Origin: Trichoplax adhaerens
Taxonomy: Eukaryota; Animalia; Placozoa
Direction of reading: 5' to 3'
DNA: 64,000 nucleotides
Assembly (NCBI RefSeq): GCF_000150275.1
Contig: NW_002060963.1
Coordinates: 230,627 to 294,626 of the forward strand
The notes under the pieces are model-generated. The model did no database searches and was not told the origin of the DNA. It saw only the letters and a list, made by a program, of their open reading frames with translations. The position numbers were made by a program, and so were the translations under genes. Numbering within the stretch: the stretch's first letter is position 1; every line of letters begins with the position of its first letter. Below, one piece after another: positions 1 to 64,000 of this stretch.

Positions 1-3000
1 AATTCGTATTTCACGGCTAATTAAGTTCTTTTGATCCGCATCCATTTCTAAGTCCTCTAAATTTTCCTGAAATGCAAATGAAAATAAAAAATTATTATCC
101 AACGTTATAGCGACACATGAATTATTATGATCAAATGTCTTCATAGCATACTTCAGAGCGTGCTAACTTAATATTCATCATGGATGAGGGTTTAGGAGAC
201 TCTACAATAGCAAAAACATTTATATATCTTACGCCTTTAAAATTTGTAATGATACATTTATAATCATCAATGTTGCTCAGAAGTACCTTTTATGAATTCG
301 TTTTGTAATTTACCAGCTAAAACATTCCAGTTAGCTTTCAAAAACATGTCAATCTCCGCTTTGACAGAGATGTCTTCCTCCTAGTATAGAATATGAAACC
401 GTTAGTATACTGAAAATGTTGTTAAACGGGATGATATTGCATCTGAACCTCCTGATCGGGCGATAGATCAGCTGACTCAATATCCATAACAGTATCAGAA
501 TTATTTTCCGCTCTCCTTCTAGCGAGATATTCATCTAGTCGTTTTCTATTTTTTTCGTCTACCTTAATCTGTAAGAAAGTATCAGTTAGGTTCATAAGAA
601 ACTGAAAGTCAATTATATCGCGTACACTGGGTTAGAGGAACATAGAAAGCATTACCAGTAATTCTTTCTCGCCAACTTGCAAACCATGCAATAAACGTAA
701 TGCTCTTAATGTGGCCTCAGGATCAGCGTATTCACAAAATCCGAAAGCTGTGCAATAAGTAATGATGGTGGATCTGTTAAAATGACCTCGATGCATTGTA
801 GCTAAGGTCAATCTACATACGAAAGATAAAACTTACGTTGTAATTTTCCAGTTGCTCCTTGAATTCTTTTCCAGCTAACTACGGTACCACATTTCTATTT
901 CGCATCAAGATGTATAAAAATCATTAACGGATATTATTCGGAGTCATTAGATCACAGCGACTTTTAATTTCGACAGCAATTGGACATAAAACTATTATTT
1001 ATGCCATTTCATTCCATTTACTATTATTAAAATCTACATCTATACTACTGTAATATATAAGCCTTAGCCATAGTTTTGATAGTTAATGCAAATGTGACTT
1101 TGAAATATATAGCGATAAACGTTACATATGATACATACCATTAGTAACTGCCTAATAAATGTATCAGTCGCTACTTCAGTGATGTTTCCAACAAAGACAG
1201 TTGTAGTTTTAGGCTTCTCCGTAGTTTCCTAAGCCAACGTTAATGACATCACTTTTTAGTACGTAAATTAGACTTTACAGTATAGTAAATGCAATACTGT
1301 GCAAATATGCAGCAGATATATATATATATAGCGAAATAATCAACAGTAAAAGATCTTTAAAGCAGTATACCTTCAAGGCAGCAGTCAAACACTTACATGC
1401 GTTGACATCTATAATGTGGAAAAATTATGCCTTAAAATAGTTACGTAATTTACCTGTTGACGTTGTGTAGCAGGTTTAGTAGCCGGTTGTGCAATAGTTG
1501 TAGTCGTAGGTAGCGGGGCTGGTGGCATAGTGGAATTAGCAATCGGTGGTATACTCTACAGAATATGTAAAATGATGTCGAATCGATATAAGTAAACCGT
1601 AGAACAATTACTGTTACAAGTGGCCAGCTAATTCTGTTAGTATTTATGGTATTGAACAAAGTATCATCTCTAAATTAATTCTTGGATATCATGTATTCAA
1701 TCTATCAAGTAATTGTTAAGTTATAAGCAATATTATCAAGATTATTCAAATTGGTAACCAGGAAGCCGATGAAAAGTTACTTACTTGCATCATATGAGGT
1801 GGTACTCCGACCCCAGGAGGAACCGGTGGCATAACCGCAGGAGCACCTCGCAATGCAGCTGCTATCAGGTTAATAAAGAGAGGTTGATTTAAAAGTTCGT
1901 GTTATTTAGAAAATTTAGGTACTACTGGTTTATTTTAGCAACATTTGGAGTAAGTTCTATAATCGTGTTACTAAGCCAATCATCTCCATTGAATATTATC
2001 ATAGACTATTTCAGAGTACAGACAGGGCAAATTAGCTATCAATACAGGTGATAATACAGTACATAGTGTCTACTGTAAATATTTCAATCACAAACGCGGA
2101 GAAAACTACCAAGAGAACGCTTATAGTTATTATTTGTGCTTTTCTACATTGAAATTATTTCCAGTTATGTTAATTATGAGAACATGTAGAATCTTAACGC
2201 AATGAAACGAATTGAGATAGCTGGCTGACAAAGTAGAAAGGGCATAATCGATCCAATGCAGTTTGTCAAGTATGGTAGCAAATAGTTGCGAAATGCCTTC
2301 GTACGAATAGTTTTTCTTGACGGTAACGATCTAGCGATCGATTTCAAGATCGTCAATGAGATTATCATTCTCTAGACGCGATCATTGTAACGATAGGAAA
2401 ATGTTTGATGCTGACATTTTAAAAAGTAAGATTACGAATTGAACTTGAATTGATGCCGATCATGTCTGTGCCAACGACTGGTATAGAGCTTGATTGCAGA
2501 TTAAGTGGCACAGTAAGTTTTTTTTGATACAAGATAATAGTACGATAGCAGCCAGGAGACTGTTGTACCATGGACTACCAGAAATGACTACGTAATCATT
2601 TCCAGTAGTCTATGGTTGTACGTTGCCTGTTTCCATGATGAGCCTTGAAGAATAGAGTTTATTTCCTTGCACTATTCTATCGGAATCGACGTTTTCTGTC
2701 TGAAGAGAATGATGACAGTGCTATATGTTGCAGTCGATGGGATGAATTCAAGATAGATGGGATAAAATATGACTTTGGTTGTAGTATTTCACCAGTCGAA
2801 GGGAGTTGAGTAACAAACGATGACAACAACAACCCATCATGCAAGTAATTTGTGGAGCAAAGGCATTTACGAAAGAATATTAAGAAATGTATCAAAGTCC
2901 AGACTATCTATCTCCAACTACAAACAAGGGTATCCATGCGTACTATCCTATACATCTATCGATCACGGAGTAATTGATTGACAGAGATATTTAATTATGA

Positions 3001-3485
3001 TGGAAGGACATTTATGCGATTACTTTGGCCTTAGCTAACTAGAGTCTACTGTCTGTGTATATCAATCTAGCATAAGAGAGAGAGAGAGAGAGAGTGGAGG
3101 TGATACACCTTAACTACCCTATCAGTACATCGAGTTGATACATTTGCCTGTTACTAAGAACCATTTGATGATAGTAAGCCATTGAAAAATAACAATTGCA
3201 AATCAAGTTGAACGATTAGGATGGACAACACGACAAGAATTGTCACTGAACTATGCCATCTTGGCTATGTTAACATGAGTGTAATTGAGCAATATGATCG
3301 ATGACATAGAATAGACGACATCACTAACCATTGGGCGGCATTGGAGGCCTAGCAAACGGATTGAATGTCGGCATCGTCACTGGCATTCTAGCCATTGGTG
3401 GTGGTACACCAGCCATGGTGACTGGGGTCGCCGGTACATTGGATGTGGTAGGTGCATGGACTGGCCTGTGTTGAAAATTCGACAT
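1..3485 (-). CDS. RBM25: RNA-binding protein 25 (splicing factor; Pro-rich N-terminus + RRM), 5' part, multi-exon, continues beyond the left edge
   Basis: ATG at 3485 opens MSNFQHRPVHAPTTSNVPATPVTMAGVPPPMARMP (exon ends 3329, donor GTTAGT). Further exons at ~1786-1862 (AALRGAPAVMPPVPPGVGVPPHMMQ), ~1454-1556, ~1139-1228 (PKTTTVFVGNITEVATDTFIRQLLM), ~837-894 (KCGTVVSWKRIQGATGKLQ), ~656-748 (AFGFCEYADPEATLRALRLLHGLQVGEKELL), then IKVDEKNRKRLDEYL. This matches the RBM25 RRM signature TVFVGNI...WKRVQGASGKLQAFGFCEY. Confidence 0.93.
2568..2615. repeat. 48-nt imperfect palindrome (hairpin) in the first coding intron of RBM25
   Basis: Left arm ccatggactaccagaaatgactac versus reverse complement of right arm ccatagactactggaaatgattac: 20/24 match, no spacer. 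Confidence 0.75.
3076..3093. repeat. (GA)n microsatellite
   Basis: agagagagagagagagag directly visible. Confidence 0.85.
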
Positions 3486-3800
3486 TACTTTAACAGAGCG
3501 TTCCTTTAACTAGCTTCGTTGCAAGATTGAAATCGGTTTGGAAGACTTGTAGTCTACCATAAGCACCGTTTCAGTTGGATGGCAAGCAGTTTCTTCAATG
3601 GCAGTTTGTCCGCGTTTTTATGCAAACTTGTGTGGAACCCGCAGTCACTACTGTAGCCAGTAGGTGCTTGACGGAAGTGGCACACCACGACAGTCACTAG
3701 CCTACAGTAGCCAGTAGTGTACGGCGTGTTGTATAGTCGTTGAGCTAGACGACCTTTCCTGCGCTCACTGACTGCGCAGTACCAGTTTCTTTCATAGCGC

Positions 3801-4366
3801 GTAAGGTCTTCTTTTAATCAGTCTCTCCTACCGTCTGTGCCTAGCGTACTGGTACAGGCAACTGGTACCGCACTGGTACTGGGAACTGGTACCGTATGAG
3901 TACCCATTTTATGCAGCTTTTGGACGGTCCTGATTCAATGTAAGGTCTTCTTTTAGTCAGTCTCTCCTACCGTCTGTGCCTAGCGTACTGGTCCAGGCAA
4001 CTGGTACCGCACTGGTACTGGGAACTGGTACCGTACCAGTACCCATTTTATGCAGCTTTTGGACGGTCCTGATTCAATGTAAGGTCTTCTTTCAGTCAGT
4101 CTCTCCTACCGTCTGTGCCTAGCGTACTGGTACTGGCAACTGGTACCGTACCAGTACCCATTTTATGCAGCTTTTGGTCGGTCCTGATTCGATGTAAGCC
4201 TGTAAGGTCTTCTTTTAGTCAGTTTCTCCTACCGTCTGTGCCTAGCGTACTGGTACAGGCAACTGGTACCGTACTGGTACTGGGAATTGGTACCGTACCA
4301 GTCAGTACTCGCAACTGGCACCGCACCAGTACCCATTTTATGCAGCTTTTGGACGGTCCTGATTCG
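3801..4366. repeat. Minisatellite, 4 copies of a ~139-bp unit upstream of the RBM25 start codon
   Basis: Unit gtaaggtcttctttta(a/g)tcagtctctcctaccgtctgtgcctagcgtactggtac...acccattttatgcagcttttggacggtcctgattc starts at ~3801, 3940, 4079 and 4202. Copies 3 and 4 lose or gain internal ACTGGTAC sub-repeats. Confidence 0.95.
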
Positions 4367-5139
4367 ACCTCTGTTGTTACAGACCGAAACTGACCGGACG
4401 GAACGCAACGGTGCATATATATAGTACAGTATATACCTTAGCACCTTACACACTTCCGATAGTGTACCGTACATCGGAAAATGTCCAGTAAAAGCAAACA
4501 AAAAATCCCAACAGTGCCGGTCCATTTCACTCTTGGACCTCAACATCGTCTGAAGCGCAGTCGAGTGACTCCACTACACTTCACACGGTAGGCGTCGCTA
4601 TACATCACTGTTTCTGCCCATAGCGTGTCCTTATTGAGAGCCAACAGCGTACAGTATGGCACGAGGGAGAGCCATGTGCTGTTCAATCAGTCATGCATGT
4701 TGCTGGATTGGGGAGTCAAGGGTTTCAATAATAACTCAGCAAGTTCTCTAAAGTGATATATAGCAAACCCTCTTCGACATAGGTAGTAAGAATTAGAATA
4801 AGCTTCTAAATCTTCAATCAGTTCACTGTGATATCGTCTTTGAACCATGATTGATACTTGGACTCCCTTTACGTTATCATAAGGCCAAAGGGTAGAAGAA
4901 ATCACTTCTATTCAGTAGTATCAAAGAATACGCTACAATAGTACCCGATATCAATATCACCAATCTACTGTATTTGTGTCACATACTACTGTACTGTACT
5001 GTACTATGAGGGTGATCGGAAAGGTTTTCTCCTTGGCCTATCCATTTTTTTGTATCCTTTCCTTGAATAGATAGAGTTCAGAAAACATAAAAGAAATGCA
5101 TCGTCTGCGGCTATCTAGAATTAGCTGGGGAAAGTAACG

Positions 5140-5162
5140 ATAAATAAATAAATAAATAAATA
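5140..5162. repeat. (AAAT)n microsatellite
   Basis: ataaataaataaataaataaata directly visible. Confidence 0.8.
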
Positions 5163-7157
5163 GAGAAAGAAAGAAAGAAAATAACCGAACATGATGTCAA
5201 TGTGTTTTGAGAGGGAGAGCTAGGAAAGGAAAAATTGGCTCAGCGTATGATTACACCTGTCGAAGGTTCGACTTGATCCACCTATTCTATGCCAAAAGCT
5301 AGAGATAATCGCATTATTGCATACTGTCTACCGAGACTTTGATCCATGTTGCCTCCTAATTTGTTGAATCGGAGTAAGCTATGGCAACTCGACCATGTAA
5401 CAGTATTGTATTCGTTTAAAATCAACGCTTACGCCTTATACTCGTTATGCTGACAATTTACTCCAATGTCTGCAATTTGAAACCGATCCGACGCTTTAGC
5501 ATGATCATTAAACATACCAATTCACTTGATTGTCATGAAGACAAAATGTGAGTGTTACTTACCGCAATGGATATTTGCAAGATTGCCTTGAATTTCTTGT
5601 CGAGTATGTTTTAAAGTAGTGATACTATTGCGTGAAATACCAGATCAATTCCCCATCGAACAACTAGACAATCACTTTAGGTTGGTACTATGGAGGCTAT
5701 GTTTGTAATTATTATACGGGTATTGAAGACGTAGCTTTGCTTGGACGTATTCTAGTTAAAATTGAAGTGAATTATTATTCAGTTTAGCAATACTGAGGGC
5801 AGGTCAAGGAGGGTTAATGATAGACAAATACAAATAATCAATTTCAAAGATATGACTAAGCTATCATACGAGTATTTTAAGCCAGTTGTTTATAGTAAGA
5901 TCCTAAATAGAACAGGCTATCCTCGGATTTTGATTGGAAGACACTAAGGCATACTTTGCCGTACATTATTACTGTCAGTCTACAATACTGCATCCATTTT
6001 ATGACGTGATCGTATCACTAAATAAACAGTCTAAACGATATGGTTGGTGACTCTGTAAACAGCTTTTCATGCTACGGTAGTCTATCATTAAAGTTTAGCA
6101 AAGATAAGTTTACAGAAAGCTTACTGAGCAATGAGCAGCCCAGCCTTGTTGTATGATTCTTGTTGGCAACTGCCTTCAAAAGCCACAGGAACAAACAAAT
6201 GTTGCGGATATACGGATATTTACACGTGCATATGTTAGTATACACGCATCAAAAGAGATATAGTTTAATAATATCATGATGAAGTTAGTAATACATCAAA
6301 ATCTATACAATCGGCTAATGAGAGTAATGTATATAAAATACGCATTACATGAAAGACGCATATAAAGCTTTAGTGCACAATTTCGCAATTATAAATAATT
6401 TTTTAATACAGCATATCAGTTGATTCTTAATTATGACATATGTTCTATAGATCTTGTGATAAAATTCGCATTTTTCGGACGTTGTTGGTCGATGCGTAAA
6501 GTAATGCACGATATTATCCATTCCTTTCTTATTTAAACAATTCGGTATGAGGTAATTCTTAACATTTTGCTATTAATAAAGCTCTAAATAAATGAATCAA
6601 TAATTACTCTTAAATGGCTTTTACATACTAGACGTATACTAATATCGTTTTAGGTAGACGAAAATTTACAAACGCCAATTTAAAGTTTATAATCAGGATT
6701 AATAGTACTATTAAATATATTTCATTGTTAGTTAGAGTCGCATGAATGTTATGATCGGTTGTAATCCTGCCTATCTACAAGTATTTCGTCTGCAAAGTTG
6801 GTCCAAAGTATGCATACACATACATACACAATTATCAATGGTAAATTTAAATTATATGACATAAAGGATATGAATTTCGAAATGATTAAAGCAGCTATGC
6901 GTTTGGGCGAATGCGCAGTCCTTAAAACAAGCATTTTCTACTACATAGACTACTGTAACTAACTATCAATAAATGCTGTGTTGGATCAAATTTTTCTTAC
7001 TAATATTTTCATTTAACAACAAACAATGACAAAATTTTGCAATATGGGTGAAATACATAATATCTTTGACTATCAGGCTATAAATAGAAATCGTATCACA
7101 ATTTTTACGTCGGTATCGTACGTGACAGGTCCTGTAGCATTAATCTAGAGATAACAT

Positions 7158-13332
<6,175 letters not shown>

Positions 13333-14405
13333 CTGTGAGATTGAACAACATCAAAATTAGGTCAATATGGATTCAGGCAGAAAATGGAGATGGCGGATAA
13401 TTTGCTAATATAAACGACATATTATTTTCACATTTCAAGTAAATAAATACGTATGGGAGCAAACACAATCACGTAGCATACCGCCACCATTGCCATACTG
13501 CCGATTGACGTGAAATACCCTACCGTGTCAAGCACTACTCATGAAGTTTATAAGTCAGTATGGCAACAACAAATAACAACTGAATGGAATCATCGATGTT
13601 TTAGGCCAGGTCCAAGACGGACAGTATTTCATTGAGAGCAAACTTTTTACCATCGATCAGAGTCTTCCTAGTTAGTTGGAATTCATTTTTTTCTTCTACC
13701 ACTAAGTTTCCTTGAATAATTTAGTAGGCACTAGTTAACTTTTGTATAGAATAAATTGAATTTTACATCGAATTGGAAGTATCCATTGGTTAACTATTTG
13801 TTTCCATCGTTTCTTTCGTATTCGAGTGGGTCGAGAAACATCTTGTAATGATTGAAAAAATGGGGAAAATACAGTACGGTCGACTAGGGGTAACGGACGA
13901 AGGGTAAAATTGGACATACGTAAAATAAGAAAGGGATGGAAAATGTAGTATTTGTGTAGAACAAGTTGATTGGTATCGAGTGGAATGCATTTTGTTGGTT
14001 ACTACTGTACAAATCATCATTTCTATCGCTTGCTATAGAAGCTGATTAGAATGGATCCATCCTAACCAACGACGATATCCTATTGAAAAATTTCAAACTA
14101 TACCAAGATAGATGATTTTGATCAACAGTACTACAGTATATTGGCTACATAATGAGAAAAGAGAGGGAAAATGATTTTCTGCAAGATGTTTCATTTCACG
14201 TAGGAATTTAAAATATCCTTTCTATCATTCTGTTCGATCCATCCAATTGGGAGTAGATCGATCAACAGTTTGTGATGATGTGATTGAGAAATAGGAAGAT
14301 AGAGTACAAGGCGTTGGACTAAGATGATCATTGTATAATCTAATCGATATAACTTGAAGTTGAATAGCAAACAAGAAATTAAAAATGAACAGGTCGTTTA
14401 AAGTA

Positions 14406-14660
14406 GTAGAGATGGTTTACTCGACAAACAGGGCCGAAGTTGGTCGTGGATAGCATGGAGGCATGGTAGCCTCCATTGAATGGAATGAACTATCGTAGAG
14501 ATGGTTTACCCGACAAACAGGGCCGATATTGGTTGTGGATAGCATGGAGGAATGGTAGCCTCCATTGAATGGAACGAACTATCGTAGAGATGGTTTACTA
14601 GACAAGCAGACGATCGATGCTGGTAGTGGATTGCATGGTGAAATTGTGTCTTCCATTGGG
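14406..14660. repeat. Tandem repeat, 89-bp unit, ~2.8 copies
   Basis: gtagagatggtttac... starts at 14406, 14495 and 14584. The first two copies are near-identical and the third is diverged. Confidence 0.92.
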
Positions 14661-15224
14661 TTGCTACAGTATCCATTGGATACATTTGTTGAAGTGTACG
14701 ACAGGCGTAGAACTTCAGGAGACACTACCATCCCATGGCAATAATCCCTCATCAAGTTGTCGAGACAGCAGGAGCCTACACTCTAGCCATACCCGATCGT
14801 TGTGATCAGCGATGGGAAAAATATCGCGCTACTGTCCACCACCACTCTATCGACTCCTCCTAAGACAAAATGTATTGTCTACGACAACAAATTGGATGCA
14901 ATTATGCTAGCAATACCTCTTCATTTTTGCTGGCCCAGTATTGTAACGAATGATGACACTCAGGACTATCATCTTCAGCGTATTCCAGTAAGGGTAATTT
15001 GCTGGCAGACGCCATTCTAATTGGAGGCGATTGTCGAGATGAGGATGATGATGGAAAAGGCCTATCGATTCATCAATCTTTTGCCTTTCCTATTGCATCA
15101 ATTTAATACTATTGCTGGTTGGTAAAGCAGTCGACAAATGAGCAAGCAGTTGGGACAATCTCATCACCAGCCTCGGAGTCGACTCAGATAGAACGCGTGT
15201 TTTGGTCACTGAAGGTCTCCAGAA

Positions 15225-15400
15225 CACTGTGCGCTGTACAGTGTACAGTATAGCAGTGTATGGGACATTCATACTTTTCGGATGGTCTGTCAGTCTTCTC
15301 TGTCAGTCTAACGCGGTGGTCGAGTAACAGTACTGTATTTTACAGTGCACAGTACAGCACAGACTGAGTACAATGTACAGTAGTAGTCGACTGTACTGTA
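15225..15400. promoter_or_regulatory. TACAGT/ACTGTA-rich cluster in the divergent ACAP-like / ZFYVE1 intergenic region; putative promoter element
   Basis: Dense ctgtacagtgtacagta, cagtactgta, cacagtacagcac and gactgtactgta motifs. Function is inferred from position only. Confidence 0.4.
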
Positions 15401-16091
15401 AAGGTATTTTCCACAACTTGCCCGACTTGGCATCTGTTCCTGTCGAGCTCTTCATCTTTCTCGATCTGTTGCAAGACTACTGTACTTATAAAAAGGAAAA
15501 AACAAAAATACGGTAGTGGTCTAAAATCATCTCACTCATCTGTGCGAATTTTGAGCCAAAGATGAGTATGAAAGTGCTGGATGATGCTATACTCTGCACC
15601 TGTCGATACAATGCCGTCTCGATAAGAGACGACATCACCCATGGCGATCGCGATGATTCTGTTACTCAGGTGCAGTGACATCATTTCTGCTTGCAATTTT
15701 CACTATCTGTGATACTCACTGTTTTCAACCGGCCGATGGTAATACTGTACCATTGAGTCATTGAGTTGTCTATGGTGGCCGAGAATCGCTAGCAATAATA
15801 ATGTCACCCATAATTGCCGACACTTAATTAATGACTACACCCTGAATACCACACAATAGTTTTACTTTACTGCTACAGTGGTAGAGCAATGTCAATAAAT
15901 GAACATATGTAGGTAGCATGGACTACAACTGTCGACAACTGTACGTAGGAAGAAACCCAAGGACACGGACTCTAATCCATGAACTGTTCCAGTACAAGAA
16001 CATTACCAAATTAGTATAGTAGTATCAATGAATTCATGATAGTCCTGAGTTGCCCAGTAATCAATCTAATCATACACTTGGTCAAAATAGG

Positions 16092-16111
16092 TGTGTGTGT
16101 GTGTGTGTGTG
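16092..16111. repeat. (GT)n microsatellite
   Basis: gtgtgtgtgtgtgtgtgtgt directly visible. Confidence 0.85.
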
Positions 16112-16689
16112 ATACTCTACTCTACTCGATGTTAACATGATTTTAGGATGGCGATGATTTTGCAGCAAGAATACCTAGACAGAGCGATATTGGCCATCCT
16201 ATTTTCGCCTAGGTGACATTATCGCGTTAGGGCGTGGTCTTGTACAGGCTCTCTTTGTTCCATTTGTCTTCTATTGTTCGTGATTCATCGGCCATATATA
16301 AACCAGTCTGAAGGAGTGTGAGTATGGTGTATCATATAGCACTAAATGTGAATATCGTATAATATAGAACGGGACGAGTGGGAATGAACAAGCCTAAATA
16401 TCGTTCTCCATCCTGGACAATGGCTGAAGCAAGACCTACTGCGCATGCCATTGCGTCATGAACTTGTAATGCCATCCATCAAAATAAACATTTTTTTCTC
16501 CATAGTCAACAAAAAAGAAATTGCAGCCCAACGAGTCTATAGTATCACATCAGCTTCTACTCTTGCAAGTGATCCAAACAAGCTCTGAAATTATCCAACA
16601 CTTGCTAATTCCACTGCTTTCACGGGTATCAATAATAATATTATACGTCTCTACAAGTTCGAATTAAGAGAGAGAGAGGGGGTGAGACA

Positions 16690-19600
16690 ATGTCGTCTTG
16701 TATTATTCAAGACACCAATGGCCAAATGAAGGAAAAGATTGAAATGGATAAAGATGATCATAAAGGTAGGCGAAAAGGTGTTAACATGAAGAGCTTACCG
16801 TCTTGTAATAAAAATTATCATAGAGCATAGTGCAATCCTTTTCCGAGTGAAATTTCTCCATCCTATCCGTTTCACTAGATATCACCGATTCTCTTTTTTT
16901 CTGAGATCATTTTTTTCTCAATCGCTTGCATCTTACTTATCCATCCAATCATTAATCTTTTTCATCATTCGCTGATTTTCTTCAAAATAACGTAAATAAT
17001 GTTAAAAGATAACATTGCCAAGACGAAAGAGTGAGTGCTTTTCTTGTTTTCATATCCATAGATTCAATCTAAAATTGTTCAATGAATAGCAAAATGATTG
17101 TTGCTTTGCGACACTGCCGACTAAGCTAGGTTGTTTAGGGTTTTATAAACTAACATTATCTTATCTTTCTATGACAACTTTATCATTCAATCGAGCTAGA
17201 CCGATTTTCTTACCTCAATAAATAGTGTTCAATACAGTAGCAGGCTAAACCACTCTCTTTTCGTCGGCTAATCATGGACTTGTATTATACAATCGATCAG
17301 ACATGTTATTTCAACACTTGACGTATGTTGATTACTGCAGTGTAAAACATCTCTTCAGTGCATCACAAATTTTCTACATTTTGGTTATCCTATCAGATAA
17401 CAGCAAGTGCAATATACCGTAATTTGCAGTAATAGATAGCTTATAACAAGAATAAAACACAGCAACAACATGTACACTTTACTGCTGCATCGCTGTATCT
17501 ACGTTGGTATACAGTAGATCAAATCAGCAATTTGCAATAGTATCGAGAAAATACGTATTCCATCAAAGCAGACGCTATCACTTTTGACCTTCCATATGAT
17601 AATAGATTGACAAAAATGGTTCGAGTTTTGGCATGATTATACCCTAGCTATTATTAGTCAGCACATTTCATGATGATACTGTAGTATCTCATCGAGTTAT
17701 TAATTGCATGTCTGTATCACAATTCATACTTTGTTGGATTTGTAATAAAAGTCCAGTCATATCAAGTTGCTTCAGGTGGGTTTATTTTGGTTTTTTTTCA
17801 TATACTACTTCGTAGTTATCCTACAGTAACTGTAGCTAAAAAAGCATATCATACCGTTATAATCATCGTGAGGAAATGTTACAATGTTGGGTGATTGTCA
17901 GTATTATCCGTAAAAATGTTTCGTTGTTAGACGGAAGAAGAGAGACTCTATTATTAAAAAGGTTATGAAACAGCAATTCCAATTCCTATTATAGATCATA
18001 ATGAAATGGTGACTAACTACTAAACAATATATTGTCAATAACTCAAAAGCAGCGGTATTTACAAATCAGGGTCGTTATAGTTTATGTACAACGAAGAAAA
18101 AAGAAAATATGAAAGAAATTATATTTGTACAATATCCTATTGCAGTATATATACTGTATATATATTTTCTCTTATCTTGGCATACATTAAAAATGTTAAT
18201 ATAATTATCCAGTATTGTCTTGAGCTCATCAATGTACTAAGAATTTATTTATACTAACTTGGGATTTTTTAGAATCTAATCATGTAAAGGAAGATCTTAA
18301 TATCCTCTGTCAAGCGGATCCTGTTTCAAATACAATAAATAGTTTTCTCTTGCTTGATGGTTCGGAAGAATTACAGGTAAAAAGAATAATTTACTTATTC
18401 GAGCTTACATTAGCGCACATGATTTCAGACATACAGTATTTGATTTAGTATTCATCAATACATCGAGACCAAAGCAATAGCAACGCACGATAAACACACG
18501 CAAATAGAATAATCGTATACCTGTGGTACCGTAGTATATTTGTAGTTACTAACATGTTATGCAATAATGAATGATCAGTACAGTAATTCATTAACCTCAA
18601 GGAGCCCTACTTTATCATCCTTAACCTTAACATGGCTACAATACAGAATATGAAATCAGACTTACCTCGATTGCTGACCTTGCTCAAATCTGCTAAATGG
18701 TGATATCATTGTCACCGTTATGGCAGATGGAATTTGATGAACTAATAAATACTCTAAGTTATAGAAAAATCGCTGAAATCACTTCAAAACAAGATACTGT
18801 TTCTATTCTAATCTGTTCATTCATATTCAGGTGCCTAATGATAAAGAATTTTTAGATAAACTCAGTTGTTACGATAACTGTAATGTCAAGGTTGTATCTA
18901 TCATTGGTAATACTGGTGATGGCAAATCTTACACCTTGAATCAAACATTTTTTGATGGTCAACAAGTCTTTGCAACATCTGCAGATCAAGATAGCTGTAC
19001 TATTGGTGTATGGGCAGCACTTTGTCGACCACTGCGTACTATCATACTCGATACTGAAGGGATGTTAGGTTGTAAAAGTGATGAAAATCAACGAATGAGA
19101 TTATTAATGAAAGGTACAAGAACGATGTCTTCATCAATTAATCGCAGTGTATTTTAATCCATTTTTTCCTATAGTAGTTCTACATATTAGGTAGCTGCAG
19201 CAATAAGGTTGTAGAATAGAAACCATGGTCTACTCTATGCCATAATTTCAGTTTATAAAAATCTTGTCTAACGATACTTAAGGACATCTTAATATATTTG
19301 TTGATAGCGAATGCTTACTGTATTATACTATATGTTTATATTTTATTTATAGTTCTAGCGATATCCGATGTCGTTATTTATCGCACACGATCACATCGAT
19401 TACATCGAGATATGTACAAATTTATCGGTCATGCATCAAAAAGTTACTTAAGATATTTTGCTTCCGAGTTGGAGCAAATTACCAATCGTTGCCATTTGAA
19501 AGGTTCTGTGTCTACACTTGGGCCTGCAGTGATTATTTTCCATGATACTCGTAACACTGACTTATTGGGATATGGTAAATATCATTCAATAAACTGACTA

Positions 19601-22211
19601 TAGCTAAATCTGCGGAGATATTACGCTCATAGTTTGCATAAGATAGACAACCATTTTTAAAATAGTTAACAAGTAAAGTAGTCGCTGAATTTCACTTTCT
19701 CTGTTGATCGCTAATGTTATGATACTTCCCAAAGGAAATTCCAAGACAGCTAATGAAAAATTACGAGAGGCTTTTTTGGATGTGGGTTGTATGCCACAAG
19801 CATTTAGCAATATCGAATACGTTGGTAGTAAATGCGCTGGTCCTGAAGATAATCCAGATTTTTTAAAGTTGCGCAATGCTATTCAGAACCATCTAGAAAA
19901 TAATTCGATACGCTCTCCAAGATGTGGCCAAGTTATATACAAAACTCTAAAGGTAATGATCGTATTAATCTACATTAAAGGCGTATTAATATCTAATTTT
20001 ATAGTAGTGAAAGTTTGATGGCATGATACAATTATCACTGATACTTTTATGTTTGATTGAATTATGTTTGGTTAGCAATTTACGATGAGAAAGAATTTAA
20101 ATCAATTTAATTGTATTCAATCTCCTAATTTAATAAATTTTTAATATTAAATATCGTATATTTAGTTAGATGAGGTTAGGGATATCTATCGTGTCTAACC
20201 GAAATATATCTGTTTTTAAATGTAGGCTCTCAATGAAAAATTTGGTGGAGAAATTGAGTATACCGTCCCAGATACATTTCCTGACGCATATTTTACTTGT
20301 AATAGTACGTGCTTATCTTGCGGGTAAGAAACGGTGCTATTATACGTATTTGCGAACAAATTAGTGAAAATTAATTCTAAATGAATACCATTGCCATCAA
20401 TGTGATTTAGCATCATTACTTCGTATTTATAGCTAAATGCTTATATTAAATGAATGCTATTATCGTAAATGTGATTCAGCGTCATTACTTCCTGTAGCAC
20501 TTATTATACCGTACTTGCTATTGCTAATATGCAACACATCGATATCTGTATTCTTCCTTTGGATTAATATAACGTTTTCAATTCGCTTCTATAAGCTAAT
20601 ATTCAACCATAATGTATTTAGTACACGATGTGATATGACCATGAATCATATCAAGGACGATATACCGCACTCTTCCTCAAATAAACACTGCAAGTTTCAA
20701 CATCAATTCATGAATAAAGTTTATTTATGTCTGGTAAGTGAAATGAATTCTTAAATAGTAGAATCCTGAAAATAAATTTATACTGCGAATTTGAAAGGTT
20801 TGCCATGAACGTGGTGAAGATATGATCGTGGAACCGAAATTAATTGAGTCAGCAGAATCAAAATGGCTCGGATACGCACAGTATCTATGGTCAGGGTTAG
20901 TGTGCATCATTTCGTACTGTTCGTTATGTGTGTTCTCAAATTGTGCTTATTAGAACAAAATGGAATATACAAAGTAGCTTTATTGCTTATACAAATAGTA
21001 CCCTAACTTTATGTTTAATGGCATATCATTCATAGGTCGTAGATTAAGACTGATTATGACAACCTAGTCAATGAAATTATTTATTATATTATATCGGCTT
21101 AGGTATATTCTGGAATGTCCAAATTGCGGTATTATTTATCGTAGCCGTCAGTACTGGTACGGAAATAAAGCCCCAGCAGAAGAAGCCAAAGTGATAAGAA
21201 CTGAAATTCGACATGTTTGGCCTGGTGTAAGCAAACCTTTAAATCTTTATTTGAAACTATTTCCCCATGCAATATAGTAACTGTACGGTAGATACAAATA
21301 AAGGATTTACTTTAATTCTTAGTTGCTTGCATAGCTCACTTACTGATTAACTAACTTATACTCCACTCTTATCGTTACTCAGTCAGAAATTAGCAAAGCA
21401 GATTACGGTAACACTGCTCGGAGACTATTAGACAGTTTATCAAATATTGCTGACTCAGTTCGAGAAGCTAGCGCTAAGCCTAAGAAAATAGTTTCGGATT
21501 GGGTAGCAGATTCAATCGCACCTTCATACTGGGTTCCAAATTCTGAAATAAACGTAAGCAATTGTATAGAGATATATTTCAGAGCGTAGAAATTAGCTGC
21601 TTAACTCTAAATCTTAACTTTTAATATAGTGTTGTAAGGCTTGCCAATGTAGTATCTCTGGCGATAATAAAATCCATCATTGTCGATGTTGCGGTGAAGG
21701 ATTTTGCGATGATTGTTCAGCAAATGAAATGCCCGTACCATGGCGTGGATGGGGCCAAATACCAGTTAGAGTTTGCCAGTCCTGCTTTAGCTCTTATAAA
21801 GATTTAAATCATTCGATATCTAAAAAAAATGATGAAACTCAATCTATCCCCCGCAATGATACAGTTGTAAATGGCAAGCATGATAAAAGCAAGGGATTGA
21901 CAGCGCGCAAAGTTGGCGAAGGTGTTGCATCAGTTATAGGAGCTATTACGAATGCCATGGAATATCCGCGTGGCTATGTTGTAGATATTGTTCGACCTGA
22001 ATATTGGGTACCTGACCAAGATATTCGTCAATGTAATCAATGTCAAATCATATTTGCTTCCAATATGACGAAACATCACTGTAGAAAATGTGGTCATGGC
22101 TTCTGTGATACTTGTACAAAAACTAAATTGTCAGTTCCATCGCGTGGTTGGGAATATCCAGTTCGTGTCTGTGATAACTGTGCAAAAATTTTACAATCTG
22201 AAAATGTTTAA
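16690..22211 (+). CDS. ZFYVE1: Zinc finger FYVE domain-containing protein 1 (DFCP1): P-loop NTPase domain + two FYVE domains, multi-exon
   Basis: Exons at 16690-16765 (putative ATG), 18273-18376 (SFLLLDGSEELQ), 18831-19113 (VVSIIGNTGDGKSYTLN...SCTIGVWAA...ILDTEGMLG), 19353-19574 (VLAISDVVIYRT...TLGPAVIIFH), then FPDAYFTC and YILECPNCGIIYRSRQYWYGN...RTEIRHVWPG. Two FYVE fingers follow (YWVPNSE..HHCRCCGEGFC; YWVPDQD..KHHCRKCGHGFC..PVRVCDNC). TAA ends at 22211. Confidence 0.95.
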
Positions 22212-24028
22212 TTTGCAATGACATATATCTCTTGGTAAATTTTATATAATAGCAAAAGAATGTCTTTTAGCTTAGTTATGTTGTACTATAAACTCTACTG
22301 TGTAAAATAATGTAAGAAAAAAAAACATCTGTATCTATCTATCTACAAATTCTACATTAAAAAAGATTTGTATCGGCAGTAATATCATAATACACTTAAA
22401 CCAATTTCCAAGACCTTGTAGTATCTGTCATGAGATCTTATCAACCTAAACATCCTTAAATTATTATACAGTAAGAAATGTTATTGATATCTTATTATTG
22501 CTTTCCACGCATATAAAATAGCGCTGAATCTATTATGGGCTAACAGCGGGGATATTACCTTCATTTTCCAATGCTGCCATGTATGATCTCGATTAATGAA
22601 TTGTTACTATGGTTTCTTATATTGTACCTACTCGTATACAGTAACCTTGACTGGAGTTGATTACAATTGATATAATAGTAAACATGAACTAGTACTAAAG
22701 TGCTGTCATTGTGATTCTATTTCTGTTAAAAGGACTATCTTGTTATAATTTAAAGGCTATGGTTAGTAGGAAATATCTCTTGAGTGTAAATTACGAATTT
22801 ATTTATTGTATGCAGTATTTATGCTGACGGTGTGGAGTTATATTGCGTCACGTTGTCAATAAATGACTATTTACCTGATTTATCGATCTATAAGCTACAA
22901 TATAAAAAACAGTAAACACACATGTTTATGACATTTATATAATTACTATTAAATTCTTAATCAAAGTGTCATAATTGCTATATGGACGATTTCTAAAGTT
23001 ATTAAATCTGCTAAAAATCTCTGTCGATGGATACATGGGTTAATGAATACGGTAATTTTCATTTAATAAGGTATGCTATACTGTGTCATAGTATTACTTT
23101 CATTTGTAATCTATCAAATATCTTTCAAAGCGATGTCAAAAGCAACCCCTATTTAGCTTTATATGAGGTCACTGATACTATAAAGATTTATTGATGTTAG
23201 TCCAATAGATGTGTGTGCGGATCACATTGTCTCATATCAAGAATTGCGGACATCTTAAGTGATAGTATGGAATACCGTTAACAAATTTGCTACAGGCTTC
23301 CGTTTTATTAAATATTCTGAATAGTAACGCTTTCGGTTTGTCAGGCTATTATTATAATATTAATCGTCCATCTTAAGAATTTCATAGATATTGAAAAGTC
23401 AAGTTAGCCTTTATAAAATTGTGTAATATGAATCATCACATTCTACCGATGCTTATCAAAAACAATATTATTAATAATATAGCAATTATGTATGAAAATC
23501 TTATGTATTATGCACATCAATCAACTAATTACCGAAAAAAACGAGTTTTGATTCCATATTGGAAGTATAATATGATTAAACTAAAATATAGTATACGACA
23601 ACTTAAGTGTACTTAAATATTGTAGTACTGTATGCTGGCTGATGTACATACGAGTAAAAGCTTTCTTGTATTAGATTTCACAATCGCGCTCCGTGTTTGC
23701 AAGATTAGGCATTATATCACGGATATAAATTATCTCCTGCATTTATGCGTTTTGTTGACATAAGAAGTAGTAAAATATAGTAGCTACAATTTATTTCTTA
23801 AAACGATCAACAGATTAAAATTATATAACGGATTTGATATTAGTAATATATTATTACAGTTACTTACAAGAATAATAAATACTTTTTCTTTCCTACATCT
23901 AAAATGATGTAATAATCGTCATAATAATAACTTGCAAGATCTCAACGTGGACACATTCTCAGTTAGACAACTAGACATCATTAAAATTGGTAAACCGTTG
24001 TCTCTGTCTCTCGAGTGAGAGTAGCAAA

Positions 24029-26658
24029 TTAAGTGAGGTTCCAGTGGTATACATTTGTCAGGCAAAAAGCTATACAACTCTTCTCCATTATTTAGATTCC
24101 ATCCACGAACTGCAAAGTCTTTTCCTACTGCTCATTTTTATACACAGACACAGTACGGTCAGTGACAAAATCCTAATTCATACCAAACACCTTTGCACGC
24201 TAATTAATAGTTATCCAATTACCTGAAGAGACCACACTTTCAGTGTTATCTAAATCAAACGTTTGATTCATGAAATACGTATCACACCCATGTGACATTG
24301 CTATTACGCAACTACGTGTTCTCATATCCCATAACTTGATCTAAATAGGAAGAAGTCAGAGATATTGTTTTAACATCAAGGAGTATGCAAATGATCTAAT
24401 AATGCTACAAAAGTAGATAGGTCACTAACTTGCCCATCGACGGACGATGATAATACATAATTGTTATCATTCAGAAGTTTAATTTTAGATACAGATGATT
24501 CATGTTTAACGTGTGACACAACAACGTTTGCTTGCCGAAGGTCTGAAATTTGTACGACGCCACCGCGGGTACCGTTGTAAATTATGGGATCCTATTGAGA
24601 TCAGAGTTGAAATGTAACATTACAATAAATAGTATATTAATGAACATGCTTCATGTCATGGTCATGATAACCCGATGGAATTTCTAATGACCAAAAGCTT
24701 AAAGACTTGATTACCAACATCAAATAGGTAATACATATCATATAGTATTATAATAGCAATTTAGCAATTGCTATGATAGTATACCGACATCAATTCAATA
24801 TTTGCTACCTGCATTGAAAGTGCTTGTGAAAATACATCACTTTCGTTAAATATCGGAATGGAAATTTTTTTATTACTTTCAATATTTAACATCATAGCCT
24901 CTCCAGAAGCTCCTAATAAAGACGAGCAGTGATAAAATATCGAGTTCCATTAGATAAGCTTTCCATGTAGCAAACTTAAATAGCGTATTCAATCAAGTGT
25001 AATATTTAATAAATGATCCTACCAACGCTGATAAAATCACAGAATCGGAAATGAGGACAGGCTGAGCAGCACCAAATGGAGCGTTTAGCAAACTGATATA
25101 TCACATCAGCTATTGTGACGAAGATTTAAAAATACTGTGTTAGTTAAACAAGTTAAGACTTAATTTAAGCAATCTACTGTCAATGTTGCTACTATCGGTA
25201 GTATTGGTGGTATCACTAGGAATGCAATAAATATTGCAGCAGCAGAAATGATATTTATGCAGTAGAGTTTGCGTCGTAATTGTACATATTACTCACCGTG
25301 AATATCGTTAAAGTTATGTAGCCGAATACTACCAGTACAACTTGCATTACCTAAGTGAGATGCACTAAATATAATAGGAAGAATGTTGAGGAGAATATTT
25401 AAGTATCTCTTTCTCTAATAGTGTTCTGCAACTAAGGAAGTAGTTATAAAATGTAATAATAGTTTTTGGATACACTATGTCATATATGGAGCCAATTTTA
25501 CTATCTTTACGTATCCAATCAACATGAGTCATTCTCGATAACGATGAGGACACTTCAAAACACTCAAGGTAGTATTCATTTTCAATAGAATTGTTATAAT
25601 TTTCTAGTACAGTGATAATTCGAAGCCTTTATAAACCAATTACATAGTAAATAGAAGTAAGAATCATTTAATTATACTATTAAAAATGAAGCAAAACTCA
25701 TTAAGGTAATAATTCTGCAGTTATTATTGCATACTGCTTACTTACAAGAATGGCCCATCATTGCCTCTGATCGTACTAAGAGCTGCGATTCGTCGGCAGA
25801 CATTATCGGACTTAACATAAAGGTCAATCAAAAATTCTGGTCAAATATCGCAAACTAGATTAAAATATGTAGATATAAATAATGTTCCAGTCATGCGTTG
25901 ATTTATCATGGCAATAAGCGTAAAAATTGGATATTAAAAACTATGCAGATGTACTCAGTTCATGATTGAAATTATCCGATCATTATTTATAAAGCACACA
26001 TGGCGGTAATACAGTGCTATAATTAGATTTATTAAATTAGTTTCGTTCATTAGCTTGATCCTAGGGTAAGTCCTTGAATTCAACATTTTACATTAACATA
26101 CTTACAATCAACTTATAAACCGTCGTACTATTCCAGGTGGCCAAATTAGACAAATGTAGATAATCTGGCATAGCACGGCGTGCTATAGTCTTTGCAGTGT
26201 GCTGAGGTTGTTGAGGAAATAGTTGCCTCTGGCATATATGGCGAATCACATCATTATTTGCTTTCTATTGGGGTAATAATATATATGTAATTAAGGGCTA
26301 ACCTCATTCAGGGATATTTACATTTAAATACGCCTATAAGGTATGATGTACTATTTTGCAGAAGGACGAGCACTTGGCTAAAATTTTACTATTTGAATGA
26401 AGATAATAATCTTACGCGTTTCCAATGAAGCAATGGCAAGAATTGATTTTGGTACCGTTTCTCATAACTTGTTTGTTGCTTGTTAATAGCGATTGAATCC
26501 AAGGTAATTGGGTTGTACCGATTATGCCCAGGGGTGACTCGAAAGTAACGTTTCTTATCTGGGTCGAAATAAAACCCTGGAATTTTTACTAAAGAGTTAA
26601 GGATTTTACTATAATCGATATGATGGAAATGTTCATCTAAGATGATGTACAATTTCAT
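24029..26658 (-). CDS. DCAF4: DDB1- and CUL4-associated factor 4 (WD40 substrate receptor), multi-exon; first exon unresolved (may extend to ~27.3 kb)
   Basis: Diagnostic N-terminal KIPGFYFDPDKKRYFRVTPGHNRYNP (26.5-26.6 kb). WD40 exons include YNGTRGGVVQISDLRQ, YVLSSSVDGQ-IKLWDMRTRSCV (DWD WDxR motif) and VGKDFAVRGWNLNNGEEL. Predicted TAA at 24029-24031. Confidence 0.88.
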
Positions 26659-27394
26659 TTATTCTTTACGCGTTACTAACATCAATTCTGCAGCACTGTG
26701 CATTGCAATATTTCTATCACCATCAAAACACTGTTTGTTTACTACGAACACTGTCTAGTAAAGACTAATATGATAACATTTCATTAATGTACAGGTACGA
26801 GGTCGAACGAGCCATCCATCACTGATATGCAAGACATACACGGGCTATCTAGCTATTCATTTGTCTTTACTATAGTGTGCAACGTTACTCGCTTAAAGTA
26901 CTGCTGAATGTGAGATTTGCTTGCAAATACTCGTTGATACAAATACACTACTTACTGTGGTAAACGAATATAATTACAATAGATACAGTAGGAAATATGC
27001 ACCAACAGAGATCGATTGGTGATATACTGTATTGATTCATTATTAAGGATATCTGGATTGTTGCTCATTGGACCGGCAGTCTTGAACGAGTTTTACACCA
27101 GATTCAGATTGAATTGACAACAAGTCTTCCTCTACAACAAGCTTGATATCATTTCTGAGGTCGCTGTCTTTGCAAAAGTTGTACTGTTTGATACTATAAT
27201 CAAGACGATTATACAATATACAGCAGCAGTAAACAGAACGATTTAATTGACGCTCCTTGTCATCTTTATGGTATCCACTGGTTATGCCTGTCAAAGTTAC
27301 AGAATATTCCTAAACATTACTTACAGTAGACTTAAGTAAAGCCAATGTAGTTGCAGCTCGTTGCAGCCGTTGAAAAAGCAAAGCTCTTCCTCTC

Positions 27395-27572
27395 TTGTAC
27401 TTGTAGTACAGTACAGTATTCTACAATATACAGTACTATACTGTACAGTACAGTACTGTACATTACAGTACATTATACTGTGTGTCATCGAGTGTGGACG
27501 GAAAGGTGGATGGACGAGAAGCTTTAGTTAGGCCGTTCGCATATTACCAATACTGTGCACTGTACTGTACGT
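27395..27572. promoter_or_regulatory. TACAGTA/TACTGTA cluster upstream of DCAF4 (divergent DCAF4/RTF1 region)
   Basis: gtacagtacagtattctacaatatacagtactatactgtacagtacagtactgtacattacagtac, and tactgtgcactgtactgtac. Confidence 0.4.
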
Positions 27573-28147
27573 TGTAAGCCATTAAAGCACATATTGATTC
27601 CAGTTATTATTTGAATCCATGATAAGCTAACACCAAGTTCTTTCATAGAGTTTGAGACACCGTCTGGCTTAGTTGTCTACTCTAGTCAGTAAACTTGAAA
27701 TGGAAGCAACGTAAAAATTATAGTAAAATGATCTTTGCAAATGAATTTTATGTTGACTGACCCTGATACAGCAAGAATATAGATCTCTTCTTCCCTTATC
27801 CAAATGACTTCCTATTCTAATTTTACTGTACTACAGTGGTAGTTTAGTAAATTTACTCGACATGGATAGTGTTATTCCTGGCACACGACGTAATCGTTTT
27901 ACTTAGTGAAAAGAAGGTATCATGATCATTATGGACTACAGTCATTAGTCCATCAATTCATGAATACCAAAGTTATTATGGGCAGTTGCATTCAACTTGA
28001 GTGTATCCTAGGTATCGCCACAGTTTGACTCCAAATTGACTCGGATTTACACTAAAAAATGAATATTCAGAAGTCCCTAACTCAGTAAAATGCGCTTCCA
28101 TTTTTTTCCCTTTTTTCTGCCTTCGTACCAACAGTCCAAATCGATAC

Positions 28148-28246
28148 CAACTGTGCTGTACACTGTACTGTACAGTCTATGTACACTGTACTGCACAGTA
28201 CAGTACTGTAGAATACTTGTCTTCAGTATCCTCTGCTGTACTGTAT
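28148..28246. promoter_or_regulatory. Second TACAGTA/TACTGTA cluster, upstream of RTF1
   Basis: actgtgctgtacactgtactgtacagtctatgtacactgtactgcacagtacagtactgtag...ctgtactgta. Confidence 0.4.
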
Positions 28247-30028
28247 GACGTGCCCGAACGCACGACGCAACTAGTTTGACCTGCTTTGACTGGTTGAACG
28301 TGCCAAGGGTAACCCAAATATTATTATTATTCATTGCAAGTTGGTTTCCTCTTGGCGCCACAACGGGGAAGATTGGTGTGGATTGTCGCCATTTCTCTTT
28401 CTCCTTAACAGTTGATTCTTTCACTGGCAAAGCCAATTCTTTGATCCACTTGGTTTTACTGTATCTCACTGAAGAATAGGTACGTTTTGATCCATGTTCA
28501 CTAAGAACAAGCTTAATCAATGAAAGAAGACCAGCAAGAGGGATCATTCCCACTCAATGGCCATCAATTGACTTGACTTACGTCTAGCAGTCACTTTGAC
28601 TGTCTGTCTCCTATTCTTTTTTTCCTAGTCGTTCCTGGTCAGCATTAGCATCAATAGATTGATTCCTCCCCTATATTAATTGATAGAATTACCACCGTTT
28701 CTTCTTTATTCTTTGAAAATCCTTTCCCCAAATCATCCTATAGGCAATAGTCGATAAGTTTGTTCAAAATTGCTTTCAACCGTGTTCGCCATATCTTTTC
28801 GACTTGTTGGAGTATGGATAAAACCTCGATCTAGTACAGTGAAAAGAATGAGCTCAAGGTTATCGTGGATATTGAATTGACTAGTGTATTTGGACGATGC
28901 GGTACTGGGCTAAATTGAATAAATGGTTACCGAATTTCAAGCATAACTGCCAAGATGCCTTTTCATATAGTATCCACAAGTGCATCTATTGCCAACTAGT
29001 CCATTTTCTCCCTAATAATATCGATGTCAGTTGTACGTAATAGACTGCATGGGTTGTTCTAGATGCATTTGCAATGGTCAAGCCGACATAATAGACAAGT
29101 GCAATAGTAAAATTGTACGTAGTTCTAATTTGGACTGTGCCGTCGACCACGATATTTTTGGACGATGATTCTTCACATTTCAATCGAATTTAATGACATT
29201 CAGTTCCATGGAATCCAATCAGATTAACTCTTTATGTCTAGTTTAAAATTTCAAAATGATAACTTACATTACTGTGAATCGACGAGGAATGATTATTTTG
29301 AGATGGAATGCGTAAAATTAAATTGATTATCATGCGTACTCATTTTTTCCCATGAATTGTGAAACGGTCCTATTTCTATCAATGAATTTTATTCTTTGTA
29401 TAGTAGTATACTGACTGTTATTGCATGGGAGGGCTATGAAGTTCTTCTCATTTCCAGTTGAATGATGGGAAAGTCAGAGCTATTTCGGTAGAAAATCACC
29501 AACGTTGATAGTATTACTGGAGATGATATGCTCGAGGTTCTATCAATTCTTTGCTTATCGTTCTGCATTATCATCGAATCACTGGATGACGATAAATGAT
29601 CGATAGATAGCTAGAGTATTCTGCCATAGAAAGTATTGTGATAATAACTAATTAATTAATTAATCTTGGCTATCATTTAACTTAAGTACTATAGTTGGGG
29701 CACTGTACGATACTGTATTTTATAGTAATACCCATGGTTAGAATCCTAATTTGATCAATGTAGATTAAGCTAATTCATTGATTTCTTATTGATTTGGGTT
29801 AGCAGTGAATGAATATGATTTCACTTTGTGTTTAGCCTGTAAACAAATTGACCCTGTGATCTCATTATATTTCTATATTTCGACTGTTTGGCTATCGTAG
29901 CATAAATTGTACCGTACCAACACTATGAAACTACTTCATCAATGGCTTGCTCAATTATATTTGTTAACTTTACTGCTATAATCAATTGCGTCAATTAACG
30001 GTTTTATTTTTTGTAATATTCGAAGAAA

Positions 30029-33000
30029 ATGAAAAGAAGAAAAGAGCAAGCTTTTCTATCATCAACAAGTGACGATGATAATAGTGATATGGATTTGAGC
30101 CAGGTATAGGATTATTCATCATGAGTAATGAAATCAGATTGAACTATTTTTTCAGTAGTTTAATTGCAGTTTTTCACGAGTAACAAGAAAGAAGAGATTT
30201 TTGTTAACTTCATTATGGTCTTGTAGTAATATATCAAATTAATGATGAATTAGAAATTGCTCAGTTTACCAAAAAGATCACGGCAAGGCGGTGCAACACA
30301 GAAAGATACCAGTAATAGTAAAAAAGCAATTGTAGAGGAAGATAACTCTGCAAGTAGTGATTCAGAATCTGAATTAAGCGATGATGAAGAGGTAAAATTG
30401 TACATTTTAACATCCTATCATTTTCATAAACTATAAAATCCGAGAAGAACAATAATGCTAAATAAAATGCAATCATATGTACCTATAACTTATAAGTATA
30501 CGTTATCTTTTCTTTCTTTAGTGGACAACTTCGAAGAAGCAACAACGCCAGAAGGCCGCTAATGCAGCTAGTAAACGCAAAAATAATCGAGGTGGAAAGC
30601 GTGGACAACAGCGTCGCCGAAAGAAAAAATATTCTTCAGAGTTGGAAGATTCAGAGGAAGACGACGATGCAAATATTGAAGATCAGCTAGAAGACACAGA
30701 CAGCGATGAAGATGAAAGTAGTGACGAAGATGGGCAGGCATCTTCTACTTCATCCGAATCATCATTCGATGAAGCACGATTTGACGATGGCTTAGACGAT
30801 GACTTGATGGGGGACGATGAAGATCGAGCTAGGTAACGTGTAATGCTTTTATTATTATCTGGATGTTTGCTATGTTCATAAAAGTTGACATAAATACTTT
30901 ATTTACATTTACTGTATACCAATTAGCGTTATAGCGTAGACTTTATTATTTAATAAAAAAGTTTCAATACGAGTTCGTGTTTACAATTCTTATGAAAACA
31001 TTTAAAAATGAAACAACTACAAAACTAGTATGATAAACACTTGGACAAAGGTAGTCTCAGTCGATGCTGAAACTTTACCCGCATTATATTGAATGTTACA
31101 ATATTATATAATTATATAACATAGAATGGCTAAACTAACGGAAAAAGAAAGGGAACAAGAATTATTTAATCGCGTTGAAAAAAGAGAAGCTCTGAAAACA
31201 CGTTACACAATCGAAATGAAACTAAGAAAGGCAAGGAAAGATGAACGAAAGAAAAAGAAGAATATATTAGGTATTGTCAAGTACCGTTATAAAAATGTTG
31301 TATGATAACAGTAACAAAATCCATGCATAATAATTTGATAAAATATCATCCTAAGATTTTTCCGTGATGTTTTATCGTAAAATAAATTGACTTACTTTTT
31401 TAATGCGATACTTATTATTCTAAACTGAATGGATGGTCATTCCTTGTACAATTAGTTATCATGCATTATATATTCGTGTCAGTAATAACGGTACTGCGAG
31501 TATTACTTTAGTTCTAAAGCCTGCCTGCCTTACCAGTTAAAATTAGACTGTATAAACTCATTAGTTCTATCGCTGTTACTAATACTATTTTAAATCATCG
31601 CATTGCACAACTGAATGAGCAGCAGCCAGTGCATTAGATCGCCAAGATAGACGGCGTGCAATGAAGCGAAAGCGTGATAAAGAACTTGAAAAAATAAGAA
31701 GCAGACGCGAAAAAAGGATTTCGAAAAAACCAGCTGAACCTACTACTTTTATGCAATCACGTCGCCACTTGACAACAAGTGATGTCTTTACCGATGATGA
31801 CGATGACGATATCAGAGGTACTTCAAAATCCGATACTGATAATTTCAAAGATGGTTATTCGCCAATACGACATTATGAGTAAGTTTATATTCTAGATATG
31901 CTAATTTATCTAACTATTGACTAGCTCGCAGATGGACGGCCGTCACTACTACTAATAAGACGTCTATACTATATAGTACTGCATGAGTACTCATGAGATA
32001 TTTGTTACTATGAATAACCCTAAATTTTATCTTACTACTGTTTAAATATACAAGTTCTCCGCAATCAGAAATCGTCACTTATATAACAACAAGAGCTCAA
32101 TTATCAACAATTAGATTATCCAGAAGCAAGTTAGAAAGGTAAATGACTCATAAATATACTTTCTAATTATTTTAGCAAGTTTTATCTTTTGTATAGGATA
32201 CGAGTAGTTGTAAGTAGTGAATCAGTCTTTATGGCTAATGATTACTAAAATTTCGTTTTAGTTATCTTTGTTATAAATATTTATTTCTGTAAATTTTCCA
32301 CAAGTATTTCAGTAGACAATAAATAAGTAGATGGTACCCTAGTACCGCATAATATGCTATTACTCTATACTTTTATGTTGTATGACAGATACTCGATATG
32401 GAATTTTTCAAGTTTGAATCCGAAAATATTTTATTTTGTTAAATTAATGTAGATATATATTTGGTTATTCATTTCCTCTATAGATGGGTTCACATGCCTT
32501 TTTTTGCAGAAACTGTAGTCGGATGCTTCGTTCGCGTCGGTATTGGAAGTCACGAAGGAAAACAAATCTACAGGGTATTGTCTCATATTACAGATATCGA
32601 CATACATGCATAAGTACCATGTAGACCTCTGCTTATAAGTCATGTATAATTGTATGAACAGGTAGCTGAAATCATAGATGTTATTGAGAGTGGTAGAGTG
32701 TATAATTTAAATAAAACATCGACGAATAAGGTGTTACATCTAAGGTCTGTAAGCTTGCATAATTGTAAAGTAATGCACAATTGATAGTATTATGATAATT
32801 TGGATAGTAGGTTTCGCCTTGTCAGCAGCCACGGATATAAAATATGCATACGTATTTTGTTGTTATAGGCATGGACTAGATGAGCAAAATTTTAGAATGG
32901 AATATGTATCAAACAGCAATTTTACGGACAATGAATTTCTTAAATGGAAGACAAAGGTAACCCGAATGTTATAAAATTATATATTATTGCACTGTTGACG

Positions 33001-34576
33001 AAACAGCTGCTAAGATTTGATGAAACTGCAACATGTAGATGAAAGAATTGGATCTTAATTTGCCAAGCCAAGACGATGTTGACAAGAAAAAGGAAGATAT
33101 TATAAGGGCTGCTAATTATAACTTTGATGATGCTGACATTGATGAGGTACCTCGTACGTTTAATTCGAAAGTAATAGAGGGTAGTGAACTGACTTGTTGC
33201 CTTACGACTTTATGCATCGTTATTAATTGCAATATTAGATTATCGCCGAAAAAGATAAGTTTCGTAAAAATCCTTCCAATTTCGCAGTGAAGCAAAGTAA
33301 ATTAGAGCAAGCAATGGTATGATGAACGGATAAAAAGAGAATTAATCAATAAGTTGTGCGCAATTGCTGTAGTTAGCTAGCCAATAATTTACTACAATAT
33401 GCCAATGTGATTTTAGGAAGCTGCTCAGTATCGTGGGGATGAAGATGAAGTTAATCGTATTAAATCAGAGATTGAAAATTTGGATAAAAAGGCTGAGCAA
33501 ATTAGCAAATGGCGCTCCCAAAGGCTGGATCCAATAATGTAAGCGTGATATCTCGATTTGAATTTAATCACTGAGGCTAGACTCAAAGGATATTGTCTTA
33601 TGTAAATTTTAAAATATCTCACACAGGTCTATTAATCAGAGGAATCGCCAAAAAAACTTAGCAGAAATAGAGAAAGCTCTAGCTGTATGAACTATAAGAA
33701 ATAAGCGTAACGTTTAAGTTTTCCTTAAAATTGAAAATTTATTTTCGTTATTTTATTAGAGGGAAGTTGCATCGGATGGTGTTTGTGCCGACCCATTTAC
33801 TCGGAGAAAGTGCCAGCCAATTTTAGTCAGCATGGTAAGATTCCGTATTTATGTGCTAGATTGACTTTTGCAGCTGCAATTCCTACGGTTAAATATAGTT
33901 AGATTGAGCTTAAATTGTATTTAATAGTATTTCAATTTTATAATTTAGGTAAAGGACGTACAAAATGTCTACACTAGTAGCCCGACCAAGTCCTCTAATA
34001 AATTGCCAAAATCTAATTTAATGGAAAATAGTAATGTACGTTCTCTTAAGTGTTATTCAACTATGTACGATATCATGATATATATATATTGAATTGGATA
34101 TTCTACAGATGTCTGAATCATCCATTGGGCAAACGCCGATCGCAGCTGAGTTGGTAAGAGTTGAATATGGTCGCACGTAAACTTTATTAAATTAAAATTT
34201 TAAGGATGAACTTTGATATATGTGTAATTGATGCTTTGATACATCTAGAATAATATATCTTCGCAAGACTTGGGTGCGTCGCCTAAATTAGAAGGTCAGA
34301 AAGAAGTTGTGAACTTGTTTAGTGCCCACGACTTTGACGTGAAAATTGATATCGATGTTGGTCCGCCAGGTATGCAATTGTACCTAATTCAGGCATATCT
34401 GTATTTTCTGCTACCTGAGAGTTAATGTGATTGTCTTTTGTTTGACAATTGGTATCCTCATAGCCCCAGGAATATCCATTCCTCGGAAGCAGACAGATAA
34501 TAAAGCAGCAAATCAGGGAACATCAAGAAGATGCTTAAACCTTAGCGATTATAAGAAACGAAAAGGATTAATCTAA
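30029..34576 (+). CDS. RTF1: RNA polymerase-associated protein RTF1 (PAF1 complex; Plus3 domain), multi-exon
   Basis: ATG 30029 ([17 protein letters not shown]). Histone-modification-domain motif [39 protein letters not shown]. Plus3: [31 protein letters not shown]...YRVAEIIDV...[16 protein letters not shown]. Also [19 protein letters not shown] and [14 protein letters not shown]-terminus [16 protein letters not shown] at 34574-34576. Confidence 0.96.
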
Positions 34577-37063
34577 GTGTTCTCGTTGTTACAATAAAGC
34601 AATGTATAATAACTATGGTGTAAATATGTTCCCGTAGTAATTTTAATTTGTTATGAAATCATTACAGTAGGTTCATGGAACATTTAAAAGCTATTTTTAT
34701 GGCGTTTCTCTTATACTAATGACAAGTTGTATTTTATGGTGTTGTCTTAAATGTTATGTTATGCTTTACATTTATGATATCTTTAGCTTCTCATAGCAAT
34801 GCACTTATGTAAATACTTCGGAGTTTGCGCTTGTATATAGCGTTCCTGAATGATCTCTTAGAGCAATAGATGAAATTCACCTAATTTTAAATTAAGACGC
34901 CCTTATTTTAGCTTGTATTAGGTTAAGCAACATTTGGTCTTAGTAATAAAGCACCCTACATTCGTATATTGAGATAATGACTAATGCGAAAGATCAGTTT
35001 ATGCGTATTTTAATATTACTGCTTTAGTTGATTGGATTGGCAATACGACTTTCATACCCATGTAATTAAAAGAGCATAATTTATATAGTGAACCGTGTAC
35101 ATTTATAATCATGAAGTCATGATGATAAAGCTGCAAGATTTAGCAAGGTTTCCTCCGTAATCAAATCTTTTCTTTCATTAGCTAAGATCTTTATGAAGTA
35201 CTATAGTTAGCTGTATTGTCTTTCTTAGCCGTTTTCAACATGTATCACGTAACTGTATCAAGGATAGGTTGCCTACGAATATTCTAGTTGCTGAAGACGA
35301 ATTAAATCTTATATGATATACACGCATTAGTCTTTCATGAGTCACAAGCTCTATAGAGGCACATAAAACAATTTCACGAACTTTATTTCAAAATAGTTCC
35401 CCGTTTTTCATAAAAAAAATGGTAAGTATTGAAATAATCCTAAGGTAATATAAATAAACGTAAAATACCAAATTATAACCTTTCTAACGGTTGACATAAG
35501 GGTACTTCATTGCTGCAATATCAAGTGTTTTGACATTGCAATTACTAATTTTGGAGGGTTGATGAGCAATAATATCGCGAGATTGTGCTTAGTACAAAAA
35601 CAATCACGCGCTAAGAGCAATTCAAGTTTACAAGGCACGTGTAAGTGTAAACAGGTTAGCACTCCAGGATAATACTGTATTATGTACGGTGTTAGAAATT
35701 ATTTAGACGAATTTAGATAATAAAGGGTTTAACTTCAAGCTGCCAAACAATGATGAAACGAGAATGCCGAAATAGATGTTAATAAGGCACCAATCCCTTT
35801 AGTCTCTGCAACATTTCTCAGTAGATTTTATGCTAGAATTGCTAAGCTAATTTCGGGGTCTGATACCTATATAGTAAGATTACAATAATTATACATTCTG
35901 GTGGATGCATCATGAAAATACGATGAGATCATTTACGCTGTGTTCTACAGTTATCGCTGCTACGTTCATACTCTGATAGCCCCTCGATTAATGGTATGCG
36001 TCCTGTCTTGAATGTCTTTGCATGAAAGTAGAAAAAAATTTACTTCGTTTTGTATTTATATTCTATTCTCTTAATCTTATGTACACTTAGGAAAATTAGT
36101 GAATATAGCGGTCATTTCGATTAAGATAAAGAAGACTATATTATTTCTTTGTTATTTATTTGCTTAAGTGATGACTTCAATTTTATGAGAATAAAAACGT
36201 AAATTTACTGTTAAAATTTGCCACTAACGTCTTAGATAAATAATAATCTAGGCTCTAGTCATCTACGTAGCTGACAGTATAATGAATAACAAATACATAG
36301 TGAGATTTAATAAAATTCTCTGCACTTTCAGAAGTGATCCTTCATTATGATAAGCTTAATAAAGTTTACGTTGGTATAACGATAAGAAAATAATAACGAG
36401 AGTTAATTACTTATACGAGATCTTGGTAAAACCTATACTTTGATCAGATATTACGATGACTCTTCATTGTAAAAATAATAGATACCTCACCAATTACAAT
36501 TACAATTATAATAGCCAGATAATCGTAGCATACTCGTAAATGAATTTATTTTACAATAATAAACTGGTGACATAGTTACAAGAATACCGAAATTAAGGGA
36601 TAATAAAGTATCTATATTTAATTATTACTAACAATCCAATTCCTGGTGTTTACGTTTTGGACTTGTTTTAAAGGGGTGTAAGCGAATATAACAATAGAAT
36701 TTGGAGCTGCTGTTAAAATTCTATAAACCAATTTTCCGATACGTTAGTCGGAATGATCTACTATTTACAATAAATCTTAGCTATTAATAAATGATAAACA
36801 TATATTTTAATATAATAAATCTGGTAAAAATCCTGTTTTTAATCTATTTGCAAAATACCATTCTCGCGTTATTATTTTACTAGAGTTAAGAATCTTATAG
36901 TAACCCATGTCTATAGAATTGTTGAAAGTTCTATCTTGTAATGATAACATACTTCTGTACTTTATATTAAAAGCCCTAAAATACCAGAATGTAACTGTCA
37001 CAAACTTAACTTGCGAAGTACTATCCTAAACTAATGATTACTTATTCCTATTTCCACTACACC

Positions 37064-37818
37064 TGGAGATCTACTGTGTGGTAGTCCTATACTACTTACA
37101 GTCACATAGTTGGCAGCTTATCTGTGTAGTCGAGAGTTAGTTCAACTACGATAGTAGCCTAAGTCAGTTTCTAATAACTCTTGATCGTTATCTGCACCTA
37201 GTTTATCCTTTTCAAAATTCTCGCTTATCTAGTAAAACTACTATCTTGGCGTTAGCAGTTCTTTGGATAATGTCAATCGCATTAGTTGGATTACCAATTA
37301 TTTATAGTATTAATCAACCGTCAATTAATCGTCTATATTCTAGTAACATTGCATGTTTGCCTTGCAATTTTAATAATCCATATTTATTAACGTGGCTATT
37401 GTGTTATGCTGGATTAACCTTCGTCGTTTAGATTTTTATTGCAATCATGTATGTCATAACTCTATCGACACTGGCAAATTCACGTAAAGAAGCTCATAGA
37501 CGTTTATCAAACACTGATAAAATTATTCGGGCTAAAATGATTACTATCATAGTAACGAATTTAATTTGTTGGCTACCATTATATGTAATATTAATTCGAG
37601 ATTTTGGTTCTGGATTAGACACGCATTCACTCCCATTTATTGCTGTGTTATCATTGCCACTAAATTCATGTATTAACCGGATTCTTTTTACACTCTTTAC
37701 AACTACTTTTATTGATTACATTAACTTGGTTATTGGAAAGTTAAATTGCTGTTCATGTTTAACATTCTTTCGATCAATTCATAAGTCAAATTCAAGGCAG
37801 TCAACTACAAGGGAGTAG
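37064..37818 (+). pseudogene. Decayed class A 7TM domain of LGR/RXFP/GRL101 type
   Basis: GDLLCGSPILLTVT*LAAYL (pre-TM1/TM1, in-frame TAG), then a jump to FLITLDRYLHLVYPF (end of TM3; most of TM1-TM3 missing). ECL2 SSNIACLP, in-frame TAG at 37429-37431, TM6 IIVTNLICWLPLY, TM7 LPLNSCINRILFT (NPxxY degenerated). Confidence 0.85.
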
Positions 37819-37921
37819 GTTAAGGCCTATTTCTAAAGTAAAGTGATTTATATATTTCTGAAGCCTTATTATATGCGATTTCTTTAACCATTAAATATTA
37901 ATATATATCTCAACGAATAAG

Positions 37922-39640
37922 AAACAATGTATAACAATTACAGTAGTCCTAATTTATCTGAGGTAATCCATTTTAAAAGATTCGCAATGTTCAAAATCAA
38001 GTATTTTACGCATTTGCTTTTGCCTAGTACGGTTATTCCGTATTTCTTACTTTAAACCATAAACTATCTTGGCTTTAGCGAGACTAATTTTAAAATCCTT
38101 TAGCAATATCTAACATAATCATAAATTTTATTCGTCTAGTACTTGCTTTAACTATTGTACAATCTGAACTGGATCAGTAGCGTTTACCTTACTTCATATC
38201 GTGACCATTACTAGAGCGAAAGTACGGTAGTGATTTTCATGCAATTTGCAAAACAAACGCATATGACAATTGCATGACATGAACAGCTCTTTCCTTATAG
38301 CATAAAGGCTAGAGTAAACTTTGCTAATACTTAAGGGAGATGTATTTCGATGAGTAATGAATTCGAATAGTCTGCTATTCTTATAGCTAGTATAATCACT
38401 AAAATTATTGAAAATTATATTACATTTATCCAAGATTTATACAGGGTATAGGCATATCATTTATTTATTGTACTTAATATTATCTATCACTAGTAGTACA
38501 GAATAGCCATGTTAAGTAAGATTTTTTGATTAGCTCATATGTACGTATAATTAACTTCGATGCAAGGATTACATCAAAGTCGAATTACCTCATAATTACA
38601 AAGCGAATCATTTCGGTTAGATGCAGTTTTACAACGTGAAAGATAGCTTGCTTTGGAAAAAGGAGATATTATTTTATACATACATCAAATCGTAAAACTG
38701 TGAATTAAAAAATATTTTTAGTTGTTCGTGGTACTGTGAAGGAAATGAATGTAGAGTCGAAATAGATGGTGTCAAGAAGCTATTTCTGAATATATTGTAG
38801 GTCCTATATTTTTAGTATTTATAGTGGATTAGGTACCGTTTGTATTCATGCGGTTGTATTTACAAGATATATTCTCTTTTCTGCAGCGTAACTTGTTATT
38901 AAGCAGATGCCACTGACATAATGCTACTGAGCAATTCCATTCGTTTGCAATCCAATTCCCTAACATCGCAGCAGATTTTTCATATTATTATTAAGATTAT
39001 ACAAGCAATCCAATCTTTGCACCTGAATAATATAGTCCATGGATCAATTGATACCGATGCTGTTGTTCTTCTTATCCCGCCAAAGGTATGTGAAAGCATG
39101 TTAAGGACAGATATTTGAAAATGCGACAGTTCTTAAATATTTAATTTTTCATTAGTTTATTTTTACTTTGATCATGTCCACAATTTGTGCAAATACAATG
39201 TAAATATTGTGTATTTCATTAACAATTTTTAGTGGGTAACAAATTTCAGAGATACAATTCTAGTTATTCGAGTATAATCCTCATTACGGATTAGTTGAAT
39301 TCCTATCACTATTTGTAAACGCTGTTATCTATCCTTTATAGTAATGACATGATATAGGTGATAACTGATTGCTTATTTAACTTTATATTTGGGAACTGAT
39401 TAACGCCTTATTAGACAAATTTTCAAAACGACAAATTAAAAAAATGATCTTCATGAAATATGCAGAGATCGATACCGTCAATTAATGAGTGCAGATATTT
39501 CTGATTTTGTGTTGCTACGCAATGAATTAATTTCATACTCCCAAACGCTGATCGATCAAATGAATAAGAGCCAATTGCGACTAGATAAAATGATACAATT
39601 TAACGAAGATATTAAATCTTGGAGATCGGTGAACGAGAAA
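37922..39640 (+). pseudogene. Protein-kinase-like (pseudokinase) domain exons directly 3' of the 7TM, with in-frame stops
   Basis: Phase-compatible exons 37922-37962, 38567-38796 (DYIKVEL...HFG*MQFYNVKDSLLWKKEILFYTYIKS*NCELKNIFSCSWYC) and 38887-39085 (FVTCY*AD...LTSQQIFHIIIKIIQAIQSLHLNNIVHGSIDTDAVVL), then ~39400-39640 (NALL/TNFQ...MSADISDFVLLRNEL). These resemble kinase subdomains II-VIb, VII and IX. Confidence 0.65.
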
Positions 39641-40367
39641 GTAGGTGTCAAGTTTAATAAACTGTATTAACTATACATAGTTAATTACTAACAACTAGTG
39701 CCTAGTGAAAGCTACAATGATAATAACTAAACCTTGAGTAACAAAAGTACATTCTAAGGTAGTAAAACAGTAATTACTGCCGTAAATTATTATTTTGAAA
39801 GTCCATAAGTAGCTGTACTGACGTACAGTAATTGAACTAAATGCTAAAATTATGACGAAGTTGTAATAGATTCTTTAATTGATGTTCATTAATCTAACTA
39901 ACATTAATCAAATTTAGTAACTCATCGTCAAAGGTGCCGTCAAGGTTTAATTACAGAAAAATAGAGAACCGAAGCAAATTCTAGCTTATCTGTGGATCAT
40001 TATTAGCAATAACTGAAAGGATTTCAAAGTCTACTCGGGGCCAAATGTACTAGATAGCTTTAATTTTTCATTCCCAATAATTAATCTCTGATGACATAGT
40101 ACCGTGAAAATTAGATCAGAAAATCGAGCCCAATAAAAGCGATGAAAGTAACTTGTCGCTCGAGTTCGTACTTTTCTTAGATGTAGTGTTAATGATGAGG
40201 TTAGCCTTTTTAATCTATAGTATAAATATTTGGTCAACATCTGGATACACCGACGGATAGTTATTTTCGTTAACGATTATATTTGTCATAGTGATTTTAC
40301 CATAGTTGTTTAGAGAGTAACTACTGTTTTCTACCTTCCAGCTGATATTGTACAGTCAGCTTAGGAT

Positions 40368-40417
40368 NNNNNNNNNNNNNNNNNNNNNNNNNNNNNNNNN
40401 NNNNNNNNNNNNNNNNN
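40368..40417. other. Assembly gap (50 N)
   Basis: Run of n. Confidence 0.99.
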
Positions 40418-40630
40418 TGTCTGATATAAAGTTTTCTCTTCTATGTCAATTCTTGATCAACACCCAAATAGCATTTCAAATTGAAATTACTTTACTATAC
40501 TTTGCGTTACTGCAGTATACTTGCACTCGCAAGATATCGACAGCTTAATCTGATAACAATAGAAGATAAATTCTGAAGGGCTTTTAAATCAATTAACAAA
40601 ACTAAAAATTTGAATTTGGAAATAAATTAG

Positions 40631-43600
40631 CTATTTAGGACAAAATCCATTAGGAATTATTCAAGCTGGTACTTTTAAACACTTGACCAAATTGCAAATA
40701 CTGTAAGCAATTCACTATGCTCACCTGAAAATTCGGTCAAACTTATGAGCGATAATATCTTGTGTGCTTACAAAAGTTTTAATACTTTAAATCATTACTA
40801 AAATTATTCGTATCTCAAATATTAATGCAGGAGCTTAAGTTATGACGAAATACATCATCTAGACGAAAAATGTTTCGAAGGATTAAACAATCTACAATAT
40901 TTGTAATATGCTTTAATCTCTATTGAGACTGTACTACAAGATTTGAGAATTTTATGATGTTTGATTATTAATGAAAAACTATAAATAATTAAAAATAAAA
41001 CTCACATCGTAAACCATGATCAACTTTTGTTTTAATCGGTAGAAAATTTACTGATAACCCTATTATTCAATTTCCGAAGTATGTCTTCAAACCGTTAAGA
41101 AGCTTGAAAACTCTGTAAGAGTAGTGATAGCATATAATTATATAAAAATAGTATCGTGCTGTGCTCAGTCAATATCACATATTTCGTTTGTGTCTTTGAT
41201 TTAATGAATTATTTGCTATAAAATAACTATCTGGCATTGATAATTCAGTATTTATAATACTTCAATCATTACGATCAAAGTAATCATAAAACTGAATTCT
41301 AATTCTAGAAACATACACGTACACGTACATCTTACCTAAACATCCTTGCACTAATTATGTAAATACAATTGTATACGTGAATCCTTTTCTTGATTTATAC
41401 ACTGCAAATTTAAGGTTTATAAGAATAGGCTACTTTAGTTAAACGGAATGCGCTAGTGTTCTAGCGGGCTTGAAATGTACAAGCTCTATATCACAGAAGC
41501 TGTATTAAAATTACTAGCGAAATCTTCATTTCTTAGCAGAATGTAAGACTGAGATAAGATTTATGAAAAACTGAGCGTCTTGTCATATTTGATACTTATC
41601 GCGGTTATCTTACCATGTTACAAATCAAATTTGTAGAGAAGAAAGTTAGTTACTACTACTAGGAATTATAATATAAGCATACTATTTGGACCTTCCTTCT
41701 TGATATCTACGTGTGATACCAATCGAAATATTGATGATCTCCCATCGTCAGCAGATCGTAATAACTATTAATCTTTCCTTAGACTAAACTATGAACCCCA
41801 AATTTTATTGCTAAATGCATTAATTATTATAAGTATATTTCGAGATAAGTTATCCTATAACAGCTATGCTATCGCCGTTATGTAAAAATTACTCTGAACG
41901 TGCTTAACTCTGATAACATTGTAATTTCAATTTCAGAATTATACTTACAACTAACCTGATCGACTTAGAACCGGAAACCTTGAAAGATTTACGACAGCTA
42001 CAGCATTTGTAAGTAAACTTTACTGTTGGACAATATTCACTCAATTCAATGGAAATACGCATACTATTTGCATATATTGAATTGATCTTGTGTTAAGTCT
42101 TGAAAAGCTGATCTTAATCTCTAAAATTACAATAGTACTGTATTTTTATAGTATAGAAAATAAAAGCATATTGATTAACCTATTTATCATTACTATAGTA
42201 TCTTTTATCGTATTTTAATTGTTAAAAAACTTAGGCTTGAGAGTACATAATCTTTTCTTACATAGCGAAATATTACTTTCAAAGCATATCCAATTTGAGG
42301 GATGGCTTTTGTTTTCTACAATTAAGTGTCTGGCTAATAGCTCTTTTTCTCGAGTACGCACTTTTTGATACTTAAAGCGGCTAAAACTTCTTGTAGAACT
42401 ATTGCTAATTCTTACTTACGGAGAATCCCTAATGGCACTTTTATGAATAATAAAGAACTGATCTATCTGTAAGCTAAACGTTTATGTAAATCGATACATC
42501 TATTTTCTACTAGAAATATTGAATACTATTTCATTATCAAGTCTTTGCATTAATATTTTTCAAGTTTTGTTCTCATTACAGAAATTTGGAAAGTAATAAA
42601 ATTAACTTTTTGAGCAATTATACCTTTTATGGTCTAAACAAGCTCCGCTTTTTGTAGGTTTAAGCTTAAATGAATCATTGTATCAGTGATTCACTGTCGA
42701 CTACAATTTTCTTTAGGTCATAATATGATCTACAGACCATTTTATGGAATTTTATATATATATATACTAGTACTTTTTATTGAATTATTCTGGATTAGAT
42801 TGAAGTAATCTTATAATTATTATTCTTTATTAATCTCTTCTGGTAATAATTATTTATAGACTACTTAATACTGCCCTAAAATTTGATTTAAAGAAAATTG
42901 GTTAATAACATTAAATACGACTATGCTTCATATAGAAATCTAAAGTTAAATCCTATTCAACATGTCATCAATAATCTCAATCTGGTGCTACCGATGCTAT
43001 CGACGCTGTAATTATTCCGAAAACTGTGTTACTAGTGATAATTTACCGTTACAGCAATATATACTTGGGGTTTTCATTTATACGTTTAATTATCAATTTA
43101 CCTTGTAAATTCCATAGCTCATATGAATTTTGTTTCTTTATCGGTGAAATAGATATATCAGCCAATTTCGTAATACTCGATCAGCCATCAAAGCTATGCA
43201 AAATATTTTACATTTGGAAACAATGTAATAATACGTTATATCATAACTTAGTACCAGATTGTAGATTATTAGCTATATTTAAGTAGATTTACTGCAGCGT
43301 AACTTACTAAATTTATTATAAGGTATAACTTTTAATAGTTCATAATCATAGACTGTACATAAAGATTCTATGTTTGAGTACAAATGACCATATACTGTAC
43401 CCTATAGGGTGCTGTGCCATTACTGATGCTATAGATAACAAGAATTGACATGTAACTCATATATTAAGGTATAGATAGTTCATCGTACTGTAGCTAGTAG
43501 GAAATGATATGTGCATAAATACCTTAGCTGTTGGTATAATAATTTGTAAAAGGTCAGTTGTAGTATATGTTGCTAGTAATAGTCCGAATACTTGTAAAAT

Positions 43601-46600
43601 AAATAGAACATTACCATACTGGTTGTAGCTGCAGATGTTTCGAAGAATATATAAGTAGGCAACTTTAGATTCTTTAGCAGTCTTTCTACTTATTTTTCTA
43701 GTAGTTGTAACCGGCTAGAGTAGAGCTGTGCGTACATGAAGTTTGTATAAAGATCTAATAAAGTTCTAATTTTCTACAAATTTTGAAAATTTTGAGATCG
43801 ATTTTATCATATAATATTTTTAAATCCAATTTATTTAAAGGTAAACTTATAATATCAGGTTTATAATAGACATGATTATTTTTTAGCTGTGACAGGAATA
43901 GTACAATATCTATTCATTGTAATACGATTGCTATAATTTCAGTTAGAATTTTAGAGCATCAGTATAGCAAATATACAGTATATTATATTGTAATTACTAT
44001 TATTATGTGGATAAGGGCTTGGTATGAAGATGCTAGTCTGATTTCGGCATTTAAACTCGCTTAAGATTTATTTGATTTGGCTAGGAATGTGGAGTTTGGT
44101 AACATGCGGGACTTAGGTTGCGATCTAATAGCTCAGCTACCGACTCTTCGTAAGATGTAAGTATCAAAACTACCTATAAACTAGTACGTTATTATTTCGA
44201 ATATAAAATTCTAATTCGTATTGAAGAGTAAAGTACTGACTAGAATGGGTAATCTATAGATTATGTAATGAATTTAGCCTACGTTATAGCTAATGATAAC
44301 ACTAAGAGTGTTCTTTCATTCGGTTTATTATATTTGTTACTTCTGCTATTTACAATATTAATAAAGACGTACCAGTAGTTAGATATCTGAGCTGAATACT
44401 GTGATAAAAAATATAACTTTACTGTTACAGCAACATTACTAAAATTCACTTTAAAATTTGCAACAATGTACGATTTTACACAGTAGAAGTTTGATGTTGA
44501 TTATTACATTTATGAGATTTAGCATCTTGTTACCGTTTTCAATACTACTAATAAATGTAATTTGAATTACATTTTAGCAACCTAAAGAATAATCAAATAG
44601 AAACTATTTGCCAAGAAACGTTTCAAAAGCAAATCAGACTAATCGAATTGTAAGCAAAATAAATTAAATTATTAACAGTAACTAAAGCACTTACGAATAT
44701 TACTGTATCTTTATTACTTATCCTGAGGTTTTATGCCAATAGGGACTATATCATGATAGCTTATCGGCTAATGATATTTATGCAGATCTAATAATACTAG
44801 ATATAATTTATTGATAACACGTAAATGATAATAAATATTAATATTGACGATCCACTTCTTGTACATTTTAGAGATTTATCGGCTAACCAGATAAGTGTCC
44901 TGTCAAACAAGACATTCTCTGCTCTGTCATATTTAAAAACCTTGTAAGCAAAGTCTGCTTGAATTAGTGTGATATTATTGCTGTCATGCAGTAGCTTAGC
45001 TCTATAACATGATTAATCCTAAGGAGTACGGTAGTCTAATATTATCCATATGCAAATCCAATAATAGCTAAAATTTTAAGGATTATAAATATATTTATCT
45101 CTTATATCGATATAATTCTCCTGAAAAAAACTGTACTAGCTTAGTGTATAAATTCGTATAAAGTTCTTAATAAAATTTATAGAGAAGTAAGAAGTTGGAG
45201 ATTTTACTAATACTTTTGCTATAATATATGAATAATTTCTAAAATTAATTTAGGAGATTAGCCTTTAATAGGATACAACAACTTTCGGTAGGGATATTTA
45301 CAGGGCTATATTCTTTGGAGAAGCTGTAAGTAAATTATTTGCTAATGTAGTTAATGATTAATCTGCAAAATCGACATGAATGAAGTCCATAGAAATGATT
45401 ATGTAATTTTTATCGTCAGCATTATTCTCTTTATCAATCAAATTAGCTCTTTACTAGTAGTAAGCAAGTACAGACACCGCAATACTTGTACTATTTTGAT
45501 ATCAATTTGTATTGCTAAAGTTAGTAAATACATGCAGTTTTTGATTGGTATTCTGCTTCTATGGCAACATTATAATTGATAAAAATAGTCAAATTGAGGT
45601 TTACTTTCGACATATTACGGGCCAGATCAATTATAATTATGCTAAAAACTTACGCGTGATGTAAATAAATTTAATTAGAGACTTGAGAAACAACGTTTTA
45701 GAATCAATTCCCGAAACTACATGCCATGGTCCATCTAAACTCTATCAAATGTAACTATTGATAATTCTGTTTTAAAATGTTTGTATTGCGAACGTTAAAT
45801 TATGCTACTGAAAAACATGGCTAGATAAAATTATGCAGTACGATATCCACATTCAATATTAATACAGTATTTTCGCTATAATTAAAATAGGATGCTATAA
45901 AATGTTCTTTCGTCATTGTACTGCATAACGTAAAGTAAAATATCATCGCACAAATATTTTACTCTACTTTGTACGTAAAATTCTTTTTTATAACTGTGAC
46001 ATTCATTAATTAATGCATCATCAATATTATAATTTTGTTGTGTGATGAATCATATGTTGACACCTAGCTACTAATTAACTAATATTAAATGTCATAGAAA
46101 TTGTGTTGTGATTCTGGCTATAATAAGTATGTAGACTGGGTTATTAATTAATTACTGTTTTTGCACCAACGAAGTTGGTGAGGATATATAAAGTCTCAAA
46201 GTTCTTAATTGAGAGTTAGTTACGTTAGTCGATGACAGATGGTTATCAGTTGCTAGTCGTAATTGTAAGTTGTGCGTTCAATCGGACATTTTAATAAAAT
46301 AGCTTCTAGAATAAAGTTTTGATCCTTAACGTGAGTAATCTATCGTCTAAGACTCGAATCTAAGTTTGGTTGATTAAAGAGTGCTTAGAGTTAGTTGCTT
46401 AGATAGTTAAGTCTACTTTAGAGGAAAGAATCCCGTTTAATTCTTGTGTTACAATCTCGGTTGTGACAATAACTAATTAAGAAAGTATAGGAAATAAGAA
46501 ATTTTTTCAGTTTGAAGTGCAATGTTGAAGTCCAAAGATTTATTCTTTACATTGATAAGCATAAATAGGCAGTAAAATAAGCGTAGAGCGTAGCTATAGT

Positions 46601-49600
46601 CGAAGGTCATAAGTTTTATAAAGCGATCATGCGTATTATCGGCAATTTATTATTTAGCTTTAATATAATTATGGACTGTTGTCTTTTATAAGTATCATTT
46701 GATACCTTCTACTTTTCGTCGCTGCTGTTTATTCTTTTACAGAAATTTGGATAAAAATCGTCTTAAGAATCTTAACGTAGAAATCTTGCACAACTGTTCG
46801 CAAAGTCTTACCGAATTGTAAATAAATACCAATTCATGGATTGCTATAGTAGATCAGCTTTCGTAAAATAAGGAATTATTCTATACAAAATATTTATGTT
46901 ATTCTTTTATATTCAAGTTCATAAATATAGTGTAACGGATTTTATTAAGCAGATACAATATCGCATTAGAATTAAGTGAAAATATCCACTATAATTTATT
47001 AATATACTAATTATTTAGCTTCTATAGATTTGATAAATTCATGAAGTAGTATCTGTGAGCTGTTGAGAAATTAATATTTCAGACTTTCGTAATGAATTTG
47101 TTTAAAAATATTTCTTACACTAGGTACGCATCTCAGAATTCTATTTCTTACCTTAATACAACATCACTATCAACCCTATCTGCTCTTAAGAAGTTGTAAG
47201 TTACTATCTCAGCAAATTTCTTTAATGTAACTCTTAAAAAAATTAGTACTATTCTTAAATTGTAACAGTTTGGCAAGAATCTCTTTTCAATTATTTGCTC
47301 TTAATTACAAAATCATGATTTCATTCTATTTTAATGTAATCCTAATTAAACTATTGTAAATGGTCACATAATATAAGGAGGAATTTACTTTCTGATTTCT
47401 CTCTAGATTATAATACAAACCTTAGCATAAAAAAAACTTTTATCAGTTGATTTAACGTACATTGCAGCATTGCCTTAGCTAAATATGTCAATTAGATCAC
47501 ATTCTATAATTGTAATCCTCGAAAAACATTGTGACTATCTAACAATGATATTTTATAACTCGAAGGAAGAGATACTATCAGTACGATTTTTACTTATCTA
47601 CGTAATATGGTTGTTGTAGCCGTTATATATGGACATTTTCCTACATATTACGGTATTGATCTACGAATAAGTTGACGTTTTCAAGTAACGAAATCAACAA
47701 CAATACCTTGTCTCGATCAGGATTGCACCACAATAAGAAATAACAGTACTTTCCTTCACTGATCTAACTAACCTATTTCATTACTTGCTAATAAATTAGA
47801 ACTAGTCTTTTAACTCTTGTTTCTGTACTAATATTCTTGATAATACTCTACTTGACATTTACCTAATAAGCAATTCTTTGATCAATGTATATATATATAC
47901 AATTTCACTTTCTCTAGTTATATATCTCAACTTGACATTTATCAGCAAGTTAACTACTTAACTAACCTTCGTTTTATGAATAGTTTCTTACATAGAGATT
48001 TTCTTTAATTAATTACGAAGTTATTCAATATTTCTAATAGTTACAACGTCAATAACTCAATTACACCTTTAAGAATATGCTAAGCAACACCATGCATGAG
48101 AATTAAAGCTTTACAAATAAATATTATATTTAAGATACTACCATTACTGATAATAATTTCGATATGCCTAGTCGGTATATACAAAATATACTTACACATA
48201 TATCATTTGATTAATCAACAAAGTATAAGTTTTGAGTATACTATGGTCAGGCACCTTGATAGCACCTCCAAGAAGTTGCTAAAAGTCAGTAAACAACACT
48301 TGAAGTGTTAATAAGGTTAACAGTTTGTCATAAGAATTCAATTAATATTCCTAATTATAAATCACCTGCACGCAAACAAATTTATAGCCATTAATTAATA
48401 CGCATCTGTCATATGTTCGCTATCGTCATAAAACATCAACTGATAGCAGTATTAATATAGAATTAAAAATAATTGATTTAGATGCAATTAATATTTGCAT
48501 TAGACATGAGAACATGTAATGAAATATTTACATTTATTTGTTGCTTGATTGTTTTTGGAAAGAACATTGGATTATAATCCTATTTCAATAATATCATACA
48601 ATGCCAACGCATCGATCAGACCGTTGCCTCAATTACACGAACTGTAAGATGATAAATAATCAAATTACACTATAAATAACTTCTTGTTTTGAGCTACGAG
48701 AAATAGCTCTTTATATTTACTACCTATGTTACTAGCATTAATTATTACCACCATTAGCTTTAAAATGATTACATTTACTAAAAATTATTAAAATTTACAT
48801 GATAATCAGAGCATTATGACTGTAGCAGAGAAATACATTCGAAGTTAATATCTTTATTTACCATAAATAAGATTTTCGAGCTCATAATATGCGATACTGT
48901 TTAACCGATCACGAAAATCCAAAATTTTTAGAAAATTACAGCTCTATTTGATCTTATACAAACATGATGTAAGCATGGCTCTATTTCTGCCGAATACGAT
49001 AACTAAATACCTCTAGAAAGAACTACTAGATTAATCTAAGTTTTCCAACTTATATACTTTTCGTAGTATTCGTAGCTACAGTCAGCATAGCAACATTCTA
49101 CTATGTTTTACACATTTTACAGCGGACTATCAGTAATCTAATATGGAAACTACTACGGTATTTACGTAGACATTGTTTCTATCAATCGGAGTACGATGGA
49201 CTAGCCATACTCTAATACCTGAATTACAGTTCTATTATTACGTCTAATCTTAACAATAACTCGACACCCTACTGTTTGTAGTCATCTATACTCTAACATA
49301 GAATCTTCCACTAAAGTCTTTGGTTATAAGCTACTAAATATATTTTAAGACAAATAAAGAAAGTCACGCTACCTTACATCATACTAAACATGGCTAATAG
49401 TCTACAATACTAATAATAAGTTATATTACACCATACAAGAGAAATATTTGATTAAAAATTTGGGGAAGGTATAAACAGTAATAGATTTAGAATACGGATA
49501 TTTCCAAATTTTCACGTAAGCAGCCCAATATTAGGTTTTAATGCAATCATTTAGTGTAAAACTTATTCCTAAGAATTTTACTAGTCTTTCAAACGTATTA

Positions 49601-51789
49601 CCTGGCCTTGTTTAATTTAAAAACACTTAAGCTTGATTACGTATTTATCCAATGTATTGTATTCATAAGCCAGAGTCTTTTATACAGAAAATGAACATTC
49701 GATTTCAATTATTACTGCCCTTATCTACTTATAGTTCGATTGATAACACCTTATTGAAAGAAATACCTAGAGAGTCTTTTCATCTATTCGAAAACGCAAT
49801 AGTAATGTAAGTAGCTAGTAAAATTTATGACTAAAAATTCTTTAACATTAAAAATACCAGGGAAAGTTAGCCTGTGATGAAATAGTTTTAATCGTACTTT
49901 TATTGATGAGATCAACTCGAAATAAACAGGTGAGGATATCATTTATGGAAAGTAATCCCATACATATCCGCATGATTAACTATATAACATATGCTCGTAT
50001 ACTTGATGTTTGGCAGCATTATAAGTGCGGCTAAATGTAACTATAAATTGAACAACGTATTAATAACTAAAATCTAATACTTTATTGTAAGAAATTATTT
50101 GTTTAATATATTCTCCTAGTGACAGCGATTTGTAATATTTTAAGTCACGAACTAAACAAAGAACTTAATAAGCGTTATTGGACTGAAGATCTGTTAATTT
50201 AACAGCTAACTTTACACACCAGATTATGTCCAATTAAATTATGATGAATAACTTAATGCAATGGTATTATTATTGTTTAGGAAATGCAATTCCGCTAACT
50301 TTTCCAGTGATAACGGAGAATCTTTATCTGTCCTTTCAAACTTGCAAACATTGTAAATATTTCGTTTCTTTCATTCCTATTGTAAATATTTCCTGTATTT
50401 TGGTAGTTAACGCACTACATCAATTGATAATTATAATCGGTATGAAAGGTCCCAAAATTTAAAATTCTGAGTTAAAATTGCATTTACAGCAATAAAATCT
50501 TACATGACGTAACCATAGATGATATATTCCATTTAAACATATTGTAATTCGATTTTATTGATTTAAGAAATTTTAATTTATAATCTACCTCAATTATCAT
50601 ATTACGCAATCAGAATTATTGCTGGAAGTCAAATCCACCCTAACTATACATTTAGTCATCATCTATCATTGACATTTCTGTGAGTAAAATAGTTATATTG
50701 TTTAGGTATTGATAAGACGTGTAATGTAACTTATTATTGGATTGTAGATTATCAGCGATGCTAGTATGATATACTGCAGCGTGGCTTACTAAATTTATTA
50801 TAAGACATATTTCCTAGCTTATAATCATAGATCATAAATGAAGATGCCAGAGTACAGATGGCTATATAAATTAGAGTGTTAAGTCATTATTGATGTTAGA
50901 GATACAAAGAACTGAAATGTAACTCACTTACTAAGACATAGATAGCTCACTGTACTATGGCTTGTAGGAAATGATGCTTGCATAAATACTGTAGCTGCTA
51001 CTATAATAAATTTTAAATAGTCCACCAAGGTATATGTTGCTAATAATAAGATAATACTTGCAAACTAAGGTAGAACGTTGCCATGCTGATTACAGCTTCA
51101 GATGGTACGAAGAATATAAAGTTTGGCAATTTTACATTATTTAGTAGCTCTGTCTGTGTCTTTCTGGTGGTTGCATTTTACTAGAGTAGAGCAGTATTAA
51201 ATATGTTTGTATAAAGATTGAATAAAATTTTAATTTTCTGTAAAGTTTGAAAATTCGTAATCTACGTATTTCATCTGTCAATGATAGTAGTTATTATCTA
51301 CGAGCTAATATATGACAGAACTAGACAATAGACATTATATCAATTATAAATGAATTTTAAATTATTTTCTTCTTTCCTAGAATGATAAACAACTTGATGA
51401 CTCGAAATTTTATAATCAGAAGAGAAATATTTCAAGGCTTGATTAAGTTAAAATACTTGTGAGTATCAGAATTACGCTGAATGCAAAGTTTGACTATTAC
51501 TAATATTGATATTGCTGGCATAATCTGTAACATAGATACCTTAGTTTTAACTATATTCAAGCACTCAAGAATGATAGCTTCCCTTCTCTTCCTTCTCTTT
51601 ATGAATTGTACGTGCAGTATTCATTTTATTTTTTAATATTGATAAGTATTAATTGGATCACAAATATATTAAATTAATATTTGATATTTGAATTTTACGC
51701 TTGTGCTTGTTTCGTAGGCAATTGAAAGCTAATAATATTTCTACAATCGAACCGTACAGCTTTATTGGATTATCAAATTTAAGAAAATT
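40631..51789 (+). CDS. Large extracellular-type leucine-rich-repeat region (~23 single-LRR exons), probably the ectodomain of an LGR-like receptor; both ends hidden by gaps, possibly pseudogenic
   Basis: AG-exon-GT cassettes, mostly 72 nt and all phase 2/2. Examples: 40631-40702 YLGQNPLGIIQAGTFKHLTKLQIL; 40831-40902; 41043-41114; 41465-41542; 41937-42008; 42397-42468; 42582-42653 NLESNKINFLSNYTFYGLNKLRFL; 42936-43007; 43153-43224; ~44086; ~44578; ~44872 DLSANQISVLSNKTFSALSYLKTL; ~45254; ~45679; ~46743; ~47124; ~48562; ~49736; ~50281; ~50614; ~51381; ~51536; 51718-51789 QLKANNISTIEPYSFIGLSNLRKL. Confidence 0.85.
43257..43790. repeat. Dispersed intronic repeat, copy 1 (~530 bp)
   Basis: Colinear with 50740-51255. 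Shared blocks: gattgtagatta, ctgcagcgt..cttactaaatttattataag, tgtaactca, gtaggaaatgat, gcataaatac, tatatgttgcta, gaagaatata, ctagagtagagc, gtttgtataaagat, tttgaaaatt. Confidence 0.85.
50740..51255. repeat. Dispersed intronic repeat, copy 2 (~515 bp)
   Basis: Same orientation and shared blocks as 43257-43790; clearly diverged. Confidence 0.85.
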
Positions 51790-52409
51790 GTAAGCCACGT
51801 TAAATTTACATGCGAATATTTTACTATTCAAAAGAATTTAAAGATTCAAAAATGGTGTGCAGCAAATTAAATACTTGAATACGTAGGAGTCATCAAACGT
51901 ATAATAGTATTATGTATATATATAGTGCATAGTACAACTGCAAGTGAGCCATTTAATTATACTAGCCTCAATTAACTTTTACTTTATTAAGTCATACAGT
52001 TCTTCGCTGAATATTACTGTATTCCCTAACACATAATTACTGTATTTAGCTGAAATGATTATATAAAATATATACGTACATTCCATAAACTGACCATAGC
52101 TTATTTATGAATAGATGATTGTTACGGTGATAGATACCGTTAAGTAATAGTTTACTGTATTGATTGTTATAAATAGTTATCATTAGGGTTCCAGATCAGC
52201 TCATATAATGTGTTAATTATATATTATCGGTCGGCTGTTTAAATGAATAATTCTGCTTACGTTAAAAATGGCTGTAACCTTTGAGTTATGTTTAGCTTAG
52301 TCTGTGTAGTTGACGCATAATAATAGTAGAAATAGATTACTATCTGTTTTGATGATAGTTTCGATACGTACATTATTAGCCTAGGATGATGCGAGCGTTG
52401 TATAATGAT

Positions 52410-52459
52410 NNNNNNNNNNNNNNNNNNNNNNNNNNNNNNNNNNNNNNNNNNNNNNNNNN
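52410..52459. other. Assembly gap (50 N)
   Basis: Run of n. Confidence 0.99.
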
Positions 52460-53725
52460 TAGTTCGTAATTTTGAAATATAATATCGATTTCTAGTTTTA
52501 GAGAATTTTTGTAGATTTACTTAGCTTCAAGAGACAATCATAGGAACATTTAGTTATATTTATTATCTAGTACGTGGTAATTGTACATTCCAATAAGTAC
52601 CAAAATAAAGTGAGAGTGGACATATGGAAAATAGTATTAAAACGTAATACTTTTATCAATAAATTCCATAACTTCAGTTTTAAAGCTCTGCATAAAAATT
52701 TTGCTTATGTAATTTCGATGTCTCACTCTTGAACCGTATGTGCCGGTAGAGTTTCGAATGGAACATACACATACTAAGAACTTTACCTGCCGCTGTTACA
52801 TTTTTAGAGTCTTCTACTTTGCAATAGTACTAATATCAGAATCACAACAGTTACAAGTCTTCAATTCTATTATTCATTCTAAATATGTCACCTTAGTTTC
52901 TACCTCATCTTGTTTAAATAGTAAAGTCTGCGGCTACAACATTGTAACGCTTACTACATGGAGTGAGTTGTGTTAGGAAGTCGAAATTTCCTAACTGATT
53001 TACTATGCTTAATCATTAATATAATTTATAGTGTCTCTATCATAGACTACTCAAGAAAGACTTTAAAAAAGCCGTTTCTAGTAATCCATGTCTGCATGCT
53101 TATTTGATGACTAAATGGAGACATCTATTTCTGCTTTGAAACTATCATCTTTGAGCTTAGTTTTAGACGGCTGTCCTAATTTATACTTTGCGACAAAAAA
53201 AGTTAAAGCGAGTGTCTACTAGTCACTACTGACTAAAATACACTCTTTTACTACACATTAAATACAGTCAGCAAAGTATCGTAAAAATAGAACTTTTGTT
53301 AGTTGGAAGCAACTGCAGCTTTTCACGTACACTACTAAACTCAAAATGTTCCTGTTTATTTGGGAACCGTCTAACTTGCAAATAATAAGTACTATTATTA
53401 TTACATCATTAAAGCTGGACCCACGGCAAAATAATAGAATATTATAATATTATTATAATAATCATTATTACATAAGAGAAATAAATAGCAAATAAGAAAG
53501 ACCGTCAGGAGAGACATCTCGGACTGAGATGTTCCTCATTATATAGCTTTTCTATTAATAAATTTTTTTAACCTATTGCTCATACTTGATCTTAATCTAA
53601 GAATGTATGTCATCTAGCTCAACTATCATTAGCTAGAACTCAAATCGTCTTGCTGCCACTATCGACTCGTAATAACGTTCGATGTCAAATATGTAATAAA
53701 TTATCACGAGTAATATCTCGTTAAG

Positions 53726-54046
53726 GCATTACTTACCTTAACTAGCACTACTAATATGGATATTTTCCATATTAGCTACTACCGTGCTATTCAATTATCT
53801 TAACGGCAAGGTACCACCGCAACAATAGCACATCTAACACAATGAATATCCGGTTTTAAAATATAGTAATAATGGATATTGTAGTAAGCATTACTTACCT
53901 TACCTAGCACTACAACTATGGATGTTTCCATATTAGCTACTACTGTACTATTCAAATTATCTTAACGGTAAGGTACCGCCGCAACAATAGCACATCTAAC
54001 ACAATGAATGTCCTGTTTAAGACATGGTGATAATTGATATTGTAGA
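53726..54046. repeat. Tandem duplication, 162-bp unit, 2 copies
   Basis: gcattacttacctta.ctagcactac...ccatattagctactac...aaggtacc.ccgcaacaatagcacatctaacacaatgaat...gatattgtag starts at 53726 and 53888. Confidence 0.92.
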
Positions 54047-56517
54047 TATGTTAATATAATCTACTTGTAAATTGTAGTAAGTATACGAGCATATTGTAAA
54101 TAGAAAAAAAGAAAGAGAAATAAATTCATTCTTTTCTACGCATCTTCTGTTAAGTCTGCATTCTAGTAGACTTTACTACTGAGGTAGATGATTAGCGAAT
54201 TTTCTACAAAGTATAGTGAAGCTACTTGAATAGAGGCGCTTAACGTTACGATTACTTATAGTGCTTACAGTATCTATTCAATATTGGAACAGCCGTAAAA
54301 TTTTTCATTGTGAAAGAAGGTTTCTTGTGTTGCATTTGTGGTTGGAATATATGATCATCGTAATTTTATTACTGACGTCTTGCTATTATTTCCAACGAAA
54401 TGTAGAATAAATTAACATATTCTTAATTATTGTATACCTAATGTGACAAATTGGCCTCAAGTACAATTAGGTAATGTATAAAACTTAAATTTTGTTCTGT
54501 AAACATGTTAATATTATATAATAACCTACGGCATAGCTCATCATATGGATATAAGTAAGACTATTAATATTCGACTCTTGACGTTATCTTACTAAAATAT
54601 AATTAAATTTTATCCGGATCTACATCTTATTAAGAAGTATACTAGTATTTGAATTAGCTTTGATTATAATCGTTACTGTAAAAACACTGTGACAATAGCC
54701 TTCCGCCAGCTGTAATATAATCTCATGCTTAGTCATAAATCACCATAACGCCAACATCTTTAACTTTGACTTAATCTTTTATCTGATTCCGATGAAATTA
54801 AATTAGAATTAGAACTATTGTGGTCTTTTAATAATAACAGTTGCACCACCTTGTTCAGTTATGTCCATGTTGAGATCATATCATGACGTCGCTTTGGTGA
54901 GAACTTACTCGTAATTGTTATATTGTAGTTGCGGAATAGCTTCACTGTATATAGTGAGCCACTTTTCTTGGAATATTAATTAATATTATATCAGAATTGT
55001 GTCTACGGTTATCTAGATTTATTTTAAAACTTTCTTTGAAAATGAAACTGTTAATATAGTACAATTTGCCAATGTTTTCAACACGATATTTTTCGTCAGC
55101 TTTAAATTTGTTTTTTTCTTTTAGTTTATTTACGACAGTAACTTTAGGATTCAATTTCCACATCAGCCTAAATCATATTTCATACTATTGTTTTACAAAT
55201 TATAGATGCAAAGCTTGGGAAAGTCAATAAAGCAATTTAATAAAGCCTAACAAACAGTGAGATATTGTTCTATAGTCTCCGAATCTTGAACCTGATTTCT
55301 TTAACTCTATACATTACTACAATTACTCCTTTCGTATGGAATTTTCTGCAAATACAAAGAATGTAAGAGCAACATGAACACAACTGTATTCATTAAGATC
55401 CATTAGCTATAGTTACAATAAAATTTACTATGCTAGACAACTGATCTGTATGAGACTAAATCAATAATGACATTATACAATATTTTCAAAATATTTCAAT
55501 GATTGAATACTACAATAGAAATTGTCGAAATCTGATATATTAGTAAAATATAATTGTGATGACAGAATAAATTTCGTATTGAATGTCCACTGCAACCATT
55601 TGCAAGTTCATGATTGAGATAGAATTAGTACCTAAAAATGAGGTAAACAATTAATCTTGTTACTTTTCATAATGCGATAATTTTCTAATATACTGTTAAA
55701 AAACTGTGATTATGGAGCTACACTAGACAGTATTAGTAAATTTTATTGTTATTATCTGTACTAGTGCCGTAATTAAAAAAGTAATGGGAGTTTAATGAAT
55801 ATTTTCAAAACCAAAGTAAATTTGGTCTAGACATTCGTATAGAGTATATCCGCTAATCAGGGATATAATACTCGCTTTGAGATATCGGACTTGATTGTTT
55901 ATGGCTTTTTTTAGTCATGGAAACGATCCATTGTTACTACAAGCTGTTTATATATTCCTGTTCTGATACTCAGGGTGAATGATAAACATCATTAAATGGT
56001 AACAATCCGTTAAATAATTTAAAAGTTTTAATTTCTTAAGCTTAAGGATGATTTTGCTTAATCTAGTGAAAAAGTGGCTAATATGATACAAGAGCTTACT
56101 GAGCCGATTAAATCCATACACGATGATAATCTTTTCACTATATTAAATATCATAATATTAGTCTGGTAGAAAACTGGTTTAATAATTGATTATGATTTAA
56201 TGTATTGTGTTTAACAGCTTGACATTTTATAGATTGCTTCATTTACCGTCTCAAAATTTGTTATATACTGGATGCTAGTGTTAAAGATTATTTCTTCTGT
56301 CTAGATGTCGTAAAATTTATAATGACTGGAAGTCGAAAAAAAATAAACAAAAGCATTATAATTAAGAACATCGAATTGTCTAAATTTTAGCTATTAAAAA
56401 TGTTCTGTTAATTTGAGGTTGTCATAACTTACGTTAGGGGGTATAAATATACAGCTACGCCGTTCAAATTTTCTCATTCAATTTTCTTTGAGTGACTCGA
56501 TCTTTCTGATCATCAGA

Positions 56518-59500
56518 ATGGTAAAAATTATTCTGGAATACATACCCTTGTATTTGATTCTATGTTGCACATTAAATAGGCTTGCAGGTGGGATGACAAC
56601 ATATACGAGTATATCCTTATGATTAATAACGTTTTTAATATCATAGTTATGTCCTTATGATTGTTGATAGTTTTTAAACGATATCATCTGGAAAATGCCA
56701 AAGACTACTGATATTTTTGTTGTAATTTCACATTACGTAACTTGATATACTGTAAATACCAAGTCAATGTAGAATATATGTATAGTTTATAGATATAACC
56801 AAGCTATAATATCTTTTGGTAGTTTTGGAAGGCCTTCAATGTGGTAGCTCATCGCAACAAATTCCATCCGGTAAATTCTGCGACTGCAAGACCGATTGCC
56901 ATAATGGACAAGATGAAAGAGATTGTAGTACGTATCGTACTTTATATAAACTTAAGTATTATCATTTACATTATTAATCTTCGACCTCTAGTACTGACAA
57001 ATTGAAGCATGAGCTATCGTATCCCTCGAATCTGCAATTGAGCGTAGGCTTTGTAGCTACAATTAATATAAGTTACAGGTGAAATTAAGGTGGCTAAATA
57101 AAAGCTAACGATTAATCTTGTATCCTACAGTACTGTATAAGAAAGTTGCGGTTCTTGTAAAAAGTTGAGGTATACGATAGCTTTATTACTAGTTCTAGGG
57201 GTGCTTTAATTGATTACAGAGCAGTTCAATCGTGTTTATCTGTATCTCAGATACTGTAAGAAGTATCCAATCAATTTGTAAATTTTCTTATCGTAATTTA
57301 CTGCAGTCATTCTATACTAGTAGTACTAATGTATAGATTTAAGATTTTATTATTATTACTAGTACATGTATCTCGATCATGGTAAGCACTGTGCTCTATC
57401 TATTAAGAATAGTATACAAAACAATTTCATGGTTTCGTTTTATTACAGTGCTTATTCTGAACATATTGAGATTTAAATGTTGCACTACTGTTATATATGG
57501 AGCAATTACATATACAGCATACTGTAAAGTAGTATTATACATGATAACTAGAAATTAAATGAGCTCGAATGTTACAATAACGTTGTTTCAGAAAGCAGTT
57601 TATAATTCTAGTTGTAGTAAGCTATACTTTGGTGTTACATTTTACTGCGTATGTATTACAGGGCACTGCTACAGTAATATCAGCAATGAAAATAGAAATC
57701 TGGGGTTCTGTGATGAAAATATTTACTACACTTGACAGATTGTTATGCAATTATTTTACACGTTTACGGGTATATTAAGCTTATTAAATCTTATTAAGAT
57801 AGGATATCATCGAATCATAGCTTTGTATGATAAGTGATCAATATTCTCGCTATTAAAGAGAGTAAAATGTAAGGTATCATCAATTTACATAGTCTGACAC
57901 AATCTTAATTACATTACATTACTTACATGATAATAATTAGATTCAGCTTCAATTGGAATAAACTGGTGAAAAGCACCATTAATTTCAACTTTCTTCATGC
58001 ATTACATTTCCATAACTAAAAATTATTTAACTATAATTATAAATCGAGGTTAGTAACGAGAAAAATTAAACTGGCTTGTGTCGCAAAACAGCTTAGCAAC
58101 AAAATAACGTAATGTGCGATCAATAAGTCAATTCCTTGAACCACGTATCGAGGAACGATATTTCTACAATCAGGAACACTTTTGCTCTACTAGCAGACTA
58201 CTCAAAGACTTAGACGCCTCGTATTTTACGTTAAACGCTAAGTTTAAAAATTAACTTTATTACACGATATACTGCATTTATGTACTCTTCCTCAATAGTT
58301 CATGAGCCATAGTTAGTACGATTAACTTTGGAATCATTCACTGAATTAGACATTAATTTTATCTACTGTTCCTTTATGCAGATAACAGTATTTACGAACA
58401 TAGACATCTGATAACTAATACAGAATCGTCAGATTGCGATGTCCTATCACGAGACATTTCGACGATAATTTACAATCTACCATAAGTAAATTACAATCAC
58501 AACGATTCGAACTGNNNNNNNNNNNNNNNNNNNNNNNNNNNNNNNNNNNNNNNNNNNNNNNNNNAAATTTTACTTACAATCTAATATCAATTACCTCATA
58601 TTAATTGCAATTTTTACTAACATTTTAAAGTATATTCTAATAATACATAGGGATCTTGGTTCGAATCTGTTTAAAAAATTCCAAGATTTAAGAACTAATT
58701 ACACTACACCTGCATTCAAGTATCTTCGATCAATGTAAGTGAGATAATAGAAAATTTATAAGAAATAGTGTATTAATTCATAACGGAATCTAAATATCTT
58801 TTATTCTTAGTTATTTTAATAAATAGAAATTTTATTGAAATTATTATCTCATTTAAATAAGCGTAAGAGGTATTCTATTGTATTTTTGTTACGATAGAAA
58901 ATTCAGCGGGAGTTTTTACTCTATGGATAATATGAGATACTTCGCTAATAAATTTCTAGAACAACTGTAAGTTGTATGATAGCCAGTAATATATCTTCAT
59001 TGGTTTCATTAGGCAAAAAAACACTTCAGTTACAAGTATATAATAAGATCAGTCCTACCTTATATTATCGTTTAGTACGGTTTATAATAGTTCATTATCA
59101 TAATTTCGATCATAGTTCTATAAAGGATATTTTTATATCGCTATGGCAACATTTATTTTCTACATATGTAGCGAGTGCAATAAATGCGATATTCGGAAAC
59201 TGCAAAAATCTCATTTTACCGGAGTACAGGGCCTAAAATGGATGTAATTACCAATTAAATACTTATAATTCAAGTGGCTAGCAAGATATTACAACTATAA
59301 TTTTGAAATCTGTTTAGTTAATCCACTTTTAACAGCTGTGACATAGGGTAATTTAAATTAACGTTTGCTGTTACAATGTTATATACACAGACATATAAGA
59401 AGCAACTTAATTCAATCGTTACCGGAGAAATTTTTCTATGATATGAAGCAAGTACGATACATGTAAGGGTATTTATTGTGATGTTTCGGAAGGTTAAGAG

Positions 59501-62500
59501 TTCGGTATTAGTCGCAATAAAGTACAATAGAATAGTTAACGGAAGAGTAACCTTTATTGAGCTAGTGTAAGAGAATAATCGTGTAAGATTATCGTGCGAG
59601 TAACGACGTGACTAGTCGAATAACTATAGTAGTATAGAATAGGTAAAGCGTGTAAGTTTACTGTGTAACTATCAGAACTAACTAACGAGATAGATGGAAG
59701 AAGATAGCTTTCATAATGTTAGGAGCACAGCCGGAGGAAACTATTTATAGGCGCGAATGATTCATGAAAATAGGTTACTTCTATGTTAAGCCAGTGCTAC
59801 GGTATAAGTTAGCTAGGGTACAAGATATTTCCGCAGAATAAATTCTTAAATATAGATCATACATATTTAGAGTTATGTTACAGTCTTAAAGTTATGCTAC
59901 AGTCTAGTGAAAACTAATACTTTTACTAAAAATAGGCTATACCGTATTTAGAAGTAAACATTACATTTATCTTAAACTAATGCTAAAGGAATTTAGACTT
60001 TAAAACTTTACATTACATTTTCACAAAACTGATTCAATGAAAAAATGTTAGGAACCTAGTAGCGCATAATATTAATCATAATCTAATCTTATTATTCGTG
60101 AAATAGAAATATGTTATTAATATTTATCACAATATTGGACTTAATCCGGACATTTATAATTAAATGTGCATTTAATGTTACCTTAGAGATCTGACACTTA
60201 ATGGATTAACATATTTTGACTTTACTTCACTGGAGGGCCTGCCAAATCTGTTGCGAGTGTTGGTATTAAAATCATGTATAGAACTCAGTAAATAATCTAT
60301 TTATAGTTATAGTAGCCTATAAATCAATAGCTATTTGCTATATTTTGTGATAATACTATATATTTTACGATTTTGAACACCGGTACCTAATAAAAATAGA
60401 AATAATTTGCATTCAGTAACAAAGTACCTTTGCTCAGCTAATGTTTAGCTTAAATAAATAGATCACTACTACATTGATGCCTACTTTAAATTAATAATTA
60501 TATAATCGAGCTTTCAAATGTGAAAAATACAATAAAATAATTTAAGCCTTTATTACAGTTTTTTAGGATATAATTATCTAACTACGTTCAAAAATACTGC
60601 GCCAGCGAATTCAGTAATAGCGATTGAAAAACTGTGAGTAAATACAGGAATATTGTTATTAAATAAGAATTTTAATGTAAATAGAATATATTCTGCTCTA
60701 ATGTAGTATATGATATCGCCTGAGCTTTCATTATCATGTATTCGATTTTATTCCTAACAAATCTTTAGCTATGCCCCGGACAACTTTTTGACACATTTAG
60801 AATCAGATTTATTTTTTAATTTCCCATATTTGTATTACCTGTAAGTAGCTTTTGTTTTATAATACATGCAATGTTATGATTCCCTGACTAGAAGTGTTAT
60901 GCTGATTGCATTATCGATAATAACATGCGATTTGAATTAATTCTATATCTTTAAACTAGTTTCATACCTAATAATCGACTACATGCCTTACCTGATCATT
61001 TATGTAATGGTACACAGTTGAAAATGTTGTAAGTTAAAAATATAAACTTTAAGAAAATAAATTAGCTACCAAGCCTATCAATGTATACTTTAATGATTTC
61101 ATGTTACCTTTAATTACAATGATTTAAGAGATGTTAGTGGAAATTTAATCAGAAAAATCAATCGTCTACAGTTTACAGCCTGCAATTATTTGAAAACAAT
61201 GTACGTATTATTGTTGATATCGTTATATAACTGCAAATTGTAATGCTATAAACAAAGTTAATGACTAGAGCTCGGAAAGCTCGTAAGATGCTCTGGCTAA
61301 TACGTATTGTATTAAATATCTAGCTTGATATATGGTAAAACTATCATTACCTAAATAAGAAATCCGTCTTAGCTTAACTTATGTTCATTATAAGAGTTCC
61401 TCAATAATATCGGACGATATTAACCATCCAGTGTAACATGAATGAGAGTCTGATTCTCTCCGAGAACTGCCGAAGCCTGACCTATAGAAAATTAGACTAA
61501 AAAACTGTAGTCACAAATCACTAAATGTATTTGTATCGTTACATGTGTGGCTGCTTCTATCTTACAACATTTACAAAGAGTATACAAAACGTTATATTAA
61601 ATATGCAAAATAATGATTTTTGAATCATAAGAAGTGATTACATAGGGACATTTATCGAATATAGACTCTTATCCGTATAGCTCTTTTTAAATACACTCTT
61701 TTCTAGTGGCTTACATTTTTTATAAATACTATATTGGATTTCTTCAAAGTGTATATCTATGAGATAATTTTAACGTAAATAACGTCACTACCGAAACAAA
61801 TCTTATTTACAATGAAAAGTGTTATAGTTTCTTAGGGTTTAAATTAGGTCACTCTAGGACGTACTTTAGATAAATTAAATGAAGTTCGAATTTTGAATAT
61901 AAATGATTTCTAAACGAGTGAAGCGAAAATATATAGTTACTTAATTTATTACATAAAAAATATTCGTGCTGGATAGACAACCAAAATTTGAGTAAATGAT
62001 TGCTAAGTATACAATAGGCATTTCCCGAATTTACTAGGCATTTCACAAATTCACTAGTCTTTGTACTTACATGTTGATGATTGCATTAGCAAATAAAACA
62101 TATTTTCTAATGTCTTTTAGAAATCTATCAGGAAACAAGATTACTACCATCGAGACGAATACCTTTATCGATGTAAAGGCATTAAAAGAAATGTATGCCA
62201 TTGTAATAAATTACTTAATACTTAAAACCAAAGTAGAGTCGCTAATGTTGGTCACATTTATGAATTTCTTAATTTAGCCGACTAAATAACAACTCTATAG
62301 ATCGTATTCCACTTCACACATTCTCTTCATCTTCACCATTAACCATCGCGTAAGTATTTAAAATATCTGTTTATATCTACTCCCAGTGCTTGTTAAATAT
62401 TCGGAGGTATAGTCCATAACCTGATGTTATTTATGTGGTTCGTAATACTGCTTGAGTCAAAAAATAAACCTCGTATAATATGTAGATAACGTAAAGTTTA

Positions 62501-63891
62501 TTAGGAAAATTGTAAAAAAACAAGATAAGGCAGATTTATAGTTAATATCATCTATAAGCGTAAATCAGCGTATGCAATCGTGAGGTATGAACGGATGAGT
62601 ACAGAATGAAAGTAGCATGTAAGGGAAGGATGAACGTAAAATTATACCAGTCTTAAAGAACTGCGCAGAAGAAGTACAAAACTCTGTACTACAAAAATAC
62701 TATTCAATTAATAACAAACATCCGTCTAATAGTAACAAATGAAGCATGTTTATCCATGAGTTACACGCGTAAAATTACATTTTAGGCGAACACAAAACGC
62801 GTGCAATTGTGTAACAACAAGCATGATAACTATATTATTTAAGCGTGATAGCACATATATGTAATAGGTGCTTAACAAATACTAATAACTCTGAATATGT
62901 AATAGTTATCTGCCGCACTAACATATGTAATACCTACCCAACTAAAAGATGTTAATATTATCGATCGCTAGATTTTTGATAATTATACCTGTATATAAAT
63001 AGGTTACAGTATTAGAATAATTCTTTATGTTTAAACTTACTCACTTAAATCCGAGCTCTAGCTTTCTAGATTTGCTCATGCTAGCTACAATTATAACTAT
63101 TATGCGATTTGCTATTAAAAATTTATATTTAAAATTTCTGTTAATGACTAGAACGAGCTCTCATATAACAGATAGCATACGTTAATTAATCAACGTTTAG
63201 TTAAGATTTCAAGCTAGTTTGGTACTATTGTAGAAAACGCTCAATTTCTAGAACCGACATTGATAATAGGATGATCTAAAATGCTTATTTCTGTTACTTT
63301 GTATTTAGGGATTTGGCCTTAAACAAGATTAGTTTTGTTGATGAAAACGCTTTTGGGAGTCTAGCAGTGCTGCAGAACTTGTAATAATACTATTACATAG
63401 AAATACACTAATATACGATGAAACCCATCATTGAGTAGATACTGACAACATTGTCAATTTGTGATTATTTACTCATAAGAGATTTATCTAGAAACCGACT
63501 GACAAGGATTACTGCTTCTTTATTTGCAAATATTCCTTACTTAACTTCTCTGTAGGTGAAAATTAAATACATTAGATACTCTTTGAATTCTTACCTGAAA
63601 TTTCATTATCACAACTATAGTTAAAGCGTTGAATATCTAATAAATTGTAATTTATCATTAAAATTTCGAAACTCACAATAATTTTAAAATGTACATAAGA
63701 CATAATTATAGAATTCTTTTTTGGTCATATCTATTTTAAAAATTATTAGATTTTAATTATTGTTCGTTTGGTATCGCAGCTTTTCAGCAAGTCTAATTAT
63801 TTTTCAATTCTTATGATAGAAATTTGACTTTAAACAGAATAGAATCAGTTCCTGACTTTGTCTTTGTAAATTTACAAGATCTAGAGACCCT
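56518..63891 (+). CDS. LDLa + LRR receptor ectodomain (type C LGR / RXFP / GRL101-like), 5' part, continues beyond the right edge; lesions suggest a pseudogene
   Basis: Putative signal exon at 56518-56588 (MVKIILEYIPCI / ILCCTLNRLA, needs a 1-nt frameshift). LDLa exon at 56823-56927: VLEGLQCGSSSQQIPSGKFCDCKTDCHNGQDERDC. Cys-containing exon from 57662 with an in-frame TGA. Twelve phase-2 LRR exons at ~58651, 58898, 59391 (HIRSNLIQSLPEKFFYDMKQVRYM), 60187, 60559, 60769, 60960, 61129, 62121 (NLSGNKITTIETNTFIDVKALKEM), 63309, 63480 (DLSRNRLTRITASLFANIPYLTSL) and 63820-63891. Confidence 0.8.
58515..58564. other. Assembly gap (50 N)
   Basis: Run of n. Confidence 0.99.
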
Positions 63892-64000
63892 GTAAGGAAA
63901 TAATAAGCATATTTAATTAATATGAAATGAAAAATTATTTATTAACCGTTCAACTATCTGAATATGAGTTTTTAAGAAAGTCTACAGTCTTTATAACATT

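What the first reader, a model, noticed from the sequence alone, without database searches (positions are those of the whole stretch)
37064..39640. Apparent GPCR-kinase fusion: an LGR-type 7TM receptor with a C-terminal pseudokinase domain
Seen: about 100 nt after the 7TM tail, three + strand exons with mutually compatible phases (37922-37962, 38567-38796, 38887-39085) and a further segment at ~39400-39640 translate to a kinase-fold pattern. It shows an alphaC-like LLWKKEILFY, KNIFSCSW (subdomain IV), hinge FVTCY, alphaE IIIKIIQAIQSLHLNNIVHGSIDTDAVVL (HRDL replaced by HGSI), a possible TNF in place of DFG, and ADISDFVLLRNEL (subdomain IX-like). Established: LGRs and rhodopsin-class GPCRs in well-studied animals carry no intracellular kinase domain, and loss of the HRD aspartate marks pseudokinases such as the kinase-homology domain of receptor guanylyl cyclases. 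Inference: this is a dead copy of a lineage-specific [LDLa]-LRR-7TM-pseudokinase receptor family, and the neighbouring LRR genes may be other members. Caveat: the 7TM ORF ends in TAG at 37816-37818 next to donor-like GTAGGT/GTTAAG, and the junction phase only fits if an indel is assumed.
Basis: partly seen in the sequence, partly recalled or inferred. Interest (0 to 1): 0.85.

Follow-up and report, generated by a model that had tools for sequence, protein, structure and literature searches.

The report
Dead LGR receptor–pseudokinase gene copy
This stretch of the Trichoplax adhaerens genome is a broken duplicate of a real gene family in which a hormone-receptor-type (LGR) G-protein-coupled receptor is spliced in frame to a catalytically dead kinase-like domain, a design I found described in no paper on animal rhodopsin-class receptors.

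Summary
The genome is Trichoplax adhaerens.

- **The window copy is dead.** Window 37153-40016 (+) is an unprocessed, 5'-truncated pseudogene. It has 7 premature in-frame stops, 2 frameshifts, a lost splice acceptor and a largely deleted linker exon.
- **The parent family is real.** At least 14 loci share three exons of conserved size (230, 199 and 249 nt) that encode a kinase-like domain of about 235 aa.
- **The fusion is transcribed.** In the intact neighbour 12.5 kb beyond the window's end, RNA-derived contigs from two runs give canonical GT..AG joints, all in frame. The chain runs 7TM exon, 68-nt linker exon, three kinase-like exons, terminal exon.
- **Database proteins agree.** Two Trichoplax sp. 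H2 proteins (747 and 896 aa) carry LRR, 7TM and the kinase-like domain in one ORF.
- **The fold is a kinase fold.** Two AlphaFold models match only protein kinases in the PDB, and one paralogue's middle exon passes Pfam's PK_Tyr_Ser-Thr cut-off.
- **The domain looks catalytically dead.** The glycine loop, the HRD aspartate, the catalytic asparagine and the DFG aspartate are missing, yet dN/dS is 0.24-0.40.

Other agents of this scan reported the same family at other loci.

The parts
36996..37109 (-). Inverted fragment of the sequence that lies just upstream of the 7TM exon in paralogue L018. It marks the rearrangement that cut off the 5' part of the gene.
   Evidence: blastn, 82.6% identity over 115 nt, in reverse orientation to L018:5161-5275.
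37153..37814 (+). Remnant of the large 7TM exon, running from the DRY motif of TM3 to the C-tail. The LRR ectodomain, TM1, TM2 and most of TM3 are missing. Lesions: TAG at 37429-37431, the NPxxY proline changed to arginine, and an extra T at 37791/37792 that shifts the frame into TAG 37816-37818.
   Evidence: Pfam 7tm_1. 85% aa identity to residues 161-374 of the L020 7TM exon. 82.6% identity to P0116 residues 262-468. Stops and the insertion.
37815..37816 (+). Conserved splice donor GT of the 7TM exon. It is homologous to L020 4216-4217, which is phase 1 in intact copies.
   Evidence: Alignments A6 and A8. The homologous donor is used in RNA contigs of run X6.
37942..37962 (+). Remnant (last ~21 nt plus the conserved donor) of the 68-nt linker exon. 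Its acceptor and 5' two-thirds were removed by a deletion of about 100 nt.
   Evidence: Alignment A6 against L020:4407-4474 and L018. The exon borders in L020 come from RNA joints 4215>4407 and 4474>5497.
38567..38796 (+). Kinase-like exon K1 (N-lobe: beta strands, alphaC-like W-E-K-E motif, beta4-5). It is 230 nt and ends in phase 2. Stops: TAG 38618-38620 and TAA 38693-38695.
   Evidence: tblastn, 67.6% identity to L020 K1. Acceptor CAAG| and donor |GTAGGT are visible. Stops.
38887..39085 (+). Kinase-like exon K2 (hinge, alphaD, alphaE, degenerate catalytic loop H-G-S-I-D-T-D in place of HRDLKxxN, beta7-8). It is 199 nt. Stop: TAA 38900-38902.
   Evidence: Pfam PK_Tyr_Ser-Thr E 0.014 at profile positions 88-135. 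76-79% identity to intact paralogues. Stop.
39393..39640 (+). Kinase-like exon K3 (DFG-equivalent L-L-D-K-F, short activation-segment remnant, alphaF-like helix). The acceptor AG is mutated to GG (39391-39392). There is a 1-nt deletion near 39428, then TAA at 39437-39439. The donor |GTAGGT after 39640 is conserved.
   Evidence: Alignment A5, tblastn against P0116, frames and stops.
39921..40016 (+). Terminal exon remnant (conserved C-terminal tail). It carries a premature TAA at 39948-39950. The natural stop is TGA 40014-40016.
   Evidence: tblastn to P0116 residues 719-747, 65.5% identity. Translation and stops. The homologous exon L020:7024-7119 is joined to K3 in RNA contigs of runs X6 and X15.

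Best explanation
Window 37153-40016 (+) is an unprocessed pseudogene. It arose by tandem duplication in Trichoplax adhaerens, keeps its introns and has lost its 5' end. Its parents are placozoan LGR-type (relaxin-receptor/GRL101-like) rhodopsin-class GPCR genes.

In intact members the gene runs as follows:
1. Exons for a leucine-rich-repeat ectodomain.
2. One large exon holding the hinge and all seven helices.
3. A 68-nt linker exon.
4. Three exons (230, 199 and 249 nt) for a kinase-fold domain of about 235 aa.
5. A short terminal exon.

All are spliced in frame into one mRNA. This is shown by RNA contigs for the neighbouring copies L020/L021 and by Trichoplax sp. H2 protein models.

The kinase-like domain keeps the fold and the alphaC glutamate. 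It lacks the glycine-rich loop, the HRD aspartate, the catalytic asparagine and the DFG aspartate. The lobe after alphaF is shortened. It is therefore most likely a non-catalytic pseudokinase.

Inferred, not shown: in the living proteins this tethered domain sits under the receptor's cytoplasmic face. There it would work as a ligand-controlled scaffold, dimerisation module or allosteric module, not as an enzyme. This would be comparable in logic to the kinase-homology domain of receptor guanylyl cyclases or JAK JH2.

The window copy itself cannot make such a protein. It has lost the ectodomain and TM1-TM2 and most of TM3, and it carries seven premature stops, two frameshifts, a dead acceptor and a mostly deleted linker exon.
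For: **Organism and locus**
- TRIADDRAFT gene names and contig sizes identify the organism.

**Homology through exons and introns**
- blastn to L020 gives 70-89% identity from 37168 to 40367. The other copies match likewise.

**Lesions**

**Family**
- K1-K2-K3 exon triplets occur at 14 or more loci with conserved exon borders.

**One transcript**
- Run X6 has zero depth in introns, and X15 is an RNA library.
- Their contigs give GT..AG joints on L020 at 4215>4407, 4474>5497, 5726>5813, 6011>6490 and 6738>7024.
- The 11 odd letters at the first joint are exactly paralogue L021's sequence before the same donor.
- The phases are compatible and every exon is open.

**One ORF in databases**
- P0116 (747 aa), P0165 (896 aa), P0003 (697 aa), P0006 and P0012.

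**LGR type**
- The best solved relatives of the TM6-TM7 tail are RXFP1 and then TSHR.
- Beyond the Trichoplax paralogues, the named sequence relatives of the 7TM are mostly GRL101-like.
- LRR_8 plus 7tm_1 are found in P0116 and P0165.

**Kinase fold**
- L012 K2 scores 24.4 bits against PK_Tyr_Ser-Thr, above the 23.1 cut-off.
- P0003 residues 483-572 match at E 2.4e-4.
- Profile searches of PDB sequences hit MAPKAPK3, PAK, MST, IRE1 and CDKL3.
- All eight remote hits of the K2 profile that I scanned, drawn from the ranks below the family's own proteins in the 1.8-billion-protein library, are true kinases.
- The AF2 model of P0002 has pLDDT 71. Its Foldseek top hits are all kinases at probability 1.0, with VIA Z 8.6-10.3.
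- The AF2 model of P0001 has pLDDT 73 and pTM 0.72. It gives at least 500 matches at E<=1e-3, and all 50 listed are kinases, the best at E 8e-7.

**Dead motifs**
- See the alignments.

**Purifying selection**
- dN/dS is 0.24-0.40 among intact copies, and 0.42-0.46 for pairs that include the window copy.
Against: - The joints come from short Logan contigs, not from one long read. No single molecule was seen to run from the LRR exons to the terminal exon, and contigs can mix close paralogues. The first joint is from L021, not L020.
- Two JGI models keep the parts apart. TRIADDRAFT_61684 holds the 7TM and the start of K1. TRIADDRAFT_61685 holds the kinase-like domain alone. TRIADDRAFT_61227 is a 7TM-only model.
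- Pfam support for the kinase fold is weak for most members. P0116, P0165 and P0001 give nothing at E<=0.1. K1 and K3 alone give no Pfam hit.
- TM-scores to kinases are only 0.36-0.50.
- The scaffold mechanism is inference only.
- I could not test whether the window copy is transcribed.
Confidence: 0.88

Rival explanations
1. The kinase-like exons belong to a separate downstream gene. The apparent fusion is an annotation or read-through artefact.
For: JGI split one locus into TRIADDRAFT_61684 and TRIADDRAFT_61685, and modelled TRIADDRAFT_61227 as 7TM only. P0001 and P0002 are stand-alone models of the kinase-like domain.
Against: - Spliced RNA contigs join the 7TM exon's conserved phase-1 donor to the linker exon and then to K1, in frame, with GT..AG ends.
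- TRIADDRAFT_61684 itself already runs from the 7TM into K1.
- The Trichoplax sp. H2 model RDD39592.1 merges the two JGI halves.
- 7TM sequence lies just upstream of K1 in every locus where I fetched enough flank.
Confidence: 0.04
2. The resemblance to kinases is chance or compositional, and the C-terminal domain has another fold.
For: - Most single-sequence Pfam scans are below threshold.
- TM-scores are 0.36-0.50.
- The profile also gave spurious TALE-repeat hits.
Against: - Independent lines all point only to kinases. These are a Pfam hit above the cut-off for L012 K2, HMM hits covering the N-lobe through the catalytic loop in PAK, CDKL3 and MAPKAPK3, and library hits that are bona fide kinases.
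- Two separate AF2 models were used. Every listed Foldseek match to either is a protein kinase, and the better one (P0001) gave at least 500 matches at E<=1e-3.
Confidence: 0.03
3. The window copy is still a working gene, and the lesions are assembly errors or are bypassed by alternative splicing.
For: - The K exons keep 63-76% identity to L020 (57-59% to P0116), and their splice donors are intact.
- The assembly has N gaps nearby.
Against: - There are seven premature stops, two frameshifts, an AG>GG acceptor and a deletion of about 100 nt in the linker exon.
- Everything upstream of TM3 is missing and an inverted fragment abuts the break.
- This is far more than sequencing error would give in 2.9 kb.
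- dN/dS is higher than among intact copies.
Confidence: 0.03
4. At family level, the domain is not dead. It would bind nucleotide or catalyse phosphotransfer (or another reaction) by a non-canonical mechanism, as WNK, CASK or SelO do.
For: - The alphaC glutamate is invariant.
- A lysine stands at the beta3 position in 7 of 10 copies.
- One member has an aspartate at the DFG position (G-D-F-S in P0001).
Against: - There is no glycine-rich loop.
- The HRD aspartate and the catalytic asparagine are replaced in all copies.
- The DFG aspartate is not conserved, and the C-lobe is truncated.
Confidence: 0.1

Closest known systems
LGR type C / GRL101-like and relaxin-family receptors (RXFP1/2), rhodopsin-class GPCRs with an LRR ectodomain
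   Same: - They share an LRR ectodomain, a cysteine-rich hinge and a 7tm_1 core with DRY and NPxxY motifs.
- The best solved match of the TM6-TM7 tail is RXFP1, followed by TSHR.
- Beyond the Trichoplax paralogues, the named relatives of the 7TM are mostly GRL101-like.
- The family probably belongs to the 41 Trichoplax-specific LGRs counted by Hauser et al. 2022 (PMC9545775).
   Different: - Known LGRs end in a short cytoplasmic tail. These carry a kinase-fold domain of about 235 aa plus a tail exon.
- No LDLa module was found.
- The LGR review does not use the word kinase at all.
GPCR-kinase fusions: GPCR-TKL/K and GPCR-TK of choanoflagellates and sponges, and GPCR-bigrams (GPCR-PIPK, GPCR-TKL) of oomycetes and amoebozoans
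   Same: They share the overall architecture: a 7TM domain followed in the same protein by a C-terminal kinase-fold domain. Such fusions are thought to have arisen repeatedly (PMC12716839).
   Different: - Here the 7TM is a metazoan rhodopsin-class LGR with an LRR ectodomain.
- Here the kinase-like domain lacks all catalytic motifs.
[quoted passage not shown]
- No kinship between the domains was tested here.
Kinase-homology domain of receptor guanylyl cyclases, and other receptor-tethered pseudokinases (JAK JH2)
   Same: Each is a catalytically dead kinase fold tethered to a receptor's cytoplasmic side, and each lacks the HRD aspartate. The logic of a regulatory or scaffold module is the same. 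This comparison is from my own knowledge and was not tested.
   Different: - Those receptors are single-pass and have an effector domain behind the pseudokinase.
- Here the receptor is a 7TM, and no cyclase or other effector domain follows.
- No specific sequence relationship was found. The nearest kinases differ by method: IRE1, ULK, PAK, MAPKAPK3 and IRAK4.
Unprocessed (duplicated) pseudogenes in tandem gene arrays
   Same: The window copy keeps its introns, with 70-80% identity to the paralogues' introns. It lies in a tandem cluster on the same contig and has accumulated stops, frameshifts and deletions.
   Different: Nothing unusual. This part is ordinary.

Membership tests
Rhodopsin-class GPCR (Pfam 7tm_1) | Significant match to the 7tm_1 profile | tested here: met
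   - Window 37141-37428: 36.5 bits against a cut-off of 30.5.
- Window 37432-37815: 23.3 bits, covering the last third of the profile.
- Intact L020 exon: 93.2 bits.
Rhodopsin-class GPCR (Pfam 7tm_1) | All seven helices with DRY and NPxxY motifs, in an open frame | tested here: not met
   - In the window copy only TM3 (from DRY) to TM7 remain.
- TAG sits at 37429, and NPxxY reads N-R-x-x-F.
- The feature is met in the paralogues L020, P0116 and P0165.
LGR (leucine-rich-repeat GPCR), type C / GRL101-like | LRR ectodomain N-terminal to the 7TM in the same protein | tested here: met
   For the family, P0165 and P0116 have LRR_8 and LRR_4 plus 7tm_1. For the window copy, the ectodomain is lost.
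LGR (leucine-rich-repeat GPCR), type C / GRL101-like | LDLa module(s) at the N-terminus | tested here: not met
   There is no PF00057 hit in P0165 or P0116. P0116 is a partial model, so an LDLa further upstream is not excluded for that gene.
Eukaryotic protein-kinase-like fold | Profile or structural match to protein kinases over both lobes | tested here: met
   - PK_Tyr_Ser-Thr scores 24.4 bits, above the 23.1 cut-off, for L012 K2.
- HMM hits to PAK4/6 and CDKL3 span the N-lobe to the catalytic loop.
- Two AF2 models match only kinases: Foldseek probability 1.0 with best E 8e-7, and VIA Z up to 10.3.
- The window K2 alone is below the cut-off, at E 0.014.
Catalytically active protein kinase | Gly-rich loop, beta3 Lys, alphaC Glu, HRD Asp, catalytic Asn and DFG Asp | tested here: not met
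   - No GxGxxG loop is present.
- The beta3 Lys is present in 7 of 10 copies.
- The alphaC Glu is kept.
- HRD reads H/Y-G-x in all ten copies.
- The catalytic Asn is replaced by A, S or N variably.
- The DFG Asp is present in one copy only.
GPCR-kinase fusion proteins (GPCR-TK, GPCR-TKL/K, GPCR-bigrams) | 7TM and kinase-fold domain in one ORF and one transcript | tested here: met
   For the family, the evidence is the RNA joints and the database ORFs P0116, P0165 and P0003. For the window copy the frame is broken, so no fusion protein can be made.
GPCR-kinase fusion proteins (GPCR-TK, GPCR-TKL/K, GPCR-bigrams) | Common descent of the 7TM or kinase domain with the described families | not tested
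   No tree was built. The 7TM here is LGR-type, unlike the described families according to PMC12716839.
Receptor guanylyl cyclase (kinase-homology domain) | Guanylate cyclase catalytic domain behind the pseudokinase, on a single-pass receptor | tested here: not met
   Pfam scans of P0003, P0006, P0116 and P0165 show no cyclase domain. The receptor is a 7TM.
Unprocessed pseudogene | Introns retained, disabling lesions present, intact paralogues exist | tested here: met
   Intron homology is 70-80%.

The most novel reading that the evidence does not exclude
Placozoa would have a working receptor class of 14 or more genes in which a rhodopsin-class LGR is covalently coupled to a kinase-fold module. 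That would be the first such fusion described for a non-sponge animal and for a rhodopsin-class GPCR. It would have arisen independently of the sponge, choanoflagellate and oomycete fusions. It would signal, at least in part, through the tethered pseudokinase (scaffolding, dimerisation or allosteric gating of G-protein access) and not only through G proteins. The window copy is one of its dead members.
Probability: 0.5. Interest if true: 0.75.

Novelty: new variant of a known kind. Interest (0 to 1): 0.6.

Why it matters
The pseudogene in the window is ordinary in itself. What matters is the family it comes from.

- **It fills a stated gap.** GPCR-kinase fusions are known from oomycetes, amoebozoans, choanoflagellates and sponges. 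The most recent survey says they were not recovered in other metazoan lineages and that none has been characterised functionally (PMC12716839). Here an animal outside the sponges has a whole expanded family of them. They are built on the hormone-receptor (LGR) branch of rhodopsin-class GPCRs, and their kinase fold has lost catalysis yet stays under purifying selection.
- **Why surveys missed it.** Pfam does not see the domain in most members, and JGI split some of the genes into separate models.
- **It is testable.** How a 7TM receptor can drive a tethered kinase-fold module can now be studied in a culturable animal.
- **It bears on an open puzzle.** The fused domain may be one clue to why Trichoplax, an animal without neurons, keeps 46 LGRs.

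Tried and rejected
- **Pfam on single exons.** K1 and K3, from the window and from paralogues, gave no kinase hit, only noise such as MucB_RseB and DUF6985.
- **The search for homologous proteins.** Queries with the kinase part of P0003 and with P0002 returned only the queries themselves. This reflects word-index and length limits and is not evidence of absence.
- **TALE artefact.** The profile of the kinase-like domain gave top hits to TALE repeat proteins in the PDB. These are sums of many 2-bit matches to one short L-T-P-E-x-V motif, so I rejected them.
- **Neighbouring LRR exons.** tblastn of the LRR parts of P0165, P0116 and P0120 against the window gave no hit in the LRR-exon array at 40631-51789. 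The idea that those exons belong to this family remains untested. One-repeat exons are too short for tblastn.
- **Apparent deletion in L018.** A seeming internal deletion in the 7TM of L018 is only an assembly gap of Ns.
- **Kinase group.** I could not assign one. The nearest kinases differ by method (IRE1/ULK/GAK, IRAK4/SYK/WNK, PAK/MST/MAPKAPK3). The TKL/TGF-beta-receptor origin proposed in another note is neither supported nor refuted.
- **Joined exons.** Exons were searched one by one by reference, and the database proteins P0001, P0002, P0003, P0116 and P0165 stood in for the joined product. dN/dS counts were summed per exon without joining.
Full report
**What is in the window**

The window is AT-rich (about 30% G+C) eukaryotic DNA. 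It is contig C1394:230627-294626 of a 105.6-Mb, 1414-contig genome. Database hits name the organism as Trichoplax adhaerens (TRIADDRAFT models).

On the + strand, 37141-37815 translates to the second half of a rhodopsin-type receptor. Pfam 7tm_1 scores 36.5 and 23.3 bits for the two pieces, which are split by an in-frame TAG at 37429-37431.

The piece 38903-39115 gives a weak Pfam hit to PK_Tyr_Ser-Thr (E 0.014) and Pkinase (E 0.035). The hit falls at profile positions 86-135, which is where alphaE and the catalytic loop belong.

**A family, and an intact neighbour**

I searched the whole genome with that piece and got 22 matches. Six are at 74-79% identity: three more on C1394, two on C1288 and one on C1357. 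A tail of matches at 33-44% identity lies on other contigs.

Mapping the exons of the nearest intact copy onto all fetched loci showed the same triplet at 14 or more loci. That copy is L020 (C1394:304000-313999), whose 7TM exon lies 12.5 kb beyond the window's end. The triplet is K1 (76 codons plus 2 nt), K2 (1 nt plus 66 codons) and K3, and the K2 borders are identical everywhere.

The window copy is homologous to L020 through exons and introns, from 37168 to 40367, at 70-89% identity. It is therefore an intron-bearing duplicate, not a retrocopy.

**The window copy is dead**

Compared with L020, L018, L019, L021 and the Trichoplax sp. H2 protein P0116, the window copy carries these lesions:

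| Part | Lesion |
|---|---|
| Upstream of TM3's DRY motif | Everything is lost: the LRR ectodomain, TM1, TM2 and most of TM3. An inverted 115-nt fragment abuts the break at 36996-37109 |
| 7TM exon | TAG at 37429 |
| 7TM exon | The NPxxY proline is changed to arginine |
| 7TM exon | An extra T at 37791/2 throws the frame into TAG 37816.
| Linker exon | A deletion of about 100 nt leaves only ~21 nt (37942-37962) of the 68-nt exon |
| K1 | TAG at 38618 and TAA at 38693 |
| K2 | TAA at 38900 |
| K3 | Acceptor AG>GG at 39391-2, a 1-nt deletion near 39428, and TAA at 39437 |
| Terminal exon (39921-40016) | TAA at 39948 |

dN/dS over K1+K2 is 0.42-0.46 for pairs that include the window copy. Over K1-K3 it is 0.24-0.40 among intact copies.

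**Are the 7TM and the kinase-like exons one gene?**

Three lines say yes.

- **Exon phases.** In L020 the 7TM ORF has a strong donor (GGA|GTGAGT) in phase 1 at 4215|4216. K1 starts in phase 0, so a direct join fails. A 68-nt exon in between (2 nt plus 22 codons) fixes the phase.
- **RNA contigs.** I laid the contigs of four public runs on L020:1500-7400.
  - Runs X1 and X4 cover the introns evenly and behave as DNA.
  - Run X6 has zero depth in the introns, and X15 is a declared RNA library.
  - X6, backed by X15 at the last two joints, gives joints with GT..AG ends at 4204(+11 letters)>4407, 4474>5497, 5726>5813, 6011>6490 and 6738>7024.
  - The 11 letters at the first joint are exactly what paralogue L021 has before the homologous donor. 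That contig therefore comes from L021 and uses the same donor.
  - All exons are open and in phase, and the terminal exon adds 32 codons.
  - An X6 contig also joins the 7TM exon at 3161 to upstream sequence. That sequence encodes the end of the LRR region as in TRIADDRAFT_61227.
- **Database proteins.** Several carry the whole chain in one ORF.
  - P0116 (Trichoplax sp. H2, "GRL101-like, partial", 747 aa) reads LRR, hinge, 7TM, linker exon, K1, K2, K3 and tail, exon for exon as the joints predict.
  - P0165 (RDD39592.1, "Relaxin receptor 2", 896 aa) does the same for another locus.
  - TRIADDRAFT_60495 (697 aa), P0006 and TRIADDRAFT_60497 also combine 7TM and kinase-like parts.
  - JGI split one locus into TRIADDRAFT_61684 (7TM plus the start of K1) and TRIADDRAFT_61685 (kinase-like domain). 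The H2 model merges them.

Caveat: the joints come from short contigs. No single long molecule was seen.

**Is it a kinase fold?**

Single exons are too short for most searches. Even so, the evidence points one way:

- K2 of L012 passes Pfam's PK_Tyr_Ser-Thr cut-off, at 24.4 against 23.1 bits and E 2e-5.
- P0003 matches profile positions 51-137 at E 2.4e-4.
- A profile of ten K2 exons, searched against 1.84 billion proteins, found the family first. All eight lower-ranked, remote hits that I scanned are bona fide multi-kinase proteins.
- Profiles of the whole domain hit MAPKAPK3, PAK4/6, MST1/2, CDKL3, KSR, IRE1 and LRRK2 among PDB sequences, at E 1e-4 to 5e-2. These alignments run from the N-lobe to the catalytic loop.
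- An AlphaFold2 model of P0002 has pLDDT 71.3. Its listed Foldseek matches are all kinases at probability 0.96-1.00, with VIA-align Z 8.6-10.3 over 145-170 residues.
- An AlphaFold2 model of P0001 has pLDDT 73.3 and pTM 0.72. It gives at least 500 matches at E<=1e-3, and all those listed are kinases, the best at E 8e-7.
- TM-scores are only 0.36-0.50. One reason is that the domain ends soon after a long alphaF-like helix and has no alphaG-alphaI.

I take the kinase fold as established and its kinase group as unresolved.

**Is it dead?**

Across the family:

- The catalytic loop reads H/Y-G-x-I-x-T/M-D/H-A/S in place of HRDLKxxN. There is no catalytic aspartate and no asparagine.
- The DFG position reads G/S-x-F-S/T, with an aspartate in one member only.
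- No glycine-rich loop is present.
- The alphaC glutamate (W-E-K-E) is invariant.
- A beta3-like lysine is present in 7 of 10 copies.

This is the signature of a pseudokinase. Non-canonical nucleotide binding cannot be excluded.

**What kind of receptor?**

- The TM6-TM7 tail matches RXFP1 best and then TSHR among solved structures.
- Beyond the Trichoplax paralogues, the named sequence relatives of the 7TM are mostly GRL101-like LGRs.
- P0116 and P0165 carry LRR_8 and LRR_4 repeats but no LDLa.
- Pfam sees no kinase domain in P0116, P0165 or P0001 at E<=0.1. This explains why domain-based surveys missed the architecture.

**Literature**

- Hauser et al. 2022 count 46 LGRs in T. adhaerens, 41 of them placozoan-specific. 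The review never uses the word kinase (PMC9545775).
- Garcia De Las Bayonas and King 2025 describe GPCR-TKL/K and GPCR-TK fusions in choanoflagellates and sponges. They state that such fusions were not recovered in other metazoan lineages, with T. adhaerens in their data set. They also state that none has been functionally characterised (PMC12716839).
- A 2025 preprint on placozoan GPCRs mentions neither LGRs nor kinases.
- The gene identifiers occur in no searchable paper.
- UniRef's automatic name for TRIADDRAFT_61685 is "Protein kinase domain-containing protein". The domain has therefore been flagged by machine but, as far as I can see, never discussed.
- The search library is incomplete, since it lacks most subscription journals.

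**Mechanism**

Shown:
- the gene architecture;
- splicing into one frame;
- the kinase fold;
- the loss of catalytic residues;
- purifying selection on the kinase-like exons.

Inferred: the domain is tethered behind TM7, after the receptor's own C-tail and a 23-residue linker exon. It would act as a non-catalytic scaffold, dimerisation module or allosteric gate that responds to ligand-driven movement of the 7TM bundle.

I give the window-copy-as-pseudogene reading about 0.9. I give the family's single-transcript fusion about 0.85. I give the scaffold mechanism no more than about 0.4.

**Relation to other notes of this scan**

Notes s1-764952 and s1-764983 describe the intact copy that I used as L020. 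Follow-up reports s1-760346 and s1-749458 reached the same family-level conclusion at other loci, with about 16 genes and two tandem copies further along this contig. The scan has therefore seen this family before on other DNA. My tests were run independently on this window and on L020.

Exons went in one by one by reference, and database proteins stood in for the joined product.

Noticed in passing
L020:4986-5435 (C1394:308985-309434), in the intron between the linker exon and K1: A ~450-bp insertion is absent from paralogues L017 and L019 and is present inverted elsewhere in L021. Its contig depth is up to 100,000 in the DNA-like run X1. X1 also holds a form that skips it (joints 4986>5435 and 4986>5455). 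It is probably a very high-copy, polymorphic small transposable element.
   Followed up: partly
L022:6983-7075 (C1400), within TRIADDRAFT_60495: The JGI model inserts a 31-residue exon between K1 and K2. No other family member or H2 model has it. It may be a mis-called or alternative exon.
   Followed up: no
TRIADDRAFT_61684 / TRIADDRAFT_61685 (contig of 660745 bases): Two adjacent JGI gene models are the two halves of one LGR-pseudokinase gene. The Trichoplax sp. H2 protein RDD39592.1 (896 aa) merges them. UniRef already labels the second half "Protein kinase domain-containing protein".
   Followed up: partly
window 36996-37109: A 115-nt fragment matches, in reverse orientation, the sequence just upstream of the 7TM exon in paralogue L018. 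This suggests an inversion or deletion event at the 5' break of the pseudogene.
   Followed up: partly
window 53088-54191 versus L020:9240-10000: Sequence that lies about 2 kb downstream of the L020 gene is 87-88% identical to window sequence 13 kb downstream of the pseudogene. The ~11-kb LRR-exon array at 40631-51789 therefore sits as extra material inside one duplication unit.
   Followed up: no
alignment A7, K2 exon (the L-T-P-E-x-V-x-x-I motif): The motif at the start of alphaE resembles the TALE repeat core closely enough to produce spurious summed hits to TALE proteins in a PDB profile search.
   Followed up: yes
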